In this document: in pieces, positions 1 to 64,000 of the stretch
Numbering within the stretch: the stretch's first letter is position 1
How the letters are laid out: each line of letters opens with the position of its first letter
Assembly: GCA_964554785.1 (NCBI GenBank)
Contig: CAZKPW010000002.1
Location: forward strand, 35,428-99,427
Direction of reading: 5' to 3'
Length of the DNA stretch: 64,000 nt
From: an uncultured Candidatus Peribacteria bacterium
GTDB lineage: Bacteria > Patescibacteriota > Gracilibacteria > Peribacterales > Peribacteraceae
Made by a program: the position numbers and the translations under genes
Notes under the pieces: generated by a model
The model's input: only the letters and a program-made list of their open reading frames with translations
Told to the model about the DNA's origin: nothing
Database searches by the model: none

Positions 1-2615
1 TACAATGCCCGGCCTTCTTTCTCCGTTTTATCAGTATAAGCCAGATACGTCTGTTCGAATGTATGATAACTCTCTTCGTTCAGTAACCCTTTGAGGGCAA
101 TCAGATAGGTTACCAAATACTCACGCCTCTGTTTCTGAAACCGTATCAATTCTTCTTCGGTAACGTTTTCAGGAAGTGCGTTAAAAAGTGATTGAAAACC
201 GTCCTCCATTAACCTGATGACTCTTGTGACATCCGGACCTTTGCCTGCAAGGGCAATCAATTCAAATTCCGGTATGATATTGTAATAATAGACATTGTCG
301 ATTTCCTGCAGTGATACCGTTTTTTGTTTTATTGAAAATAAGGCCAGCATCTCCGCATCTGTATTATCGGAGAATTCAATCATTGCCACTTGGAGCTCTT
401 GGAAGCTTTCTTTTTGCAAGAGCAGCTCCATTTTTGTGAGATATACAATAAGGTTGACGCGTTTCTGTTGCAGATATACTTCCAGGCGCTGTTTGTCCAT
501 TACTTCCGGCAATGCCAAAAAAATAGCGTTATTCACTTCTATTAATTCTTCCATTACTTTTTCCGCTTGCTCGGATTTTCCGCCAATGGTTGTTAGTGTA
601 AGCGACGGTCGAGGATGACTTTGAAGAATACGATCAATCTCATTGCGCGTAACGGTCACTTCTTCCGTTTCTTTATCTCCGTTCTGTGCCGCAAACCAAG
701 CAAGGACATCGCGCTGGACTTGCTCATTACTTGCAATGGTAGTTGCATGCATTACCTCGTAAATTTCCGGGTAAGATAATTTCCACGGCTCTTCGGTATA
801 TTCTCCCAATTTGCTTAATCTTGGCCAAAATTCCAAAAATTCATCTTTTGTAAATTCAGAGGGGATTATTTCTGTCTGCGTAGAGCTTACATCACGTAAT
901 CTGTCGCCTATTTTAATTTTTATATGGTCCGGCATAGTCTTTGCTTTATCCATGATCGCATCTTTCATAGGGCCTTTTATTTGATGCATGGCGATTGCAT
1001 TTTCAGAAATGCCCCGAAGCACGGACTCTGTCATGCGTGCAGGCGCTTGCTCTCGCGCTTCTTTCTTATTGTGTAGTGCAAACCACTCCTTCACTTTTTT
1101 CATCCATTTCTCCGCACCTATTTTCTGCGCCTTGCTTGAAACCTCTTTCATTTGTTTAAATTGTCTGTCACTTCCCGTTAGAAAAGTATCAGATTCTGCA
1201 TTGACAGATTCAATATAAACAATGCACTCCTGTTCCGTTAACTCCGTACCCATAATACTTCTTCTTTTTCTTTCGACGGATGCCTTATGTCTGTCAGATT
1301 CTTTTTGAACTTTACGTAATTGTTTAGCCCCTAAGGTACGTACCGTATCTTGAATATCTCCTTTTATCTTGCCTAATTCATCGCGAAGTTCTGACCAGAA
1401 TGAATCAAAAACATCGAAAGGCATGCGCACTTCATTTGGTTGTACGTCGGGGCGCTTTCGTTGATTGGCAAACCATTCCTGCACTTCTTCTCTCCACAAT
1501 TTACATTGTCTTATACTGTTTTGTACGCAAGTGCCACCAAATCCGCGGTTAAGTAGAACAATCTCTTGGGAATCTTTTACCATAGCCCCTTCTATTTCTG
1601 CTATAAATTTCAAACAAGCTGCTTCAGTAGGATTTTTCGATGGTAAATTTTTTGAGGCCTTCAGCCATATCTGCTTTCTATCCTTCGTAATTTTCTCAAG
1701 CAAATTTCTTATACCCGCGTCTTCTTTTACCGCTTGACCAACTTGTTCACGGAATTCATCAGATTGCCCAACTATAGTCCCGTACCATGTAAAAATTTCC
1801 GTAAGAACAGGTAAGGGAATGGTTATCTCCGGTCTTTTTTTTACCTCCTTACTTTGTTGCTGCGCCAAAAAATGCTTGGTTACTTTTTCTCCGCATTTCG
1901 TATGTAACAAATAAAATTGGGCACGGATTTGTTGTTCCGCCCTAATACCGCATGCAGGGAGTGTAGGAGCAACGATAGTGGTAAATAACTTTTCATGTTC
2001 TCTCTGAAATTCTCCAAACTTTGCAACATCTATAGTGTCCGGCAGTGCATTAAATAAATCATGTGCTTTATCCAGCATTTTTGCTCGCGCCCTTTCATGA
2101 ATGCGAAGAGCATTTGTGTCATCACAGGGGGCGACTGCCATATTACCTTCTTCTGCAAGTAAGTCTTTCATTATTTGCATCAATGCATCTTTAGAGATGC
2201 CAAAGGAATGATCGGACTCCTGTCCGTTTCTGCTCCGGTCAATGGTATGAAAAAGACCGGAAACATTTTGCGTCATTTCAGAAAAAATTTCTGAACACAC
2301 TCTTCTTAACTCCATATATAATGGCTCTCCGCGTCCTGCGCCTTCCGGCGGCAGAGAGCCTGTAGCCGCTTCTTGTATTGCAGCTTGAAGGCTGCCGCCG
2401 ATAGCCGACTGTAAGACACCGTCAGGATATTTTTGTACGATGACATCTTTTATGGAAGAACGCACTGCATCAATGCCGTGTATTATTTTTGACGTATCAG
2501 TTTGCTGTCTATGTATAACATTCGAAAAACTTCGATCTATCGTTTCCAGCAATGTACTACGCGTTGGCGCATCTGGATTGGTAGATTCGCCGTTGTGAAC
2601 GCGATTAGTAGACAT
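1..2615 (-). CDS. large hypothetical protein, C-terminus beyond window edge (>871 aa)
   Basis: Hand translation of the minus strand from ATG (2615..2613; MSTNRVHNGESTNPDAPTRS...) stays open to position 1. It is absent from the ORF track because no stop lies in the window, and only short + strand ORFs overlap it. No motif recognised. G+C is visibly lower than in the next genes. Confidence 0.6.
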   Translation of the reverse strand, partial: MSTNRVHNGESTNPDAPTRSTLLETIDRSFSNVIHRQQTDTSKIIHGIDAVRSSIKDVIVQKYPDGVLQSAIGGSLQAAIQEAATGSLPPEGAGRGEPLYMELRRVCSEIFSEMTQNVSGLFHTIDRSRNGQESDHSFGISKDALMQIMKDLLAEEGNMAVAPCDDTNALRIHERARAKMLDKAHDLFNALPDTIDVAKFGEFQREHEKLFTTIVAPTLPACGIRAEQQIRAQFYLLHTKCGEKVTKHFLAQQQSKEVKKRPEITIPLPVLTEIFTWYGTIVGQSDEFREQVGQAVKEDAGIRNLLEKITKDRKQIWLKASKNLPSKNPTEAACLKFIAEIEGAMVKDSQEIVLLNRGFGGTCVQNSIRQCKLWREEVQEWFANQRKRPDVQPNEVRMPFDVFDSFWSELRDELGKIKGDIQDTVRTLGAKQLRKVQKESDRHKASVERKRRSIMGTELTEQECIVYIESVNAESDTFLTGSDRQFKQMKEVSSKAQKIGAEKWMKKVKEWFALHNKKEAREQAPARMTESVLRGISENAIAMHQIKGPMKDAIMDKAKTMPDHIKIKIGDRLRDVSSTQTEIIPSEFTKDEFLEFWPRLSKLGEYTEEPWKLSYPEIYEVMHATTIASNEQVQRDVLAWFAAQNGDKETEEVTVTRNEIDRILQSHPRPSLTLTTIGGKSEQAEKVMEELIEVNNAIFLALPEVMDKQRLEVYLQQKRVNLIVYLTKMELLLQKESFQELQVAMIEFSDNTDAEMLALFSIKQKTVSLQEIDNVYYYNIIPEFELIALAGKGPDVTRVIRLMEDGFQSLFNALPENVTEEELIRFQKQRREYLVTYLIALKGLLNEESYHTFEQTYLAYTDKTEKEGRAL

Positions 2616-2777
2616 AATTTAAAAATGGGTTATATTATGATTTAAAAACATGATCTTGTCAAAGGTCAATAATGGTTCAAATTGACTATTTAATGCAATA
2701 TTTTTCACATTAGGCGTTAATTTTCGGTAAATATGATATTAGACAAATAATTATTATTAGTTTATAAATACAACGAA

Positions 2778-4358
2778 ATGCACCTCAAACCACACGAAGT
2801 ATTGGCTGAATTGGATCTCCACTGGATTCCGGAGTCTGTGCGTGGCGATGTGTCGTGGCTTTTGAAAGATGCAAAGGGTCGCGTGCATCAGGTACTGGTG
2901 ACGGCGCGCGATATGTTGCGGGAAGATGCGGGTGTTGGAGGGGATATTGAGCAATTGAGACATCGCGTACTGACTGCGGTTTCCCATGCACTGGGCAGAC
3001 GCGGTTCCATAGATTGGAAAAATCTTTTGCAGTCGGAAGAGTCGGAAGCATTTCATACACTGAAAGCAGTAGGTGTAAATGAGGCACATGCAGAAGCGCC
3101 GCATGTTCTTCACAATGCCTACGGTGTAGATGCAGTGCGCAGCGTGCGGAATAGATTCGGAGCCAACGGACATTTTAAAGCGTGGTGGGAGGAACGACAG
3201 GAAGATGAAGAAAAAAAGTTGGAAGAACAATCCGAACAAGAATTCAATGTCATTGCTTCTCAGGTTCTTCAGTGCAAGCCGGAGGATATGAGTATGTTTT
3301 TACGCGGAACGGGATTACCTGCAGATGCTCTGCGCAATCAAACATGGATAGAGACACTCTGGAATGCGGATCGTCCTACGGTGCGCAGGCACTTGGATTT
3401 TTTCCGCCGCGCAATTCTGCAGAGAAATGATGCCGACACATTTCTGAAAACAGGAGATTGGAAAAATATATTTTCTCAACTTTCCACAGCATCAAATTCT
3501 GTAACACCAAAAGCTCGAGATCATTTTATGGAATATGTGGAGCAAGGAGACTCGCCACTCTCTGCGGAAGATCGCGAATTATTTTTACCGTTTGATGATG
3601 AAGCGGAAGGAGGCAATCCTTGGAAGAGTATGAGTGCATATGCAGACCTCTATGCAGAGAGCGGTCTGCGTGGAATTGCTACATCGAATGAAGCAGTGTT
3701 GCTTGTTGCACATGGTGTGACTGCGTGCCGAGAAGCCGGTCCGGTTTCTTGCGAGATGATTGATTGGTGTGACACGCCGGAGCAGTTTCGCAGTTTATTC
3801 CGCATTCTTGGACTGTCTTCCGAGCAATGGGAACATGCAGAGCAGCTCCGCGAGAGGGATCCGGATCTTTTTCTTGCAGTGCAATTTCGTTTCGGATCGC
3901 ATGCGGAATTTGTGCAGTGGATGAAATGCAGCGCCTCTTTTGATTCTGCATTGCGTCAAAAAGTGCGCAGGTGTCGTTCGGGTGAAGATCTCCGTGCTTT
4001 GGCACAGGAATTGGGGGTACAGGGCGATGCATGGAAAGGGGAGGCGTGGATGCTGACGCGATCGTCAGAAGAAACAGGAAATGATTTGAGCAGCTTCGTA
4101 CATGCACTTCAAAATCACCCGCGCCTTTCGCTTTTCAATGCACACGAAGGTCAAACGTATCCGGACATTATGCGCAACCTTTCTCGTGTAATCGTACATA
4201 TAGAACAGGCGTGGGACTCCGTGTATAGACACTGCGAAGAGTTCGGAATGTCGCTGGAAGAACTGCTGCGTGTGGAGCACTCGAGACTGTTTGAACACTG
4301 CGCTGAATTACGGTCTGCTCTTCGTTATATTGAGCAGAACGAGCCAAAACGCAGTTAG
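2778..4358 (+). CDS. hypothetical protein (526 aa)
   Basis: Long ORF divergent from the 1..2615 gene across an AT-rich spacer. It sits 44 nt upstream of the helicase gene on the same strand. No recognisable motif. Confidence 0.7.
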   Translation: MHLKPHEVLAELDLHWIPESVRGDVSWLLKDAKGRVHQVLVTARDMLREDAGVGGDIEQLRHRVLTAVSHALGRRGSIDWKNLLQSEESEAFHTLKAVGVNEAHAEAPHVLHNAYGVDAVRSVRNRFGANGHFKAWWEERQEDEEKKLEEQSEQEFNVIASQVLQCKPEDMSMFLRGTGLPADALRNQTWIETLWNADRPTVRRHLDFFRRAILQRNDADTFLKTGDWKNIFSQLSTASNSVTPKARDHFMEYVEQGDSPLSAEDRELFLPFDDEAEGGNPWKSMSAYADLYAESGLRGIATSNEAVLLVAHGVTACREAGPVSCEMIDWCDTPEQFRSLFRILGLSSEQWEHAEQLRERDPDLFLAVQFRFGSHAEFVQWMKCSASFDSALRQKVRRCRSGEDLRALAQELGVQGDAWKGEAWMLTRSSEETGNDLSSFVHALQNHPRLSLFNAHEGQTYPDIMRNLSRVIVHIEQAWDSVYRHCEEFGMSLEELLRVEHSRLFEHCAELRSALRYIEQNEPKRS

Positions 4359-4401
4359 AACGCATGGACACTTAAATATACATATGTAATAATATGGCCT
4401 T

Positions 4402-7400
4402 ATGTCAACTATAGAGGCCGAGACTCTTCTCCGGCATCTCGATGAACAGGCGGCGTTGCTCTCCGTAGAATATACGGAGCATTCTTCCGTGATTGCAGAG
4501 ATTCAAGTGCGGCTTCGTCGCGTCATTGGAGAGCGCGTGTTGGAATCCCCGGATGATTGCGCCGATCTCTGTTTGGAGATGGATGAAGAATTAAATCGCA
4601 TACTGCCCGCAAGACAATCCAGAAAATCGACCGATACGTTTTGGGTTGGAGGAGTGGATTTATCCTACAATGACGCGCAGCACATTCGTAAACAGGTTGA
4701 TCGCATTCGCGGACAGATTGAAAAAATTATTCAGCGTGTCAGCGGATGGGAAATGGAACGCATGAATCGCATTCGTCAGCTTGCGGCGCAGAGATCCGGA
4801 AAAGAAATCGGGGTCGATCCGTCCACTCAAACCGAAGAAGAAATTTTGCATGCCATTCCGGACAGCACTAAAAGAGCGTTACGTCATTTGGTGGAAGAGT
4901 GGCAACTGGATGCCGGTCTTATTTACCAGTTGCTTGCGGATTTGCACCCGGGACGTTTCCGCACCGCGGACGACGAACATGTGGGACTCTTGAGCGATGA
5001 ACTTGGGAAATGTTCCAACCTTGGAAAATCTTTTGCTATTCCGGATCTTCCTCCCGAATTCCTCACGCGACCGGACATCAGTTGGTTCCGAGAAATTCTT
5101 TTCAATGCACGTCGCGATCAACTCCTTTCGCTCTTTGTAAAAGAAGGATTTCATGCGGTTCAAGAACCTATTGAAGAAGAGATTAAAGAAATCACTGCAC
5201 GAGAAAAACAAGAATTTATTCAAGCCGGAACGACGGAAGAGCGACAGATCGTTCGGCAGGAATATGCGCTAAAACGCCAGTTCGCCCATGCTCTTTTACG
5301 ATACTTCCGAGAGGTTGAAGAATTGCCGGTTCCGCACATGTTGCGCACGACCATTCGCGGCAGACAATATCCGGATCGTCAGCAGAAAGTCGCGGCGTAT
5401 GAAACGCTGCGCATGGGCGGCAGACTCTTCAACGGTGGAAAAACGGGAAGCGGAAAAACCGGTTCCATCATTTACACCATTGCACAGGGAATGGAAGAAG
5501 GGACGTTTAAAAAATCTCTTATCCAATGCCCCGCCTGTATTTTGTCCGAATGGCGTTTGGCATTGAGTGACGATCCCGAGCACGGATATTTTCAGTCCGG
5601 AGCATTGGAAGCGGGCGATGTTGTGTTTATAGACGGTCCGCCGGACGAGCGCCCCGAACAATGGGACAATGCGGCCAATGCAAAAATTGTGGTCATAGGC
5701 ATTGAGCTGACGCGCGGAAGCACGCTCGATATTCCTCATAAAGATTTGTTGCAAGATTTGAATGCGGATTTTTATGCAATAGACGAAGCGCATCGTGCAA
5801 AAAATACGAAGAAAAAAGCAATTATCAACGGAGATACTTCCGTACGCCATTCTCCATTTACAGAAGATGAACTCTTTGAAAACGGCATGGTTATTGAGCA
5901 CAACGGCGAAGCTGCCATTCCGCGCCGCACGACTACCGATATGTCGAATATTTATGAAGTAAGCAGGCGCTCGCCGTACAGAGTGTTTGCGAGTGCAACG
6001 GTTGTATCGAATACGACCGATGATCTTGTTGCACCCACGCTCTGTTTAAATGCCGAGCCCGATGAGTATCACTCGTCCGCAAAACCTTTGCCGCATCGCT
6101 TAATTTGTTTTGAGCGTTTCTTGGAAGAGAGCGGTCTTCCGCAGGATCGGGATATTTTACGGACAGTGACATCTACCGTTCCCGTTGAACGTAATTTTGC
6201 CCTGACCTGGGAAGATATTCCGTCGCTTCGCAGAGATATTGCTTTGGGTGGACGCGAATGTCCGCGCCGTTTTTTGCCGCATTTTTATCGTCCGCCGCGC
6301 GAAGCGTGCGTTCCCACCCCCGATTACCCGCCCCCAAAAATCATCAGGTTTCCTCTTTCCGTTGCAGAGCAAGGATTGAATGACGACGTGCGCGGAGAGG
6401 ATCGATCGGTGTTTGAAAAAATGCAGGCGCTTATTCGCATCGCATCGCACCCATATGCCGTTTCTGGTCACCCGGAAACCGGATCGACCATGTTGCGTCA
6501 TGCTACGAACATTTTAAATGAGTGGTTTCAGAATGATGTGAATCATGCGGTTGTGGTATCGCCGCTCTTTGCACAAGGAATGACGCGTCCGGGAGAGCAT
6601 CATCCGTCTGCCAGCGTGTTTTCTTTTTTGGAACAAATGTATGCAGAGCAAGGAGTGACCGTGTTTGCGCTTGATGGACGTGAGTCTTCGCACCGTGTGA
6701 TGAAAACGCCGTCTTCCTTAAGCGGTCGATCACTTACAAAAACGCAGCAGATTATCGAACGATTTGCACTGTCTCCAAAAGGAATCCTCGTGGTGCAGAA
6801 AGATACTATTGCCGTCGGGCTCAATGAGTTTGCACGCGCAGGAATCGGGCATGTGGTGTCTATGGGTTACAGCTGGACCACGTCTGAAATGGATCAGCTC
6901 TTCGGTCGCTTCCCGCGTCCCGGACAAACGAGCGAGGTCGACATAAACGTTCTCTTGGCGGAAGGATTTGTTGCAAAAATGCACGACCAAGCTGTTATTA
7001 AAAACGGATGCAATGAAATATTCCTCACAGGACGCATTCCAACACCCGAGCAGCTGCGCATGTATCACGATAAGCCCAGCATGCAGCCCATTTCCTCCCT
7101 GGTAAAAACGCCGCGTCAGGAATTTACGGAACTCACGCGTTTGATGGCGGGGAACGGGCGCAAATTTATTGCAAACGGACAGAATGCGGATCGCTTCGTG
7201 GAACTCTATAACGCCAACTGGGAAGAAAGTTACAATGGAAACGTGTTGCGCTCCGTTGCGGGCATAGCGCAAGCGCGTCTGCGTCATATGCGCAGCGTGA
7301 CCCACAACGGACAAGAGAAAACTATGCGCATAGCGGACGACGGTGCCGGAACATTCGGTTTTCATCGAACCATGACGCATGTGCCGAATCTGGATATTCA

Positions 7401-8469
7401 CAGCAGCGATCTTGAACCGAAAATGCTTGCCGCATCATTTGGCGAAACCATTCTTGGACCGCAGTATAAGCCCGAAAACGTTCATCTTGGCTGGGCCGTG
7501 GATGCCACCGAATACGAAACGGGATCCATGGATATGCGTGTCACGTCGCTGGTGCTTGATTGTTTGGCGCACTCACAACGCCGCGGTGGAAAAGAGATGA
7601 TTAAAACATTCTTGGAAAGTAATCGCATTCTTGCACGCGAAACTGCAGAGCAGCCGGGCGGCGAATGGACCATCACGCTTCCTACGGGAGTCTTTAAGGC
7701 TCAGAAGAGAAAGCTGGAACAATTCTTGGCGTGCTTTAAATATTTTGGATTCGAAATTATCCCCGCAGCCAGCGGCAAAGTACGCTGCAGCGAAAAAGAT
7801 CCCGACGGCGATTCCTTTGAAGTGAATGTGTTTACGGCTCGACGCATCGGCGATCCCGCCATCCGTCACAACACGCCGTGGGAAACGCTCCCCAGAGATA
7901 TCCGTGAAGGACTCGATTTCCGCAGGGCACGCACCAAGGGGGAGGAAAAGAAAAAGAAGAAGACATCGTCCGCGGAAGAAAATCCCGTCTACTACGACAG
8001 CTTCGTTTTGGAATCGGTCGACGGGCCCGTGCATAATGTGTCGTATGCGGGAGATACCGCTGCCGACGAAAGAAAGCAGCAACTTAAAATTCGCCGCGAA
8101 CTTTTGCGCCGCAGCACGCCGGCCGTTCGTCTCTTATTGCAGAGACACGCGACGTTGGAATCCGTTCCCGCGGAGGTATGGCACACGTTAACGCCGGATC
8201 AAATATTTTTGACCGATGCAGTAAGCGATACGCCGAAGGCAGTACGCGACATCTACATGCATGCCATCATTGCAGAGTGTCCGGACATGTCGCATGCCGC
8301 GGAGTACTTGTCGGGAGTTAATAACGGGCAAACAAAAGCGATGATTGTGGATTGTCACGAAGCGAAAGGCAGATACTTCGTGTTCGCCGGCCCCGATGGA
8401 AATCCTTCGGGAGAAAAATATTATGTTCTTCGCAAGAACGGCAAGAAGAAGCCGAATGGCGATCAGTAA
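4402..8469 (+). CDS. SNF2/DEAD-like superfamily-2 helicase fused to a C-terminal class-I methyltransferase-like module (1355 aa)
   Basis: Helicase motif I GGKTGSGKTGS (5434..5466) and DEAH box IDEAHRAKN (5782..5793). SNF2-style IRIASHPYAV (6433..6462). Motif VI QLFGRFPRPGQ (6895..6927). Downstream is a Rossmann-like IADDGAGTFGF (7330..7362) followed by SSDLEP and MRVTSLVLDCL, resembling SAM-MTase motifs I, II and III. Confidence 0.8.
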   Translation: MSTIEAETLLRHLDEQAALLSVEYTEHSSVIAEIQVRLRRVIGERVLESPDDCADLCLEMDEELNRILPARQSRKSTDTFWVGGVDLSYNDAQHIRKQVDRIRGQIEKIIQRVSGWEMERMNRIRQLAAQRSGKEIGVDPSTQTEEEILHAIPDSTKRALRHLVEEWQLDAGLIYQLLADLHPGRFRTADDEHVGLLSDELGKCSNLGKSFAIPDLPPEFLTRPDISWFREILFNARRDQLLSLFVKEGFHAVQEPIEEEIKEITAREKQEFIQAGTTEERQIVRQEYALKRQFAHALLRYFREVEELPVPHMLRTTIRGRQYPDRQQKVAAYETLRMGGRLFNGGKTGSGKTGSIIYTIAQGMEEGTFKKSLIQCPACILSEWRLALSDDPEHGYFQSGALEAGDVVFIDGPPDERPEQWDNAANAKIVVIGIELTRGSTLDIPHKDLLQDLNADFYAIDEAHRAKNTKKKAIINGDTSVRHSPFTEDELFENGMVIEHNGEAAIPRRTTTDMSNIYEVSRRSPYRVFASATVVSNTTDDLVAPTLCLNAEPDEYHSSAKPLPHRLICFERFLEESGLPQDRDILRTVTSTVPVERNFALTWEDIPSLRRDIALGGRECPRRFLPHFYRPPREACVPTPDYPPPKIIRFPLSVAEQGLNDDVRGEDRSVFEKMQALIRIASHPYAVSGHPETGSTMLRHATNILNEWFQNDVNHAVVVSPLFAQGMTRPGEHHPSASVFSFLEQMYAEQGVTVFALDGRESSHRVMKTPSSLSGRSLTKTQQIIERFALSPKGILVVQKDTIAVGLNEFARAGIGHVVSMGYSWTTSEMDQLFGRFPRPGQTSEVDINVLLAEGFVAKMHDQAVIKNGCNEIFLTGRIPTPEQLRMYHDKPSMQPISSLVKTPRQEFTELTRLMAGNGRKFIANGQNADRFVELYNANWEESYNGNVLRSVAGIAQARLRHMRSVTHNGQEKTMRIADDGAGTFGFHRTMTHVPNLDIHSSDLEPKMLAASFGETILGPQYKPENVHLGWAVDATEYETGSMDMRVTSLVLDCLAHSQRRGGKEMIKTFLESNRILARETAEQPGGEWTITLPTGVFKAQKRKLEQFLACFKYFGFEIIPAASGKVRCSEKDPDGDSFEVNVFTARRIGDPAIRHNTPWETLPRDIREGLDFRRARTKGEEKKKKKTSSAEENPVYYDSFVLESVDGPVHNVSYAGDTAADERKQQLKIRRELLRRSTPAVRLLLQRHATLESVPAEVWHTLTPDQIFLTDAVSDTPKAVRDIYMHAIIAECPDMSHAAEYLSGVNNGQTKAMIVDCHEAKGRYFVFAGPDGNPSGEKYYVLRKNGKKKPNGDQ

Positions 8470-8477
8470 GTCGTTTA

Positions 8478-8506
8478 TTGACAAAATGACAATAAAGTCA
8501 TACATT
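8478..8506 (+). promoter_or_regulatory. candidate sigma70-type promoter (TTGACA-17 nt-TACATT)
   Basis: TTGACA at 8478..8483, a 17-nt spacer, and TACATT at 8501..8506, about 24 nt before the ATG at 8530. Confidence 0.4.
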
Positions 8507-8529
8507 TATTATCACTACCCCTCATCTCT

Positions 8530-9195
8530 ATGGGAAAAGAAGTCGCAGGATACACAGAACAAGAACTTGGTAAGTTGTACCGCTCTGCCAAGGGATTACT
8601 TGGTCGTGAAATTCAATTCAATGGACTCCAAATAGAGGCGAATGTAGCCAAGGAAATAGACGGATGTGTGTTAGATAGCAGAAATAAAGTGGCCATTGCC
8701 ATTAGTGCCATCGATTTTTATCCGACACAGAGTGCGAATTGGCAGCAAAAAATTGATAAAGGTGATGGAAAACGCCGGCCGCTCCAAATTTATAGCGATA
8801 TGTCCAATGCCAACCCTCTTGTGAGCGTTACATTGCAGAAAACGGCAGCTGCAAAAACAACCCCTCTTGCGGTCATTAAAAGAGTTATTGCGGCAACCGG
8901 CACAGGAAAAGGCGATGTCAAAGAAGTTACCTGGAAAGAGCTCCTCACAAACCCGGCCCTCGGACTTCTTCCGGAACAAATGAAGCAGGTGATGGACGCC
9001 ATGAATTATGCAGATATTATGAAAGAAGATTCTGGCGTAAGAATTCAAAAAATAGACGGTACGACGTTCGCATCCGAACAACTGGACACTCCCGAAGGAG
9101 CGCATGAGGACTTGGATGCAAAAATTGCGTTAACCAGAGACGGTAAGAGCGAAATTAAGGAAGCGTTGCTTGAGCTCATGAAAATGAAGCGTTAA
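8530..9195 (+). CDS. hypothetical protein (221 aa)
   Basis: ORF directly downstream of the helicase gene with its own promoter-like hexamers. No motif recognised. Confidence 0.6.
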   Translation: MGKEVAGYTEQELGKLYRSAKGLLGREIQFNGLQIEANVAKEIDGCVLDSRNKVAIAISAIDFYPTQSANWQQKIDKGDGKRRPLQIYSDMSNANPLVSVTLQKTAAAKTTPLAVIKRVIAATGTGKGDVKEVTWKELLTNPALGLLPEQMKQVMDAMNYADIMKEDSGVRIQKIDGTTFASEQLDTPEGAHEDLDAKIALTRDGKSEIKEALLELMKMKR

Positions 9196-9247
9196 GAAAA
9201 AGGCCGTTTGGATGCGTGCATTAAATTGAATCGTTGCAGAACACTGC

Positions 9248-11305
9248 TTATTTCCGACTGACCCGTGCCGAGAATTTTGCCATGCGAGCTTCCATCCGTG
9301 CGAGCATCTTTTTGAGTATGGGAGCAACACGGGGATTTGCCGCAATTTGCTGTCGCACGCGTTCTTCCAATCGCATGCGGACGCTTGCAAGAACCGGCTG
9401 TGCCGTAGGTGCCGTTGCCGCAGAGGCGGAAGGAGCGGCGGGAGATCCAATGGCAGCGGTTGCGGGAGCCGCGGGGTGAGCTGCAGATGTTCCTGTCGTG
9501 CGCTGTTGCAAGGCACGCACAATTGCCGCAGTTCCGCCGCCTCCTCCACGTCCGCCGCCCGTACTCTGTTGCGGCGCTGCGCTGGAGCTGGAAGCCGCCG
9601 TGCTCACGGTCGCAGTGGCATTTGCGGCACCCGAATAATTGGTCGATGTATCTTTTGCAAAAATACTGTAGTAGTACGTGCCGTCGGACAGTGAGGTGTT
9701 GTTATAACTGGTGCCGGTTTCATTTTGCACCACTAATGTTCCTTCGCTCACGCTTGTTGGATATGTTGATGTGCTGCGCCGTATGGTGACGGAGGAAAAG
9801 TCAGAATCGACGGGATTCGTCCAAGTCAACGCGGCGGTAGAACCGGCGACACTGACGGCAAAAGAGGAGGGAGCTGCAGGAGGGGTCGTATCAACCGTCG
9901 CCGTTGCTTGTGCAACCGTGGAATAATTGCCGCGCAGATCGCGGGCGAAAATGCTGTAGTAGTATACCCCGTCGACAAGACTCGTCTGACTGGTGCTTGT
10001 ACCGGTTACTCCCGATGACACTGCGGTACCGTTTGTATGGCTTGTGGGATAGGCGCTTGCGCTGCGGCGAATGGTAGTTGAAAGGAAATCGCTGTCCACG
10101 GGATTGGTCCAGCTGAGATTTATGGTGCTGGATGTTGCCGATGCCGCGAAAGAAGATGGTGCGGATGGAGCGGTGGTATCGGTGGTCACGACAATTGCCT
10201 GATTTGATGCAATGAGCAGAGCAGATGAACTGTCCAAAGCAGCACCCGCACGACTCAAGTTGCTAATATTGGGAAGGACTGCGGATGCGGTATCCGCGGT
10301 AACGGTACCGGAAGCAATGGTAAGCTGCGCTGCATAGGTCAGAAATCCTCCATCGGCATTATTGCGATACAACACGACGCCATGCGATGCATCTGTGGCA
10401 ATGACCAATGGATAGTATGCAGATACGGCATTAATAGCCTGGCTGGTGCCGGCAGAAAGCGTGACATCGGAGAGGGTGGCGACAAAGGCGTAGCTGTTAT
10501 CTCCGGTGGTGGAACGATAGCCCACAAGCGCATGTGTCGCATCCAATTTACTGATGGAGGGATCGCTACTGTATCCCGAGAAAGTGACGGCCGATCCGAG
10601 GGTTATGGTTGTATCACTCACCGATCCTGCCACAATGTAGGGAGTGCCGGCAGCGAGATTGTAACCCGCAACAAAGTGCGTGCTGTCCATTGCAGCAATA
10701 CTGACGTACTGCCCGCTATTGGCGGAGAGTGTTGTTGCACTACCAAACGTAATGGTTGTTCCGCTTATACTCGCTACAACGACTTTAGTTGAAAAAGTGC
10801 CGGCCTGTGTTACATAGACGACTGCAATGTGTGTGGAGTCCAAAGCCGCGACAGACATCACCTGGCTGCCTGTTCTCATGGATGTTGAAATAGTCGCAGG
10901 CGATCCATACGAAATGGTGGATCCCGATACAGTGGCAACCACTGCATAGCTGGTACCGCCTGTCTCATACACGATGACCGCATGTGTGGAATCCAGTGTT
11001 GCGGCATTAATACTGTATGTATTTGCTCCATTAAACTGATAGGTCGATCCGAATGTCACGTCGGTCCCGTCTACTGTTGCAATGGCAGCAAGTCCGGTCG
11101 ACGATGCTCCATACGCCACAAGCACGTGCGTGCTATCCAATTTTGCCGCTCCCTGAAAACCAATGGAGGAGCCAAAACTGACGGCAGTCCCCAAGGTAAG
11201 CGTGGCAGCTTCCGCAAAAAACGGAATGAAGAGCAAGGCAAGCAAAGCCCATGAAAGAGAGCGTGAAGATTTCATGGAGATGATTGTGCTCTTACTTTCA
11301 CTCAC
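9248..11305 (-). CDS. secreted repeat protein: seven propeller-like blades, two FN3-like domains, low-complexity tail
   Basis: Signal-like MKSSRSLSWALLALLFIPFFAEA, so the start may be the Met at 11275. Seven repeats of about 48 aa are marked by LDSTH/LDATH/TDASH. Two near-identical modules read APSSFA..W TNPVDSDF..IRRS..YPTS..YYYSIFA.D, which is FN3-like. The tail is Gly/Ala/Ser-rich. Confidence 0.75.
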   Translation of the reverse strand: MSESKSTIISMKSSRSLSWALLALLFIPFFAEAATLTLGTAVSFGSSIGFQGAAKLDSTHVLVAYGASSTGLAAIATVDGTDVTFGSTYQFNGANTYSINAATLDSTHAVIVYETGGTSYAVVATVSGSTISYGSPATISTSMRTGSQVMSVAALDSTHIAVVYVTQAGTFSTKVVVASISGTTITFGSATTLSANSGQYVSIAAMDSTHFVAGYNLAAGTPYIVAGSVSDTTITLGSAVTFSGYSSDPSISKLDATHALVGYRSTTGDNSYAFVATLSDVTLSAGTSQAINAVSAYYPLVIATDASHGVVLYRNNADGGFLTYAAQLTIASGTVTADTASAVLPNISNLSRAGAALDSSSALLIASNQAIVVTTDTTAPSAPSSFAASATSSTINLSWTNPVDSDFLSTTIRRSASAYPTSHTNGTAVSSGVTGTSTSQTSLVDGVYYYSIFARDLRGNYSTVAQATATVDTTPPAAPSSFAVSVAGSTAALTWTNPVDSDFSSVTIRRSTSTYPTSVSEGTLVVQNETGTSYNNTSLSDGTYYYSIFAKDTSTNYSGAANATATVSTAASSSSAAPQQSTGGGRGGGGGTAAIVRALQQRTTGTSAAHPAAPATAAIGSPAAPSASAATAPTAQPVLASVRMRLEERVRQQIAANPRVAPILKKMLARMEARMAKFSARVSRK

Positions 11306-11400
11306 AGCAAAATAATTAGAACCTTGCGGCAGCAGTTCCGCCAGACGAATTCAGGGAATAGGTGAGTGCACGTCGACACGGCTATTCCCTGAATCAAAGA

Positions 11401-12729
11401 TCAGGAAAGTCTGCGTATATCTTCGCCGATATCAAACACGGGAACATCCAGTGCCGCCGTAAGAATACTCTCGGCAACCATGCTTCTGTATCCGCCTGCG
11501 CAATGCACCGCAATCGGTTTATCGACGGGAATCTCCCGAGCACGATCGCGCAGTTCATTGAGCGGAATGTTCAGTGCATGGCTGAAAATGGGATTCTGTT
11601 CATTTTCGTAGGACTGACGGACATCCACAATCGTGTAGTCGGTCGCATGCTCCAAAAATGTCTTCATATCGACAGTGTGCGAGGTTTCGTTTCCTGCATT
11701 GCCAACAATGACGCCATCTACATTCAATTCATACCCGATTTTTGCAACGCGTTCGAGCACGCGCAGGCGGGCTGCCTCATCGTGTACGACAAGCGTGAAC
11801 CGTTCATCGGGATGGACAATCGTACCCAGCCACGTTTCAAACTTCAGGCCGTTTTCCGCTATGTGCAGGGCTCCGTGCAGATGTCCGGCGTTGTACTGCG
11901 CTGCATCGCGCGTATCAATGACCAGCGTACTTCCCGAACTGTCTGTCACCGTTTGAATGCGTGACAGGCTCTGTGCCATATCCGGTGCACCATTTCTGTT
12001 GAGCGCAACATCGTAGCCGAAGTACTGCGGGATCATCGGCTGGCCGTCGGTCAGCATGGTCACAAACTCTTCTTTCGACATGTTCTGAAATGCAGGGTTG
12101 GTCGCGCGTTCATCGCCAATGGTTGTCGATGGCGCATCGCGCAATGCTTTGCCGCAGAGAGTGCCGGCACCGTGCGCGGGATACACAATCACAGAGTCCG
12201 GCAACGGCTTGAGCATGTGTTGGACCGTGTCGTACATCATGCCGGCCAGTTCCTCGCGCTTTGCCTGAATGTTGCCCGCGTTCTCGCGCAAGTCCGGTCT
12301 GCCGACATCGCCCACGAAGAGCGTATCGCCGGAGAAGAGCGCCTGCTCCGTTCCGTCCGCATCGCGCACTAAAATGCTGATGCTGTCCGGTGAATGACCG
12401 GGCGTGTTCAGTGATTCCAGTGTGACAGTTCCCAGAGTGAGAGAGTCGCCGTTATCAAAACCAATATGGTCGTATGCAGCGCCAAGTAATGTGCTGATGT
12501 AAATGGGTGCACCGGTGAGTGTATGCAGTTCCAGATGTCCGCTCACGAAGTCCGCATGCGGATGCGTCTCGATAATCGCTTTCAGAGTGAGGCCTTTTTC
12601 CTCCAGCATGGATAGGATAGGACGGATATCACGCGCGGGATCAATCACGGCGGCATCGGTACCGCTTTGTATCAGGTATCCGTACTGCGCAAGATTTCGG
12701 TCGGTGAATTGATGAATGGTGTGGTTCAT
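11401..12729 (-). CDS. MBL-fold metallo-hydrolase (persulfide dioxygenase-like) fused to two rhodanese domains
   Basis: Metallo-beta-lactamase motif ETHPHADFVSGH. The C-terminal rhodanese domain has the active-site loop HCAGGYRS. The middle rhodanese-like domain has no active-site Cys. Confidence 0.8.
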   Translation of the reverse strand: MNHTIHQFTDRNLAQYGYLIQSGTDAAVIDPARDIRPILSMLEEKGLTLKAIIETHPHADFVSGHLELHTLTGAPIYISTLLGAAYDHIGFDNGDSLTLGTVTLESLNTPGHSPDSISILVRDADGTEQALFSGDTLFVGDVGRPDLRENAGNIQAKREELAGMMYDTVQHMLKPLPDSVIVYPAHGAGTLCGKALRDAPSTTIGDERATNPAFQNMSKEEFVTMLTDGQPMIPQYFGYDVALNRNGAPDMAQSLSRIQTVTDSSGSTLVIDTRDAAQYNAGHLHGALHIAENGLKFETWLGTIVHPDERFTLVVHDEAARLRVLERVAKIGYELNVDGVIVGNAGNETSHTVDMKTFLEHATDYTIVDVRQSYENEQNPIFSHALNIPLNELRDRAREIPVDKPIAVHCAGGYRSMVAESILTAALDVPVFDIGEDIRRLS

Positions 12730-12771
12730 GGGTGAGGGGGTAGGGAGTAGCTTGTAGGTTGTAGGGATTCT

Positions 12772-13293
12772 TTATGATTTGCGATTCCAGGGCATGCGCA
12801 TAAGGAAAAGTGCCAGCATGCAGTTTCCCGACAGTCCGGCGTAGATCAGGCCCAGAGATGCAAAGAGCGAGAGCAGCTGAAACCAGGGGGACACAAGTGC
12901 AGAGAGCACGATGCCCGTGGCGACAATACTTCCTGCACCCAGTAACACTTGCTGTTGCAGGGGGAGAGTGTTCGATGTTTTAACAGTCCGAAATCCGGCG
13001 CGCTTCATGTCATCAATGCCGCCTTCAATACTTGTTGCATGTGCAAGCTGCGCATCGTGCAGACGTACGCAGGCCTGTCCGCTGCGGTTGCCGCTTCTGC
13101 AGTAGAGATAAATATGCTGGTACGAGCGCAGTGTCTCTGCATGTTCGAGCACGGTATCGAGCGGCATGTTGATGCTGCCTTCAATGTGTTCATGTTTGAA
13201 TTCATCCGGCGAACGGACATCAATGATGGCGTAGGAGCCTGTAGTCAGTGTGCCGATGGTGTGATAAACGTCTTGTGGAGAGATGGTTTTCAT
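12772..13293 (-). CDS. rhodanese-domain sulfurtransferase with YgaP/DUF2892-like membrane C-terminus
   Basis: Rhodanese active-site loop YCRSGNRSGQ. Hydrophobic C-terminal segment with LSGNCMLALFLMRMPW. Confidence 0.75.
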   Translation of the reverse strand: MKTISPQDVYHTIGTLTTGSYAIIDVRSPDEFKHEHIEGSINMPLDTVLEHAETLRSYQHIYLYCRSGNRSGQACVRLHDAQLAHATSIEGGIDDMKRAGFRTVKTSNTLPLQQQVLLGAGSIVATGIVLSALVSPWFQLLSLFASLGLIYAGLSGNCMLALFLMRMPWNRKS

Positions 13294-13295
13294 TA

Positions 13296-13586
13296 TTAGG
13301 ATTTGTAAAGGGATACAACACGGGAGAGTTTGGCTGCTTTGTCTGCCGACACTTTTTTGCCGCCCAGAATGTCTTCCAGAATGTACGTCTCCACAATACT
13401 TGCGCGGGCGGAGTCGAATGAACGGAGGATGGAGTTCGTGAGCATGGCAACATCGTCACAGGAGTTGCCGGCTTCCACCGCGCGCTTCAGGCTGTCGATT
13501 TGCCCTTGGATGCGGCTGAGGTGATGGATAATTTTTTGGCAGTTGGGAGAGGTGGTCATGAGTGGTTGGGTAGAAAGTACGGACAT
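13296..13586 (-). CDS. CsoR/RcnR/FrmR-family metal- or persulfide-sensing transcriptional repressor (atypical ligand set)
   Basis: Family core HHLSRIQGQIDSLKRAVEAGNSCDDV. The stop lies 2 nt from the rhodanese start. The start could instead be Met10 (13559). Confidence 0.75.
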   Translation of the reverse strand: MSVLSTQPLMTTSPNCQKIIHHLSRIQGQIDSLKRAVEAGNSCDDVAMLTNSILRSFDSARASIVETYILEDILGGKKVSADKAAKLSRVVSLYKS

Positions 13587-13688
13587 AGTATACCCCCTAC
13601 CCTATGTATGCAAGAGGGATGTCTGGAGAAAAAATCTGACCATGTGACAGATATGTTTGCGTCGCCCGTTTCATGTTAGAATTTTCCC

Positions 13689-14597
13689 ATGCAAAAAATC
13701 ATCCCCCACCTCTGGTTCGACACCCAAGCTGTAGAAGCAGCAGAATTTTACGTTTCCGCTTTCGGCAACGGTTCAAACATCACCCATCAATCAAAAATCA
13801 CAAACACTCCCTCCGGAGACTGCGACATTGTGTCGTTCGATCTCTGCGGCTATTCCTTTATGGGCATCAGCGCCGGGCCGGCTTTCAAGATCAATCCATG
13901 CATATCGTTCATGTTGAACTTCGATCCGTCGAAAGATCCGGATGCTCGAAAAAATCTCGATGCACTTTGGGAGAAATTGTCCGATGGTGGAACTGCACTG
14001 ATGCCACTCGATACGTATCCCTTTAGTGATCACTACGGATGGATTCAGGATAAGTACGGCGTGAACTGGCAGTTAATACTTACGAAGCCCGAAGGCGAAC
14101 CGCGTCCATTTATCATTCCATCCATCATGTTCACAGGGGATATGACGGGTAAGGCAGATGAGGCCATCGACTTCTATGTATCAATTTTCAAAGATTCTAA
14201 GCGCGGACTCACAGCACCCTATCCACCGGGAGCATCGCCGGAGCCTGCCGCCAAGATTATGTTTGCGGAGTTCATGCTGGAGGGTCAGTGGTTTACGGCT
14301 ATGGATAGCGGACATATGCACAAGTTTGGTTTCAACGAAGCAGTCTCGCTGCTCGTGAGCTGCAAGGATCAGGAGGAGATTGATTATTATTGGGACAAGC
14401 TGTCTGCTGTGCCTGAAGCGGAACAATGCGGTTGGATGAAAGACAAGTACGGGCTGTCGTGGCAAATTTCCCCGGTGGCGATGATGGACATACTGGGGAG
14501 CGGCAATCAGGAGAAGATCGACCGCGTCATGCAGGCATTCATGCCTATGAAGAAGGTGGATATTGCCGCACTGACAGAGGCGGCGGAGGGAAAGTGA
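13689..14597 (+). CDS. VOC-superfamily protein, two PhnB / 3-demethylubiquinone-9 3-methyltransferase-like domains
   Basis: N-terminus MQKIIPHLWFDTQAVEAAEFYVSAFG, with a second repeat of the same fold (IIPSIMFTG..AIDFYVSIF). Confidence 0.7.
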   Translation: MQKIIPHLWFDTQAVEAAEFYVSAFGNGSNITHQSKITNTPSGDCDIVSFDLCGYSFMGISAGPAFKINPCISFMLNFDPSKDPDARKNLDALWEKLSDGGTALMPLDTYPFSDHYGWIQDKYGVNWQLILTKPEGEPRPFIIPSIMFTGDMTGKADEAIDFYVSIFKDSKRGLTAPYPPGASPEPAAKIMFAEFMLEGQWFTAMDSGHMHKFGFNEAVSLLVSCKDQEEIDYYWDKLSAVPEAEQCGWMKDKYGLSWQISPVAMMDILGSGNQEKIDRVMQAFMPMKKVDIAALTEAAEGK

Positions 14598-14643
14598 TGA
14601 AACAGTTGTGTAACGTTTTTGTATCCAGTACGTCATATAGAGT

Positions 14644-15039
14644 ATGAAGAAAGCACTCGTTATAACCGTTGGCATCGTCGTTGTTCTTGTTGCCGGTTTC
14701 TATGCATTCAATGCGTATATCTACAACGAAAAACAGGGCGATGGAAACGACATCACGTCCTACCGCGGAACGCTTAGCGGGGAAGTGGTGTGTTTACCGC
14801 ATGCAGATACAAGCGGGCCGCAGACGATGGAATGCGCATACGGACTTAAAACCGATGTCGGTGAATACTACGCGCTGGATCTCTCGGTTCTGTCACAGGA
14901 ACAGCCGCCGCTGGAAACAGGGGAGCGCATCAAAGCGAATGGCTTGATCACACCCATTGAAATGCTGAGTGCTGATCACTGGAAAACATATGCGATTGAA
15001 GGTATTTTTTCCGTGACGGACTCGGTGGAGAAGTTGTAA
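14644..15039 (+). CDS. hypothetical membrane-anchored protein (131 aa)
   Basis: ORF with an N-terminal hydrophobic helix ALVITVGIVVVLVAGFYAF. Confidence 0.55.
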   Translation: MKKALVITVGIVVVLVAGFYAFNAYIYNEKQGDGNDITSYRGTLSGEVVCLPHADTSGPQTMECAYGLKTDVGEYYALDLSVLSQEQPPLETGERIKANGLITPIEMLSADHWKTYAIEGIFSVTDSVEKL

Positions 15040-15058
15040 GGAAGAGTATACTAGTCGT

Positions 15059-15811
15059 ATGTTCCGGATTCAGATGCTCTGCAAAAACCTCGGCATGCCT
15101 GTCTGGATTCTTCTGGCAAAAGTATTTGCGCTCTGGGCTTTTGTGAATGTCGGCTGCTATGTCGTGCTTCCACTGTTCGGGTTTGATGCGAGCTATAACG
15201 CAAACCCGGTGATTATTGCACTCTTGTTTCTGGTGTGGGCTTTTCTATGCATTCTGTGTTTTCGGGATGTGTTCGATGCATGGAGGAATGAAGGGAAGTC
15301 GATACGGATATTCCGCTGGATAAAACCCAAGAAGCCGAATATACGGATTATAGTGATGCAAAGCGTTGCGGGTGCCATTTTGCTCTGTCTTTTACTGGTC
15401 ATGTTTTCGTTGTTTCCGGCGCTCAGAGGTCCGACATTCGCCCCATACACGGACATCGTTCTTTCCACGCCGTGGTACTTTCTTCCGAAATCCATGGAAA
15501 TTCTCGTCCAGCAAATTTTGCTGACGGCGTTCGTTCTTGTCTTCCATTTGAAGTACCGCTCTTTCAAAAAAGTTATTGTCGGGTACCTGCTATTTTTCGG
15601 CGGCGCTCATTTTTTATATGCGTTTACCGGCACGCCCACGCCGTATTGGATGACCGTGACCGCTGCAGCACTGTTATCCGCCGCGGTGTTCCCGTATCTG
15701 ATTCTGCGTGTGCGCGGAGGTTTTGTGTTTACCTACATGCTCCACCTCTGTTTTTATATCGTCCTGGCCATGCTCATTCATATCTGGCCGCCGCCCGGGT
15801 ATTTTTCATAG
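15059..15811 (+). CDS. polytopic membrane protein, weakly CPBP-protease-like
   Basis: Multiple hydrophobic helices. GGAHFLY and YMLHLCFY weakly resemble CPBP motifs 2 and 3. Confidence 0.5.
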   Translation: MFRIQMLCKNLGMPVWILLAKVFALWAFVNVGCYVVLPLFGFDASYNANPVIIALLFLVWAFLCILCFRDVFDAWRNEGKSIRIFRWIKPKKPNIRIIVMQSVAGAILLCLLLVMFSLFPALRGPTFAPYTDIVLSTPWYFLPKSMEILVQQILLTAFVLVFHLKYRSFKKVIVGYLLFFGGAHFLYAFTGTPTPYWMTVTAAALLSAAVFPYLILRVRGGFVFTYMLHLCFYIVLAMLIHIWPPPGYFS

Positions 15812-15871
15812 TTCGGGAAATATTCCGCGCAGGTACAGTCGATTCTGTGCCGCTATTGGCATACATCTGAA

Positions 15872-15906
15872 CAGGAAGGCGGCACGTTGAACGTGTCGCC
15901 TTCCTG
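15872..15906. terminator. long hairpin between convergent genes
   Basis: CAGGAAGGCG (15872..15881) pairs with CGCCTTCCTG (15897..15906), with an inner CACGT/ACGTG pairing. U-tracts are weak. Confidence 0.45.
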
Positions 15907-15913
15907 TATTTGA

Positions 15914-16507
15914 TTATTGATTGTAGCCCCATGCCTGCTGCCAGCTTTTCATCATATCAATTTCACTTTGCTGAGCAGAGATAATGGCATCGGCCATATT
16001 TTTAATTTCATCGTGCTTGGCAGCCGACTTTGCGGCAATGGCCATGTCGATGGCACCTTGGTGATGCGGAATCATGCCTTCTATAAATGCGGCGTCGAAT
16101 GCGTCGCCGGTTTTGCCTTTCAGCATTGTGGACATGTCATTCATCGACATGCTCATAGCATCACCGTCCATCATATCTTCGTCATCCATCATGTCGCGCA
16201 TGCCGTTCATTCCGCCCATCATGTGCGTTATGCCGTTATTGGTGTACTCGGCTCTTTCAAGCATCATGCCGCCGCGTGCAAAGCGCTGTGTCGGCAGCAA
16301 CAAGAGCGTTACCAAACAAACCGCGATGCCCGCAACAAAAAGACGCAGGCCCCACAGCTTCATTTGCGCAACCGTGAGAGTTTTTGCAGCCCACAAAAGA
16401 AGAAGTAAAACGCCGATAGTGGCGGCAAACATGCCGACGGAGTGGAGAATCCACAGAAGAAGAAGACCGAGATCCGGGCCGGTGGTGTAGGGAATATTGT
16501 CCATCAT
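15914..16507 (-). CDS. DUF305-family protein with Met/Asp-rich segment (copper-resistance associated)
   Basis: FIEGMIPHHQGAIDMA and ISAQQSEIDMMKSW are DUF305 signatures. Met-rich stretch MMGGMNGMRDMMDDEDMMDGDAMSMSMNDMSTM. Last gene of the cop operon. Confidence 0.75.
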   Translation of the reverse strand: MMDNIPYTTGPDLGLLLLWILHSVGMFAATIGVLLLLLWAAKTLTVAQMKLWGLRLFVAGIAVCLVTLLLLPTQRFARGGMMLERAEYTNNGITHMMGGMNGMRDMMDDEDMMDGDAMSMSMNDMSTMLKGKTGDAFDAAFIEGMIPHHQGAIDMAIAAKSAAKHDEIKNMADAIISAQQSEIDMMKSWQQAWGYNQ

Positions 16508-16543
16508 AGGAAGAAAAGAAAGAGGGAGATAAAAAAGCCAAGA

Positions 16544-18871
16544 TTAGGAGCTGACTCTTGCAAAAAAGAAGAAGAGTGCAGCAAAGCCGACAGTCATAAT
16601 AATAGGCGCACTATCCGATAAAAGATTCCTCTTCTGCGGACTGAATCCTTTCAAGAGCAGGGAGTTCGAGACGACAGACACGGAGCTGAATGCCATTGCC
16701 AGGCCTGCAAGCTCCGGACGCAGCACGATGCCGAATCCCATAAACAGACGTGCGGCTATTGGAATGCCGACAATGTTATAGAAGAGCGCGAAGAACATGT
16801 TCTGGCGGATTTTGGTGACAGTCGCACGACTGAGCTTGATGGCGCTCACAACATCGCGGAGATCATTTTTTACCAGCACTATTCCACCTGTTTCCATCGC
16901 AATATCCGTGCCGCTTCCCATTGCGATTCCAAGATCGGCTTGTGCAAGGGCGGGGCTGTCATTAATGCCGTCGCCGACCATCACCACTTTCCTTCCTGCG
17001 GCTTGCAGCTTTTTAATTTCATGCGCTTTCTCCGTGGGGAGTACGTCCGCAAGAACATGAATAATGCCCAGACGCGATGCAATTGCTTGTGCAGTTCGCA
17101 TATTGTCACCGGTAATCATATAGACCTCTATACCCATTTTCTGCAATTGCTCGATCGCCTCTTTCGATGTTTCTTTGATAGTATCTGCAACGGCAATAAT
17201 GCCGATCACTCCTGTGTGTGTTGCAAAAAGCATGGCGGTCTTCCCTGCATCTTCAAGCATCTGCAACGCATTTTCCTGTTCGGCAATGTCGATATGTTCT
17301 TTCTGCATGAGTGCGCGATTGCCAAGAAAATATTTTTCTCCATCTATGGAACCTTCGATGCCATGGCCGGGGATTGCCGCGAATCCCTCTGCTTTGCGAA
17401 GAGTGAGTTCTTTCGAAAGCGCGAATGCGACAATGCTTTCTGCCAGCGGATGTTCGGACCCTTGTTCCAGCGATGCGGCAATGCTGAGGACATCATTCTG
17501 ATTGCCATTGATGGCTATAACATCGGTTACTTCGGGCTTCCCTTTTGTCAGCGTGCCTGTTTTATCAAACACAATGGTATCAATACTTTTGGCTGCCTCC
17601 AGAGGTTCACCGCCGCGAATGAGAATGCCGTTCTCTGCGCCTTTTCCGGTTGCGACCATAATAGCGGTCGGCGTTGCAAGGCCTAGGGCGCAGGGGCAGG
17701 CGATGACAAGGACCGAGACGGCGGACAGAATCGAGAAGGATATTGTTGCGCCCGCAAGCATCCAGCCTATTAACGTCATAATTGCAATGATGATGACAAC
17801 CGGCACAAACCAAGAAGATACTTTGTCGGCAAAATCTTGAATGGGTGCTTTGGATCCCTGTGCTTCTTCCACAAAGCGAATAATTTGCGCGAGCGCGGTC
17901 TCGCTCCCGACTTTCTCCGCGCGGAATTCAATGCTGCCGTTGCCGTTCATGGTGGCACCGAAGACTCTGTCGCCTTCTTTCTTTTCGACCGGAATGCTTT
18001 CACCGGTCAGCATCGATTCATCAATCGACGTGAGTCCATTAATGACAATGCCATCAACGGGAATTTTTTCACCTGGGCGCACAACCACAATGTCACCCGC
18101 AACCACCTGCTCTATGGGAATATCCATCGTTTTTCCATCGCGAATGACGCGTGCGGTTTTCGCTTGCAGGTTCATCAATTTTTGAATAGCTTCCGATGTT
18201 TTGCCCTTTGCGCGAGACTCCATCCATTTTCCAAGGAGGACGAAGGTAATGAGAAAAGCAGCAACTTCAAAATAGAGATCATGAACATTGCCAAAGGCTG
18301 TGCGTTCAGTAAAAATATGAACAATAAAATTATACAAACTGTAAAGATAGGCCGTGTACGTCCCGATTGCTATCAAGCTATCCATGCTGAATGTTCCCAT
18401 TTTCAGGCTCGACCAAAATCCCTTGAAGAATCCGGAACCCAACCAGAACTGAACCGGTGTCGCAAGAATAAAGGATGCAATGCCCATGTACGGCATCAGG
18501 TTCTGAGACGTAACCGATGCAGGGAAAAATGCGAGGACCATGAAGACAAACATCGGCGCACTCAGGACAAGTCCGGCCAGAAATTTATTCCGGTAGTCCT
18601 TGGTTTCTTTTTCTCTGCGGTTCCTATCCAATTCCACGCCATGATGTCCGTGCTGCTGGGGCTCGGCTCCGTAGCCGGTTGCCTGTACGACATGCATAAG
18701 ATCATGCTCCGATACTTTGGCAGGATCGTATTGAATACGCGCTTTTTCCGCGCCGTAATTCACGCTGGCATCTTCCACACCCGGTGTCTTTTTCAGTTTC
18801 CGGGTGATGAGTGCCGCGCAACTGGCGCAATGCATGCCGGTAATAGTCAGGTTGCATTGCTGGGTGCTCAT
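16544..18871 (-). CDS. copA: copper-translocating P1B-type ATPase
   Basis: N-terminal HMA motif GMHCASCA, transmembrane [10 protein letters not shown], phosphorylation site DKTGTLT, hinge [10 protein letters not shown]. Confidence 0.95.
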
Positions 18872-19083
18872 GCGATTGTGTGAACGGTATAGGCAGGATT
18901 CAGACTTTCAATTTCCTTGGTCCAGGTATCCAGATCAAATTCGTCATCGTGATCAATGACGACAGTTTTTGTAGCCAAATCGACATCAACCTGCTCGATG
19001 GATGCATCATCTTTGCTGACATCTTTAATGAGCATTGCACATCCTTCACAGTGAATACCGGGGATAGAGACTGTTGTGGTCAT
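18868..19083 (-). CDS. copZ: heavy-metal-associated domain copper chaperone
   Basis: [16 protein letters not shown] (MxCxxC-type). Start placed at Met29 of the 99-aa ORF, which avoids overlap with csoR. Its stop overlaps the copA start. Confidence 0.8.
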
Positions 19084-19126
19084 AAAAATAGGAGGAAGGG
19101 GATATACGATAAATGACAACGCATAA

Positions 19127-19396
19127 TCAGCGCTTAGACAGTCCGACGACTTTGATAATTTCTTCAATGAAATGATCCTTCTCCGCAGGCGAAGACATTT
19201 TCTTCACAGCGCATGTTTGCAGATGGCTTTCCAGGACTGCTGATTGGATGTGTTTAATGTGCCCCTGCATGGCCAACGCAAGCTCCAGTACATCAACACA
19301 GTAGGTATCGTCTTCCACGTCTTTCCGCAATTTGGCAGTCAATCCTTCCAGTCGTTTGATGGCTGCAATAGTTTTCTTTTTTGCATCATCCCTCAT
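19127..19396 (-). CDS. csoR: copper-sensing CsoR-family repressor
   Basis: Canonical x-C-H-C ligand pattern: YCVDV, then ESHLQTC. It sits directly upstream of copZ-copA. Confidence 0.85.
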   Translation of the reverse strand: MRDDAKKKTIAAIKRLEGLTAKLRKDVEDDTYCVDVLELALAMQGHIKHIQSAVLESHLQTCAVKKMSSPAEKDHFIEEIIKVVGLSKR

Positions 19397-19428
19397 AGTA
19401 TTAGGGGGTAGGGGTAGGGGGTACTACT

Positions 19429-19456
19429 AGATTAGGCTTTGAAATTTTTTTGTCAA
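19429..19456 (-). promoter_or_regulatory. candidate promoter of the csoR-copZ-copA operon
   Basis: On the minus strand: TTGACA (19456..19451), a 16-nt spacer, TAATCT (19434..19429). The C-tract motif GTACCCCCTACCCCTACCCCCTA lies between the -10 element and the ATG. Confidence 0.4.
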
Positions 19457-19496
19457 CAACAATGTTTTTGTTGAAATCAGTTTATGAAAATGAGAC

Positions 19497-19641
19497 GGAA
19501 ATACGAAGCACGAAATACGAAATCCGAGGCAAAATTGAAGGCTGAATGTTGAAAGAAAAAAATCTAAAACACTTGTACATTTAGTTTTAACGTTTCAAAT
19601 TTGAACTTTCCTTCGTATTTCGGATTTCGTATTTCGAGCTT
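19497..19641. repeat. imperfect inverted repeat built from TTTCGTA-type heptamers
   Basis: CGAAATACGAAATCCGA (19511..19527) is the exact reverse complement of 19620..19636. The arms extend to about 24 nt with one mismatch and enclose about 90 nt of AT-rich loop. 19497..19523 is identical, as reverse complement, to 59401..59427 inside ileS. Confidence 0.85.
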
Positions 19642-19649
19642 CCCGCAGG

Positions 19650-21050
19650 CTATATCACATTAAAGCTGCCCCGGACCATCCCCATAGAACACATGAAAGC
19701 CAAGGGTCCCGGCTTTGCGGGTGCCGTGAACGTCATGATGTTTTCGCCTGTATGCAGCGGTTGCGAGATATTCAAAGAAGGAATCGTCATAGTGTTTGTA
19801 CATCCAAACGCAGCCGTTCCGTCTATTTTCCAGCGAACCGGAATTCCTGCTTTAATGGTAATGACATTCGGTTCATAGGTGCCGTAGGCGGTGACGGTCA
19901 TGGATACTTCTTGTACTTCGTCAATCATTGTCGGCAATCCCGCATTTTTCTGCTCTTGCATTGTGGGTCCGCCTGTCAGATTGAGCCCCGTAAGCGCAAG
20001 GCCGCTCTGCAGATTGAAAAGGGCAAGTACAAGTACGAGCGTGCCCGAAAACCGGAGAAAGAGATTGAGGGATGTACCTTTGGCATTCGACGAAATGGCG
20101 CTGATGCCAAGGAGTGCGGGAAGCGTACCCAGTGCAAAGACCCCCATAATGACCGCGCCCGTCGCGAACGTGCCGGATGCGAGTGCCGCCAGTTGCAGCG
20201 ATTGGGTGAATCCGCAAGGAAGGAAAAAAGTGAGCGCGCCAAGGACAAAGGGTGCAGCGGGATGTTCACTTTCGGACAGTCCTGCAATCCAATGCGATAT
20301 TTTTTTCGGCGGTTTGATGTGAAAGATTCCTTTGGGGACAATACCCAGAATACTCAATGCAAGAGAGAGCATCACCAAAGCAACGACAATATTCATATAA
20401 CCGGTCATCCGCGTACTGAGCGTAATGGATTGCCCAATAACGCCAACCAGCCCGCCGAGGACAAAGTAGGAGGCTAAACGTCCAAGATTAAACTGCAGTA
20501 GCGGTTTGAATTTCTGCGCAGCGGTTTCCGCGCGGTGAATGGCATTGTGTTTGGCTGCAAGTGCAAGAAGCAACCCGCCTGTTACCGCCAGACAGCTGCT
20601 GGTTCCCGCCACAAGCCCGATCACAAAAATACCTCCGATAGAGAGGACGCCGGATGTGGACGGAGCAAGGGATACCAGATCGAATGTTTGCAGGATTTTG
20701 TAGAGTGCAAAGATGAGAATCAGCGATGCACCTATTTCCAGCCATTTCCGTTTGTCCGGGGACAGAGCGGACGGTGCGGTGCCATCGACAAGAACGCTAT
20801 AGCCTGCATCTTCAATGACCGCAGAAAGATCGGCACTATCAAGCGTCGTGCCTTTCTCTGTGGTAATACTCGCTATTCCTTTCTTGTGATTCACATTTAC
20901 CGTTTTCACACCGGCAATTTTTTTAATCTTTCTCTCTAGCAAGAGTTCACAGCTGGCGCAGGTCATGCCACCGATGCGGATGGTCTGAGAGCACTTAGGA
21001 GATTGTGGAGACATGAGTAAAAGACTATCAGTATTGAGATGCGGCTGCAC
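19650..21050 (-). CDS. HMA domain - polytopic membrane domain (DsbD_2/TauE-like) - cupredoxin-like domain fusion
   Basis: GMTCASCELL (HMA), membrane core with SSCLAVTGG and FFLPCGFTQ, and a C-terminal beta-rich domain with FGCTNT..FMCSMGM (Cys/Met ligand-like). The start may be Met13. Confidence 0.7.
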   Translation of the reverse strand: MQPHLNTDSLLLMSPQSPKCSQTIRIGGMTCASCELLLERKIKKIAGVKTVNVNHKKGIASITTEKGTTLDSADLSAVIEDAGYSVLVDGTAPSALSPDKRKWLEIGASLILIFALYKILQTFDLVSLAPSTSGVLSIGGIFVIGLVAGTSSCLAVTGGLLLALAAKHNAIHRAETAAQKFKPLLQFNLGRLASYFVLGGLVGVIGQSITLSTRMTGYMNIVVALVMLSLALSILGIVPKGIFHIKPPKKISHWIAGLSESEHPAAPFVLGALTFFLPCGFTQSLQLAALASGTFATGAVIMGVFALGTLPALLGISAISSNAKGTSLNLFLRFSGTLVLVLALFNLQSGLALTGLNLTGGPTMQEQKNAGLPTMIDEVQEVSMTVTAYGTYEPNVITIKAGIPVRWKIDGTAAFGCTNTMTIPSLNISQPLHTGENIMTFTAPAKPGPLAFMCSMGMVRGSFNVI

Positions 21051-21165
21051 AATTTCTGCGCTTCATTTGGATTGTAAATTGTTCAATAACTACGCAGAAA
21101 ATTCTGTGATTGGTTTTTTGTATACATTATTTGTTCATAAATTCCTGATTTAGAGTCCTCTCTTC

Positions 21166-21420
21166 CTATGACAGCAACGACTCGCTTAGCATTTGCCTTA
21201 ATGTCACTTTTCCTTTTGTTGTCTTAAAATACGATTCTCTTCGCTTTGCATCGCCAGCTTTTAGAAATGCTTCATAGAAGATAAGTTGAAAAGGCCGTCT
21301 GCATGCTGTTGATAAAGATTTTCCCAGTTGATGCTCTTCCAGGCGACGCTTTAAATTATTCGTGTAGCCAATGTAGAATTTATGATCTTTAAGACTGAGA
21401 AGGACGTAGGTGTAGAACAT
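21166..21420 (-). CDS. GIY-YIG nuclease family protein (UPF0213/YhbQ-like)
   Basis: MFYTYVLLS..KFYIGYTNNLKRRLEEH..KTTKGK. The ORF track extends to 21459, but homolog-style N-termini begin at the MFYTYV Met. Confidence 0.75.
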   Translation of the reverse strand: MFYTYVLLSLKDHKFYIGYTNNLKRRLEEHQLGKSLSTACRRPFQLIFYEAFLKAGDAKRRESYFKTTKGKVTLRQMLSESLLS

Positions 21421-21668
21421 GGAATGAGCATAGATTTTTTGGAAACCTAGACGCACCATCTCAATGAAATGAATAAAGTAAAATACGGAATTATAGCTTT
21501 AAGCAGAGCAATTTTCCGTTCTAGTGAAACGCAGAACGGTTTTTGTTTTTTGTGTATGTTTTTATGGCGATGAACCATTCGCCTGCGGGCTCAGGTACAC
21601 CGCTCCATAAACCAGTCATCCCCCTTCGGCGAAGCCATAAACCGGAAGCCATACATTTTTGCCATAGC

Positions 21669-21690
21669 AAAAAGCGCACCTCAAGTGCGC
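21669..21690 (-). terminator. rho-independent terminator after tRNA-Asn
   Basis: Minus strand reads GCGCAC-TTGAG-GTGCGC followed by TTTTT. Confidence 0.7.
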
Positions 21691-21708
21691 CTATGGCTGA
21701 CTGGTTTA

Positions 21709-21783
21709 TGGCTCCCTGACTTGGATTCGAACCAAGAACCCTCTCGTTAACAGCGAGATGCTCTACCATTGAGCTATCAGGGA
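21709..21783 (-). tRNA. tRNA-Asn (anticodon GTT), CCA encoded
   Basis: Folded by hand. Acceptor TCCCTGA/TCAGGGA, D-stem GCTC/GAGC, anticodon stem TCTCG/CGAGA with loop CTGTTAA, T-stem CTTGG/CCAAG with loop TTCGAAT, discriminator G, then CCA. Total 75 nt. Confidence 0.95.
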
Positions 21784-21877
21784 ATGCGCAGATGACAAAC
21801 AATGAACTGTGCTCCTTCGGTAAGGAAGCCAAAGAATTCTACCAATCCTGCGCACGAGCGCAATCCATTGTTTTGGC

Positions 21878-22822
21878 TTATTTTCTAGAGAAACGGGCTT
21901 TTATTCCGTCCCATACTTTTTCCAGCCAGATAAAATCTTCACCGCGGAGAAGTCCGCAATATGCCACAAAGGCAAACAGAGAGAATGACCCTGCGTCCAT
22001 CAGTATAAAAATGGCTCCATGAAAGGCTAGGCCGCAGATCATCAGGATGCGACGAAGGGGAATGCGAGGGAGTTGGGGCGGGAGAAGATCGATAATGAAA
22101 TACGGGACAAGGAGCAACAACCAGAGCCCTTCCCACGCAAGAGTTAGCCAGTCCACAAGGGGAGTGACAGGTGTAAGGTAGCTGATAAACCACATGGGCC
22201 ACCGTGCGAACATGGGGTGATGCAGGGCAATATCAACAGCCGTTCCTTTTATCCAGAGCGAGCCGAGCACCTTGTACCAGAATGACGTGCCGTACAGAAT
22301 AAGCATCTGCCAAAGCAGGAGGCGGTAGGGCCAGACGGGCATGGTTGCCGGAGATCGGTGATTGGAGATCGGAGATCGGGGGAAGAGTGAGATACTTCCA
22401 ATACCCGGGGAAATCATCAGAATGAATCCGATGTTCCGAAGCAGCGTGTCTCCACCTCCCAGAATCATGGGATTTTTTTCGTGGAAGGAGAACACGAGCA
22501 GTACGCTGAGGATGGTGCTGATGCGCGGGAAAATACCGAGCATCATGCTGGTGAGAGATGCCAGCAGTATGAGATACATACTAAAGACCGCAGCAGGCGA
22601 AGTAATCCATGTAAAGATGGTAAAACGATAGTGCTGGCGCAAAATTGCAGCGGCAACGTCGCTGCGCATCAGTCCGGTTTCGCTGTAAAATAGAGAAATA
22701 TCAGTCCACTGGTATAAGAAGAAAAACAGAGCAACACCCGCCCACGCCGCACGCATGAGTCCAAAGCCTCGTGCCGTTTGGCGAGTGAAGAAAAATGCGT
22801 TGATGGAACGGATAAGAAACAT
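21878..22822 (-). CDS. polytopic membrane protein, HTTM-domain-like
   Basis: Start placed at the Met whose ATG overlaps the upstream stop (TGATG at 22824..20). It has 8 or more hydrophobic helices. The family call is tentative. It contains an in-frame heptamer repeat at 22350..22384. Confidence 0.55.
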   Translation of the reverse strand: MFLIRSINAFFFTRQTARGFGLMRAAWAGVALFFFLYQWTDISLFYSETGLMRSDVAAAILRQHYRFTIFTWITSPAAVFSMYLILLASLTSMMLGIFPRISTILSVLLVFSFHEKNPMILGGGDTLLRNIGFILMISPGIGSISLFPRSPISNHRSPATMPVWPYRLLLWQMLILYGTSFWYKVLGSLWIKGTAVDIALHHPMFARWPMWFISYLTPVTPLVDWLTLAWEGLWLLLLVPYFIIDLLPPQLPRIPLRRILMICGLAFHGAIFILMDAGSFSLFAFVAYCGLLRGEDFIWLEKVWDGIKARFSRK

Positions 22823-23388
22823 CAGGAGGCGGGGCAGAAAGTATCGTCTGCAACTCTGCGCTCCCATTCGGGTGCCCAGGTATTCCAGAAAGCGGCATTC
22901 ATAGGAGTCGTAATGTACGGCAGTGTGCTCACGCGGATGGCAACGCGCACATGCGTGCCTTCGGGTACATGCAGTCGTTTGCATTCAGTTTCCAAAAAAC
23001 GATCACGCGCAATTTCCATATTTTCGGTCGCATTATTGATGACATTCGTGAGGTATTTAAAATGATTCGCATGTTGCCAGAAGGGATATGTTCCCGGTTT
23101 GAGTACATCGATTTCTTCCCACTCGCCGTCCACTTCTTTTTGTATTTGATAGACGAAAATTTCACGCAGAGGTTCCGGAGCAAATACATCCCACAGTTGC
23201 CACTGGCTGGTGCTTTGAATATAGGGAATCGTATAGGGTATGAGCACCGCTCGCGATGCCACTGCAAAAGAATCTTTGGCATCGCGCGGAATAGTGAAAA
23301 TAAACACGGCAAACATGTGCCACACGCAGAAGAGGACAATAAGTACACGCGCCAGAATCTGCCCTTTGCTGAGTGCAGGAGTCTGCAT
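22822..23388 (-). CDS. hypothetical membrane-anchored protein (188 aa), translationally coupled to the next gene
   Basis: One N-terminal TM helix (ILARVLIVLFCVWHMFAVFIF). The stop overlaps the downstream ATG. Confidence 0.6.
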   Translation of the reverse strand: MQTPALSKGQILARVLIVLFCVWHMFAVFIFTIPRDAKDSFAVASRAVLIPYTIPYIQSTSQWQLWDVFAPEPLREIFVYQIQKEVDGEWEEIDVLKPGTYPFWQHANHFKYLTNVINNATENMEIARDRFLETECKRLHVPEGTHVRVAIRVSTLPYITTPMNAAFWNTWAPEWERRVADDTFCPAS

Positions 23389-23390
23389 GC

Positions 23391-24605
23391 TTATTTTTTC
23401 AGCGGTCGCAGAATCACGATTTCGCGTCCCACCACCTGATCCGGCCTGCGGTAGAGAAGCGAAAGACGTTCAGGATTGTCCGAAGGAATGCCCGGTGGCA
23501 GCATGGGCTCAAAGCCGATATCCGCAAGTTTCTTCCAGGTCTTTTCCAAATAGAGCGGGCCGGTTTTCAGGAACCAGACGGGGAACGTAGCCACAACAGA
23601 GACCCCCGGCAGATTTTTCGCAACGTTTTCCAGGAAGCCGATTTCAATGGCTTCGCATTCCGTTTTCATCTTTGCCGCATCTTTTGCAGTTGGTCTGTCC
23701 GTCAGTCCGGGGCCAAGCGTCGTTTCCGTCACAATCACGTTCGGCAATTCTTTCATTTCAAAATCTTTGGTCGCATCGTGTTTCCACACGACCGACGCAG
23801 TATCTTTCTTCAGAATTTTATATTCCTTGCGCAGCCACTCCAGATTTTTTTCGCAACCGTTCACCGCCTTCAAAGAATTATCGGAGGCAAGAATAGGCCA
23901 TCCGCGGAGCAGGGATTCCATGGGAATGACACCCGTGCCGCAGAAGGGATCAAAAATAGAGAGCGTCTTTTTGGCTTTAGGATTGGTCATGCGTACGGAC
24001 CACTCGCCAAAGTTGAGGAGAATTTGCGCAAGTTTTGGCGGCAGGAGTCCCACGCGCGTATCGCGCACGGGCTTTTCCATGTCACGCTTCGTGTAGTCGT
24101 CCGGATCTTGTACTGCGACCGTCTTTCCAATCCATAAGAACTTGTCATCACCAAGCAGCACGAGTTCACATCCGTGCTTTCCGTCTACGACCCCGCTGTC
24201 TTTCAGAAGTGCAGACACGGCGGGTTTATTTTCGTTGCCGATGTAACGCACCGCTCTGTCTGTTTTTTTCAGGAATTTTTTCCCGTCGCGATACAAATCG
24301 TGCACGGTGGATTTTTGGACGCCGTATGCACGCAGACTAAATGTCACTTTTCCTTTTACGTGTTTTGTTGCTTCGCCCAGAAGACGCGGTACATCGGCGA
24401 GCGTGGGAGCATCTGCAACTTGTTTCACGAGCAGAAAAATCCCGCCCCATTTATTGAGCTGCTTCTGTCCGAGTTCATCGTCTGTTTCAAAAATAAGAAT
24501 GGAGGTGCCAATCATCCGCACTGCTTTAAAGTTGCCGATGCTTGCACTCAGTTCTGCCTGACTGATGCTGATATGGTTTCCGAGGAAGGCTGCGTACTGC
24601 GTCAT
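23391..24605 (-). CDS. class-I SAM-dependent methyltransferase, Trm11/RlmL-like putative RNA methyltransferase
   Basis: LPPKLAQILLN, and motif I FDPFCGTGVIPMESLL. The motif IV region reads VTETTLGP rather than (D/N)PPY. Confidence 0.6.
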   Translation of the reverse strand: MTQYAAFLGNHISISQAELSASIGNFKAVRMIGTSILIFETDDELGQKQLNKWGGIFLLVKQVADAPTLADVPRLLGEATKHVKGKVTFSLRAYGVQKSTVHDLYRDGKKFLKKTDRAVRYIGNENKPAVSALLKDSGVVDGKHGCELVLLGDDKFLWIGKTVAVQDPDDYTKRDMEKPVRDTRVGLLPPKLAQILLNFGEWSVRMTNPKAKKTLSIFDPFCGTGVIPMESLLRGWPILASDNSLKAVNGCEKNLEWLRKEYKILKKDTASVVWKHDATKDFEMKELPNVIVTETTLGPGLTDRPTAKDAAKMKTECEAIEIGFLENVAKNLPGVSVVATFPVWFLKTGPLYLEKTWKKLADIGFEPMLPPGIPSDNPERLSLLYRRPDQVVGREIVILRPLKK

Positions 24606-24664
24606 AAAGAGGAGGTCACGGGAAAAGTTCGAGGATAGAATAGCGGATACGGAAAACTGCGAAG

Positions 24665-26110
24665 TTAGTTACTCCGCATTTCTCGTTTTTCCGCAAGGGC
24701 AATGGATAATCGAGGGAATGCTTTCGAGAGGAGCAGTGTTGTAAGGAGGACAACTGTCGGTAGAAGATGAAGAAGGCCGCGCGCGTAGCCTGTTTGCCGA
24801 AGTGCTTCTGTGGAGAGACTGGTAAAGAGATAGAGAAATCCCTGTCCAATATAAATAATCAGAAAGAATGCCGTAAGAATAGAAAGAGTCGTACCTGCTG
24901 TTTTCCACTTCCAGAGAAGCAGTCCAAAGAGCAGCGGGAAAAGAAGAAGCCAGTTTCCTTCAAAAAATGTATTGATACTAATAGAGAGCAAGACGTATTT
25001 CTGCCATCCAAGACTAAGGCTTGTAAAGGGCTTCCCATTGCCAAAACTAAGACCATGCGACCACTTAAAGAGCAGCCAAGGAATGGCAATACACAGCAGG
25101 CTGATGCCGTACCAGAGAAGGACGTTCAGAATTTCTTTGCGTGTCATCTCATTTTTTCTATAGAGAACAAAAAGGGAGATACAGAGAAGAAGAAGCAGCG
25201 GCGGCAAATACACCAACATGCCTTCGTTTTTGGTAAAAGGAAGAAGGGCAGCGGCTACTGCACCGATTCTAAAGAAAGACATCCGTGATTCTTTTGATAC
25301 CGCATGGACCGCATGGAAGAGCATGCTGATGGCTGCAAAGACATGAACGGATAAAAATGCATCGGCATAGGCATTCGTTCCATGCATAAGGTAGAGAGGC
25401 ATACTGCCCAGTATGTAGAGCCCCGTCAGTCCCCAGAAGCGCCCTGCGTGTCTGCGGATGGCAAAGTACACAAGAATGAGTGCGGCCGCGTACCACACAA
25501 CCTGCACGCTGTTGATGAGCGGATCCGTCCATTCACCGGCTAAGTTTGCCACCCACACTTTGACGAGTGGAACAGTCGGCGGATACGAACTCACGCCGCG
25601 GGGAGAGGTAAGCGGATCTTCTCCGGGGAGAACGAGCGTCATGGCTTGATCCGTATAGTAGAGTTTCCCGCGCATGTTCCACGCATCCAAAGAGTCATCT
25701 AAATAGGTTGGCGCAAGGAGAAGGAAGAAGGTGGAGGCTACCAGAATCTTTGCAGCCATCCAGAGTCCCAATACCAAGAAGCATCCGGTTACCAGATCTT
25801 TCAGAGGGTCTTTTTTGAAGGAAATTCCCGTAAAAATAAAAGGTAATAATTTAAACCGAGCGCATAGGTAAAACAAAATAACTGAACAAATACTATGAAC
25901 AATAAGAAAGGCAGGGAGTGAGAGTTTTAGTCCGGTTCCTATGTGTAGAACGAAGGTTCCAAACATCATAAGGGTCAGACCCATCACGCATCCCAATGCA
26001 ATACGTTCCGTGCGCGCAAGCACTACTGTCTTTCCTTCCAGGATACGGAGAAGAAGAACACCGTTGAGAGTGGGCCAGAGAATGCCGAGAAGAAAAGCAA
26101 CGATCATCAT
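24665..26110 (-). CDS. GT-C-fold membrane glycosyltransferase-like protein (ArnT/PMT family-like)
   Basis: About 12 predicted TM helices with loop segments typical of family 39/83 glycosyltransferases. The start is placed at the ATGA overlap with the upstream stop (26110). The call is tentative. Confidence 0.5.
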   Translation of the reverse strand: MMIVAFLLGILWPTLNGVLLLRILEGKTVVLARTERIALGCVMGLTLMMFGTFVLHIGTGLKLSLPAFLIVHSICSVILFYLCARFKLLPFIFTGISFKKDPLKDLVTGCFLVLGLWMAAKILVASTFFLLLAPTYLDDSLDAWNMRGKLYYTDQAMTLVLPGEDPLTSPRGVSSYPPTVPLVKVWVANLAGEWTDPLINSVQVVWYAAALILVYFAIRRHAGRFWGLTGLYILGSMPLYLMHGTNAYADAFLSVHVFAAISMLFHAVHAVSKESRMSFFRIGAVAAALLPFTKNEGMLVYLPPLLLLLCISLFVLYRKNEMTRKEILNVLLWYGISLLCIAIPWLLFKWSHGLSFGNGKPFTSLSLGWQKYVLLSISINTFFEGNWLLLFPLLFGLLLWKWKTAGTTLSILTAFFLIIYIGQGFLYLFTSLSTEALRQTGYARGLLHLLPTVVLLTTLLLSKAFPRLSIALAEKREMRSN

Positions 26111-27273
26111 GGTGTTGCAAAAAGGAATGTGTCGGTATCGAATGTGCGAATGACAGAACCTGTTGTAGAGAGAATCTCGCCTTTTTGGTTCACGAGATGA
26201 TTCTTTTCCATGCGGATATCCGGTCGTTCCAGAATGACCCATAATTTTGTATCACGTCTCTCTTGGTCCGGGCGCAGGGGAATACTCGGATACGATTGGT
26301 AACGAAGCACGCTATAGGCGGGAGATCCTTCGGGGGCAAAGAGCACATAGGAATCGTACGACTGCAGCGTGGGCAGCATCTCTTCGGCAAGACTGTAGAG
26401 ATGTTCATGCGTGCGGAATGTTTTTTCGGCAATCGGCGGAGCAATGAATGTGCGGTAATCATCCATGCCGTACTGCATAATTTCATAACCCATACGTGCA
26501 TCGAAGAGCAGCCAACAGAACAGGAACGTACTCCCGACTATGATCCATGCAATACGTTTTCCCGTTGATCGATCGAATGCGTAAAAGAGAAGACCAATCA
26601 ATATGGCAATACCCATGACCGCATAAAAAATTCTATCAACAGACCACGACGGCGGAGGCAGGGTTTGGAAAAGAGTGTCTAAAGATACGGGGTTTGTGGC
26701 AAGGAGCGGCCCCCATAAGAAATTAATGGAGTATGCGCGAAATTCATCCGGTGTCCAGAAACTCCGCCACGCTGTCTGCATTTTTTCCGTAAACGAATAG
26801 CGCCTCCAGACCATGGATTCCAGAACAATGTCTGTCTGTGCAGGGAATCCGAGGCCCAGTTGATCGGTATTCCACATCCATGCATTGTCTTCGCCGGGCA
26901 CCATATTCACCACTTGTATGCCTGGCTTACCCGGAATATGGATGGCGCGTTGCACTTGTTGGCCCGGGTATTTATCCGAATGCCAAAGGAGGACGGCATC
27001 TATGTCTTTTGGGTTCGATACGCGCAGCGAGAGAACATCGACAGGGCGCAGGAAAGGAGTGTCCCAATAAAGATATCCGTCCGTCGCGGTTTCAATCTCT
27101 ATGCCCTCCGCAGTTACTTCCACTCTTGTTAAACTTTGGGCGCCCTTCGGCATGTTGGTGCCGCTCCGAAAATCCCACACATCTGTTTCTTCTGCATGCG
27201 CCAAAGGCACGAGTGTCAGAAAGAAAAGAGCGGCAAATGGAAGAAGGCGGCGCACTTGCGGAGTGTACACCAT
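26107..27273 (-). CDS. hypothetical exported/membrane protein (388 aa)
   Basis: Signal-like LLPFAALFFLTLVPLAHA, with two internal TM segments. Coupled to the downstream gene. Confidence 0.6.
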   Translation of the reverse strand: MVYTPQVRRLLPFAALFFLTLVPLAHAEETDVWDFRSGTNMPKGAQSLTRVEVTAEGIEIETATDGYLYWDTPFLRPVDVLSLRVSNPKDIDAVLLWHSDKYPGQQVQRAIHIPGKPGIQVVNMVPGEDNAWMWNTDQLGLGFPAQTDIVLESMVWRRYSFTEKMQTAWRSFWTPDEFRAYSINFLWGPLLATNPVSLDTLFQTLPPPSWSVDRIFYAVMGIAILIGLLFYAFDRSTGKRIAWIIVGSTFLFCWLLFDARMGYEIMQYGMDDYRTFIAPPIAEKTFRTHEHLYSLAEEMLPTLQSYDSYVLFAPEGSPAYSVLRYQSYPSIPLRPDQERRDTKLWVILERPDIRMEKNHLVNQKGEILSTTGSVIRTFDTDTFLFATP

Positions 27274-27301
27274 TTTTTCGTCGCAAGTATGTTCTCTACT
27301 C

Positions 27302-27616
27302 TTAGAGAATATCGTCTGTCACATATTGATGGAGCCTCTTTTTCATTGCAGCAATAATTTCTTCCGTTGCATCAATGGGGGTATCCAGGGGGAATTCCAG
27401 TTGCTCCAGTTGATAATCTTGTCTCTCATCAAATTTACCGGTGCCGTCCAAAATGGGTCCCAAACTGAAACGGATTTTCCATTTGCCTTCACTTAGAGCG
27501 CTCGACACATTTAAATTTTCTTGAAAGGTGGGATTTTGCTGGCGGATGACGTTTGCAATCTCTTCGGTAATAAAGGCGTTGCGCGCTGTATCTTCTGTAA
27601 ATTTTGTGGTTGGCAT
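27302..27616 (-). CDS. hypothetical protein (104 aa)
   Basis: ORF at the head of the minus-strand operon. No motif recognised. Confidence 0.5.
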   Translation of the reverse strand: MPTTKFTEDTARNAFITEEIANVIRQQNPTFQENLNVSSALSEGKWKIRFSLGPILDGTGKFDERQDYQLEQLEFPLDTPIDATEEIIAAMKKRLHQYVTDDIL

Positions 27617-27680
27617 AAAGATATTATAACATAAAATTATAAATTAGTAAAATACCAGTAAAAGCACGGTAGACGAGGAA

Positions 27681-29543
27681 TTAGACTTCTCCTGCCACTT
27701 CAATATCCGCAGGTCCGCCGCTTACCACGGCTTTAATGCGCCGTACTCCTGCAGACGAGCTTTCTTCTTTTTGAATTTTGAAAGTGCCCAGTACTCCGGT
27801 GTGTGACACATGCGGACCTCCACAGATCTCTTTGGAAAAGACATCACCATCGCCGATCTTTCCCGTGCCCGCCGTTTTGCTGTCCTGCTTTCCCATGACA
27901 TACACTTTCACCTCACTGCCGTACCGATCATCAAACACGCCGATGGCACCTTCATTCTTTGCGCCATCAACGGTGGTCATGTGGTACCCAATCGGAAGAT
28001 CCGCTTGGATAGCTTCATTGACCAGTTGTTCGACTTCGGCAATTTGTTCCGGTGTCATCTTGTCTTCGTAATTGAAATCAAAACGTAAACGTTCCGCAGT
28101 CACATTGCTTCCTTTCTGTCCGATGTGATTGCCAAGCACGCGATGCAGTGCTGCATTCAAAAGATGTGTGGCCGTGTGGAGCTTGGTTGTTTCTGCGGAG
28201 TTATCGGCAAGTCCTCCTTTAAACTTCTGTTCAGCCCCTGCTCTACTAAGCGCTTGATGTGCTTCGAATGCAGATGTAAATCCTGCCTCATCCACCGTGA
28301 GCCCCTGTTCGGCAGCCATTTCTTTGGTGACTTCAAACGGGAAGCCGTAGGTGTCGTATAAGTGGAATGCGGTGATGCCATCAATCTCTTTTCCTTCGAG
28401 CGAAGCAGTCACATTCGAAAACCGTTTCAGCCCTTCCTGTAGCGTTTTTCCGAACTGTTGCTCTTCGTGACTGAGGGTATCGCGGATCTCTTTTTCTTTG
28501 GTTTTCAGGTGACCGTACACATGGCCATACTGTGCGATAACTTCTTCGGCAATGGTTGGTGTGAACTGACCCGTGTGCTCAATGCCAAGCGTACGAGCGG
28601 AACGAATCGCGCGACGAATAATGCGACGCAGAATATACGCCTGATCCACATTTCCGGGTTTTACACCGTCAGCAATGATGAATGTTGCAGCCTTGAGGTG
28701 ATCAACAATAATGCGCACATGCTTTACGTCATCCGTCCCGGTAACTGGTAACTGGTAACTGGTAACTCGTCTCATAATCGGCATCATCCTGTCCGTCTCA
28801 TAGACATTGCTCACGCCTTGCAGCACGGCAGCAACTCTCTCGAGTCCCATCCCGGTATCGACGTTTTGTTGTGAGAGAGGTTTGAAAGTCCCATCCTCTT
28901 TTTTGTTGTACTGCATGAACACATCATTCCAAATTTCCATCCAGTTTGGATCGTCGGTCGCGGGGTTACTTCCCGGTGGCGGGAGTTCACTTTTTCCAAC
29001 CCAGTAGAACATTTCGGTATCCGGTCCGCAGGGTCCGGTCATGCCTGCCGGCCCCCACCAGTTTTTTGCTTTCGGTAAAAAGCCTATACGTTCGCGCGGT
29101 ACGCCGCACTTCTCCCAAATGGCAGCGGACTCTTCATCGCGCGGAGCATCGGCGTCTCCTTCAAAACAGGTGACCGCAAATTTTTCGATCGGGATTTCGA
29201 GTACGTTGATGAGAAATTCAAAGCTCATTTGTATCGCTCCTTCTTTAAAGTAATCACCTAAACTCCAGTTTCCCATCATTTCAAAGAGCGTGAGGTGTGA
29301 ACTGTCACCCACTTCGTCAATATCGCCGGTTCGTACGCAACGTTGTGCATCGGCCAGCCTTTTACCCATGGGATGCTGTTCGCCCATCAAATACGGAACA
29401 AGGGGGTGCATGCCGGCTGTGGTAAAGAGGACAGTCGGGTCATTTTCGGGAACAAGGGGGGCTCCGGGAATGACTGCATGGCTCTTAGATGCGAAAAAGT
29501 CGAGGTATGCTTGGCGGAGTTCGTCTGTGGTGAGATTCTTCAT
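27681..29543 (-). CDS. alaS: alanine--tRNA ligase, short form without C-Ala domain
   Basis: Start at MKNLTTDELRQAYLDFFASKSH. FTTAGMHP. Editing-domain motifs HTATHLL and CGGPHV. The protein ends about 50 aa after CGGPHV. Confidence 0.93.
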   Translation of the reverse strand: MKNLTTDELRQAYLDFFASKSHAVIPGAPLVPENDPTVLFTTAGMHPLVPYLMGEQHPMGKRLADAQRCVRTGDIDEVGDSSHLTLFEMMGNWSLGDYFKEGAIQMSFEFLINVLEIPIEKFAVTCFEGDADAPRDEESAAIWEKCGVPRERIGFLPKAKNWWGPAGMTGPCGPDTEMFYWVGKSELPPPGSNPATDDPNWMEIWNDVFMQYNKKEDGTFKPLSQQNVDTGMGLERVAAVLQGVSNVYETDRMMPIMRRVTSYQLPVTGTDDVKHVRIIVDHLKAATFIIADGVKPGNVDQAYILRRIIRRAIRSARTLGIEHTGQFTPTIAEEVIAQYGHVYGHLKTKEKEIRDTLSHEEQQFGKTLQEGLKRFSNVTASLEGKEIDGITAFHLYDTYGFPFEVTKEMAAEQGLTVDEAGFTSAFEAHQALSRAGAEQKFKGGLADNSAETTKLHTATHLLNAALHRVLGNHIGQKGSNVTAERLRFDFNYEDKMTPEQIAEVEQLVNEAIQADLPIGYHMTTVDGAKNEGAIGVFDDRYGSEVKVYVMGKQDSKTAGTGKIGDGDVFSKEICGGPHVSHTGVLGTFKIQKEESSSAGVRRIKAVVSGGPADIEVAGEV

Positions 29544-29617
29544 AGTAGCGGCAGTGTACAACGTTTTAGGCTCCGTCGAGAAGATACGTTTTGAGGCTCG
29601 CATATTTTTGGTTTTTT

Positions 29618-29626
29618 TGGTATAAT
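29618..29626 (+). promoter_or_regulatory. extended -10 promoter element (TGGTATAAT)
   Basis: TGgTATAAT lies 28 nt upstream of the ATG at 29654, in the divergent alaS / kinase spacer. Confidence 0.4.
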
Positions 29627-29653
29627 AGAGAGAAAAATTCACATACATACCAC

Positions 29654-31087
29654 ATGCGTTCCCGCCCGCTCTTCCAGCTGATTATAGGCACTCTTCGTTA
29701 CTCGATTTTGCCCATTCTTGTTATTGGTGCAGTGGTGACACTCGGTATGTTCTTTTTCTGGCACGGACGCAGTATTATGAAGGAGGAATTGAAAAATCAT
29801 TTGCGCAGTACTGCCGCAATGGCGGCAACGCAGATTGACCCCCTGTTCATTCTGTCTTTACGTGATTTTGCCGATACCACTCGTCCGCAATACCGTGCAC
29901 TCGTCAGCCAGCTCGACAGTATGCGCAGCGCACTCCCGAATGTCCGCTTTGTGTACATCATGCGCCCTACGGAAGACCCGCTCACATTTGCATTCGTTGC
30001 CGATGCCGACGGACTTCTAACCACCGAAGAGCTCGATCTGAATAAAAACGGCGTTGTCGATCCCGATGAAGAAATAGGTCACCCCGGAGATTCCTATGAT
30101 ATTTCCGGCATACCCGCGTTGCAGAATATTACAGGGCCCGTTGTCGACGATGCTTTTACCGTGGATCAGTGGGGAACATTCATGTCTGCATACGCGCCCA
30201 TTTACGATGCAGACAACAAGATGATTGCGGTACTGGGCATGGATATGAATGCGTTCGATTTTGCCGCACTCACGCAGCGCATTTTTTCACCTGTCGCGCT
30301 TCTTTTGATTGCAGTTGCCGGCATCATGATGTCTGCATATGTTCTCCTTGTTGTCCGTCAGCGTCGTATGGAACTTTTGAAGCAGCTCGATACAGACAGA
30401 ATGGTACTGATGGATTTAACAACGCATCAGCTGGGTGCGCCTCTTGCAACGTTCAAGTGGTGGATAGAAATTTTGCAGGAGCATCGTAAAGAGCATCTGC
30501 ATACTCTTACATTTAAACGCGAAGAGGACGATGCATTTAAACAGCTTCAAGAAGGAATTATGCGTATGGACGAAGTTCTTGCATCGCTGCGTACGGCTAT
30601 TCGTTTGCGCGACGATCATAATCAAACTCCTTTCAGTCGCGTATTGGTTCACAAGGTTCTTCGTGACGTGCGTGAAAAAACAGCCGAGCGTTTGAAGGTG
30701 CGCAAGCAAACGCTCACCATGAAGATAGAGCCGAAACTTGCGGTCATGGTCGACCCCACGCTTTTCCTTGGCGTGCTTCAGGAGCTTGTGGAAAATGCGT
30801 CTTGGTATTCGGCGGATAAGAGCACTATTTCCATTCGTGCAAAACGCATCCACGGAAAAATTCAGATTGCGGTGGAGGATCACGGTTACGGTATTGAGCC
30901 GCATGATCTGGTGCATATTTTTGAGCAGTTCAGACGCGGGTCACATGCCATGCATCATAAGCCGATTGGAAACGGATTGGGACTTTCCATTGCGAAGAAA
31001 ATTATTGTGAGTGCCGGCGGAACCATTCGAGTCGAAAGCTCCGTCGGAAAAGGAAGCATCTTTACCATTACCCTTCCCATCGCCTAA
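29654..31087 (+). CDS. sensor histidine kinase with extracytoplasmic Cache-like domain
   Basis: Two TM helices flank a loop of about 190 aa. H-box TTHQLGAPL. HATPase motifs ENASWYS, EDHGYGI and GNGLGLSIAKKI. The start is placed at MRSRPLF. Confidence 0.85.
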   Translation: MRSRPLFQLIIGTLRYSILPILVIGAVVTLGMFFFWHGRSIMKEELKNHLRSTAAMAATQIDPLFILSLRDFADTTRPQYRALVSQLDSMRSALPNVRFVYIMRPTEDPLTFAFVADADGLLTTEELDLNKNGVVDPDEEIGHPGDSYDISGIPALQNITGPVVDDAFTVDQWGTFMSAYAPIYDADNKMIAVLGMDMNAFDFAALTQRIFSPVALLLIAVAGIMMSAYVLLVVRQRRMELLKQLDTDRMVLMDLTTHQLGAPLATFKWWIEILQEHRKEHLHTLTFKREEDDAFKQLQEGIMRMDEVLASLRTAIRLRDDHNQTPFSRVLVHKVLRDVREKTAERLKVRKQTLTMKIEPKLAVMVDPTLFLGVLQELVENASWYSADKSTISIRAKRIHGKIQIAVEDHGYGIEPHDLVHIFEQFRRGSHAMHHKPIGNGLGLSIAKKIIVSAGGTIRVESSVGKGSIFTITLPIA

Positions 31088-31089
31088 AC

Positions 31090-32493
31090 ATGCAAAATTT
31101 TTGGAAGCGCTGGCCCATTATTATGCTCTCCATGTTGATTGCGCTTGGTTTCGGTGCCATGGGAAGCATGTTTTATATGCGTGCACAGGACATGATGGAA
31201 GCGCAGTTGCAGCAGCGCTTGGAAACGACGGCCGCCGCCGCGGCACTGTTTGTGAACGGCGACAGACTCAATGAAATCCATACGCCCGACGACAAAACAA
31301 ATACGTTTTTCGTGACAATCGTCCGCAGATTAAAATCCATGCGCGAACTGCCGGATGTGCGCTTTGCGTACATTATGCGGAAAACAGAAGATCCAAATAC
31401 GCTCGCATTCGTCGCGGACGCCGACTCGCTCAGTACGGCAGAGGAGCTGGATATCAATGGAAATGGAATCGTCGATCCGGAAGAAGAAGCATCCAACCCC
31501 GGAGATTTGTACGATATTTCGGATATTCCTGCGTTGCTGGGTCCTGCATTCTTCGAGCCCACCAGTGACTCTTCCATCACACACGATCAATGGGGATCTC
31601 TCATTTCCGGTTACGCTCCCATCCGCGCGTCCGACGGAACGGTTGTCGCCGTGCTTGGCATCGATATGAAGGCGGATCAGTATGCCCTTCTTTCTCGCAG
31701 TGCGTTCACGCCCATTGCGCTCATCTTCGTCATCCTGACCGGTATTCTCATTGCCGGTTCTATTATCGTGCTGTGGGAACGCAGGCAAATTACCATTCTG
31801 AATAAAGTGAATGCGGAACGTTCGGGACTTCTGAAGCTCACGTTCCATCAAATCGGAGAGCCGCTCACCATTATGAAGTGGTCTCTGGAAACGTTACGTG
31901 ACGACACCGACAGTCCCGAACTCAAGGCACTCGTGGAAGATCATGTGGTGTGTATGGATGAAGGACTCGGACGCTTGAACAGTATTATCGATACGTTGCA
32001 GCAGGCGGAAAAAGTTGATTTGAATACCATTGTGTATATCCCTGTTGCATCGTCTTTGCGTACGTTGCTTGAAAATGCAGTCGGCGAATGGAAGTCGAGC
32101 GCAGAAAAGAGAAAGCAGACCATCGATATTCTCATGAAAGGAGATCTCACGATTCCACTCGACCACAACATGATTTCCTTGGTCCTGCGGCAGTTATTGC
32201 AGAACGCACTCGAGTATTCTCCGGATGGATCTCATATTTCCATTCGCGTGGTTCAGTCCAGAAAGCAGGTGACCATTTCCGTGGAAGATAAGGGATGTGG
32301 TATTCCAAAAATCGATATGGAGCATATGTTCGAAAAATATCGTCGCGCATCCAATGCGCCGCTTCATAAGCCGGACGGAAACGGACTCGGGCTCTACATT
32401 ACTCGCGGTATTGTGCAGCGTGCGGGCGGAAAAATTTGGATTGAGAGTATTGAGGGAAGCGGGACGAAGGTCTCATTTACACTGCCGATGTAA
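31090..32493 (+). CDS. sensor histidine kinase, tandem paralog of the preceding gene
   Basis: Same architecture. H-box TFHQIGEPL, plus GNGLGLYITRGI. The sensor-loop block VRFAYIMRKTEDPNTLAFVADAD aligns by eye with the first kinase. Confidence 0.85.
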   Translation: MQNFWKRWPIIMLSMLIALGFGAMGSMFYMRAQDMMEAQLQQRLETTAAAAALFVNGDRLNEIHTPDDKTNTFFVTIVRRLKSMRELPDVRFAYIMRKTEDPNTLAFVADADSLSTAEELDINGNGIVDPEEEASNPGDLYDISDIPALLGPAFFEPTSDSSITHDQWGSLISGYAPIRASDGTVVAVLGIDMKADQYALLSRSAFTPIALIFVILTGILIAGSIIVLWERRQITILNKVNAERSGLLKLTFHQIGEPLTIMKWSLETLRDDTDSPELKALVEDHVVCMDEGLGRLNSIIDTLQQAEKVDLNTIVYIPVASSLRTLLENAVGEWKSSAEKRKQTIDILMKGDLTIPLDHNMISLVLRQLLQNALEYSPDGSHISIRVVQSRKQVTISVEDKGCGIPKIDMEHMFEKYRRASNAPLHKPDGNGLGLYITRGIVQRAGGKIWIESIEGSGTKVSFTLPM

Positions 32494-32587
32494 GGTCGAG
32501 GTTGAGGTGAAGGGTAAGGTTTTTTTTGGACTTGATAGGATTGTTAGGTTTTTTAGGTTTCTTGGGTAAAAATTGTGTTCAGGTATT

Positions 32588-33250
32588 TTATTTTGTGAGT
32601 GCTATAAAGTAGCGATCATACGAAAGATTATGTGGGTAGCCTGAGGCATTGAGTGCGGCGGAGGTTTTCTTCCAAACATTGGGGTGACTCATGGGGCCGT
32701 TGGCTCTGATTACTCCATTTGAAGTGAGATGATCAAAGGATTCTTTCATGATATGCGTCAGCAATTCTGCTTCGCGCGCATCGGTTGGAAATGCAGTGTC
32801 ATCACTCTGAATATTTTCCTTTTTTAGAGTATCGGTGAGCGCTATGCACAAACTTTCCGGAAAGATGATAAGGTCAAAGAGCCCTAGTGCTGGCCATTCT
32901 TTCGTGCAATCAAAGACGAGTGACTCCATGGAGGAGGGGATGTCTTTCAGCAGGGGATTGGAATCTGCAATCACGATATTTTCTCCAGGAACTCCCAGTG
33001 CTACCAGTAACCGTTCCAAGTGCGCAGGGCACGCGCCAACACTCAGAAGTTTGTTACCATTTTTGAGAGCATGCACATCATCTTCAGTAATCAGTCCTGT
33101 TTCTATGTGATGACTTGGTCGATAGAGCCAGGAATAGTCGTCACTCTTCATGCGCGTTGCATGCGCGGGATCCAGTGCATCGCCAAAGAGTTCCGCTTCC
33201 AGCGCACGAATGCGATTCATAAAATCCGATGATGGCAGTACGCGTTCCAT
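32588..33250 (-). CDS. hypothetical protein with weak class-I methyltransferase-like features
   Basis: LLSVGACPAHL, VIADSNP and FDLIIFPESL loosely resemble MTase motifs I, II and IV. The start is uncertain (33292, 33250 or 33220). Confidence 0.45.
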   Translation of the reverse strand: MERVLPSSDFMNRIRALEAELFGDALDPAHATRMKSDDYSWLYRPSHHIETGLITEDDVHALKNGNKLLSVGACPAHLERLLVALGVPGENIVIADSNPLLKDIPSSMESLVFDCTKEWPALGLFDLIIFPESLCIALTDTLKKENIQSDDTAFPTDAREAELLTHIMKESFDHLTSNGVIRANGPMSHPNVWKKTSAALNASGYPHNLSYDRYFIALTK

Positions 33251-33330
33251 GACTGCAGTATACAGGAAATACTGAATACAAAATGTATTCATAGTGAAAA
33301 ACCATCTGCTTCGGGTACCATGCGCTTGTT

Positions 33331-34173
33331 ATGTCTTCCGTCTCTTTTCTCTGTCCGCATTGTACCGAGCCGCTTCAGACAATAGAGCGGGAATTTGTGT
33401 GCATCAATAATCATCATTTCGATCTTGCAAAAGAAGGGTATGTGAATTTGCTGCCACCCAATGCAAAAGCATCGAAAGATCCGGGTGACTCCGTGGACAT
33501 GATTCATGCGCGTACGCAGTTTTTGCAGAAAGGGTACTACCACCCGCTTGCCGACGCTGTTGCCACTTTGTGTATACAATATGTGAACAATAAAAAGGGT
33601 GTGATTGCAGATATTGGCTGTGGCGAGGGCTATTACACGCAGTATATGTATAGAAAAATGATCGCAAGCGGATGGCATCCGTCCGTCACGGGCATCGATA
33701 TTTCGAAGCACGCCGTCCGCGCCGCCGCCAAGCAGGAAAAAGATATTCAGTATGCCGTTGCATCTGTAGTGCATTTGCCGCTTATGAATACGAGCGTCGA
33801 TCTCCTCATGAATATCTTTGCACCGCGTCACTTCCCGGAATTTTCCAGAGTCCTGAAACCCGGCGGGACGATTTTGATTGTGAGTCCCGGGCCCAAGCAT
33901 CTGCAAGGATTGAAATCGGCATTACTTCTTTCTGAAACAGAACACGATGAGCCGACGTTTATACCGGAAGAGGGGATTCTATTGGTGGAAGAAAAGCGCG
34001 TGGAAAGCAGTATGACCCTCACATCACCCGAGGATATTTTGCATCTGTGCATGATGACGCCGTTTTGGTGGAAAATGACGCGGGAAGGGCGCGAGAATAT
34101 TGCGAAAGTAGGGGAGTTAACGATTACAATTGATTGCGTGGTGCGCGTGTTTCAGAAAGTCAGTAAGCCATAA
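33331..34173 (+). CDS. rlmA: 23S rRNA (guanine-N1)-methyltransferase RlmA
   Basis: N-terminal Zn-finger FLCPHC...FVCINNHHFDLAKEGYVNLLP and SAM motif DIGCGEGYYT. Confidence 0.85.
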   Translation: MSSVSFLCPHCTEPLQTIEREFVCINNHHFDLAKEGYVNLLPPNAKASKDPGDSVDMIHARTQFLQKGYYHPLADAVATLCIQYVNNKKGVIADIGCGEGYYTQYMYRKMIASGWHPSVTGIDISKHAVRAAAKQEKDIQYAVASVVHLPLMNTSVDLLMNIFAPRHFPEFSRVLKPGGTILIVSPGPKHLQGLKSALLLSETEHDEPTFIPEEGILLVEEKRVESSMTLTSPEDILHLCMMTPFWWKMTREGRENIAKVGELTITIDCVVRVFQKVSKP

Positions 34174-34214
34174 TAATTGAGTATATTATTTGTTCATTAT
34201 GACAGTATTATTGT

Positions 34215-34238
34215 CACTTCGAGCGTAGCCGAGAAGTG
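34215..34238. repeat. REP-like hairpin with GAGCGTAGCCGA loop
   Basis: CACTTC-GAGCGTAGCCGA-GAAGTG. The same loop sequence recurs at 56690..56719, and a variant at 57008..57030. Confidence 0.7.
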
Positions 34239-34288
34239 AATACATTATTTGATCAATATACGTCATATTTTTTGTGTATGATGTCTCT

Positions 34289-34537
34289 ATGAAATCCACT
34301 CTCTTCGCCCTTACCTTTGCACTTCTCCTCATCGGCTGCCGTTCATCATCGTTGGCAGAAACAGGACCGGAACAATCCTGCAAAGTGGACAGTGATTGTT
34401 GGTGCAGGAACTATAACGGTGCGGAATTTGTGGAAGGAAAAACCAAAAGTCTGTGCTGCACTGAACAGGTAAAAAAAGAGAACGGTATGTGCAGACCCTC
34501 TCATGTTAATTATTGTATGAGGTGCGCTTATTTGTGA
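34289..34537 (+). CDS. small Cys-rich lipoprotein
   Basis: MKSTLFALTFALLLIGC lipobox. The mature part has 7 Cys. Confidence 0.6.
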   Translation: MKSTLFALTFALLLIGCRSSSLAETGPEQSCKVDSDCWCRNYNGAEFVEGKTKSLCCTEQVKKENGMCRPSHVNYCMRCAYL

Positions 34538-34571
34538 TTAGGGAGCAAAATTATTTGAATACATTATTTGA

Positions 34572-34940
34572 TCAATACTGAAGATGCTTCATGAGTGCCT
34601 CAATTTCTTCTCGCGCTCCACGATATGTTTTTTGGTTGATGAGAAACCGGATTCGCGTTCGTGCAATATAGCTTCTATCTCTTGGCCATCGATTCACAAT
34701 GGACTGACATGTCCGTAGATAGTCTGCGTCAGCGGTACCATTCTGAAGAGCTGTCCGCGCCGTATCCACCATATCTTCCAGGGTACTTATGTAGGTCGAC
34801 TGTGCATCCAGATTATCTCCACAGGGAGGTATTGCGTGCACATACAAGAAATGAAGATAACTTCTTTCCACGATACTGCCTGCAGATTCTTCCTGATTCT
34901 CTTGATACTGTTCGTCCATACTAATGACATAGTAAATCAT
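34572..34940 (-). CDS. hypothetical protein (122 aa)
   Basis: ORF only. No motif recognised. Confidence 0.45.
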   Translation of the reverse strand: MIYYVISMDEQYQENQEESAGSIVERSYLHFLYVHAIPPCGDNLDAQSTYISTLEDMVDTARTALQNGTADADYLRTCQSIVNRWPRDRSYIARTRIRFLINQKTYRGAREEIEALMKHLQY

Positions 34941-34984
34941 TTTATTAATACGTCAACAATATGACCTATCCTTTCTAGGTAATC

Positions 34985-35010
34985 TGTAACCATTTCTCTC
35001 CCAACTCGTA
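34985..35010 (+). promoter_or_regulatory. ECF-type promoter (TGTAAC-16 nt-CGTA)
   Basis: TGTAAC (34985..34990), a 16-nt spacer, CGTA (35007..35010), 45 nt upstream of the ECF sigma ATG. It resembles the SigW-type consensus TGAAAC-N16-CGTA. Confidence 0.4.
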
Positions 35011-35055
35011 ATACACTGTGTAGGACCTACCAGCTTCTTTTCCTTTCTCCCTTCC

Positions 35056-35628
35056 ATGGAACCTAGTGAATTGTCCGCTGTGCATGAATGCCAAGCGGGA
35101 AATCTATCCGCCTTCGATGCGCTCTATACGCTGCACGTCGATGCTGTCTACCGGTTTTTGCACCGGCGCACTCTCGTCAAAGAGATTGCCGAAGACCTGA
35201 CCAGCGTGACCTTCATGAAAGCCATGGAATCCATTCGTTCTTTCAAGTCCGATCGTGGCGAGTTCCGTGCGTGGCTGTATCGCATTGCCAGGAACTCCCT
35301 CATTGATTACTACCGCACCACGCGTCCATCGATTGATATTGAAACCGTGTGGGATCTCCCCAGTGATGACATGACGGAACTGCGCACCCAGCAACACATG
35401 GATGCAGACAAGCTTCACAAAGCACTGCACATACTCACCGCGGATCAGCGGAACATTGTACTTCTGCGCATGTGGGAAGGACTTTCCTACAAGGAAATTG
35501 CGGATTTGACTGGTAAAACCGAAACGAATGCGAAGGTGATTTTCTCCCGCTCCCTCCTTCGCCTTCGCGAAGGCTACGGCGGGCCTGCGGCTCTTTCTCT
35601 TCTGATTTTATTCCCAACACTTCTATGA
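35056..35628 (+). CDS. RNA polymerase sigma-70 factor, ECF subfamily
   Basis: Region 2: VYRFLHRR..EDLTSVTFMKA..FRAWLYRIARNSLIDYYR. Region 4: LTADQRNIVLLRMWEGLSYKEIADLTGKTETNAKVIFSRSLLRLRE. Confidence 0.9.
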   Translation: MEPSELSAVHECQAGNLSAFDALYTLHVDAVYRFLHRRTLVKEIAEDLTSVTFMKAMESIRSFKSDRGEFRAWLYRIARNSLIDYYRTTRPSIDIETVWDLPSDDMTELRTQQHMDADKLHKALHILTADQRNIVLLRMWEGLSYKEIADLTGKTETNAKVIFSRSLLRLREGYGGPAALSLLILFPTLL

Positions 35629-37178
35629 AGACTTCTATCACACAATTCTTGGCCGATCTCTACGAGATTGATCCGAGCCTGAAGGCTCACGAAGCAGAGC
35701 TAAAACCTCTGCTCGAAAAACTGATCGCCGAAGATCCATCGTCCGCACCGGATTCGGCCTTCGTCCAAAAACTCCGCATGCAACTGCGTGATCATGTAGC
35801 AAATTTGGAAGAGCAATCTGCAGGATCAGTCTGGCAGCGCTTTGGGTATCTCTTCAGCGCAGGAATAACCGCAGCGGTTATTATTCCCATTGCAGTCGTC
35901 CTTACAAACCAGCAACCTCTTACGCCCGGTGCGCCGCTCTTCAGTAACAGCGTGGAGACAACAGGTAAAAATGCATTCGGAAATCTGAGCGATATTGTTG
36001 CGGGAAATACCATGGTCGGTACCGATGCGCGCAGTATGCGTCCGCAGAGCGGAGGCGGCGGTCCGGAAAATGGTGCAATGCCAACCACTGCCGTCGAATC
36101 CTACGGCATGATGGATGATCGCATGATTATGCCGTGGCCGCAGGTGCAATACAGGTACGTCTTCAGCGGAGCACTCACAGATCTGCAGGACACTGTTTCC
36201 GTCTATAAGCGCAACTTCAAACCGCTCACGATTCCACTTTCTGCTCTGGCGGATAAGCTGAACATGGGTGGCCTGAACATGGGCTCCTTCAATGGCATGA
36301 ACGTAGAGAGCGTGTCCTTCGTGCAGCCTGTTTCCTACGGATACAGGATGTATGTGAACATGCTGGATTCCAGTGTGAGCATTGATGCCAACTACGAAAA
36401 GTGGCCTCAGTCCAAGTGTCAGACAGAAGCATGTTGGCAGGCGGAACGCGTGAAGATTGGAGATGTCCTCAGCGACACCGATGCTATTTCTATCGCACAA
36501 GCATTCGCGAAGGATCATGGAATTGACCTTTCCATCTACGGTACTCCAGAAGTCGATAACAACTGGCGCCGCGACTACGATCGCGCAACCGACAAGTCTT
36601 TGGTCTACGTTCCGGATCAGCAGCGCGTGATTTTCCCACAGCTTGTTGATGGCAAGCCCGTCTACGACCAGTCCGGTCTGAAGACAGGACTCAGCATCTC
36701 TGTGCAGGTAAAAGAGAAGAAAGTGATGAACGTCTACGGCATTGGTGACCACAGTTACCTCACCTCCGATTACGCAGGTGTGACAGATGCTGCTGCCATT
36801 CAGACATTCCTCAGCGGCATCGATAACTACAACTACTACATCGACCCCGCTGCGAGTGTCCGCGAAGGGGGTGCAAAGGATGCAGATGTGAAGAAAGTCA
36901 CTGTTATCCTTGGCGCACCGACTCTCTCCTACGCGCAGTACTACCGCTACACGCAGAACCGCAACGACGAACTCCTGATTCCGTCACTCGTGTTCCCGGT
37001 GGAACGTGTGGAAGGGGAAACCGAGAATGCGTATTACAGGCAGCAGGTGGTGGTGCCGCTTAGCAAGGAAATGCTGGAGGAAATGAGCAAGCGTCCGGAG
37101 GTGATGCCTATGGGGAGGGGTGGGGTGATTATGGATACGCCACAAACGAGTGTGGAGCCGGTGGTGATTGATCAGTAA
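35625..37178 (+). CDS. membrane-anchored protein co-transcribed with the ECF sigma factor (putative anti-sigma factor)
   Basis: ATGA start/stop overlap with the sigma gene. About 70 cytoplasmic aa, one TM helix (YLFSAGITAAVIIPIAVVL), and a large extracytoplasmic domain. Confidence 0.65.
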   Translation: MKTSITQFLADLYEIDPSLKAHEAELKPLLEKLIAEDPSSAPDSAFVQKLRMQLRDHVANLEEQSAGSVWQRFGYLFSAGITAAVIIPIAVVLTNQQPLTPGAPLFSNSVETTGKNAFGNLSDIVAGNTMVGTDARSMRPQSGGGGPENGAMPTTAVESYGMMDDRMIMPWPQVQYRYVFSGALTDLQDTVSVYKRNFKPLTIPLSALADKLNMGGLNMGSFNGMNVESVSFVQPVSYGYRMYVNMLDSSVSIDANYEKWPQSKCQTEACWQAERVKIGDVLSDTDAISIAQAFAKDHGIDLSIYGTPEVDNNWRRDYDRATDKSLVYVPDQQRVIFPQLVDGKPVYDQSGLKTGLSISVQVKEKKVMNVYGIGDHSYLTSDYAGVTDAAAIQTFLSGIDNYNYYIDPAASVREGGAKDADVKKVTVILGAPTLSYAQYYRYTQNRNDELLIPSLVFPVERVEGETENAYYRQQVVVPLSKEMLEEMSKRPEVMPMGRGGVIMDTPQTSVEPVVIDQ

Positions 37179-37249
37179 AAAGTTAGGTCAAGGTTTAGGT
37201 TGAGGGGTAAGGGCTTTGGGCTCTTATCCCTTTTCTTTAGCTAGTTTTT

Positions 37250-37277
37250 GAAAAAAAGAGTTTGCTTGAGTAGCAAA
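37250..37277 (-). terminator. candidate terminator of the ATPase-kinase operon
   Basis: Minus strand reads TTTGCT-ACTCA-AGCAAA, then CTC, then TTTTTTT. Confidence 0.45.
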
Positions 37278-37347
37278 TTTACTACTATTTATTCACCAGA
37301 ATTACTGAAGGTAAATTAGATAAAATAAAAAATTATAATTAATAGAT

Positions 37348-39399
37348 TCATACAGTAACAAGATATGCCCCTTGTTTATTTTGAGAAGTAAAGCGTTGGT
37401 TAATTGCAGAAAAATTGTTCTCACGCATATGCAAAGCCAAACTTAATAGCGATGCACGAACAATACCTGCCTGCTGATCAGGGTAGAAAAAATTTTGGCA
37501 AGTCACGATATATTTCACTGCTAGATAATCATCAATTGAGCCACTCAGTTTTTCCATGATTTCTACACATGCCTGGCGACACTGGATGCTAGTGTATACC
37601 GCGAGTCGCATGCCTACGGATGAGAGCAGGGCAGGATGTTTTGCTTTCACCTTGTCGTAGCATGCACCCATTAGAATGTCTAAGAATAGCTTTGATAATG
37701 CTTGCTCATCACCTGTCATGCGACAGCAGCCAAAGAGCATAGCTGATTCTAATCTTACAAGATCAAAACATGGATGCCCCGGGCCGCTTAAGGCATAATC
37801 AATAAAATGTGGCTGACGATCGCGCACTAAAATATTTCGCAATTGAACATCACCGTGCACACTCGCACGATTAAGCATGGTGGATGCCCTTTGCATTGCT
37901 TCAGTCCGAAGACAGAATATATCAATCGGCAAACCATCTGAATCAACAAATGACAGCTCAACGCCTCTCCTGAGTGCTTCTTCCACAGATTCTATGCCAA
38001 GCCATGCCTTACTTTCCATATTATTACTGGGCGTTAGACAATTAAGTTCGCTAATTTTTTTAACTGTAAATTCGATAAATTGACGCATATCATGCTCCAT
38101 TTGCGATCGTGCAGTGTCTTGTGCTGAGGGATTGATTTCATCGTATAGAATATTTTCCATCCGAGATTCCAATGTCGGCGCGGGTTCTCCTCGCTGATTA
38201 ATATCTTCAACAACAGAGAAAAGTATTAGAGCATTGCCATTGTGGTGAAATGGAGCAGGGTTGAGCGTGTCATCCCAAGGACGGATATACATTTGGAAGC
38301 GGTTCATTTCATCAGTTACTTCAGCCAGATTCGCAATTTTTGCGATTAACGGAGCTCCAATGTCATCTGGCTTTAAGTGTATAATATGCGCACCAGATCT
38401 TCCGCCTGTCAGTTTTTTTGTTTCCATTCGTGTCAGTTGTACATCGCGAATATTTCGATTTCGCACGATCTGAGCAGTGGCTGCTTGCAGTAGTTGCGTT
38501 TGTTGTAAATTTAATTCAGAGGATGCCATGTGAATGCTGTCCGTGCATGAGAGCGACTTGCTTGCAGTAGCAAGATTAACCAGTTCCACCATTCCGATTC
38601 TTGCGTCGTTTGCGATTGTTGACATTGCAGCACTTGCATTTCCACGACACATTTTGATCTCTTGTGAAATTTCAGCATGTGTAATTGCTAACCCATTTGT
38701 ATCTAGTTTGACGTAGCAGAAGCTCGAAAAGCAGAGAATATTTCTAAGAATTTTCAAATGCTGGTCATCTGGAAAATTACTCCAAAAACTTGCCGCGATA
38801 ATTATACCGCATACTTCATTTGCATGACCTGTAAGTAATTCCTCATAATTCTCTGGTGGTACTGCGGGAAGCGGAAAAAATCCTTTTGTCCTGAGGCGTA
38901 ATTTTGTCGCTTCATAATCGCTTGTAACTCCTAACAGAACCACAGTATTTACCCGTGCATCTTCAGAAATTCGGCCTTCTTCCGGTTGCGCCCTTGTCTC
39001 GACTGCGGGAATTACTATAAGTGTTGTCAGCGGAGGTGTAACAGGGACAGTTGTCGTTTTTATATTTTTCCCATATGGAATTCTTTTAAGATCGGGGGGG
39101 AGGATGAGATTGAGCGCATTACGTGCTTCATCAGACCACTTACGTCCAGTCTCAGCAAGCGCCAGCATTTCACTATATGGGAGTTCTACAGCCGTAAGCA
39201 CTAGATCAAGACGTCGCGCCATTTCAACTGGTCGCAACAGGGATTGTTGGATTGCCTCAACAGCATTGGTCATTGCAGAAAGAGCGGTTGGCGCTCTCGC
39301 TTTTTCTATTGCTCTAACAAAATCGTGATAGCCTGCTTCGAATGCACGAATATCTGGCTGTAGTAGAGGGGCCAGTAATGGGTCATTAATTGAAGTCAC
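37348..39399 (-). CDS. protein with C-terminal kinase-fold (APH / protein-kinase-like phosphotransferase) domain and an unknown N-terminal domain of about 330 aa
   Basis: Gly-rich LTGGRSGAHIIHL, Lys in PLIAKIA, catalytic loop VHGDVQLRNILV (37834..37857), and the DFG-equivalent FIDYALSG. The start lies 2 nt after the ATPase stop. Confidence 0.75.
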   Translation of the reverse strand: MTSINDPLLAPLLQPDIRAFEAGYHDFVRAIEKARAPTALSAMTNAVEAIQQSLLRPVEMARRLDLVLTAVELPYSEMLALAETGRKWSDEARNALNLILPPDLKRIPYGKNIKTTTVPVTPPLTTLIVIPAVETRAQPEEGRISEDARVNTVVLLGVTSDYEATKLRLRTKGFFPLPAVPPENYEELLTGHANEVCGIIIAASFWSNFPDDQHLKILRNILCFSSFCYVKLDTNGLAITHAEISQEIKMCRGNASAAMSTIANDARIGMVELVNLATASKSLSCTDSIHMASSELNLQQTQLLQAATAQIVRNRNIRDVQLTRMETKKLTGGRSGAHIIHLKPDDIGAPLIAKIANLAEVTDEMNRFQMYIRPWDDTLNPAPFHHNGNALILFSVVEDINQRGEPAPTLESRMENILYDEINPSAQDTARSQMEHDMRQFIEFTVKKISELNCLTPSNNMESKAWLGIESVEEALRRGVELSFVDSDGLPIDIFCLRTEAMQRASTMLNRASVHGDVQLRNILVRDRQPHFIDYALSGPGHPCFDLVRLESAMLFGCCRMTGDEQALSKLFLDILMGACYDKVKAKHPALLSSVGMRLAVYTSIQCRQACVEIMEKLSGSIDDYLAVKYIVTCQNFFYPDQQAGIVRASLLSLALHMRENNFSAINQRFTSQNKQGAYLVTV

Positions 39400-39401
39400 T
39401 A

Positions 39402-41285
39402 CTAACTCATGGAAAGCAGATCGTGATATTTTTCTTGTCGAAGCATAAAAGCTTTTGCACCTCCTTCTAGAATGCTTAAGATGTCACCCTTCATCTCATC
39501 AATTGAACCTGTTTTCGGGACTGCGGCAAGCATCGGATTTTCCATATCCATCACTACGACCTTATCCGCCTCTCCCAATACAGGAATATTTGCATTATGT
39601 GTTACGAAGATTAACTGACGTTGGATTTTAAGAGAACGAATTTGGTCGACAAGAGTTGTATAAATAAAGCGGTTATCCAAGTCATCCTCAGGTTGATCAA
39701 AGATAAGTGGATAGTCCGCAGGCCTCATAATAAGTGGGAGAAGCGCAGTCGCCATTTGACCACTCGAAAGTTGGCTGATCGACTTACTAATGGCACCGTC
39801 ATACAGAGTTATCTCAAGTTGGTCTTCCGGTATAACACCTTCAAGCTGGTAAAGATCGGGCACATCGAATAAATGCGTGATTAGTCGTGACATTTGTCCT
39901 AGATCACGATTCAGTAAATCAGTGAGTCTTTGAGATTCACCAGTTTCGACAATATCGATAAGATCCGCTGCGCGTACTTTTTCTGCCAGATCATGCACGA
40001 TTTCTTCTTGCCCACGCAGACCAGAGCCACTCAGGAGATGTAGAAGTAGTTCGACATAAGCTCCAGAGCGATTGCCGCGATCAATTGCCAATACCACTTG
40101 ATCACCACAACGATCGTTAATCTTTTGTGCCTCTGCTGTGCGCAATCCATAAATTTCATCATTAATCTGCGCGATTCGCTCGCGGAATTCATTGCGTTGA
40201 ATCAACAGGTTTTGCACTTCTTTTTCCATTAGCGTCAGTTGTTCTTGAAGTCGTAAACGTTGTGCAATCCCTTGCTTGAGAGCATCTTCCTGCTTCAGAC
40301 TCTCATTCACTGTCTGAGCATCTTGTAGTAATGTGTAATATCGAGTGTTTTTCTGCTCATATATAGATGCGAGTTGGGCGAGAGGTGCTTGCAATGATTT
40401 TTTAGTTTGCTCCACGATTGCTTGATTATTCTGCGAAAGGAAGGCTTGAAATTCGCGAAGTCCCTTGATGAGCTGTTCTGCTTCCAGCTCTTGTGCGACG
40501 TGCTCATCAAGCATGGACAAATCAATCGTGTCCATGGACGCCATTTGCAATGATGACAAAATAGAATCGCGAGTTTGCAATGCCCTATGAAACTGATCCA
40601 AAATATTCTTACGCTCCAAGAATCCCTGTCGCTCAGTCTCGAGTTCCTCAGGGAGTTTAGGCTGTGTTGATTGAAGCGTAGTGAGCCGCGACTGCAATTC
40701 AGGGAGTCCTTGTATGTCGGCTTTTAGTGCTTCTATATTCGCACGCTGTTCTCGTAATACTGGACCCAGTGAGGCAAGTGATGATGCATTTTTATTTCGC
40801 TCCTTATTAAGTTCATCAATGGTCGTTTTGTGTGGTCGATCGATTAAATCGAGTCGTCGCTCATTATGTTCTGCGATCTGTTGCAGATCACCTTGTGAGT
40901 AAATCTCCACTTGGTCCAAAATACTTACATCGGCAATTTCTTGTACACCTTGACGATAGATGCGTGGAGGAGTGAGACAATCGCGTTCGATCGAAAGCTC
41001 TTCTTTTCCAGTCAGCGTTTCTTCCATGACAATGCATTGTGCCATGCCTTCCCCAAGGGTGGCTTTAATCAAGCCATGTTGTGCTGAGGAATCGGAATTA
41101 CTCGTTTCCAAAAGAGCTTCCACTCGCTTTGGATCGCAGTTGAATGCAAATCGAATTGTTTCTATCACGGTTGATTTACATGTTCCGCGTGCACCAATTA
41201 TGCAAGTCAGCCCCGGTGCAAAGCTAATGGGCGCATTTTGCAGGAAGCCTGCATTTGTTTGAAGTGAAGCTATCCGAATGGCCAT
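39402..41285 (-). CDS. SMC/ABC-type coiled-coil ATPase (627 aa)
   Basis: P-loop GARGTCKST (41167..41196), with Cys where Gly is expected before Lys. Long heptad-rich middle region. ABC signature LSSGQ (39756..39770). Walker B/D-loop LIFDQPEDDLDN (39675..39701). H-loop FVTHNANIPV. Confidence 0.8.
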   Translation of the reverse strand: MAIRIASLQTNAGFLQNAPISFAPGLTCIIGARGTCKSTVIETIRFAFNCDPKRVEALLETSNSDSSAQHGLIKATLGEGMAQCIVMEETLTGKEELSIERDCLTPPRIYRQGVQEIADVSILDQVEIYSQGDLQQIAEHNERRLDLIDRPHKTTIDELNKERNKNASSLASLGPVLREQRANIEALKADIQGLPELQSRLTTLQSTQPKLPEELETERQGFLERKNILDQFHRALQTRDSILSSLQMASMDTIDLSMLDEHVAQELEAEQLIKGLREFQAFLSQNNQAIVEQTKKSLQAPLAQLASIYEQKNTRYYTLLQDAQTVNESLKQEDALKQGIAQRLRLQEQLTLMEKEVQNLLIQRNEFRERIAQINDEIYGLRTAEAQKINDRCGDQVVLAIDRGNRSGAYVELLLHLLSGSGLRGQEEIVHDLAEKVRAADLIDIVETGESQRLTDLLNRDLGQMSRLITHLFDVPDLYQLEGVIPEDQLEITLYDGAISKSISQLSSGQMATALLPLIMRPADYPLIFDQPEDDLDNRFIYTTLVDQIRSLKIQRQLIFVTHNANIPVLGEADKVVVMDMENPMLAAVPKTGSIDEMKGDILSILEGGAKAFMLRQEKYHDLLSMS

Positions 41286-41543
41286 ACAGAAGAGGGAGTA
41301 TACGGATCAAGCTATGCAATGGGACATAGTTGCTTAAGGGAGTTCACAAGATATTGTGTTTTATTTATCATGCAAACACTACATGTTGATTAATCATGTG
41401 ATAATTACATAGTACTCGTTCACTAAAGCAATATAAATTAATATAATCATCATCCATCATAAGAGAAGTGAAGGAAAAGCTCTGCACAATACTTCCACAT
41501 TCCTCCCATTGGCGCCCACCTCACGCCTCGCCTAACCTCACCC

Positions 41544-41798
41544 ATACCCGTCCTCCTCGCCCCGCGCTTCACTATCTTCATCCTGTGGTTAGCCTCCCCG
41601 TGGTTTACCGGTGTCTTCGAAACACGCCTGTGGCCCATCCTCAGATTCCTCTTCCTGCCGTTCACCCTCCTCTGGTACAGCGTCGTGGTGAACTGGTTTG
41701 GTGGACAGTGGGAATGGGTGCAGGTACTGGGATGGGTTTTGGCGTTGGTGATGGATTTGTCATCAAGTAAGAAGAGTACCGAAAGAAAAAGAGCATAA
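41544..41798 (+). pseudogene. decayed paralog of the small membrane-protein gene at 43904..44167
   Basis: Aligns by eye at the nucleotide level with 43904..44167. ATA replaces the ATG start (41544..41546) and about 6 codons are deleted. There is no in-frame ATG/GTG/TTG until near the end, yet the frame stays open (..PRFTIFILWLASPWFTGVFETRLWPIL..). Confidence 0.6.
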
Positions 41799-41840
41799 CG
41801 AAGACCGATGCAGTTGCATCGGTCGGTTTCGTTTCGCATT

Positions 41841-42353
41841 TCAGCGAGCAAAGAAGTAGAAGGGGTACAAGATGAAGAGCCGAGGCGTTCGTTTGTAATA
41901 GCGCTCGGCTTCTTCGCCGAAGCGTGCGAGTGTTTCTTGCTCCTGGAGATACCCGGCTCTGAGTATCCCAACCAGAAAAAGTGTCAATGAAAGCCAATAT
42001 CCGATTGTATACAGTGGATACTGAAAGTCATGGACCATCTTTGTTGGCCACCAGATGTCCATCCCCATTAGGAGTGCGCCGGTATACATAGGATGTCGAG
42101 TAAACCGGTACAAGTCGTTCGTAATCAGCGTCTTCGTCTTGCGGTAATACACGCGGAACAAGCAGTAGGTGAAAATCGCGATCCCGATTGCGCCTATCGT
42201 TAGTGACACTGCCGGATGCTGGGCATCCTGCATGAACGATGCCGCACCAATCTGATAGAAGTAGCTGCAAACAAGCATAATCTGAAATGGCACCCCCTTT
42301 TTCTTGTAGTGACGTGCCATATCAGTGCCACCTTCATTTAGTGTCTGACTCAT
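41841..42353 (-). CDS. isoprenylcysteine carboxyl methyltransferase (ICMT/PEMT) family membrane protein
   Basis: YRFTRHPMYTGALLM, and C-terminal EQETLARFGEEAERYYKRTPR. Confidence 0.75.
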   Translation of the reverse strand: MSQTLNEGGTDMARHYKKKGVPFQIMLVCSYFYQIGAASFMQDAQHPAVSLTIGAIGIAIFTYCLFRVYYRKTKTLITNDLYRFTRHPMYTGALLMGMDIWWPTKMVHDFQYPLYTIGYWLSLTLFLVGILRAGYLQEQETLARFGEEAERYYKRTPRLFILYPFYFFAR

Positions 42354-42557
42354 TCTGAAAACTCCTTATAAAAAGATACTTCTCTTGCCGTTGAAAAAAA
42401 GGGCGAAACATAGTTATTCTGATCACTTTCCGTATAATGTCAAATATGTCCTAGGTGCACTACTTCTGCAGTACCTCTTTTATAAATAACCCCGTCCTCA
42501 TCCACAAAACCCTCCCAAAAAGATGATTTTACCCTACATATCTCATACACTATTTCT

Positions 42558-42872
42558 ATGAGCCCCCAAGAAATCTCCGGCGGCACAGCCCATCCATTAC
42601 CCGCTGATGTAAAGAAAGCCCTAACCGCCGACAAAGAGGTGCTCGCACTCTGGGAAAGTCTGACCCCGCTTGCGCGCAATGAATGGATTTGTTGGGTGGA
42701 GTATGTGAAGAAAGCGGAGACGCGCAAAGAACATATCGAACGCATTCCTGTGCAACTGAAAGAAGGTGACCGCCGTCCATGCTGTTGGATAGGCTGTACG
42801 CACCGGACAGATAAGAAGTTGAGTTCCACGCAAAAGTGGATACTTGGGAAGAAGAAAGAAAAGCAGGAGTGA
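42558..42872 (+). CDS. YdeI/OmpD-associated family protein
   Basis: LPADVKKALTADKEVLALWESLTPLARNEWICWVEYVKKAETR is typical of the OmdA/YdeI C-terminal domain. Confidence 0.65.
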   Translation: MSPQEISGGTAHPLPADVKKALTADKEVLALWESLTPLARNEWICWVEYVKKAETRKEHIERIPVQLKEGDRRPCCWIGCTHRTDKKLSSTQKWILGKKKEKQE

Positions 42873-42911
42873 ATAGTCTGCAAAAAAGCGTGTATCTGCT
42901 ACCATGCATCC

Positions 42912-43274
42912 GTGAAAAAAGCCTCCAAAACATTCCTCCTCTTCGCAATCGGCGGAATGGCACTTAGTCTCCTCTCGCTTGTTATCTGGATTTCCGTGAA
43001 CAAAAATATCAACGGACTTGTCTTTGGTCGCGTTGTCAGCCTTGCGCCTGCATCCATTTCCATTGCAGACAGGAATGAGAGAATGACAACGGTCCTCATT
43101 CGGCCAGATACGAAGATCACCAACAGGCGTGAAGCCGCGCTGCTACAGGATATTCCCGTCGGTCAATTCGTGCAGGTGACGGGCACACGTATCAATCCGG
43201 AGACCATTGAGGCAGATCACATCAGATTGATGCGTGCTTCGGGCCCGTGGCAACTCTTCTATGATACACCTTAG
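42912..43274 (+). CDS. hypothetical membrane-anchored protein (120 aa)
   Basis: N-terminal TM helix FLLFAIGGMALSLLSLVIWI. Confidence 0.5.
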   Translation: MKKASKTFLLFAIGGMALSLLSLVIWISVNKNINGLVFGRVVSLAPASISIADRNERMTTVLIRPDTKITNRREAALLQDIPVGQFVQVTGTRINPETIEADHIRLMRASGPWQLFYDTP

Positions 43275-43833
43275 CAAAAAGCAGCTCATTGGCGCGCTCA
43301 CTCTTCTGGGTACTATCGTTTTTTCTTTGGTGCTGGTGTCTATTCCCACAGATACGCTACTGGAATACATCGGCACGAATAACGCATACGTGTTTGTGTA
43401 CCTCATCGCATTCCTCGGGAGCATCAGCACCTTCGCCAGCATTCCGTATCCCCTTATTCTTATTGGTTTGGTTGCCGGTGGATTGAATCCGCTGCTTGCA
43501 GGAATACTCTCTGCATTGGGAGTCAGTACCTCCGATACACTGACCTTCTTTGCTGCACATAAGGGAAGAGTATTACTCCCGGAGAATATTTCCCGCTCTT
43601 TCCAAAAAATGTCCGTGTGGATAGGGCGGCATCCAACATTGTTCAATCCCGCACTGGTTCTGTACGGCATCTTTGCACCGCTCTCCAATGACTTTGCCGT
43701 CATCTCTCTGTCCCTCATGAAATTCTCGTTCTGGCGCGTGGTACCGGTGCTGGCAATCGGGAATATGATTTATAACATTGGCATCGCATTTCTGGGGGTG
43801 TATGCGTATGACTGGATTGTGGGATTGTTTTAA
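43261..43833 (+). CDS. DedA/VTT-domain-like membrane protein
   Basis: Polytopic, with FLGSISTFASIPYPLILIGLVAGG and TLTFFAAHKGR. The start is placed at MIHLSKK. Confidence 0.5.
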   Translation: MIHLSKKQLIGALTLLGTIVFSLVLVSIPTDTLLEYIGTNNAYVFVYLIAFLGSISTFASIPYPLILIGLVAGGLNPLLAGILSALGVSTSDTLTFFAAHKGRVLLPENISRSFQKMSVWIGRHPTLFNPALVLYGIFAPLSNDFAVISLSLMKFSFWRVVPVLAIGNMIYNIGIAFLGVYAYDWIVGLF

Positions 43834-43903
43834 ATAGATAGAGATTCAAAAAACATTCAGCAAATAGATTGCCCGTACCTCTCACCTCCCATACCCTTGT
43901 CCC

Positions 43904-44167
43904 ATGCCCATCATCCTCGCCTTCATCGGCCTCATTGCCCCGCGCTTCACTATTTTCCTTCTGTGGTTAGCCTCCACTTGGTTCACCGGCGTCTTCGACA
44001 CACGCCTGTGGCCCATCCTCGGATTTTTGTTCCTGCCGTTCTCACTCCTTTGGTACAGCGTCGTTATCAACTGGTTTGGTGGTGAATGGGGATGGCTGCA
44101 AATTCTTGTAATGGTTATTGCGGTGGTGATGGATTTGGGTTCTTCCAAGAAGAGCGCGAGGAGATAA
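43904..44167 (+). CDS. small Trp-rich membrane protein (87 aa)
   Basis: MPIILAFIGLIAPRFTIFLLWLASTWFTGVFDTRLWPILGF..., two to three TM helices. A decayed paralog lies at 41544..41798. Confidence 0.55.
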   Translation: MPIILAFIGLIAPRFTIFLLWLASTWFTGVFDTRLWPILGFLFLPFSLLWYSVVINWFGGEWGWLQILVMVIAVVMDLGSSKKSARR

Positions 44168-44246
44168 TACGCTTAGTGCATTGTCATTTGACTCTACCTT
44201 CGCATTTCCCCACACTACTCCCGTATTTTTTTCTATGTATTTTTTT

Positions 44247-45047
44247 ATGCGTACGACACTCGTATCCGCTCTTTCAGGTATTAGTTTGCTGTTGAGTGCC
44301 ACTCCGGCTTTGGCTGCTGCACCACGTGCAGATATTCAAGTCACCTTGCAGGCACCGTCTTCTGTTCAGATTTCCACTCCCACCACCTACACCGCAACTG
44401 TGAAAAACTTAGGTCCGGCCACTTCTACCAACACACAGATTGTTGTGGAGTTCCCGCTCACGAATACATCGCCCACCGTTGCTATCCTTGGAAACGTAAC
44501 AGAATCTGAGTCTGCATGCTCCATTGCGTCCAATAAAATAACTTGCGTAGTCGGCAGCTTGAAGAAAGGAAAAAGCGTCAGTATCAGCTATAGCTACACC
44601 GCCCCTGTTTCCACGAAGGTTTTGGAAATGAAGGCCATTGGCTCTTCTTCCGTAGCAGATGCCAACACCGGCAATAACACGGCAACCGTTGTACCGAATT
44701 TGCTTTACCCCACACGCAGCTTCACGTCTGCAACAATGGAAAATTCACACTGCACAGGAACCAATCTAACTTCGTATTTTGAATGCGCGCTCTTCCCAAG
44801 CTCCATCAGTACGCACACCGCTACATTTAACGTAGGCGGAACCATTACATTATCCGAACCCGGTTATTACGGTTCATGGTCTCAGCCATCTGCGAGCCAA
44901 TTGTTCTTTGAATATTTTGATACAAACGGCAAAGCCGCAGAATTCAATGGCTATGCCATAAACGGCAGCAATTGCTTTGATGGCCTCACAACATTCTTCC
45001 CGCAGCCAAACGACTACGTCAGTCCGTATCGCGTTTGTATTCAGTAA
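44247..45047 (+). CDS. secreted protein with CARDB/DUF11-like beta-sandwich repeat
   Basis: Signal peptide MRTTLVSALSGISLLLSATPALAAAP. ADIQVTLQAPSSV..YTATVKNLGPATSTNTQIVVEFPL. Confidence 0.65.
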   Translation: MRTTLVSALSGISLLLSATPALAAAPRADIQVTLQAPSSVQISTPTTYTATVKNLGPATSTNTQIVVEFPLTNTSPTVAILGNVTESESACSIASNKITCVVGSLKKGKSVSISYSYTAPVSTKVLEMKAIGSSSVADANTGNNTATVVPNLLYPTRSFTSATMENSHCTGTNLTSYFECALFPSSISTHTATFNVGGTITLSEPGYYGSWSQPSASQLFFEYFDTNGKAAEFNGYAINGSNCFDGLTTFFPQPNDYVSPYRVCIQ

Positions 45048-45066
45048 TACACAGCTCGTCTCTCAT

Positions 45067-45095
45067 AAAAAACCCGCGGTCATCGCGGGTTTTTT
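45067..45095 (+). terminator. rho-independent terminator
   Basis: CCCGCG-GTCAT-CGCGGG followed by TTTTTT. Confidence 0.85.
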
Positions 45096-45193
45096 AGTTT
45101 TTGAGAACAGCTACCGGTCTGTGTGCCAGGATCATGCGTTGGTCGCAACGATCAGTATGCTATACTTCGACTACCTTCTCCTCCCATACACTT

Positions 45194-46168
45194 ATGCGTA
45201 GAAAAGTTTACACACGCCTGCTCTCACTCTGCGCAGGTGCACTTTTGCTTAGTGCTTGCACTGCAAATATCACTCCACCAAGCGAAGAAGGCAATCCTCT
45301 TTCCGGCGCTATCCACATTGATGGGTCCAGTACTGTCTTCCCAATTACCGAAGCTGTAGCCGAGGAATTTCGTACCGGGGAACCCGGCGTGCAGGTGACG
45401 GTGGGGGTCTCGGGAACAGGTGGGGGATTTAATAAATTCTGCCGTGGCGAGACCGATATCAACGATGCTTCCCGTCCCATCAAGCAGACCGAAATCGATC
45501 TCTGTAAAGAATCCAATATTGCATACCAAAGCACGACGGTGGCATACGATGGACTTGCTGTGCTCATTAGTCCCAAGAACACATGGGTGGATCATCTGAC
45601 AGTTGCCGAGCTGAAGAAAATTTGGGAGCCAGAAGCACAGAACACAATCACCCGTTGGAACCAAATTCGTTCCGAATGGCCGGATGAAGAGATTCATTTG
45701 TACGGGCCGGGAGTGGCGTCGGGAACGTTTGATTACTTTACTGAGGCAATTACAGGAAAGGCTGGCAAAAGCCGCGGAGATTACACTGCCAGCGAAGACG
45801 ATAATGTCCTTGTACAAGGAGTCAGCAACGATCAATACTCGCTGGGATTCTTCGGTCTTGCGTACTACAGCGAAAACAGTACAAAATTAAAACTTGTGCC
45901 CGTGGACGGAGGAGCTGGCCCTGTCCTTCCGAGCGAGGAAACAGTGAAGAACGGCACCTACACACCGCTCTCGCGCCCGCTCTTCATTTACTTCAATAGC
46001 GTCGCACTCAAAAAGCCCGAGGTACAATCCTTTGCCAGGTTCTACTTGGAAAATGCAGGATCGTTTGCAAGCGAGGTGGGCTATATCCCACTTACAGATG
46101 CTGAATATGTAACGCAGACATCTTTAATTGAAAAGTTCATCCAATCGCTTTCATCGGATGCCGACTAA
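45194..46168 (+). CDS. pstS: phosphate ABC transporter substrate-binding protein
   Basis: Lipoprotein-type leader LLSLCAGALLLSAC. IHIDGSSTVFPITEAVAEEF, GVSGTGGGFNKFCRGETDINDASRPIK. Confidence 0.9.
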   Translation: MRRKVYTRLLSLCAGALLLSACTANITPPSEEGNPLSGAIHIDGSSTVFPITEAVAEEFRTGEPGVQVTVGVSGTGGGFNKFCRGETDINDASRPIKQTEIDLCKESNIAYQSTTVAYDGLAVLISPKNTWVDHLTVAELKKIWEPEAQNTITRWNQIRSEWPDEEIHLYGPGVASGTFDYFTEAITGKAGKSRGDYTASEDDNVLVQGVSNDQYSLGFFGLAYYSENSTKLKLVPVDGGAGPVLPSEETVKNGTYTPLSRPLFIYFNSVALKKPEVQSFARFYLENAGSFASEVGYIPLTDAEYVTQTSLIEKFIQSLSSDAD

Positions 46169-46177
46169 TCTATCCGT

Positions 46178-47074
46178 ATGATTGTCTCCTACGCGAAACG
46201 GCCCTTTGTAGAGCGCTGTATTGAATCAGCACTCTTTCTGTCAGCACTTATTACTATTGTCACAACGGTCTCGGTGGTGTGGATTTTGCTGTCACAGTCC
46301 CTCGGGTTTTTCAGGGAAGTGTCGTTGTTGGAATTTTTGACGGGGACAGAGTGGACGCCGCTCTTCACAGAGAAACATTTCGGTATTCTTCCATTGGTGG
46401 CAGGCACGGTGCTTACGTCAGCAGTGGCAATTGCTGTTGCACTGCCTATGGGTTTGGTCATTGCAATCTATCTGAGTGAATATGCACCCAGGCGCATACG
46501 CAAAATAGTCAAACCACTGTTGGAAATTCTGGCGGCAGTTCCCACTGTGGTCTACGGATATTTCGCCCTGGTTGTGGTCACTCCGTTTTTACAAACATTC
46601 ATACCCGGACTGCCCGGCTTCAATGCGCTCTCGCCAGGGCTTGTTATGGGATTAATGATCATGCCCTTTATTACGTCTCTCAGCGAGGATGCGTTGTATG
46701 CGGTACCGACATCTCTCCGGGACGCGGCCTATGCCATGGGCTCCACACGATTCCAGACATCGGTAAAAGTACTGGTCCCTGCAGCATCCTCCGGCATAAT
46801 TTCCTCGGCGCTCTTGGCAGTGTCGCGTGGAATGGGGGAAACGATGATCGTGGCGATTGCCGCAGGTCAACAACCGAACCTCACCTTCAATCCGCTTGCT
46901 GCAGTGGAAACAATCACCACGTATATCGTACAAGTCAGCTTGGGCGATGTTCCCCACGGCTCACTGGAATTCCGTACTATTTTTGCCGCCGGAGCGATGC
47001 TCTTCGTGCTTACCTTCTTACTAAATAATCTGAGTTACGTTCTCCATAGAAAATTCCGCCACGTCTATGAATAA
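46178..47074 (+). CDS. pstC: phosphate ABC transporter permease
   Basis: Polytopic permease in the conserved pstS-C-A-B order. EAA-like SLSEDALYAVPTSLRDAAYAMGSTRFQ. Confidence 0.9.
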   Translation: MIVSYAKRPFVERCIESALFLSALITIVTTVSVVWILLSQSLGFFREVSLLEFLTGTEWTPLFTEKHFGILPLVAGTVLTSAVAIAVALPMGLVIAIYLSEYAPRRIRKIVKPLLEILAAVPTVVYGYFALVVVTPFLQTFIPGLPGFNALSPGLVMGLMIMPFITSLSEDALYAVPTSLRDAAYAMGSTRFQTSVKVLVPAASSGIISSALLAVSRGMGETMIVAIAAGQQPNLTFNPLAAVETITTYIVQVSLGDVPHGSLEFRTIFAAGAMLFVLTFLLNNLSYVLHRKFRHVYE

Positions 47075-47924
47075 TGCCAGTTACAACAGGCGCGTCGATA
47101 CAGCCTTCGCGTACGCAGGCATTCTTGCAACGTGCATTGGTTTGATCGCACTTGCAACACTCATCATTTATATTTTCGGTACAGGGTTCGGCAGATTGGA
47201 TGTGGCGTTTTTCCTCTCCCTCCCTTCTCGCTTTGCAGATAAAGCAGGCATTCTGACTGCGTGGACAGGCACACTGTGGATTTTTGCATTTACGACACTC
47301 TTTGCAGTGCCGGTCGGCGTGGCTGCAGGAATTTATTTGGAAGAATATACAAAAAAAGGATTTCTCTCGGCCGTACTCGAAATCAATATCTCCAATCTTG
47401 CGGGAATTCCGTCCATTATTTACGGCATTCTGGGACTCATGCTTTTTGTCAGAGTAATGGCATTGGGGCAAAGCATTCTTTCGGGCAGTCTGATTCTCGC
47501 GTTACTCATTCTTCCTATTATTATTGTGTCCACTAGGGAAGCATTGCGCGCAGTGCCAAAAACACTCAAGGAGGCATCACTGGCTCTGGGTGCGTCACGT
47601 TGGCAAACAATCTGGCGTCAGCTTTTGCCCGCATCTTCCGCAGGAATTATCACAGGTATTATTCTGGCAATCTCGCGTGCAATCGGCGAAACAGCGCCAC
47701 TGATCATGATCGGAGCACTTACGTACGTCCCTTTTGTAGCCGTGTCACCCATGGATGAATTTACGGTACTGCCCATTCAAATTTTCAACTGGGTGTCGCG
47801 TCCGCAAGAAGCGTTTGCCGTGAACGCCGCTGCCGGAATCATTGTGCTGTTGCTGATTGTTTTTTGTATGAATGGCATTGCTGTCTTTTTCAGAAACAGA
47901 GCGCAGAACCATATGAAATGGTAA
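47067..47924 (+). CDS. pstA: phosphate ABC transporter permease
   Basis: REALRAVPKTLKEASLALGASRWQTIW. Overlaps the pstC stop by 8 nt. Confidence 0.9.
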   Translation: MNNASYNRRVDTAFAYAGILATCIGLIALATLIIYIFGTGFGRLDVAFFLSLPSRFADKAGILTAWTGTLWIFAFTTLFAVPVGVAAGIYLEEYTKKGFLSAVLEINISNLAGIPSIIYGILGLMLFVRVMALGQSILSGSLILALLILPIIIVSTREALRAVPKTLKEASLALGASRWQTIWRQLLPASSAGIITGIILAISRAIGETAPLIMIGALTYVPFVAVSPMDEFTVLPIQIFNWVSRPQEAFAVNAAAGIIVLLLIVFCMNGIAVFFRNRAQNHMKW

Positions 47925-47954
47925 TTTTCATTTCTCTTCCGATTCAAGAATCTT

Positions 47955-48755
47955 ATGGAACATGTCACCACTCCCGACTCCCAGCCGGTTGCAAAATCCA
48001 CAACGCCCAAGTTGGAAGCGCGCGGTATTCATGTGTGGTATGACCAGAAAAAAGTGTTGAACAATGTGAGTATGGTTATTCCCGAACATACGGTCACCGC
48101 GCTCATTGGCCCTTCCGGATGTGGCAAGTCTTCTTTCCTCCGGCTGTTTAATCGCATGAATGATTACATTGATGAGTTTCGGATGCAGGGAGAAATTTTT
48201 GTGAACGGAGAAGATATTTATAAGCAATCGAAGGGACTGGAAGAATTGCGACAGACTGTCGGGATGGTTTTCCAAAAACCCAATCCATTTCCAAGTTCCA
48301 TATACGAGAACGTTGTCTACGGTTTGCGTATCCGCGGAACGAAAAAGAAATCCATTCTTGATGACATTGCAGAGCGCTCATTGCGTCAGGCAGCACTGTG
48401 GGATGAAGTAAAAGACGACCTGAAGAAAAATGCACTGCGCCTGTCTGGCGGACAACAGCAACGACTGTGTATTGCCAGGTCGCTTGCAGTGGAGCCGTCT
48501 ATTTTGTTGATGGATGAACCCGCTTCATCGCTTGATCCTATTTCCACGGAAAAAATTGAACATCTCATCAGCGATCTCAAGCCGCATTACACTATTCTGA
48601 TCGTGACGCACAACTTGCAACAGGCAGCAAGAATAAGTGATCAGACAGGTTTTTTGTATATGGGTGATCTTGTGGAGTTTGGTAAAACGAATGATATTTT
48701 TCACCATCCGTCCCATGAGCAGACTAGTCGGTATGTGAATGGGCATTTCGGATAA
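47955..48755 (+). CDS. pstB: phosphate ABC transporter ATP-binding protein
   Basis: Walker A GPSGCGKSS, signature LSGGQQQRLCIARSLA, Walker B LLMDEPASSLD. Confidence 0.95.
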   Translation: MEHVTTPDSQPVAKSTTPKLEARGIHVWYDQKKVLNNVSMVIPEHTVTALIGPSGCGKSSFLRLFNRMNDYIDEFRMQGEIFVNGEDIYKQSKGLEELRQTVGMVFQKPNPFPSSIYENVVYGLRIRGTKKKSILDDIAERSLRQAALWDEVKDDLKKNALRLSGGQQQRLCIARSLAVEPSILLMDEPASSLDPISTEKIEHLISDLKPHYTILIVTHNLQQAARISDQTGFLYMGDLVEFGKTNDIFHHPSHEQTSRYVNGHFG

Positions 48756-48832
48756 GCTCGTCATTTTTTAGAGAGCTATTGGATATGCCGGATCTTCTTC
48801 TATTTGTCTGTGTCACAATCAATCGTCCATTC

Positions 48833-48910
48833 AATTGCTTCGATGGTTTGACCACGTTCTTCCGGCAGCCAAACGATTACGGTAGTCCGTATCGCTTTTG
48901 CATCCAGTAA
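48833..48910 (+). pseudogene. 3-prime fragment of a paralog of the CARDB-like gene
   Basis: Encodes NCFDGLTTFFRQPNDYGSPYRFCIQ*, compared with NCFDGLTTFFPQPNDYVSPYRVCIQ* at the end of 44247..45047. Only a 41-codon frame remains. Confidence 0.65.
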
Positions 48911-48927
48911 TACTTAGCCTATCTCTC

Positions 48928-48958
48928 AAAAAAAACCGCGATCTTCGCGGGTTTTTTT
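48928..48958 (+). terminator. rho-independent terminator (duplicate of 45067..45095)
   Basis: CCGCGA-TCT-TCGCGG, then G, then TTTTTTT. Confidence 0.75.
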
Positions 48959-49137
48959 GTAGTTTTCTATAAAGAAAACAGTTCTATGTGCTACAATAGC
49001 CACTCGATCTCTGGAATCTACGGCTCTCCGACCGACATATTATGTACAAATTTTGTACCCAGATATCTTCTCTATTCTTAGACCCGCATCGCACCTTCAT
49101 GGCCCAGCCATGAACCCAAGCGTAGCGCGTGGTTCAT

Positions 49138-49551
49138 GGGGATGACAGGCTTCGACAGCGTGATTCTGGATATGTGTCGCCTCGATCCGGGATGGCAACG
49201 GTTCCCGATACCCACTTGTTGCAAAAACAACTGCAGCTAAACCTGCTACGGCTCGCCTTGAGAAGGGTCTCCGTTTCGCTCAGTCTCTGAGCGGAATGCG
49301 TTCCTTCGCTTTCGCAGCCTAAGTTTCCCTTTAGCGGAAACACGCTTTACCTTCTATCCTCACTAAAAGGATAAGGCGTTATCAGTGAGGTGGGATCAGT
49401 GTCTGACAGTGCACTGCTCCGACATCCCTCTGTCATCCTCACACTCTATCCTTGTTTCTTCCTAAGGAACTGTGAGTAACGGAAGATTCATGATCGTACT
49501 GGCACCATGTTCACACGTTGGACCCCGGTTCAATTCCGGGCATCTCCACCA
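49138..49551 (+). ncRNA. ssrA: tmRNA (SsrA)
   Basis: 5-prime GGGGATGACAGGCTTCGACAGCG. 3-prime tRNA-like end CCCGG-TTCAATT-CCGGG CATCTCC A CCA. The acceptor pairing includes the G3:U alanine identity pair. The internal tag frame ends ..SFAFAA-TAA (49221..49322). Confidence 0.95.
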
Positions 49552-49552
49552 T

Positions 49553-50023
49553 CTAAGTTTTTTTCGCGTTCAATAACGTAATTGTCACCTGTAACCCCGT
49601 CGCAAAACTGACCCATGCCAAGTAGGGAATTTGCGCGTAGGTAATCCACATGGCGTAGGGGAATATTGCAAACATTGCCCAGACGAGTGTTACCAGGACC
49701 AAAAAGATATCCAGACATGCCAGTGCATTGCTGCGGAGGCCGAACTGGAGCGGCGTGAAGAGAAAATTAAAAAGAAGATTCAATACAAACGGCAGCAAAA
49801 TAAGCCAGGACATTCTTCCTTGCAGTGCAAGCATCAGTGCTGCGCCAAACGAAAAAATAATCCCGACATACAGCACGGTCCACACCGGTCCGAAGACGGC
49901 AGCGGGAGGAGCCCAATCGGGTTTTTTCAGTGCCTGATACCAATCGTATGCGCGCATACCAAAAGTATAACCCATCTTATGCGAATGCGGGTGATATTTT
50001 GACGGGTTTCTATCTCTCTTCAT
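49553..50023 (-). CDS. TspO/MBR family protein (apparently lacking TM1)
   Basis: YDWYQALKKPDWAPPAAVFGPVWTVLY, followed by four hydrophobic helices. Confidence 0.75.
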   Translation of the reverse strand: MKRDRNPSKYHPHSHKMGYTFGMRAYDWYQALKKPDWAPPAAVFGPVWTVLYVGIIFSFGAALMLALQGRMSWLILLPFVLNLLFNFLFTPLQFGLRSNALACLDIFLVLVTLVWAMFAIFPYAMWITYAQIPYLAWVSFATGLQVTITLLNAKKT

Positions 50024-50115
50024 AGTATCATTGTTGTTTGATACTATCTGCGTGTGATCATTTTTTTGATTTCTGATTGTATAAAAACTTCCTATTTCCT
50101 CCTTTTCTTTTTATG

Positions 50116-50505
50116 AAAATACGCCTTGGTTCCATTATTGGATGGGTTTGTACCGTCCTCGTATCCGCCCTGACAGTGATGAGCGCCATCATGGAATTCG
50201 TTCCCATGACAGATCCTGTTATGATCGACTACGCTACACGTTTAGGTGTGCTCGACATAGCGGTGCCGCTCGGGATTACTAAACTGATTCTTGTCCTTCT
50301 ATACCTCATCCCGCGTACGTCGACAGTCGGCTTTGTATTGCTTATTGGTTACTTCGGAGGTGCGCTTGCTACAAATATTACACATGGTTTTCCATTTGCA
50401 GACTATGCCCCGCTTACAATCGTTCTTGTCCTGATGACGATCGATGCATGGCTCCGCAAACCTGAGCTCCTCACACGTTTGATGGGCCGTCCGGTGAAAG
50501 CTTAA
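50116..50505 (+). CDS. DoxX-like family membrane protein
   Basis: Start at MKIRLGSIIGW. Four helices. YLIPRTSTVGFVLLIGYFGGALATNITHG is typical of DoxX_2. Confidence 0.55.
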   Translation, partial: KIRLGSIIGWVCTVLVSALTVMSAIMEFVPMTDPVMIDYATRLGVLDIAVPLGITKLILVLLYLIPRTSTVGFVLLIGYFGGALATNITHGFPFADYAPLTIVLVLMTIDAWLRKPELLTRLMGRPVKA

Positions 50506-50524
50506 TTGAATACATTTTGTATAC

Positions 50525-50559
50525 AAAAGATCGCGACCCATACCGGTCGCGATCTTTTT
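50525..50559. terminator. bidirectional rho-independent terminator
   Basis: AAAA-GATCGCGACC-CATACC-GGTCGCGATC-TTTTT, between convergent genes. Confidence 0.8.
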
Positions 50560-50570
50560 AGATGGGTATT

Positions 50571-53500
50571 TTAGAGTGTGGTTTGCAATGCCTGCAGCGC
50601 TTCAATTTGTTCGCGCAGTTTCTTCTGCGTTGTATCGATTTCTTCCAAAATCGCGAGTTGCTGTTCTATGTTTCCGAGTTCGGCTTTCATGTTGTCTTTC
50701 TGTGCAATGTCCGCTTGTACGGTTGTAACGGTTGCTTCTGCACGTGTCTGCAGTTCATGTATTGCTTGAGCAATTTCCGTAATTTTCACGGTCGCTTTTT
50801 TTGTATGATCAATGACAATTTCTTGCGTGGTCAGTCCCTGAATACTCATGGATTGTTGCAGCAGTGTGGTGGACCATTCTGTCAGCTGAGGATCATCATT
50901 TTCCGGGTTCATACTGTCCAGCTTGCGGATCATGGCACTCAAATCCTGATACGTGGATTGTAAGCGTTGAGCAATTCCTTCTTCCAGCACGGAAATTTGC
51001 GGAGCCAGGGTATCTCTCTTTGCGGTCATGGTAAGAGTCTGGTCCGTTACGTTTACCGAATCGACAATACTCACGGTCACAACAGCGGGAGCAATGGGTG
51101 CGGGTATAGCCCCCAGTTCCACATTTTGGAAAGATTCGTTGCTTAGTGAAGCGGGAGTCGCTGCTGGTTCCGGAGCGTCTTGCTCTGCATGTTCCACAGC
51201 CGGAACAGGTTCTTCTATTGGAGGCGTTTGCAATGCTGTAGACGAGACAGACGGATCCGCAGGGGTGGATGTGGATACAGATTCCCCTTCCTTTTGAGTC
51301 ATGATTTTTTGCAGATTTCCTAGTAACAAGGAAATTGCTTTTTCAAAATCAGCAGATTTGTCCTGCTGCTCCAATGAATTGTTGTTCGTATTCAATTGGT
51401 AACAACTCATGAGTGCTTCACAGATTTGCAAAATACTTTCGATATAATTTTCGTGCGCTTCCGCAGTGAATTGGCCGGTTTGCTGCAGAGAGCGTGCCGC
51501 CTCTGCAAGAATTGGATGTATTTGAATCAATGTGAATTCTGAAAATAAACGGCTGCCTGTCGTATTGTGGGTATTATATCTCTGCATTTTTTGCGAAAGA
51601 GGACCGGTCATTTCCATGCACGCAGAAATAGCTTTCAAAAATTCCTCCGCTTCATCTCCTTTCAGCTTCTCGCCGCTTCCTGCCGGCACGTACGTCCGCA
51701 GATCTTCCAAAAGAAGATTCGCACCTCGAACATAGTGTTGAGGCACTTGGCTGCTTGCAACGTTGCCAGTTCTTTTATCGACATGCATAAGAGCTACAGT
51801 CCCTCTTAACTTAAAAAGACGTAAGAATTCAACGGCAAATGCATCGAATGCCGTGGCACTTTCCGGTGAAGACTGCAAAGTACTCTGGCGATCTTTTACA
51901 TAGGTATATATTTTCTGAATCAGAAGGCGCGTTGCAAAATCGCCGACGTATTTAATTTTTCTTTCTGCAAAATCACTCACGGAAGCGACTGCTTCCGCAG
52001 CTTTTGCTGCAAACGGATTGAGTGTTTCTACGGAGACCGCAGCATCTGCAGACAGTTCAGGGGCAGTAACCGGTTCTTCAATAGGCAAGGAAATCGGCGC
52101 TACTTCTACAGACATGCGTGCGCTTTGTGCATTGCCAGCGGGAAGAAGACTGGAGAATGCGGTGTCATTCACAGTCGCGACAGTGTCGGATGTGCTGCCG
52201 TTATTTCCTTGCAGTGTGGCATTGTGGTTTCTTGCCACAAAGACCTCTTCTGCAATGACCGGCGTCACAGTCGGCCGCACCTCATATGCAACGACTGCGT
52301 CGACAGGAGTGTCACTTCCATTTTTTTCCGGTTGCGCTCCTGTCCTTCTTACTGCGGGCATTTCCATATATTCAATATACGATTTAATTTCTAAATACGG
52401 ACGCACGAGCTTCATGTTCCCGTTGCAACGCTCGTTTACTTTGTTTGCCGCATTTGCAAGGAATGTCCCATCCGTATAAAAGTTGGTTCCGTCTTTTCCA
52501 CCCATATCTTTCCAGAATTGATCCAGTACACTTGCTTCTTCCGATGTCATTCTCCATAGGGGCATTGCGTCGGGTTCCCTGCGCGCAGAAAAATGTTTCC
52601 ACTTTTTCGGCATAAGAATGGCTTCGGCAATAATGACGCTATTGCCGGTTTCCATATCAATATCTAGATACGGAATCTCTGAAAGATCCAGATTGGCAGT
52701 TTTCGCCATATTTTGAAGATCGTTTCGCTGGATACGACCGGGCAGCACATGTTTAATCCATTCGGATGTAAGTACAATTTTTTCGCACTCTTCCAAATTT
52801 TCAGCAGATGTATCGTTTACCATCAGTTCATTGATTTTTTGGATAAGGGCGAATTGCACAGTCGGAACATCCGGATATTCATTTTCCCGAACAGATTCAA
52901 TCGCCATACTCAATGCTAGGATAAAATTGCCAAATAAATCCGCTCCTTTGGCACTCACGCGTTCCGAACCGGATACAAGCGGTGTTTTTTTAAGGGATTT
53001 AATACCCACAAATTTTCCATCTGGCGAGGTGGGGATGAGTACATTCAAGCGGTCGACGTTGGTTGTGTGAAACTGTTTCATGACCAGTGCCACATACCGT
53101 GCCGGCATGAGTAATTCAATGTGCGTGGCTGAGTTGACGTTCTCTGTCGGCAGAGCGTCGCGTACGCGTTGACGGATGGTGTCGCAAATGCCGTCGAATT
53201 GCAGGACAATCTGTTTCCACACTCTTTCATCCAGATACTGTGATTCGGTGGTACTCATTTGCGGTTTTAATGCGTGTATTCTTGCATGTGCTTTTTTTGC
53301 CGCAGTGCGTAACTCCCCATAGGTTTTCCACTCACCCCCTTTCAAGACTTCCAGAGTTTGGAGAATATTGCCCATAAGATTTCGCGTTTTATCTTTGTCT
53401 ACACTCTGCTTTCTTGTACGAGCGCCTGTGGGGAAAAGTGTCACGATATTTTCAACAACTGCGTTGCAGGCCGTCTTGATCATTTCTTCAACTTCTTTTC

Positions 53501-53603
53501 TGGGAATACCTTCCGGTAATTCTGTGGCATCAGTCATTTCCGGGAAACATTTTTCGTGTTGTGGTTTGTCGCTCATAAAAAAGTGAAAGAAGGAAAGTTC
53601 CAA
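50571..53603 (-). CDS. large hypothetical protein (about 1000 aa) with C-terminal coiled coil
   Basis: Uninterrupted ORF with Ala/Pro/Ser-rich linkers and a heptad-rich C-terminus (..AELGNIEQQLAILEEIDTTQKKLREQIEALQALQ). No catalytic motif recognised. The start may be Met11 (53573). Confidence 0.7.
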   Translation of the reverse strand: MELSFFHFFMSDKPQHEKCFPEMTDATELPEGIPRKEVEEMIKTACNAVVENIVTLFPTGARTRKQSVDKDKTRNLMGNILQTLEVLKGGEWKTYGELRTAAKKAHARIHALKPQMSTTESQYLDERVWKQIVLQFDGICDTIRQRVRDALPTENVNSATHIELLMPARYVALVMKQFHTTNVDRLNVLIPTSPDGKFVGIKSLKKTPLVSGSERVSAKGADLFGNFILALSMAIESVRENEYPDVPTVQFALIQKINELMVNDTSAENLEECEKIVLTSEWIKHVLPGRIQRNDLQNMAKTANLDLSEIPYLDIDMETGNSVIIAEAILMPKKWKHFSARREPDAMPLWRMTSEEASVLDQFWKDMGGKDGTNFYTDGTFLANAANKVNERCNGNMKLVRPYLEIKSYIEYMEMPAVRRTGAQPEKNGSDTPVDAVVAYEVRPTVTPVIAEEVFVARNHNATLQGNNGSTSDTVATVNDTAFSSLLPAGNAQSARMSVEVAPISLPIEEPVTAPELSADAAVSVETLNPFAAKAAEAVASVSDFAERKIKYVGDFATRLLIQKIYTYVKDRQSTLQSSPESATAFDAFAVEFLRLFKLRGTVALMHVDKRTGNVASSQVPQHYVRGANLLLEDLRTYVPAGSGEKLKGDEAEEFLKAISACMEMTGPLSQKMQRYNTHNTTGSRLFSEFTLIQIHPILAEAARSLQQTGQFTAEAHENYIESILQICEALMSCYQLNTNNNSLEQQDKSADFEKAISLLLGNLQKIMTQKEGESVSTSTPADPSVSSTALQTPPIEEPVPAVEHAEQDAPEPAATPASLSNESFQNVELGAIPAPIAPAVVTVSIVDSVNVTDQTLTMTAKRDTLAPQISVLEEGIAQRLQSTYQDLSAMIRKLDSMNPENDDPQLTEWSTTLLQQSMSIQGLTTQEIVIDHTKKATVKITEIAQAIHELQTRAEATVTTVQADIAQKDNMKAELGNIEQQLAILEEIDTTQKKLREQIEALQALQTTL

Positions 53604-53640
53604 ATTCTAGGCTTTCCGGTGGTTTCTGCAAGATCGATTC

Positions 53641-53669
53641 AAAAAGAGGCCGACATGCGGCCTCTTTTT
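53641..53669. terminator. rho-independent terminator
   Basis: AAAA-AGAGGCCG-ACATG-CGGCCTCT-TTTT. Confidence 0.75.
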
Positions 53670-53695
53670 GAGAACTGTAAAAATGCGCAGAGCGC

Positions 53696-54880
53696 TTACT
53701 CCGCTTTTTCTATAAAACTGGCATTTACATATCCATAGACTCCATTCGGAGTTTTTACTTTTGCCCAGCCATTTTTCAGCATTTCCAGAACGTACAGAGG
53801 ATCATGCGGCATAAGAGTCATAATATTCACGGCCGTGGCGCGGGAATCTTTGCGGAGATGCAACTGGTAGCTTGTGACTCTGTAGAGCATCCCCTCGGAA
53901 GAAACCGGTACGGCAACGGAAGCCTTGGAAGACACGGACGATGCACTGGATACGGAAGAGACTGTAGCTGTGGAAGAAGACTGTACCGAGCGTACGGACC
54001 ATGCAGAGCGCGACATTGCAGAGGAAGAAGAGGGTGCGGCGACCGGGACTTTGCGATTGGCAAGTCTCATTAGTTTTCTCTGAGAAAGCGTCAGGCGCTC
54101 GCGGAACGGCGCGCGCACTGCGGAAGAGCTGCTGGAAGAAGACATACGGCGCTTGCTGGAGGAAGAAGACCTTGCCATGGATTGCACTGCCATGGCTGCA
54201 ATATCGTCTCCGCCAAGGACGCTGTCGAATACGGTCACTTCATCAATGTTTCCGTGCCAGAATTCTGCACCAAACGGTTGTACGTTGTTGCGACCGATAT
54301 CGGTTAGGCCTGTCGTTCCCAAGTACACCCCGGATGCGGTTCCTGTCGCTTGCATGGCTCCGTCTACATAGATGCGACGTTGGCGTGTTTTGGAATCGAA
54401 GGTGAAGGTGGCGTGGTGCCAGGTGTTTGCCGTAAAGACGTTGTCCGCAGTCGACATATCATCATTCTTAAAAGAAAACTGGAGTGCGCCTTTTTTTGTC
54501 AGACGAAGTGCCAGGTCTTTATCTGTCTGTATGGAATCGCCTTGCGATAGCCATACCTGATCCATGCTCATATCCGTTGTTTTTAACCATGCGGCAACAG
54601 TAAAGGAGCGGTTATCGAATCCAATATGCGGAGCGCTCAAGTATTCCGTTCCGTTTAGACTGAGCGATGTGTGATTCGCAATCCCTGTTCCCGGAACATC
54701 GTCCGAACGTTCTGCACCGCTTACAAACGTGGCATCTCCGGTTTTCCCCGTCGCATCAATGGCTATCATCCCGTTTGATTCATCAAAACCGTAGCGGGTT
54801 ATCATGGTGACTGCGGCGGCGGATGCTTGTGTGACCAGGGAAAGCGCAACGACTGCGGACAGGGGAATGGTGAGTTTCAT
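53696..54880 (-). CDS. secreted LamG (concanavalin-A-like lectin) domain protein with Ser-rich linker and C-terminal SH3b-like domain
   Basis: Signal MKLTIPLSAVVALSLVTQASA. FTVAAWLKTT..WHHATFTFDS..RIYVDG..FWHGNIDEVTVFDSVL. Poly-Ser linker. C-terminal ..GWAKVKTPNGVYGYVNASFI. Confidence 0.7.
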   Translation of the reverse strand: MKLTIPLSAVVALSLVTQASAAAVTMITRYGFDESNGMIAIDATGKTGDATFVSGAERSDDVPGTGIANHTSLSLNGTEYLSAPHIGFDNRSFTVAAWLKTTDMSMDQVWLSQGDSIQTDKDLALRLTKKGALQFSFKNDDMSTADNVFTANTWHHATFTFDSKTRQRRIYVDGAMQATGTASGVYLGTTGLTDIGRNNVQPFGAEFWHGNIDEVTVFDSVLGGDDIAAMAVQSMARSSSSSKRRMSSSSSSSAVRAPFRERLTLSQRKLMRLANRKVPVAAPSSSSAMSRSAWSVRSVQSSSTATVSSVSSASSVSSKASVAVPVSSEGMLYRVTSYQLHLRKDSRATAVNIMTLMPHDPLYVLEMLKNGWAKVKTPNGVYGYVNASFIEKAE

Positions 54881-54980
54881 GAAAGCAGGGGGAAGAACAA
54901 AACGAAAGTCAGTGTAACGACAATGCGGCCTGTTGTCATAGAGGAGAGCAACATTCATAATTGAATAAAAAATGTATTCA

Positions 54981-55009
54981 AAAATACCGCGCCAGTCGCG
55001 GTATTTTTC
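54981..55009. terminator. rho-independent terminator
   Basis: ATACCGCG-CCAGT-CGCGGTAT, flanked by A and T runs. Confidence 0.7.
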
Positions 55010-55026
55010 TAGTGGAATGCAATCTT

Positions 55027-55836
55027 TTAGAACAGCTTATACCAAGGAAGTGCGGAAGAACTCTGGGAGCTCCTATCCATAGAGGAAGATGAGGACGCAG
55101 ATCCGGCGGTCGGGGTTGTGGTCTTTGGAGGGAGAACCATCACCTTTGTCGGCTTATTCATTTGAAGGATGACGCTTAAGGGGACGACGCGCGTTTCAAG
55201 ATCTTTATACTTCGTGCTGGTACGTGTGGTGATGTTATGGTCCAAACGATCCATTATTTCAACGGTGACACCTGCTGTTACAATGTTTTGCAACGATGTG
55301 ACAGTAGTGGGGATTGCATTGCGTTCAGCCAAAGCAAAGACGTACGGGCCGTACCAGACGCCGCGGTTAGTGGCTTCTGCGTACGGAGTGAGACCATACG
55401 CGCGAGCGATAATTTTGGATGCTTCCGCGAAGGTAATCTCTACATCAGGGTGGAAAGACCCGTCCTTGTATCCGCGAGCGATTCCATCGCGCAGTGCGAC
55501 GCACAGCTGGTTACCGTACCGGCTATCGGTGTGTACATCGGTATAGAGAAGCGTAAAGGTGGGAGGCAAACTTGTGGCAATGTCCCAGTAGCAGTTTGCA
55601 ATCTGTTCATCTGTATAGAGGTGTTCAACCACCATGGCGGTAAAGGAAGCGCGCGTCATTTTGGTATCGAACACCAAAGACATCGGCATTGCCGTGCTTC
55701 CGGTTGAAGTCGGATCGACGAAAATATTCTGATATCCATCGTCTGGAATAATATCTTCTATGAATTTTGCGGATGCAACGGGCGCGTAGAGCGCACCGAC
55801 AAGTCCTGCAAGGACAATGAGACGAGAGGGATTCAT
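55027..55836 (-). CDS. secreted protein with SLH-like domains
   Basis: Signal LIVLAGLVGALYAPVASA. MTRASFTAMVVEHLY and GYKDGSFHPDVEITFAEASKIIARAY resemble S-layer-homology repeats. Confidence 0.5.
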   Translation of the reverse strand: MNPSRLIVLAGLVGALYAPVASAKFIEDIIPDDGYQNIFVDPTSTGSTAMPMSLVFDTKMTRASFTAMVVEHLYTDEQIANCYWDIATSLPPTFTLLYTDVHTDSRYGNQLCVALRDGIARGYKDGSFHPDVEITFAEASKIIARAYGLTPYAEATNRGVWYGPYVFALAERNAIPTTVTSLQNIVTAGVTVEIMDRLDHNITTRTSTKYKDLETRVVPLSVILQMNKPTKVMVLPPKTTTPTAGSASSSSSMDRSSQSSSALPWYKLF

Positions 55837-55946
55837 AAATGGGAATGGGAAGGAAAGTAGATAATCGTACTACAAGACTGCGCCGATGCAAGCTTGAGCA
55901 GCAGACATGTCTGGTATCTTTTACTCCTCCTTCCCCATTTCTTTTT

Positions 55947-56576
55947 ATGAAAAAGTCGTCGAAGCAGGCTCCTGCAATTTCTCTGCGCGCCTGTCTGGCA
56001 GAATTCATTGGTACTTTTTTATTGGCTGCAGGTGTTGCAGAAAGTATCGGCATGATGGATGTCGGTATTCCGACCCCGGTTGTTGCCGGTCTTATTCTTG
56101 GAACACTGGTCTATACCATTGGCAGTATCAGCGGTGCGCACATTAACCCTGCGGTCACGCTCTCGCTTTGGACTGTTGGTAAAATAAAAGGGAATCAAGC
56201 AGCCGGTTATATTCTTGCGCAGCTCTTGGGTGGCATTCTGGCTTTCAATCTTCAAAAGCAAATGTTTGGAGTGAATTTGGATTATGGTGATATCAATATG
56301 GTCGTCGTTGCACTGTTTGAAATGCTCGGTGCATTCATCCTTGTCTGGGGTATTTCCTCCGTCGTGCACGGAAAAGTGGATCCCGCAGCAGCCGGTCTTA
56401 CCATCGGAGCATCGCTGACCATTGGTGCCATGATTGGATCGATGGGCTCATTCGGGATACTAAACCCGGCAGTGAGCATTGGACTCGGCGTCTTTTCACC
56501 TGTTTCCCTCTTGGCTCCCATTGTAGGAGGAGTGATTGCAGCACATCTCTATCGTTGGATTATTCAAGTAAAATAA
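55947..56576 (+). CDS. MIP/aquaporin family channel
   Basis: Two NPA boxes (GAHINPAVTL and ILNPAVSIG). The start is placed at MKKSSKQAPAISLRACLAEFIGTF. Confidence 0.9.
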   Translation: MKKSSKQAPAISLRACLAEFIGTFLLAAGVAESIGMMDVGIPTPVVAGLILGTLVYTIGSISGAHINPAVTLSLWTVGKIKGNQAAGYILAQLLGGILAFNLQKQMFGVNLDYGDINMVVVALFEMLGAFILVWGISSVVHGKVDPAAAGLTIGASLTIGAMIGSMGSFGILNPAVSIGLGVFSPVSLLAPIVGGVIAAHLYRWIIQVK

Positions 56577-56600
56577 AGTAGTACAGCCCTTATAGAAAAC

Positions 56601-56635
56601 AAAAAGTCTGATCTAAAAATATGATCAGACTTTTT
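56601..56635 (+). terminator. rho-independent terminator
   Basis: AAAAAGTCTGATC-loop-GATCAGACTTTTT. Confidence 0.8.
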
Positions 56636-56689
56636 AAAAGTGTCGGCCCTCGTCCGCCTCTGGCGGATCGGTCTGACACTTGGTCATCA

Positions 56690-56719
56690 TGTCATGTCGA
56701 GCGTAGCCGAGACATGACA
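56690..56719. repeat. REP-like hairpin with GAGCGTAGCCGA loop
   Basis: TGTCATGTC-GAGCGTAGCCGA-GACATGACA. The loop is identical to that of 34215..34238. Confidence 0.7.
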
Positions 56720-56774
56720 ATAAAAAGACATTTCTTTGCTATACTCCTGTCATTTACTTCTCTTTTTTCATTCT

Positions 56775-56981
56775 ATGAGTTCCCCTATGGATAACGATGT
56801 CATTCAAGCAAAGTGTGAACAGTTTTTGCGGGAGTTGGGCGTGCCTGGGTTTGTGGTGTTTGGGTGGCAGAAGGATAATGAGCAGTTTGGGGTGGTGTCA
56901 TCCTTTCATGAAATGCCCATTAATGCGGCGGTGAAGGGGATGACTTGGGCTTTGAATGACTTTGTGTCGAAGTCTTTGTAA
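56775..56981 (+). CDS. small hypothetical protein (68 aa)
   Basis: ORF only (MSSPMDNDVIQAKCEQFLRELG...). Confidence 0.35.
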   Translation: MSSPMDNDVIQAKCEQFLRELGVPGFVVFGWQKDNEQFGVVSSFHEMPINAAVKGMTWALNDFVSKSL

Positions 56982-57302
56982 GTTCTTATACTGGGTGTTT
57001 TCCGTGTCATGCTGAGCTCGTCGAAGTATGGAGTCTTTCTTTTAAGTAAGTTCCCCTCCGGGGGCCACTGCCGCGGGGGCGTCCCTTTTTGTCTCCGCCA
57101 CAAAAAGGAACCAAAAAATGCGGTCCGTTCAAGCGCATTCACCGCTGACCCCCTCACCCCCCTGAACGGACTCCGGCCACGAGCATTTAAAATTGCTGTG
57201 CAATTTTGAAGCGGAATCTTTTTTGTTTCCCTACCTCCTATTTCCTAACTCCTACAAGCTCGTCGGCAAGCGGGAGGAGGGGCCGGGGAGAGGGTTCGTC
57301 CC

Positions 57303-57449
57303 CATAACTCATAACTCATAACTCATAACTCATAACTCATAACCCATAACCCATAACCCATAACCCATAACCCATAACTCATAACTCATAACTCATAACT
57401 CATAACCCATAACCCATAACCCATAACCCATAACTCATAACTCATAACG
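57303..57449. repeat. 21-unit heptanucleotide tandem array (CATAACT/CATAACC)
   Basis: Counted by hand: CATAACT x5, CATAACC x5, CATAACT x4, CATAACC x4, CATAACT x2, CATAACG x1. Confidence 0.95.
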
Positions 57450-57469
57450 AAGCCGGCGTGCAGGTGGAA

Positions 57470-57868
57470 TTACGCCTTCAGCACAATCTTCATGACCCAA
57501 TGCGCTGCGCCAAAGATGAGCGCAAGAACAAGCCACCCACCCACTCCGCCATTGAAGCTAAGCTGGACCAGATCCGGATTCATCTGGTCTGTTATTTTCA
57601 GAATGAGCCAGAGGAAGAGCCAGTTCATCAGAATAGTGGCAATGAGTCCGAAGATCAGGTGAAACGGTGCGAAGATAATATGAAGCACCGGACGCACAAG
57701 AAGGTTCATTAATGTGAGTAAAGATCCGACTATCACATACGCAGCGAGCCCTCCATTCAGGAAAAAATACTGATCTAGTTTTGTGCTCAATAACCAGACA
57801 AGGCCTACGGTAAGCACCCATTGAAAGGCGATTTTTGTAGGCCAGGAAAATCCGCGAGATTCTGCCAT
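57470..57868 (-). CDS. DUF360 / phage holin family 4-like membrane protein
   Basis: Four helices. LLVRPVLHIIFAPFHLIFGLIATILMNWL is typical of the family. Its ATG overlaps the ileS stop (TAATG). Confidence 0.65.
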   Translation of the reverse strand: MAESRGFSWPTKIAFQWVLTVGLVWLLSTKLDQYFFLNGGLAAYVIVGSLLTLMNLLVRPVLHIIFAPFHLIFGLIATILMNWLFLWLILKITDQMNPDLVQLSFNGGVGGWLVLALIFGAAHWVMKIVLKA

Positions 57869-60800
57869 TATAGTTTGTGGAAGCGAATAGTTGCCGTCCT
57901 TTCCTCTATATTTACACTTGCACTATTTTCTGTTGAAGAACCGAGTGTGGATTTCGTTTCGCTCGCTATGAATGCGCCATGAATGGCCATGACATCATCC
58001 ATGTCGACAATGTCCAACATGATGGTATCGCTATGGGCCAGACCTGCGTCTTTACGAAGTTTCTGAACGGAGCGGATAATATCGCGTGCGTATCCTTCGG
58101 CAATAAGTTCCGGCGTGAGGGTGGTTTCCATGCTGACAACTACGCCGCCTTCTGCAGCTATGTCGGCTCCTTCGCGTCCGTTATAAATAATTTTTACTTC
58201 GTCCGGACTGAGTTCGGCATCCAGAATGCGAACGGTCCCGTTGGCATCAACACTGAATTCACCGGCCTTTCCTGCTTGAATGAGCTCTTGGACGCGCTTT
58301 CCAAAGCGAGGTCCTGTTTTCCGTGCATCAACCATGGCAATACTTTGCCCCAAGCTGCCTGCATCTTCGGTAAAGTTGATATTCTTCACATTTAATTCTT
58401 GGCGGAGAAGCTGCAAATCTTCGTCTGCAAGTTCATTCGCTTGTATAAGGGACACTGGCAGTGCGATTGTGGCAGATACGAGTGGTTGGCGGACTTTGAT
58501 CTTCTTTTCCGAACGAATTTTATTTCCGAGTCGCACAATCAGGCGAAGGACATGGTTTTTCCGAATAAGTGCCAGCTCTTCTGCGCGTAGCTCCTGTGTT
58601 TTCGGCCAGTCGGTCAGGTGGATGGATCCATGCTTTGCCGGGCTAAGGTTTAGATAGATGGCATCTGTTATAAACGGACAGAATGGCGCGAGAACTTGGC
58701 TGATAGTTAAAAGAACCTCGTGCAATGTTGTCAGAGCGGCCTGGCGGTCTGCATCATTGTCCTCGGCATAGGCATCTTGTTCGCCTGCTGATTTTCCGGC
58801 GAATCTGCGACGAGAGAGGCGGATGTACCAGTTCGTGAGTGCATCAATGGTGCTACCGAGTTCGTTGCAGGTAGCAGAGAGATCATACTGGTCGAGTTCG
58901 TGCGTCATGCGGTTCACCAGATCCTGTACCTCTGCGCGGATCCATTTATCGAGCGGGTGATTGGATGCTATTGGCTTACTGGAGGGCTCAAACCCTGCTG
59001 CGTTTGCGTAGGTGACAAAGAAGCTATAACTGTTCCAGAGCGGCAGCAGAACATTGCGCACTGTTTCTTCCACCACTTTGGCGGAGAAGCGCAAATCTTC
59101 GGCACGAACGGCAGGGGAACTCATCAATGAAAAACGCAGTGCATCGGCCCCATGCTGTTCTATGACTTCCACGGGATCGGGATAGTTCTTCAGGCGCTTG
59201 CTCATTTTGCGACCGTCTTCCGCCAAGACCGTACCATTCACAATACAATGGATGAATGCAGGTTTTTTAAAGAGCGCCGCAGAAAGCACGGTGAGCGTAT
59301 AGAACCATCCGCGTGTTTGGTCGATACCTTCTGCAATGAAATCTGCAGGAAAACCCTTTGGTAATTGGTAATTCAGAATTGGTAATTCAGAATTATTCGT
59401 ATTTCGTATTTCGTGCTTCGTATTTCCCAATCCCTCATCTGCACTATTCATCTCAAAGGGAAAATGCGATTGGGCGTACGGCATCGAGCCGCTTTCAAAC
59501 CAGCAATCGAGCACATCGGGGATGCGTTTCAGGACGGGGTGCAGAGGGAGTTCGATAGTTTCCGTGTTCTTTGGCAGCATACCGACGGCATCTCTGTACG
59601 GACGATTTTCATGGACAATACGCATTGCCTGAATAAAGCCGCCATGCGCTACCAGTAATACTTTTTTCCCTGCATATTTTTTACGAAGCATAGTCGCCGC
59701 TTCTTCTGCACGTTCAAGGAATTGCTCAAATGTCTCACCTTTTTCCGGATTGTGATGGTTCATGGCAGGGTTAATTCCCTCAAAAGCCGGAGCATACGTC
59801 GACGTAATGTGATCAATTTTCTGTCCTGTCCACGTACCCAAATCACGCTCACGCAGAACATCCAACATGTCTTCATGGGGAATATCCAAAGCGTCCGCCA
59901 AGTACTGTGCGGTTTCCACTGCGCGCGTCAGATGTGAGGAGATGATGACGTCAAATTGGCCTTTCTTGAGCGTTTTTGCCAATGCTGCAGCCTGCGCGTG
60001 TCCTTCGTCATTCAGCGGCGCATTAATCTCGCTGCCCTGCACAATGCGCTCTTTGTTCAAATCGGTTTCGCCATGGCGCACGAGCGTCAGATGCACGGTG
60101 TCCTCGGACGGGGGTCCCATCCAGGTAATGTCATCAATCACATCTTTATGCAGATCCATTTGCGCCTGCTTTTTGTGGTCCCAGAAATAAGTGACCGGAG
60201 TTGCAAAACTGGCCATTTCGCGTTCGACCACCTTGAAAGGATCTTCTTTGGTGAAGTAATGATTCACGTTATAGAGCGGATCGCCGTGTGTGACGACTAC
60301 AATGTGTTCGCTTCTGTGTCTTGGAAGAACATCATCAAAAAAATCATGAATGCGGTCTTTCACGCTGTCCCACGATTCCATACCCGGGAGGTGATACACA
60401 CTCTGCGGCATAGCAATTTCCTTTTTGTCCTGGCGCAGTTGTTTGGATACATCCAAATCATGCACAGGAATGGTTTTTCCTTCATGTTCGCCCATGTTCG
60501 TTTCCCGCAGGCGTTCATCAATGACAATGCGTGCGCCCGTGGCATCGGCAATTGCTTGTGCGGTTTGCTGGGTACGCTGCAGAGGAGAGCAATAAATAAT
60601 AGTCGGAACATGCTGACTTTCATTGATGAATGCCCCCGCCTTTTTTGCCTGCTCTTTGCCCAGTTCCGTGAGCGGCGTACCCGGAATAACACTCTGATAC
60701 ATAGGCACCAAATTTCCTTCGCTCTGCCCGTGGCGTACAACGGTGACCTTCGTGAAACGAATGAGCGTATGTGCCATAAGATCATCGCGGCTGGTGATGA

Positions 60801-62250
60801 CTTCGGTGTCGCGCATATTGTCCGTACGCCAAATGGGAAGGGGGGTGCCCCAGAAGCGATTGCGGGAAATGGCCCAATCGCGGGCATTTTCCAGCCAATT
60901 CCCGAAACGTCCGTCCCGGAGATGTGCAGGAACCCATTCCGTTTCTTTATTCACCAACAACATGTCCTGTTTTACTTTTTCCACGCTTACAAACCAGGAA
61001 CTGGTTGCGTAGTTCAGAAGCGGGGAATCGCAGCGCCAGCAATGAGGATAGCTGTGCATGAAGCTTTCGGTGCGGAAGAGCTTTCCGTGTTCTTTCAGCC
61101 ACGCTGCCACCATTTTATCGCCGCTCTGGTGATCATCTTTGGGTTTGGCGTGTTTTCCTGCAAAGTCTGTGACTTCTTTTTTAAAGATGCCATCCAATCC
61201 CACATGTTGAATAAGGGGCATTTTTTCACGTTGTCCCAAATAGAAGTCATCTTCACCAAAGGCGGGTGCTTCGTGCACAATGCCCGATCCTGCATCGGTT
61301 GTGACCAGATCGGATGCGACCACGCGGAATCCTCTTTCCTTCAATTCTTCCACATAGTAGGGGAAGAGCGGTTTATAAGTTTTTCCAATCAGATCGGCAG
61401 CCGGAATATCGGCTATAATTTCATGATCAATATTTTTGAACACAGATGTCACTAAATCTTTTGCCACAATGTAAAAACCGCCTTCACTTTTCACCTTTGC
61501 ATAGGTGATTGCAGGATTGACCGCTGCCAAAACGTTTCCGGGAAGCGTCCAGCCTGTAGTGGTCCAGATGATTAAAAATGTTCCCGGTTCATCATTCAAT
61601 TCCAGTTTTACGTAGAGGGAATAATCTTGAATATCTTTATACCCCTGCGTGACTTCAAAGTTACTGATGGGCGTGCCGCAACGCGGACAGACATGCATGG
61701 GTTTGTGACCTTCATAGATAAGGCCCTTTTCGTATAATGATTTAAACACCCACCAAATAGACTCCATATAATCCGGGTCCATGGTGCGGTAATCATGATC
61801 CATATCGACAAAACGACCGACTCGTTCCACGGTTGTGCGCCATTCTTTCGTATAGCGTTGCACAATGCCGCGACATAAATCATTGAAGACACTCACGCCC
61901 ATATCCTCAATATCTTTCTTTCCTTTAATGTTGTGCTCTTTCTCTATTTCATACTCGATAGGAAGCCCGTGACAATCCCAACCAAAACGACGTTCTACCC
62001 TCTTTCCTTTCATCGTCTGATAACGAGGGATGACATCTTTGATGGTTCCGGCCAACAGATGGCCGTAGTGGGGGAGTCCCGTTGCAAACGGAGGTCCGTC
62101 AAAAAAGCTGAATGATTCGGCTCCTTCGCGGTTTTTAATGCTGCGCTTGAAGATATCTTCATCTTTCCAGTAAGAGAGAATCCCGTGTTCAAGTTGCGGG
62201 AAGGATTGCCGAGGGTCGACGGGATCAAACATAGAAAATGAGGAAAACAA
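57868..62250 (-). CDS. ileS: isoleucine--tRNA ligase (type 2) with an inserted pair of histidine-phosphatase domains
   Basis: HIGH region PHYGHLLAG, WDCHGLPIE, WAISRNRFWGTPLPIW, CWFESGSMPYAQ, GIDQTRGWFYTL, KMSKRL. Residues about 497-905 contain two RHG...HG histidine-phosphatase modules. The start may be Met7 (62232). Confidence 0.93.
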   Translation of the reverse strand: MFSSFSMFDPVDPRQSFPQLEHGILSYWKDEDIFKRSIKNREGAESFSFFDGPPFATGLPHYGHLLAGTIKDVIPRYQTMKGKRVERRFGWDCHGLPIEYEIEKEHNIKGKKDIEDMGVSVFNDLCRGIVQRYTKEWRTTVERVGRFVDMDHDYRTMDPDYMESIWWVFKSLYEKGLIYEGHKPMHVCPRCGTPISNFEVTQGYKDIQDYSLYVKLELNDEPGTFLIIWTTTGWTLPGNVLAAVNPAITYAKVKSEGGFYIVAKDLVTSVFKNIDHEIIADIPAADLIGKTYKPLFPYYVEELKERGFRVVASDLVTTDAGSGIVHEAPAFGEDDFYLGQREKMPLIQHVGLDGIFKKEVTDFAGKHAKPKDDHQSGDKMVAAWLKEHGKLFRTESFMHSYPHCWRCDSPLLNYATSSWFVSVEKVKQDMLLVNKETEWVPAHLRDGRFGNWLENARDWAISRNRFWGTPLPIWRTDNMRDTEVITSRDDLMAHTLIRFTKVTVVRHGQSEGNLVPMYQSVIPGTPLTELGKEQAKKAGAFINESQHVPTIIYCSPLQRTQQTAQAIADATGARIVIDERLRETNMGEHEGKTIPVHDLDVSKQLRQDKKEIAMPQSVYHLPGMESWDSVKDRIHDFFDDVLPRHRSEHIVVVTHGDPLYNVNHYFTKEDPFKVVEREMASFATPVTYFWDHKKQAQMDLHKDVIDDITWMGPPSEDTVHLTLVRHGETDLNKERIVQGSEINAPLNDEGHAQAAALAKTLKKGQFDVIISSHLTRAVETAQYLADALDIPHEDMLDVLRERDLGTWTGQKIDHITSTYAPAFEGINPAMNHHNPEKGETFEQFLERAEEAATMLRKKYAGKKVLLVAHGGFIQAMRIVHENRPYRDAVGMLPKNTETIELPLHPVLKRIPDVLDCWFESGSMPYAQSHFPFEMNSADEGLGNTKHEIRNTNNSELPILNYQLPKGFPADFIAEGIDQTRGWFYTLTVLSAALFKKPAFIHCIVNGTVLAEDGRKMSKRLKNYPDPVEVIEQHGADALRFSLMSSPAVRAEDLRFSAKVVEETVRNVLLPLWNSYSFFVTYANAAGFEPSSKPIASNHPLDKWIRAEVQDLVNRMTHELDQYDLSATCNELGSTIDALTNWYIRLSRRRFAGKSAGEQDAYAEDNDADRQAALTTLHEVLLTISQVLAPFCPFITDAIYLNLSPAKHGSIHLTDWPKTQELRAEELALIRKNHVLRLIVRLGNKIRSEKKIKVRQPLVSATIALPVSLIQANELADEDLQLLRQELNVKNINFTEDAGSLGQSIAMVDARKTGPRFGKRVQELIQAGKAGEFSVDANGTVRILDAELSPDEVKIIYNGREGADIAAEGGVVVSMETTLTPELIAEGYARDIIRSVQKLRKDAGLAHSDTIMLDIVDMDDVMAIHGAFIASETKSTLGSSTENSASVNIEERTATIRFHKL

Positions 62251-62414
62251 GAGACAAACCTACTCTACAACATCAAACTCTTGACCGACAGAGTTCCTGA
62301 AGGTTGGGGAATGGTTTATGCGCTATTTTGCTTTTGTATTGGTACAGTACTTCTGCAACATTCACGGCATAGTATTGCTTTTTGTATTAGATTCTGGTTT
62401 TATAAACTCTTTCT

Positions 62415-63503
62415 ATGGGTACATATCTTGCAGACAGCATCGAGCAAGACGAAGGCATTCAGTTTGTGGAGGCGGATTATGGTGATTTAGATATTTTACA
62501 TCGGCGCATAGAGATTGCCGCCGATCGCTTGGGAACCGTGCCCGATGCCATACACCTGCCGCGTAAAGGATTTTTGATGCACGATTTAACCGATAGACAG
62601 CGGTATGTCATCAATAATCTTCTGGCACCTGCCTATGCTGCGCAAAATGTGCAGGAGCGCGATAACTTGTTAAAAGTTCCGGTTGAAGAATGCGGAGAAC
62701 GTATGGTGAGTTTGCGTCGCGTTCTTGCAAACCAAGATGTGGATGTGAGTTATACGGAATCCAGATTTCATGAAGCATGCGGTGCGTATGCTAACGGTCA
62801 GCGCATTGAATTTGTGCGTCAGCAGGTTGCCTCCAAACTTGTGTCGTTATTTTTGACATTCAACAGCATTGATATTCGTCCGCATTTGGAAGATTTTTAT
62901 CGTCCCCCTGCCGTGCAGAGCGGTCTTCTGCTTCGGCGCGTGGCGAATCTTGCCAGGCAATTTCCCGAATGGAATGCTGAAACGGTTTATAATGTTGCGA
63001 CGAGTTTGACCGCTCCCATGCCGGGTCTCGCGGGACATCAAGCTGGTGCCGCGCTCGATATGACATTGCGAAATGCGCAGACAAAAAGGCCGCTCCCCAT
63101 TGGCAATAAATATACCGAGCACGGTATTATCGGATCATTGGATTGTCCGTATGTCACGTTGGAGGAATACATCAATCGCATGACGTTTGCGCTCATCAGT
63201 CGTATGGGTGGATTTCGCTTGTTGCGTACCGAAAACTGGCATCTCTCATCCGGCGATCGCGGAATGGGAATTGACGGACCGTTGGATATTCATAAAGCAA
63301 TTTACGGACCCATCAAAGGATTTGATGCAGATACGGGTATCATTCATCCCTATCCGCGTGAGGAACTTATGACACCCTATCTCCATTTGGCAGATGCAAG
63401 AACGCTGACGGACTATGCGCGCGTTAGTGACGGGCACGATGATCATGCCCTGACTATTTTAGAAGCAGTGCATAAGTTGCTCGAGGACAAGAAAAAACAG
63501 TAA
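62415..63503 (+). CDS. VanX-like D-Ala-D-Ala dipeptidase (peptidase M15D) family protein with N-terminal extension
   Basis: DFYRPPAVQ, GHQAGAALDMTL (HxxGxAxD), and INRMTFALISRMGGFRLLRTENWHLS (NR..M...GF...EWWH-like). Confidence 0.65.
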   Translation: MGTYLADSIEQDEGIQFVEADYGDLDILHRRIEIAADRLGTVPDAIHLPRKGFLMHDLTDRQRYVINNLLAPAYAAQNVQERDNLLKVPVEECGERMVSLRRVLANQDVDVSYTESRFHEACGAYANGQRIEFVRQQVASKLVSLFLTFNSIDIRPHLEDFYRPPAVQSGLLLRRVANLARQFPEWNAETVYNVATSLTAPMPGLAGHQAGAALDMTLRNAQTKRPLPIGNKYTEHGIIGSLDCPYVTLEEYINRMTFALISRMGGFRLLRTENWHLSSGDRGMGIDGPLDIHKAIYGPIKGFDADTGIIHPYPREELMTPYLHLADARTLTDYARVSDGHDDHALTILEAVHKLLEDKKKQ

Positions 63504-63505
63504 AT

Positions 63506-64000
63506 TTATTTAATAAGTTTGCGTTGCAACAGCAGGACGAAGCCCGCAAGAGAAAGGCCGATGACCGCATAGGCAAACGGAGGCAGGAAGAGGCCGAGGA
63601 GAAGCATTTCCAAAAGCATGGCGAGAGGCACTTCAATAAGCGACAAGCTGGTCACATGCGTGAAGCGAATGCGTTGCAGAATAATATGGAAACAGGTGTG
63701 CGGAATAAACACACACACAAGAACGTACCAAAGAATAGTCGGAAGCAGATGTGCCCACATATCCATATGCACCATGAGCCACGGCGAGAATGTCAGACCG
63801 ATGATACCCAGAATAAGACCCATCTGGAAAAGGAATGACGGATATCGCACGCCGATTTTATTTGTTTGCAACGTGTGTTCCGTTACCAATGAGTACACCA
63901 CGTACATCACAAGTGCGGAGAGTGCGAAGGTAAGACCTTTGTCCGATACACCCGGTATAAAGCTGAAGATAAATACCGGCAGGACCACGACGAATCCCAA
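63506..64000 (-). CDS. polytopic membrane protein, N-terminus beyond window edge (possibly DMT/EamA-like)
   Basis: The open frame reaches the window edge and consists of consecutive hydrophobic helices. The family call is tentative. Confidence 0.5.
   Translation of the reverse strand: MGFVVVLPVFIFSFIPGVSDKGLTFALSALVMYVVYSLVTEHTLQTNKIGVRYPSFLFQMGLILGIIGLTFSPWLMVHMDMWAHLLPTILWYVLVCVFIPHTCFHIILQRIRFTHVTSLSLIEVPLAMLLEMLLLGLFLPPFAYAVIGLSLAGFVLLLQRKLIK

Follow-up and report, generated by a model that had tools for sequence, protein, structure and literature searches.

Organization and composition of the two-gene cassette

Two minus-strand genes were located in the window, that is, the whole 64-kb stretch of DNA that was analysed. 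They lie 2 nt apart, as the preliminary description had it, and each protein motif quoted there was found at exact residues of gene 1 or gene 2. The features are as follows:

37179..37347, no strand: AT-rich spacer downstream of gene 2, holding a + strand terminator and a weak hairpin
37348..39399, minus: gene 2 (683 aa), partner protein with a predicted kinase domain (Pfam TCAD9 and APH, AlphaFold model)
37420..38508, minus: gene 2 residues 298-660, predicted APH/choline-kinase-type kinase domain (Foldseek and conserved catalytic residues)
38530..38952, minus: gene 2 residues 150-290, predicted CheY-like/flavodoxin-like alpha/beta domain (model pLDDT 87.9)
39109..39372, minus: gene 2 residues 10-97, predicted N-terminal helical bundle, followed in the model by a disordered linker (115-146)
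39402..41285, minus: gene 1 (627 aa), ABC/SMC-type ATPase, PHP-less Ppl/TrlF relative (NCBIfam, PADLOC and Pfam profiles)
39579..39770, minus: C-terminal head half of gene 1, with LSSGQ (506-510), Walker B/D-loop LIFDQPEDDLDN (527-538) and H-loop THNANIPV (562-569)
41169..41195, minus: Walker A GARGTCKST of gene 1, residues 31-39, invariant in 23 homologues
41286..41449, no strand: AT-rich region upstream of gene 1, holding TGATTAATCA

The TAG stop codon of gene 1 is followed after 2 nt by the GTG start codon of gene 2, which suggests translational coupling; the GTG start is backed by an N-terminal alignment with homologue P0002.

The GC content of the two-gene island was 42.8% versus 48.5% in the rest of the window. 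The island is the lowest-GC 4.3-kb stretch in the 64 kb (about 2.9 sd under the mean), and its two genes have lower GC3 values (0.34 and 0.38) than any other of about 40 ORFs. The low GC noted earlier is real, but in 500-nt windows the flanks peak near 0.54 and do not get to 0.65. Three further arguments made from the surrounding DNA carry little weight. The palindrome TGATTAATCA exists at 41387-41396 but is not significant, the same word being present in 13 of 100 window shuffles, and a 10-nt palindrome of some kind is unsurprising because the spacer is AT-rich. The hairpin at 37250-37277, previously read as a terminator-like element of the island, did not hold up: it is weak, fails the terminator scanner criteria and has a fold z-score of -0.25. 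A strong terminator is present at 37202-37232, but on the + strand, where it serves the convergent upstream gene. The decayed duplicate is genuine (41560-41775 is about 85% identical to a small ORF at 43904-44167 and has no start codon), but its reading as a recombination scar is weak; no direct repeats marking an insertion were found in the flanks. The promoter scan returned no minus-strand sigma-70-like site upstream of gene 1, and the analysis turned up no promoter, regulator or trigger for the cassette. The genes around it in this window have housekeeping roles (AlaRS, histidine kinases, ECF sigma, PstSCAB and tmRNA) and do not make up a defence island.

Gene 1, a Ppl/TrlF-like ATPase without a PHP domain

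Profile searches assigned gene 1 to described ATPase families. The best named family was NCBIfam TrlF_fam_ATP (6.1e-84, profile positions 295-944 of 944), with a score of 283 that lies below the NF045780 cutoff of 350; the match to NCBIfam Ppl_antiphage (7e-36) extended across residues 17-618, at 123 bits far below the cutoff of 1000. PADLOC Ppl was matched at 8e-23, with a strongly similar C-terminal head, and Pfam matches to SMC_N and AAA_21 were also obtained. The N- and C-terminal halves of the head are parted by a long helical insertion, in agreement with the SMC/ABC-type head split by a coiled coil that had been proposed. Most of the 277 homologues are about 630 aa long. LSSGQ, LIFDQPEDDLDN and THNANIPV are all invariant in homologue alignment A2. 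The Cys of the Walker A motif is invariant across the kinase-paired clade, while a distant PHP-fused clade has the canonical GGRG[TAS]GKST. By its profile matches, gene 1 is related to the anti-phage ATPases Ppl and TrlF but lacks their PHP domain.

Two other assignments were rejected. Gene 1 is not a syntenic housekeeping orthologue of RecN/SbcC/RecF: its nearest named relatives are Ppl and TrlF, and the flanking genes differ at every locus. The head also gave a weak sequence match to an ARE ABC-F protein; gene 1, whose one head is split by a long SMC/Rad50-type helical insertion, is neither a tandem-NBD ABC-F protein nor a transporter.

Gene 2, a kinase-fold partner with a pseudo-receiver domain

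Gene 2 cleared Pfam TCAD9 (4.3e-13, 49.6 bits versus a cutoff of 40), with mainly the catalytic-loop region covered, and matched Pfam APH at 3e-5; no PADLOC model matched. On these profiles, gene 2 is assigned to TCAD9 as gene 1 is to the Ppl/TrlF-like ATPases. An AlphaFold model of gene 2 had a pLDDT of 90.1 and a pTM of 0.81. Foldseek matched the modelled kinase domain to APH(3')-Ia (4e-6) and also to MTR kinase and choline kinase. The kinase elements comprise a Gly-rich loop (GGRSGA, 332-337), K354, E364, HGDVQLRN (515-522), IDY (533-535) and GPGHPCFDL (539-547); K354, E364, H515-G516-D517 and D534 are invariant, and N522 is conserved, in 71 homologues with 23-38% identity. The complete catalytic set described from the letters was thus borne out, and the fold is not a degenerate one. 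The intact catalytic residues suggest that the kinase is active.

The N-terminal half, earlier called unassignable, resolved in the model into the helical bundle and a CheY-like pseudo-receiver, for which no Pfam or NCBIfam model gave a match. The best-fitting structures for the alpha/beta domain were receiver domains (TM 0.55-0.65), none of them at E < 0.1. The phospho-acceptor Asp is absent, and a conserved S204 stands at that place. From the model, and because an ATPase-less sister subfamily lacks this segment, we propose that the helical bundle may be a docking module for the ATPase.

Pairing, co-inheritance and distribution

The two families are strictly paired in both directions. At every close-clade ATPase locus fetched, the kinase gene lies directly downstream, with a spacing of -4 to about +15 nt. 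The ATPase was found directly upstream of the kinase in 35 of the 41 metagenome loci that had 500 nt or more of upstream sequence, and in 32/32 of those where the kinase match was strong. Pairwise identities among the ATPases and among their partners were correlated (r = 0.96, 590 pairs), a value that none of 2000 Mantel permutations reached. Of the two, the partner has the higher rate of evolution (mean identity 29% versus 44% for the ATPase). Relatives of either protein carry other partners: in the PHP-fused ATPases, the tightly coupled downstream gene encodes SLFN_AlbA_2 + HATPase_c_4 (about 410 aa); in an ATPase-less sister kinase subfamily, which adjoins an Mrr nuclease, the alpha/beta and kinase unit is fused to an ImmA/IrrE M78 peptidase, the Peptidase_M78 domain replacing the helical bundle. 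Such modular partner swapping is typical of conflict systems.

The cassette has a patchy spread across Planctomycetota, Acidobacteriota, Myxococcota, Verrucomicrobiota and Eremiobacterota-type MAGs, and some copies are pseudogenised (L013, L014, L079, L139-141). Searches of sequenced plasmids, phages and IMG/VR contigs gave no relatives, so horizontal mobility is suggested solely by composition and patchiness. In several other genomes the pair has known defence genes beside it, by a tally of cases and not by an enrichment test. These neighbours include type I R-M with a PLD-like gene, type IIG R-M with Abi_C, QatA and QatC, PIN-TPR-GreABC, and HipA with an HTH gene; capP-like, Bil/E1-E2-like, TraF/TraH and DUF932 genes were also observed among the defence or mobile-element neighbours.

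Comparison with known systems

As the preliminary description had supposed, no matching system was found in PADLOC v2, NCBIfam or the literature searched. Ppl (NF042955, PADLOC PDLC02208), a single-gene PHP + ATPase system described as mechanistically uncharacterised (PMC11482910), has a homologous ATPase of the ABC/SMC type, which likewise contains a long helical insertion, whereas gene 1 has no PHP domain, begins at the ATPase head, carries the invariant Walker A Cys and is one of two genes with a kinase-fold partner. TrlF proteins (NF045780; PHP + ATPase, about 900 aa) align with gene 1 end to end from position 295, but gene 1 lacks the N-terminal 294 profile positions (PHP). The TrlF-like clade, 25-29% identical to gene 1, likewise consists of two genes with a tightly coupled downstream partner; that partner is not a kinase.

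TCAD9 (PF19974) is a kinase-like domain named from vWA-MoxR-VMAP ternary conflict systems (Kaur et al. 2020, PMC7159879; as given in a legend of PMC10910872), among whose effectors the eLife paper reports rare active APH-type kinases (PMC7159879). Homologues of gene 2 also score above the Pfam gathering threshold, but the context of gene 2 is an SMC-like ATPase and not vWA/MoxR; neither vWA nor MoxR was among the 25 commonest Pfam families in cassette neighbours. Lamassu, PARIS, Septu and Gabija follow the same design, a coiled-coil or ABC ATPase with an exchangeable enzymatic partner, and gene 1 gave weak matches to the LmuB and AriA profiles and to AriA in PDB (E 1e-6 to 1e-9, partial regions). 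Unlike these systems, the cassette has no LmuA/LmuC, AriB TOPRIM, PtuB HNH or GajB, and the partner is a kinase and not a nuclease. Stk2, PglW (BREX type 2/Pgl), TerY-P and HipA-like DS-6 share a protein-kinase-like fold in a defence-type context, and a role in defence has been validated for HipA-family kinases and for others (PMC13092281); gene 2 differs in belonging by structure to the APH/choline-kinase branch, not the Hanks-type or HipA branches, and in being coupled to an SMC-like ATPase.

Interpretation

We consider the cassette to be one conserved, horizontally mobile functional unit, most likely for defence against phages or other invading DNA, with a probability of about 0.6. The computational checks that the preliminary description called for, on orthology, kinase fold, co-occurrence and neighbouring genes, all supported its reading. 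Gene 1 would be an ATPase of the Ppl/TrlF lineage from which the PHP phosphoesterase, fused in its relatives, was lost, and gene 2 the separately encoded enzymatic module, a kinase behind a pseudo-receiver and a helical bundle. The ATPase, probably dimeric, may act as sensor and regulator and bind its partner through that bundle. Foreign DNA, DNA ends or a phage protein could be the infection cue that would alter ATP-dependent head engagement, by which the kinase would be activated or released to phosphorylate either a target in the host or phage or a small molecule (for example a nucleotide or cofactor); phage replication would be blocked or the infection aborted.

The same complex could work with its roles reversed, which we regard as unlikely: the kinase-fold protein would sense and regulate, with a nucleotide- or ligand-binding pseudo-receiver and a kinase that autophosphorylates or phosphorylates the ATPase, and the effector would be the SMC-like ATPase, which would clamp or compact foreign DNA or bring in host nucleases. 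In favour of this, neither gene codes for a nuclease or another classical killing domain, receiver-like domains are typical of signalling proteins, and faster evolution, as seen in the partner, is expected of a component that contacts invader molecules. However, the variable enzymatic module of the PHP-fused relatives sits where other ATPase-based systems have their effectors, the recurrence of the alpha/beta and kinase unit with an M78 front end points to a self-contained output module, and a catalytic machinery conserved in full speaks for genuine phosphotransfer onto a substrate.

A role outside immunity seems distinctly improbable, namely an accessory stress, DNA-repair or small-molecule-modification module, such as a kinase of antibiotics or metabolites that is coupled to an ABC-type ATPase and was gained by horizontal transfer to serve a niche. 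Such a metabolic or resistance role is conceivable because the kinase is closest in structure to enzymes that act on small molecules (aminoglycoside, methylthioribose and choline kinases), and the weak ARE ABC-F match, the housekeeping neighbourhood in the window and the failure to find phage, plasmid or IMG/VR copies fit with it. The single split SMC/Rad50-type head, the anti-phage proteins nearest to the ATPase, the R-M, Qat, Abi, HipA and PIN-TPR neighbours that recur in other genomes, and the frequent pseudogenisation and partner swapping, both typical of conflict systems, argue against it. Least probable is a selfish toxin-antitoxin-like addiction cassette in which the ATPase curbs a kinase toxin and post-segregational killing maintains the pair: the tight operon with overlapping or nearly overlapping reading frames, the HipA-type and other TA-like genes adjoining some loci, and the patchy distribution with decayed copies would suit it, but multi-domain proteins of 627 and 683 aa are unlike typical antitoxins, the cassette has no DNA-binding autoregulator, the plasmid search showed no copies, and the idea overlaps the defence reading, as many TA-like cassettes act as abortive-infection defences.

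Defence by an ATPase-regulated kinase is the reading that we prefer, and we regard the cassette, whose function we infer, as a well-supported candidate for a new immune system.

The island and its reading frames

The island comprises two reading frames, both on the minus strand:

39402..41285, minus strand, gene 1, ORF of 627 aa, ATPase
37348..39399, minus strand, gene 2, ORF of 683 aa, kinase-fold partner

The TAG stop of gene 1 is followed by 2 bases and then by the GTG start of gene 2, which is backed by first-residue alignment with a 32%-identical homologue. The motifs quoted for both proteins in the preliminary description were all found where they had been placed, and the low GC content was borne out: GC is 42.8% in the island and 48.5% elsewhere in the window, and no other 4.3-kb stretch of the 64 kb lies lower. 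The GC3 values of gene 1 and gene 2 (0.34 and 0.38) are the two lowest among approximately 40 window ORFs. The cassette is a compositional outlier of the window.

The features proposed at the edges fared less well. The 10-nt palindrome exists but is not above chance, and the terminator-like hairpin at 37250-37277 is weak and also not above chance; it is the convergent gene that has a strong terminator, at 37202-37232. A decayed gene duplicate had been read as consistent with a recombination scar. The truncated copy at 41560-41775 is real, matches the ORF at 43904-44167 with about 85% identity and lacks a start codon, but no mechanistic link to insertion was found. The ORF at 43904-44167 is small and hydrophobic (87 aa), and in its 5'-truncated copy, which abuts the island, the remaining frame is open. 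No att-like or target-site direct repeats were found at the island flanks, no minus-strand sigma-70-like promoter site upstream of gene 1, and no tRNA next to the island.

The neighbors of the cassette in the window are housekeeping genes, including those for alanyl-tRNA synthetase, two histidine kinases, an ECF sigma factor, a phosphate ABC transporter and tmRNA. The ECF-type sigma factor gene (Sigma70_r2/r4) overlaps a 517-aa ORF by 4 nt (35056-37178); this ORF has no Pfam match and is possibly the anti-sigma partner, and the two genes end at the strong terminator, which faces the island. The tmRNA gene (49138-49551) is the nearest RNA gene, 7.7 kb off; its predicted tag peptide, AAKPATARLEKGLRFAQSLSGMRSFAFAA, is unusually long, and no link between this gene and the island was found.

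Gene 1 is related to Ppl and TrlF ATPases

By profile searches, gene 1 is a member of the ABC/SMC-type ATPase superfamily, matching SMC_N and AAA_21 in Pfam. All hallmark motifs are present (Walker A, an LSGGQ-like signature, Walker B with D-loop, and H-loop), and the corresponding GARGTCKST, LSSGQ, LIFDQPEDDLD and THNAN are invariant in 23 homologues. Approximately 470 residues lie between Walker A and the signature motif; SMC_N aligns to residues 17-581 over profile positions 17-213, and the insertion matches SMC3, a designed coiled coil and LmuB, as sequence or profile matches only. A sequence search of the PDB found no solved relative beyond generic SMC heads. The homologues (277 matches) are mostly about 630 aa long and 42-54% identical.

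Among named families, TrlF is the closest to gene 1 (6e-84), followed by the anti-phage Ppl, with 7e-36 in NCBIfam and 8e-23 in PADLOC. Membership of TrlF (NF045780) requires a full-length profile score above the curated cutoff of 350; gene 1 scored 283.4 bits and covered only positions 295-944 of 944, the lower part of the profile being unmatched. The Ppl score of 123.5 bits did not reach the NCBIfam equivalog cutoff of 1000, and that alignment began at profile position 270. Ppl is one polypeptide with an N-terminal PHP phosphoesterase fused to the ATPase, whereas gene 1 lacks this domain, as shown by a match that begins only at position 295 of the 944-position TrlF profile. No PHP domain was matched in gene 1 by Pfam, and Walker A at residues 31-39 leaves no space for one.

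A housekeeping RecN, SbcC or RecF protein was considered and rejected, with no equivalog match and just 18 bits for Rad50. Conserved synteny was absent around the homologues, and flanking genes differed in every locus examined. The Cys of Walker A is invariant in the kinase-paired clade, whereas the PHP-fused clade has the canonical GGRG[TAS]GKST; the Cys is a clade-defining P-loop substitution of the kinase-paired ATPases. One close homologue of the ATPase (P0025, 900 aa), which shares 51% identity along the whole query, begins with about 270 additional residues that Pfam does not match. These residues may reflect a mis-called start codon or may form a fused domain that has gone unrecognised.

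Gene 2 carries a predicted active kinase domain

Gene 2 matched the kinase-like Pfam domain TCAD9 (PF19974) with 49.6 bits (E 4.3e-13), above the 40-bit gathering threshold, and its homologues scored 48-82 bits. The Pfam APH match was weak (3e-5), no PADLOC model matched, and no NCBIfam model came near its cutoff. Word-indexed homology searches returned only the window protein and one relative, also from a 14-sequence alignment. An exhaustive profile search yielded 422 representatives (187 with E < 1e-30), and the family is therefore moderately large; nearly all members are 640-680 aa long with the same full-length architecture.

A sequence search of the PDB found no solved relative of gene 2. 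The AlphaFold model, built on a 71-sequence alignment, was confident (pLDDT 90.1, pTM 0.81) and contained the following regions:

residues 10-97, helical bundle
residues 115-146, disordered linker
residues 150-290, five-stranded alpha/beta domain
residues 298-660, kinase domain

With Foldseek, the kinase domain matched APH(3')-Ia (best E 4e-6), methylthioribose kinase and choline kinase, which places it in the small-molecule-kinase branch of the fold; a BFVD fold search gave generic kinase matches only. Gene 2 has all hallmarks of APH and choline kinases (beta3 Lys, alphaC Glu, HGDxxxxN loop and metal-binding Asp). K354, E364, H515-G516-D517 and D534 do not vary among the 71 sequences, and N522 hardly does, although these homologues are just 23-38% identical to the window protein, indicating that the catalytic apparatus is under strong purifying selection. 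The kinase fold is not degenerate, in agreement with the earlier reading that all catalytic elements are in place.

The N-terminal 300 residues modelled alone gave a pLDDT of 87.9, and Foldseek found no significant structural neighbor for the N-terminal half (all E > 0.1). The best-fitting matches of the alpha/beta domain were CheY-like receivers (TM 0.55-0.65, E > 0.1). A true REC domain, which has a phospho-acceptor Asp at the end of beta3 and an acidic pair after beta1, was rejected: a conserved serine, S204, sits at the position of the acceptor Asp. Because the matches were non-significant and the acceptor Asp is replaced by Ser, we call the domain only pseudo-receiver-like, with a CheY-like/flavodoxin-like resemblance.

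The two genes are inherited as a unit

In four of four context look-ups with exact ATPase proteins, the next gene downstream encoded a TCAD9/APH protein of 650-670 aa. An ATPase scan with one genome per species gave 80 loci, which split cleanly into two groups. In the close clade (36-63% identity), the ATPases stand alone, at about 630 aa, and the kinase gene comes next in every locus; in the distant clade (25-29% identity), they are fused to PHP, at about 900 aa, and none has the kinase. From the kinase side, 41 metagenome loci had 500 nt or more of upstream sequence; the ATPase lay directly upstream in 35 of them, including all 32 with a strong kinase match. Two further kinase-side look-ups also showed the pairing. 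The co-occurrence on which the preliminary description depended therefore holds in every close-clade locus and in those 35 kinase-side loci.

The two genes never lay farther apart than about 15 nt, nor did they overlap by more than 4 nt. Across 35 loci, the pairwise identities of the ATPase and of the kinase-fold protein were correlated with r = 0.96, a value reached by 0 of 2000 Mantel permutations. The ATPase and the kinase are inherited as a unit, in which the partner changes faster than the ATPase (mean identity 29% vs. 44%). A conserved third gene was rejected because the genes adjoining the pair vary (PLD-like, Abi_C, PIG-L-like, PIN-TPR).

Relatives with other partners and front ends

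Downstream of the PHP-fused TrlF/Ppl-like ATPases (about 900 aa) there is usually, with a spacing of -3 to +13 nt, a gene for a conserved partner of about 390-415 aa. This partner carries SLFN_AlbA_2 and HATPase_c_4 domains and was present in approximately 40 of about 65 loci (among loci L016-L082; e.g., L018:9152-13105 and L032:9173-13098). The association was observed in this analysis and is not part of the published definition of the TrlF family; the ATPase lineage appears to include, in these loci, a second conserved arrangement of two genes.

Five kinase loci without an adjacent ATPase form a sister subfamily of 775-780 aa (L130:4296-6617 and L136:1850-4189, also L131, L135 and L138). In these proteins, an N-terminal ImmA/IrrE (Peptidase_M78) domain replaces the helical bundle and is fused to an alpha/beta plus kinase unit that aligns to residues 128-551 of gene 2; in L130, the fusion adjoins an Mrr_cat restriction endonuclease. 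The ATPase chassis thus takes different outputs and the kinase unit different front ends, and such domain swapping is characteristic of conflict systems. Since the helical bundle is particular to the ATPase-paired proteins and is swapped for M78 where the ATPase is missing, we infer that it may be a docking element.

Comparison with described systems and genomic context

The TCAD9 domain was named from vWA-MoxR ternary systems (PMC7159879, PMC10910872). The vWA-MoxR-VMAP systems have vWA, MoxR ATPase and VMAP genes as neighbors, whereas none of these ranked in the top 25 Pfam families by frequency for 103 neighbors of the pair from 15 loci, nor was any seen in further locus contexts viewed individually. 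In Lamassu and PARIS, the ATPase adjoins LmuA/LmuC or the AriB TOPRIM protein; the sole conserved neighbor of gene 1 is the kinase-fold protein, which has no PADLOC match. TrlF-type loci likewise differ in their downstream SLFN_AlbA_2 plus HATPase_c_4 partner from the window cassette and its clade. Ppl has been described as mechanistically uncharacterised (PMC11482910), so the analogy with it gives a design, not a mechanism.

The pair has a patchy spread over Planctomycetota, Acidobacteriota, Myxococcota, Verrucomicrobiota and Eremiobacterota-type MAGs. In Tautonia it adjoins a type I R-M system with Schlafen-like and PLD-like genes, and in other loci a type IIG R-M enzyme with an Abi_C protein, QatA and QatC, a PIN-TPR-GreABC protein, a HipA/HTH pair, or capP-like, Bil/E1-E2-like, TraF/TraH and DUF932 genes. 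These neighbors are suggestive, as counted cases rather than as a measured enrichment. No kinase relatives were found in the plasmid, phage and IMG/VR collections.

Several copies are decayed: in the close clade, both genes are decayed or fragmented in two loci (L013, 9992-13848; L079, 9986-13790) and the ATPase is frameshifted in another (L014, 9944-11906); in three further loci (L139-L141), short remnants of the two genes are left side by side. Such copies fit accessory, dispensable genes.

Interpretation

The data suggest, with a probability of roughly 60%, that the pair is a two-component defence-type system in which the kinase, predicted to be active, is gated by an SMC-like ATPase from the Ppl lineage. 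Here the physical complex of the two proteins is inferred, as are the trigger and the kinase substrate. Less probably, the two proteins could act with reversed roles, the kinase being the sensor. A non-immune accessory function, such as small-molecule modification, is a further rival. A purely selfish addiction cassette is the last alternative. The larger claim, that this ATPase-controlled APH-type kinase founds an undescribed anti-phage or anti-plasmid family with phosphorylation of a small molecule, a nucleotide or a protein as its immune output, is advanced tentatively, at a little under even odds.

The pair is not named in PADLOC v2, NCBIfam release 20 or Pfam, and its absence from the defence catalogues checked may be due to a family held mostly by poorly studied phyla (Planctomycetota, Acidobacteriota, Myxococcota and Verrucomicrobiota). 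Full-text literature searches yielded no description of the ATPase plus kinase pair, and an earlier computational mention is possible; TrlF returned spectroscopy papers only and nothing on the ATPase family, and TCAD9 passing mentions only.

The effectors of known ABC/SMC-ATPase-gated immune systems are mostly nucleases. If validated, the pair would add a kinase output to these systems, and with it a new effector chemistry; because the kinase falls in the small-molecule-kinase branch and carries a pseudo-receiver-like domain, its substrate could reveal new immune chemistry. The Ppl/TrlF ATPase would then be a general sensor chassis whose output is a fused PHP domain, a Schlafen/AlbA_2 partner or a kinase. 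These three alternative outputs suggest a common sensing chassis, could open its trigger to comparative study, and would provide a handle on the still-uncharacterised Ppl/TrlF ATPases.

Follow-up and report, generated by a model that had tools for sequence, protein, structure and literature searches.

Two histidine-phosphatase domains within the CP3 region of a Peribacteria isoleucyl-tRNA synthetase

The isoleucyl-tRNA synthetase (IleRS) of an uncultured Candidatus Peribacteria bacterium carries two complete histidine-phosphatase (His_Phos) domains, module 1 (M1) and module 2 (M2), within the CP3 region of an otherwise intact type-2 enzyme. The gene lies on the minus strand of the 64,000-nucleotide stretch of DNA analysed here (the window), and its features are, in window coordinates:

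57868..62232, minus strand: ileS coding sequence, stop codon included, for a type-2, eukaryote-like IleRS with two inserted domains
60829..62232, minus strand: first half of the Rossmann fold, CP core, CP1 editing domain and CP2, to WGTPLPIW (residues 7-474)
60763..60828, minus strand: CP3 segment a, the kept start of CP3 (residues 475-496, RTDNMRDTEVITSRDDLMAHTL)
60181..60762, minus strand: M1, histidine phosphatase at site S1 (residues 497-690)
60100..60180, minus strand: CP3 segment b, canonical peptide between the modules (residues 691-717, DHKKQAQMDLHKDVIDDITWMGPPSED)
59542..60099, minus strand: M2, histidine phosphatase at site S2 (residues 718-903)
58951..59541, minus strand: second half of the Rossmann fold, end of CP3 and stem-contact fold, with KMSKR inside (residues 904-1100)
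59359..59451, minus strand: lineage-specific loop expansion at site S4, predicted to be disordered (residues 934-964)
57886..58950, minus strand: anticodon-binding domain (residues 1101-1257) and C-terminal DUF5915 (residues 1281-1455), from Pfam
57470..57868, minus strand: gene for a 132-aa membrane protein with a weak Phage_holin_4_2 match, its start overlapping the ileS stop

The mechanical open reading frame (57868..62250, minus strand, 1460 aa) begins at an upstream TTG, from which residues are numbered throughout; translation probably starts at the ATG of residue 7 (position 62232 of the window), because homologues start with MFDPVDP. The frame runs unbroken through HYGH (62059-62070), WGTPLPIW (60829-60852), PDVLDCWF (59497-59520) and KMSKR (59194-59208), and every motif and coordinate of the original prediction, made from the letters of the window alone, was reproduced. 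The protein passes the NCBIfam ileS equivalog TIGR00392 (840.4 bits against a cutoff of 621.4), and Pfam finds tRNA-synt_1 (E = 7e-133, split), Anticodon_1, DUF5915 and His_Phos_1, the last in two stretches. Both class I motifs are intact (HYGH at residues 61-64, KMSKR at 1015-1019), with H61, Y62, G63, H64, K1015, M1016, S1017 and K1018 invariant in 117 sequences. The CP1 motifs WTTTGWTLPGN and VHEAPAFGEDD are present, T230, T231, W234, G323 and H326 show no variation, and at least 90% of sequences keep D334; T230-T231, H326 and D334 are presumably the editing-site residues. The synthetase is thus as intact as originally proposed and is most likely the organism's working IleRS; no second ileS was found in the 64-kb window, the part of the source organism that was checked. 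The models for the plasmid-borne mupirocin-resistance IleRS MupA and MupB were also considered, and the protein stays below their cutoff (671 and 644 bits against 1900). The downstream membrane-protein gene is probably co-transcribed with ileS. In Candidatus Peribacter riflensis, too, a gene of this kind (_134, K08972) adjoins ileS (_135).

Assignment to type 2 follows from the nearest structures, from DUF5915, a C-terminal domain typical of type-2 IleRS that stands in place of the Zn-binding C-terminus of type 1, and from the predicted fold. The best PDB sequence matches are eukaryotic, Thermus thermophilus and IleRS2 chains (E = 1e-199 to 4e-230), with type 1 chains matching more weakly (E about 1e-100). 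An AF2 model of residues 1-1200 (pLDDT 89.0, pTM 0.88) superposes on solved IleRS with TMt 0.84 (1ILE, T. thermophilus) and 0.82 (6LDK, Candida albicans). The enzyme shares its full domain order with 1ILE, 6LDK, the Saccharomyces cerevisiae structures 7D5C and 8WND, and Priestia megaterium IleRS2 (8C8U), and like them has intact HIGH and KMSK motifs. Unlike them, its CP3 is broken twice by complete enzymes of ~190 residues and has lost the Zn-knuckle cysteines; we found no solved or described IleRS with such CP3 insertions.

With CP3 boundaries taken from PMC7191050 and PMC7955072, ~420 residues stand here where solved eukaryote-type IleRS have ~30 (human 484 to 518, yeast 490 to 519). The original prediction described this excess as one tandem insertion of ~400 residues. 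Alignment to solved IleRS placed the insertion boundaries at two CP3 sites instead: the inter-module segment, MDLHKDVIDDITW, is canonical CP3 peptide, its residues 691-717 aligning with CP3 of yeast (DLHRDVIDKLTI) and human (DLHRESVDHLTI) IleRS, and D699, L700 and H701 (DLH) as well as D706 are invariant in 121 sequences. Because canonical peptide separates the modules, M1 and M2 are two separate single-domain insertions into two different CP3 surface loops rather than one tandem block. M1 occupies site S1, flanked by the GS..EL helix and the DLH peptide, and at S2 M2 takes the place of the second CP3 hairpin and Zn knuckle. CP3 segment a lacks the first Zn-knuckle cysteines, which are present in the IleRS used for comparison (L049), a relative with an insert-free CP3 (WECESC...). 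GC content over the insert is unremarkable (0.47-0.53). We hold this anatomy, and selection on the inserted modules, with high confidence.

The histidine-phosphatase nature of both modules, also part of the original prediction, is borne out by the HMM scan: His_Phos_1 (PF00300) matches in two stretches (E = 1.8e-79, 266.4 bits against a cutoff of 21.7), and each module has a full catalytic set. In M1 (RHG at 60727-60735) this comprises R506, H507, N513, R559, E583 and H655, with an unusual second-His motif, VTH[G/A]DP; in M2 (RHG at 60070-60078) it comprises R725, H726, N732, R776, E801 and H869. R506, H507, R559, E583 and H655 of M1 are present in 121 of 121 sequences, and M2 keeps R725, H726, R776 and E801 in 120 and H869 in 119; a gapped row and a sequence with Ser in place of His account for the difference. 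Both modules are most likely active phosphohydrolases, since the complete phosphoryl-transfer set is kept across the clade. Mean pairwise identity is 0.58 for M1, equal to that of the editing domain, 0.44 for M2, and 0.73 for residues 904-1100, the best-conserved part of the protein. The proteins in this comparison are 55-81% identical, and with the nearest homologue at 81% protein identity synonymous sites would be saturated. M1 and M2 are not recent duplicates: they share 32% identity over 95 residues and are sisters in 0 of 100 bootstraps.

Structurally, the insert is modelled with high confidence (pLDDT 92.8, pTM 0.90; block means of 87-99 for M1, and high pLDDT for M2). Each module forms a complete alpha/beta domain, and the fold search returned only His_Phos structures, generic matches that give no hint of the substrate. 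The modules are of the small PhoE/PspA/CobC-like type and are not phosphoglycerate mutases: the best size-normalised matches are PhoE and PspA (TMt 0.78), compared with 0.62-0.69 for the dPGMs. They share fold, size and catalytic residues with the small branch-1 phosphatases (B. stearothermophilus PhoE 1H2E, H. thermophilus PspA 4IJ5/4IJ6, mycobacterial hydrolases of the Rv2419c type and CobC), which fit best once size is normalised (TMt 0.72-0.78). Those enzymes, however, are free-standing with assigned substrates, the modules score below their family cutoffs, and M1 differs further by its H-[G/A]-D-P second-His motif.

These comparisons bear on whether the modules moonlight in central metabolism, providing the cell with phosphoglycerate mutase, phosphoserine phosphatase or alpha-ribazole phosphatase. 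In favour of such a role, JGI labels the protein "isoleucyl-tRNA synthetase/...phosphoglycerate mutase", with the second activity named as bisphosphoglycerate-dependent, the nearest PDB sequence to M1 is a His_Phos-type phosphoserine phosphatase, and the two modules scored together pass the CobC model TIGR03162 (191.5 bits against a cutoff of 162.9). Taken singly, however, neither module reaches any NCBIfam equivalog cutoff: M2 and M1 score 118.6 and 77.9 bits for CobC, M1 and M2 score 99.7 and 63.5 for dPGM_arch (cutoff 225) and 51.3 and 42.3 for TIGR01258 (cutoff 81.7), and for PspA (NF045917, cutoff 350) the modules score 81.3 and 74.7. The dPGM structures fit less well than the small phosphatases, Ca. 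P. riflensis has a separate gpmA (223 aa, 277.7 bits), and neither "ribazole" nor "phosphoserine" occurs in its annotation table. This central-metabolism reading is already largely refuted, and we give it only a very slight chance.

A regulatory or sensor role is distinctly improbable. In this view a phosphorylated metabolite or phosphoprotein, bound or slowly turned over by the modules, would tune IleRS allosterically; alternatively, the modules would be SixA/PGAM5-type phosphatases with phosphohistidine or phosphoproteins as substrates. The predicted assembly is a single rigid unit (pTM 0.88-0.90), an arrangement that would permit allosteric coupling, and there are SixA matches, which at 28-30 bits are weak and far from the cutoff of 74.5. 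The proton-donor Glu and the two His residues, all fully conserved, speak for real turnover instead, and the free-standing operon partner in Candidatus Moranbacteria, described below, speaks against purely intramolecular allostery.

The architecture is genuine and under selection. It is common to more than 120 protein clusters from NCBI, JGI, ENA and Logan assemblies, closed 1.25-Mb genomes included, and inserted His_Phos domains were found in the window, in 33 Peribacteria loci and in L029-L032, L073, L082-L087, L090 and L137. The complete 1.25-Mb genome of Ca. P. riflensis has a single annotated ileS (1470 aa). That the arrangement might be an artefact, either an assembly chimera or a pseudogene with a canonical ileS elsewhere, is negligibly probable: we found no evidence in its favour, and it is contradicted by the number of clusters and assembly sources, by the single ileS of the complete genome together with the lack of a second copy in the window, and by the continuous frame, invariant motifs and normal composition. 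None of the circumstances named beforehand as fatal to the idea, a chimera, a failed HMM scan or a second ileS beside a pseudogene, was encountered. Among the synthetases of Ca. P. riflensis only IleRS is inflated (LeuRS 821 aa, ValRS 934, MetRS 506, ArgRS 565, CysRS 494, AlaRS 617).

Other Patescibacteria vary the theme. Their IleRS carry one to four His_Phos modules at at least four different sites, in the combinations {S1}, {S1,S2}, {S1,S2,S2}, {S1,S3}, {S2,S4} and {S4,S3}, plus one four-module protein, and fusions occur in Peribacteria and in Gracilibacteria-, Saccharibacteria- and Paceibacterota-type genomes. A cluster look-up gave no names for these variants. By HMM-score classification, M2-type modules sit at S2 in Peribacteria and at S3 in L030, P0128, P0130 and P0151. 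S4, where the window's protein has its loop expansion (pLDDT below 50 for residues 938-960 in the AF2 model), holds a His_Phos module in P0204 and P0132, and the expansion is missing from P0011, P0015, P0031 and P0068. Five patescibacterial loci (L041, L043, L047, L053 and L078) encode an IleRS with neither an insert nor a neighbouring His_Phos gene. A neighbour-joining tree of 244 modules and free-standing domains is suggestive, with deep groupings at 0-5% in 100 bootstraps of 81 sequences; at that support, the tree does not distinguish several independent captures from a single ancient one whose copies then multiplied and moved within the gene. Free-standing proteins of ~410 aa with two His_Phos domains are numerous and form their own, unsupported clades in the tree; they were considered as a direct donor and rejected, as the inter-module segment here is IleRS CP3. 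The best free-standing match to M2 is a lone marine sequence (P0143) with no informative relatives.

In Ca. Moranbacteria, an M1-type protein is free-standing, encoded by a gene of ~188 aa upstream of ileS on the same strand. We found this arrangement in nine loci (L034, L035, L081 and L161-L166), mostly from this one lineage and so not independent; L165 keeps the His_Phos-ileS order although its upstream genes differ. Six proteins are 43% or more identical to that of L035, and all six are encoded upstream of ileS; of the ten metagenome sequences that match the free-standing protein best, eight are linked to IleRS. When free-standing proteins are scored with an M1 HMM, the Moranbacteria-type family holds most of the top ranks, and it has the motif VSH[G/A]D[P/T], sharing H-[G/A]-D-[P/T] with M1. 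By these sequence criteria M1 appears to belong to an IleRS-associated His_Phos lineage, inserted or free-standing, a grouping that we propose here and that corresponds to no curated family. HMM ranking and the shared motif favour monophyly of the two forms; the neighbour-joining bootstraps give it no deep support.

The free-standing form also keeps particular company: a NUDIX protein, a HIT protein with a DcpS_C match, and an endonuclease/exonuclease/phosphatase (EEP)-family protein. In L035 and L162 a HIT gene separates His_Phos from ileS; NUDIX genes are in the cluster in L034 and L163, overlapping the ileS stop by 4 nt in the latter, and in L167 NUDIX adjoins His_Phos. In all, HIT or NUDIX occurs in five of ten His_Phos loci and in four of the nine with the gene upstream of ileS. 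No HIT, NUDIX or EEP gene was found near ileS in the other 78 GTDB ileS loci or in the window, and 80 metagenome loci held only two NUDIX boxes, both unrelated. The association is confined to loci with free-standing His_Phos; in Ca. P. riflensis, nudH and a HIT protein are encoded away from ileS.

Recurrence at four or more sites, in one to four copies, together with an upstream gene in a sister lineage, makes up a "Rosetta-stone plus neighbourhood" signal of coupling, and we consider it probable that the modules are functionally coupled to IleRS. The phosphatase would then work together with IleRS, and fusion would set the two at 1:1, with the phosphatase beside the catalytic body. The likeliest class of substrate would be nucleotide-type phosphates arising around aminoacylation: NUDIX or HIT enzymes would cleave Ap(n)A or acyl-adenylate side products to NMP or NDP, and the modules would take the terminal phosphates of these or related nucleotides, passing the phosphoryl group to His507 or His726 and then to water. 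The suggestion of nucleotide by-products such as Ap4A in the original prediction gains circumstantial support from the M1 relatives upstream of ileS with HIT or NUDIX. A nucleotide-type substrate as such we regard as doubtful, if a real possibility; the explanation as a whole, active IleRS-coupled phosphatases with nucleotide-type substrates and the proposed mechanism included, comes to slightly under an even chance.

Pairing of this chemistry has a parallel in mycobacterial MutT1 (NF052459, an 8-oxo-(d)GTP phosphatase), in which NUDIX and His_Phos act together on nucleoside polyphosphates within one chain, echoing the His_Phos and NUDIX/HIT clusters beside ileS. The match to MutT1 is weak and partial (27.8 bits against a cutoff of 475), and here the partner in the chain is an aminoacyl-tRNA synthetase instead of a NUDIX domain. 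Class I synthetases have been noted as common insertion hosts, as IleRS is here, and the CP1 editing domain and ileS_w_GNAT (NF040702, IleRS with an N-acetyltransferase domain) are precedents for an IleRS scaffold hosting a second enzymatic domain. Both differ from the present case in inserted fold, chemistry and insertion site, and for ileS_w_GNAT the protein scores 291 against a cutoff of 1999.

A housekeeping phosphatase could also have hitch-hiked on ileS, being active on an unrelated phosphate ester such as a sugar phosphate, a riboflavin-pathway intermediate or another small metabolite, with no mechanistic tie to aminoacylation and a fusion serving only co-expression or stability in a streamlined genome. 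Fold and sequence do resemble broad-specificity small phosphatases (e.g., 9MMH, a riboflavin-pathway histidine-family phosphatase, TMt 0.75 in the fold search), CP3 is structurally plastic among IleRS structures and should tolerate insertions, and the Ca. P. riflensis table, with no "nucleotidase" or phosphoserine entry, suggests that generic phosphatase roles may be unfilled. We nevertheless judge hitch-hiking unlikely, as it leaves unexplained why IleRS alone among synthetases hosts modules, why one to four of them occur at four sites in different lineages, and why the free-standing form stays beside ileS despite local changes in gene order.

Coupling to IleRS could instead run through RNA ends, the modules stripping a 3'- or 2'-phosphate from damaged or toxin-modified tRNA-Ile and so enabling charging, or, in a variant, taking off a pyrophosphate remnant after a NUDIX step. 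The CP2-3 linker, ARDWNVSRNRYWG, contributes to the pocket that takes the tRNA 3' end and reveromycin A; directly after this linker CP3 begins. NUDIX, HIT and endonuclease/exonuclease/phosphatase families, all represented among the neighbours of the free-standing form, include members acting on nucleic-acid termini. For M1 and M2 alike, second place among the NCBIfam models goes to the bifunctional RNase H/acid phosphatase (NF005567, 92-97 bits against a cutoff of 326), the Rv2228c type, in which a CobC-like His_Phos domain is fused to a nucleic-acid enzyme; that fusion is end to end, whereas the present one is an insertion. Yet we know of no branch-1 histidine phosphatase that is an RNA 3'-phosphatase, the IleRS literature examined holds no mention of a CP3-tRNA contact and an orientation of CP3 toward the acceptor end is unsupported, and a need for repair of tRNA-Ile alone goes unexplained. 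An RNA-end role is accordingly rated as decidedly unlikely.

Reading the modules as giving IleRS a third catalytic site in addition to those for synthesis and editing, one that acts on something that IleRS makes or handles, is speculative and somewhat unlikely. Such a site would clear by-products derived from Ap(n)A or adenylates together with NUDIX and HIT, or remove 3'-end phosphates from tRNA-Ile, and Patescibacteria would repeatedly have hard-wired the activity into IleRS at four different sites.

The original prediction could name no aminoacyl-tRNA synthetase with an internal histidine-phosphatase insertion, and this holds for the literature searched: no description of the fusion was found, the Peribacteria genome paper included. 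In public databases the architecture is not new, being abundant there and, in the JGI label, named for both activities. Bacterial aminoacyl-tRNA synthetases tend to be minimal, and few known genomes are as streamlined as those of Patescibacteria, yet here an essential IleRS bears ~400 extra residues of apparently active enzyme while the other Ca. P. riflensis synthetases are compact. The sites themselves are natural permissive positions for domain insertion in a class I synthetase and could aid engineering. Should the modules prove to be a third catalytic site, they would represent a kind of activity not recognised before within a synthetase, and would tie IleRS to phosphate-ester metabolism through a new physiological link. 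If the coupling to IleRS is real, it would add a new auxiliary activity to the synthetases, in by-product clearance or tRNA-end repair, and would open a practicable way into the physiology of Patescibacteria that have not been cultivated.

The gene in question lies on the minus strand, immediately before a small membrane protein gene:

57868..62250, minus strand: ileS open reading frame, 1460 aa counted from TTG
57470-57868, minus strand: membrane protein gene, 132 aa, four-TM, with a start that overlaps the ileS stop

Residues are numbered here from the TTG at 62250; translation probably begins at the ATG of residue 7 (window 62232), since homologues begin MFDPVDP. Pfam resolves the ORF into a split tRNA-synt_1 domain, two His_Phos_1 stretches (E 1.8e-79), Anticodon_1 and DUF5915, and the protein passes the NCBIfam ileS equivalog (840 bits vs cutoff 621). 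At the insert position it carries ~420 residues vs ~30 in solved eukaryote-type IleRS chains, and the base composition of the region is ordinary. The original prediction was of an IleRS interrupted by phosphatase domains; all of its motifs and coordinates were reproduced, including the RHG triplets at 60727-60735 and 60070-60078, and the inserted phosphatase domains are confirmed.

The homologue set comprised the 120 best database relatives of the window IleRS, all of which (1277-1654 aa; 55-81% identity across aligned regions) combine IleRS domains with PF00300. Because the same architecture recurs in these relatives from NCBI, JGI, ENA and Logan assemblies, an assembly artefact is essentially excluded. 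Named relatives are Candidatus Peregrinibacteria or Peribacteraceae, including Ca. Peribacter riflensis, with closed 1.25-Mb contigs. The annotation table of Ca. P. riflensis lists a single ileS (gene _135, 1470 aa) followed by a 131-aa membrane protein, the same order as in the window, and its other synthetases are compact (LeuRS 821 aa, ValRS 934, MetRS 506, ArgRS 565, CysRS 494 and AlaRS 617) (PMC4736985). Given one ileS and compact other synthetases in that table, the insertion-bearing enzyme is the sole IleRS of Ca. P. riflensis, and inflation is confined to IleRS. The window's membrane protein, whose pairing with ileS is thus kept, gives a weak Phage_holin_4_2 match and is KEGG K08972-like. 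Within the 64-kb window we found no second ileS and no His_Phos gene besides the ileS modules; the insertion is neither a chimera, nor negative in the HMM scan, nor, as far as the window and the Ca. P. riflensis table show, part of a pseudogene beside a second canonical ileS.

Other features of the window are as follows:

49138-49551, plus strand: tmRNA gene, with an unusually long tag peptide of 29 residues (AAKPATARLEKGLRFAQSLSGMRSFAFAA)
21709-21783, minus strand: tRNA-Asn(GTT) gene
37348-39399 and 39402-41285, minus strand: adjacent pair with TCAD9 (ternary-complex-associated domain) and SMC_N/AAA_21 ATPase matches
27681-29648, minus strand: short AlaRS, 655 aa, ending right past the tRNA_SAD domain
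4402-8469, plus strand, and 50571-53603, minus strand: large ORFs of 1355 and 1010 aa, no Pfam match at E <= 1e-5
9248-11305, minus strand, and 2778-4358, plus strand: large ORFs of 685 and 526 aa, no Pfam match at E <= 1e-5

The TCAD9/ATPase pair looks like a conflict or defence system, and the four large ORFs recall the large extracellular proteins that have been described in Peribacteria. The AlaRS probably lacks the usual C-terminal part; that of Ca. P. riflensis is likewise short (617 aa).

To place the two modules, M1 (residues 497-690) and M2 (718-903), we aligned solved IleRS chains with a construct that lacks both but retains residues 687-718. In this alignment the peptide between the modules, MDLHKDVIDDITW, matches DLHRDVIDKLTI of yeast and DLHRESVDHLTI of human IleRS, both flanks of the construct align to canonical IleRS sequence, and D699, L700, H701 and D706 are invariant across 121 sequences. 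The expectation of a ~400-residue insertion of two tandem modules therefore holds for the two His_Phos modules and fails for the single tandem block, as a peptide of the synthetase itself lies between them. The host segment is the one named CP3, which spans residues 473-534 in C. albicans and 459-526 in S. cerevisiae. Before it runs the CP2-3 linker ARDWNVSRNRYWG, part of the lining of the pocket that takes the tRNA 3' end and reveromycin A; CP3 topology varies between the Ca, Tt and Sa enzymes (PMC7191050, PMC7955072). Relative to the insert-free L049, where CP3 is intact with two Zn knuckles, M1 takes the place of the loop before the invariant DLH peptide (site S1) and M2 that of the second knuckle (site S2); the knuckle cysteines are absent from the window IleRS. 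The L049 gene (L049:3051-4760) sits on a contig labelled Peribacteria that may be mis-binned or belong to a genuinely different lineage; its upstream neighbours, which we take from reading of the sequence to resemble ilvD and ilvC, are unusual for Peribacteria.

M1 and M2 share 32% identity across 95 residues and pair in 0 of 100 bootstraps, ruling out a recent duplication as their origin; they are different phosphatases. AlphaFold2 models of CP3 plus modules (pLDDT 92.8, pTM 0.90) and of residues 1-1200 (pLDDT 89.0, pTM 0.88) are of high confidence, and the modelled core matches type-2 IleRS with a size-normalised fold-match score (TMt) of 0.82-0.84. The sole disordered stretch in the longer model is 938-960. 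Residues 934-964 (window 59359-59451) comprise a lineage-specific loop expansion of ~25 residues (ADEGLGNTKHEIRNTNNSELPILNYQ), predicted disordered and missing in several close relatives, which coincides exactly with a site (S4) where P0204 and P0132 hold a whole His_Phos module.

Across the 121 sequences the M1 catalytic set (R506, H507, N513, R559, E583, H655) is invariant, and the M2 set (R725, H726, N732, R776, E801, H869) shows as exceptions one gapped row and one H-to-S change. Mean pairwise identity is 0.58 for M1 vs 0.57 for the CP1 editing domain, and 0.44 for M2, slightly under the C-terminal domain (0.53). The retention of both catalytic sets and the conservation of M1 suggest catalysis rather than a decayed scaffold. 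Scored singly, neither module reaches an NCBIfam equivalog cutoff: M2 scores 118.6 vs 162.9 for CobC, M1 99.7 vs 225 for archaeal dPGM, and M1 and M2 81.3 and 74.7 vs 350 for PspA. An apparent CobC 'pass' for the two modules together adds up the scores of two domains. The best fold matches are the small broad-specificity phosphatases PhoE and PspA (TMt 0.78), with dPGMs at 0.62-0.69. Ca. P. riflensis has a separate gpmA (223 aa, 277.7 bits), and its annotation table (PMC4736985) holds no 'ribazole' or 'phosphoserine' entries. With cutoffs missed, a poorer dPGM fold and a separate gpmA, the database label 'phosphoglycerate mutase' on these modules is a family name, not a function; missed cutoffs, the gpmA of Ca. 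P. riflensis and the lack of pathway entries in its table essentially exclude moonlighting as a mutase, a phosphoserine phosphatase or CobC.

Mapping on the landmarks WGxPxP, DLH, DxWFES and KMSK distinguished four insertion sites.

Module number and insertion site in IleRS
One module (M1 only), Peribacteria: P0015, L018, L020-L024
Two modules, Peribacteria: the majority form
Three modules, Peribacteria, M2 present twice in tandem at S2: P0011, P0031, P0068
Four modules: P0131
S1: Peribacteria; L029 (Paceibacterota); L031 (Patescibacteria single-cell genome); L032 and L073 (Saccharibacteria); L082-L087, L090, L137
S2: Peribacteria; P0132
S3, past KMSK and ahead of the anticodon-binding domain: L030 ('Gracilibacteria'), P0128, P0130, P0151, P0204
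S4, between DxWFES and KMSK: P0204, P0132

By score, the S3 modules of L030, P0128, P0130 and P0151 are clearly M2-type (125-140 vs 55-76 bits), so the same kind of module occupies S2 in one lineage and S3 in another. Module-tree bootstraps support neither several captures nor one capture with duplication and relocation. Module-free IleRS also occur in Patescibacteria (L041, L043, L047, L053, L078), and the closest enzymes without an insert are type-2 IleRS from Spirochaetes (~52% identity). Two Peribacteria/Patescibacteria-type loci, L021 and L034, lie in bins labelled Kiritimatiellales and Bdellovibrionales, probably binning errors. When the insert was searched exhaustively against 1.84 billion representatives, just 15 clusters came back at E <= 1e-30, so that no close free-standing relative of it exists among them; the long matches inspected were all IleRS. 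A large family of free-standing ~400-430-aa proteins with two tandem His_Phos domains (P0129, P0134-P0142 and many others) shows no apparent relationship to the IleRS modules.

In two insert-free loci, ileS is preceded at a distance of 1-1.5 kb by a same-strand gene for a ~190-206-aa His_Phos protein:

L034: His_Phos, EEP, NUDIX, ileS
L035: His_Phos, HIT, ileS

Both proteins carry the unusual second-His motif of M1, VSH[G/A]D[P/T]. Among the ten best matches of a metagenome scan with them, seven were modules inside IleRS at S1 and one was a free-standing copy directly upstream of ileS (L081). A frameshift interrupts the latter gene (L081:265-827), which lies on a 1.5-kb contig; it reflects a sequencing error or marks a pseudogene. 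The free-standing family comprises ~100 clusters, with named members in Ca. Moranbacteria; among free-standing proteins, this Moranbacteria-type family holds most top ranks with the M1 HMM, at modest margins over the M2 HMM. We sampled eight members on long contigs. ileS lies downstream of all six whose identity to the L035 protein is >=43%, including L165, where the upstream genes are entirely different, and L164 and L166, where two or three other genes intervene; HIT recurs in L162, and NUDIX in L163, with a 4-nt overlap at the ileS stop. Of the more distant two, L167 (36% identity) has no ileS and a NUDIX gene 8 nt after His_Phos, and L168 (35%) showed no association. No free-standing copy was found within 6 kb of insert-bearing loci. 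In Moranbacteria a conserved ~50-aa ORF without a Pfam match separates argS from His_Phos (L161:4783-4935, L162:4833-4988, L163:4842-4994). At L164:7465-8025 and L166:3318-3938 the gene directly preceding ileS belongs to the 23S_rRNA_IVP family of four-helix-bundle proteins, which were originally noticed in intervening sequences of rRNA.

Fusion at more than one site, combined with conserved gene neighbours, is the standard genomic signature of functional coupling, here specific to IleRS, and for this reason we infer that the modules are probably active phosphohydrolases working with IleRS. HIT or NUDIX genes occur in only about half of the free-standing His_Phos-ileS loci. These families cleave dinucleoside polyphosphates and acyl- or amino-adenylates, known synthetase side products, and a precedent exists in NUDIX-His_Phos enzymes acting on nucleoside polyphosphates, such as mycobacterial MutT1. 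Nucleotide-type substrates are accordingly our best guess, prompted by the recurring neighbours and by MutT1. Most of the neighbourhood evidence is from a single lineage, and the nudH and HIT genes of Ca. P. riflensis are located elsewhere in the genome, away from ileS. Among rivals to a phosphohydrolase coupled to IleRS, we rank a hitch-hiking housekeeping phosphatase first, a phosphatase of tRNA ends second and a regulatory module third.

Sequence databases contain many examples of this architecture, and pipelines label it in part; we found no description of it in the literature searched, and in the Peribacter genome paper the gene is listed just as ileS (PMC4736985). Synthetases with accreted domains are already known, and NCBIfam has an IleRS-with-GNAT model. 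What is new here is a complete phosphatase inside CP3 that recurs at four sites and has a counterpart in an operon partner, a fusion worth experimental follow-up.
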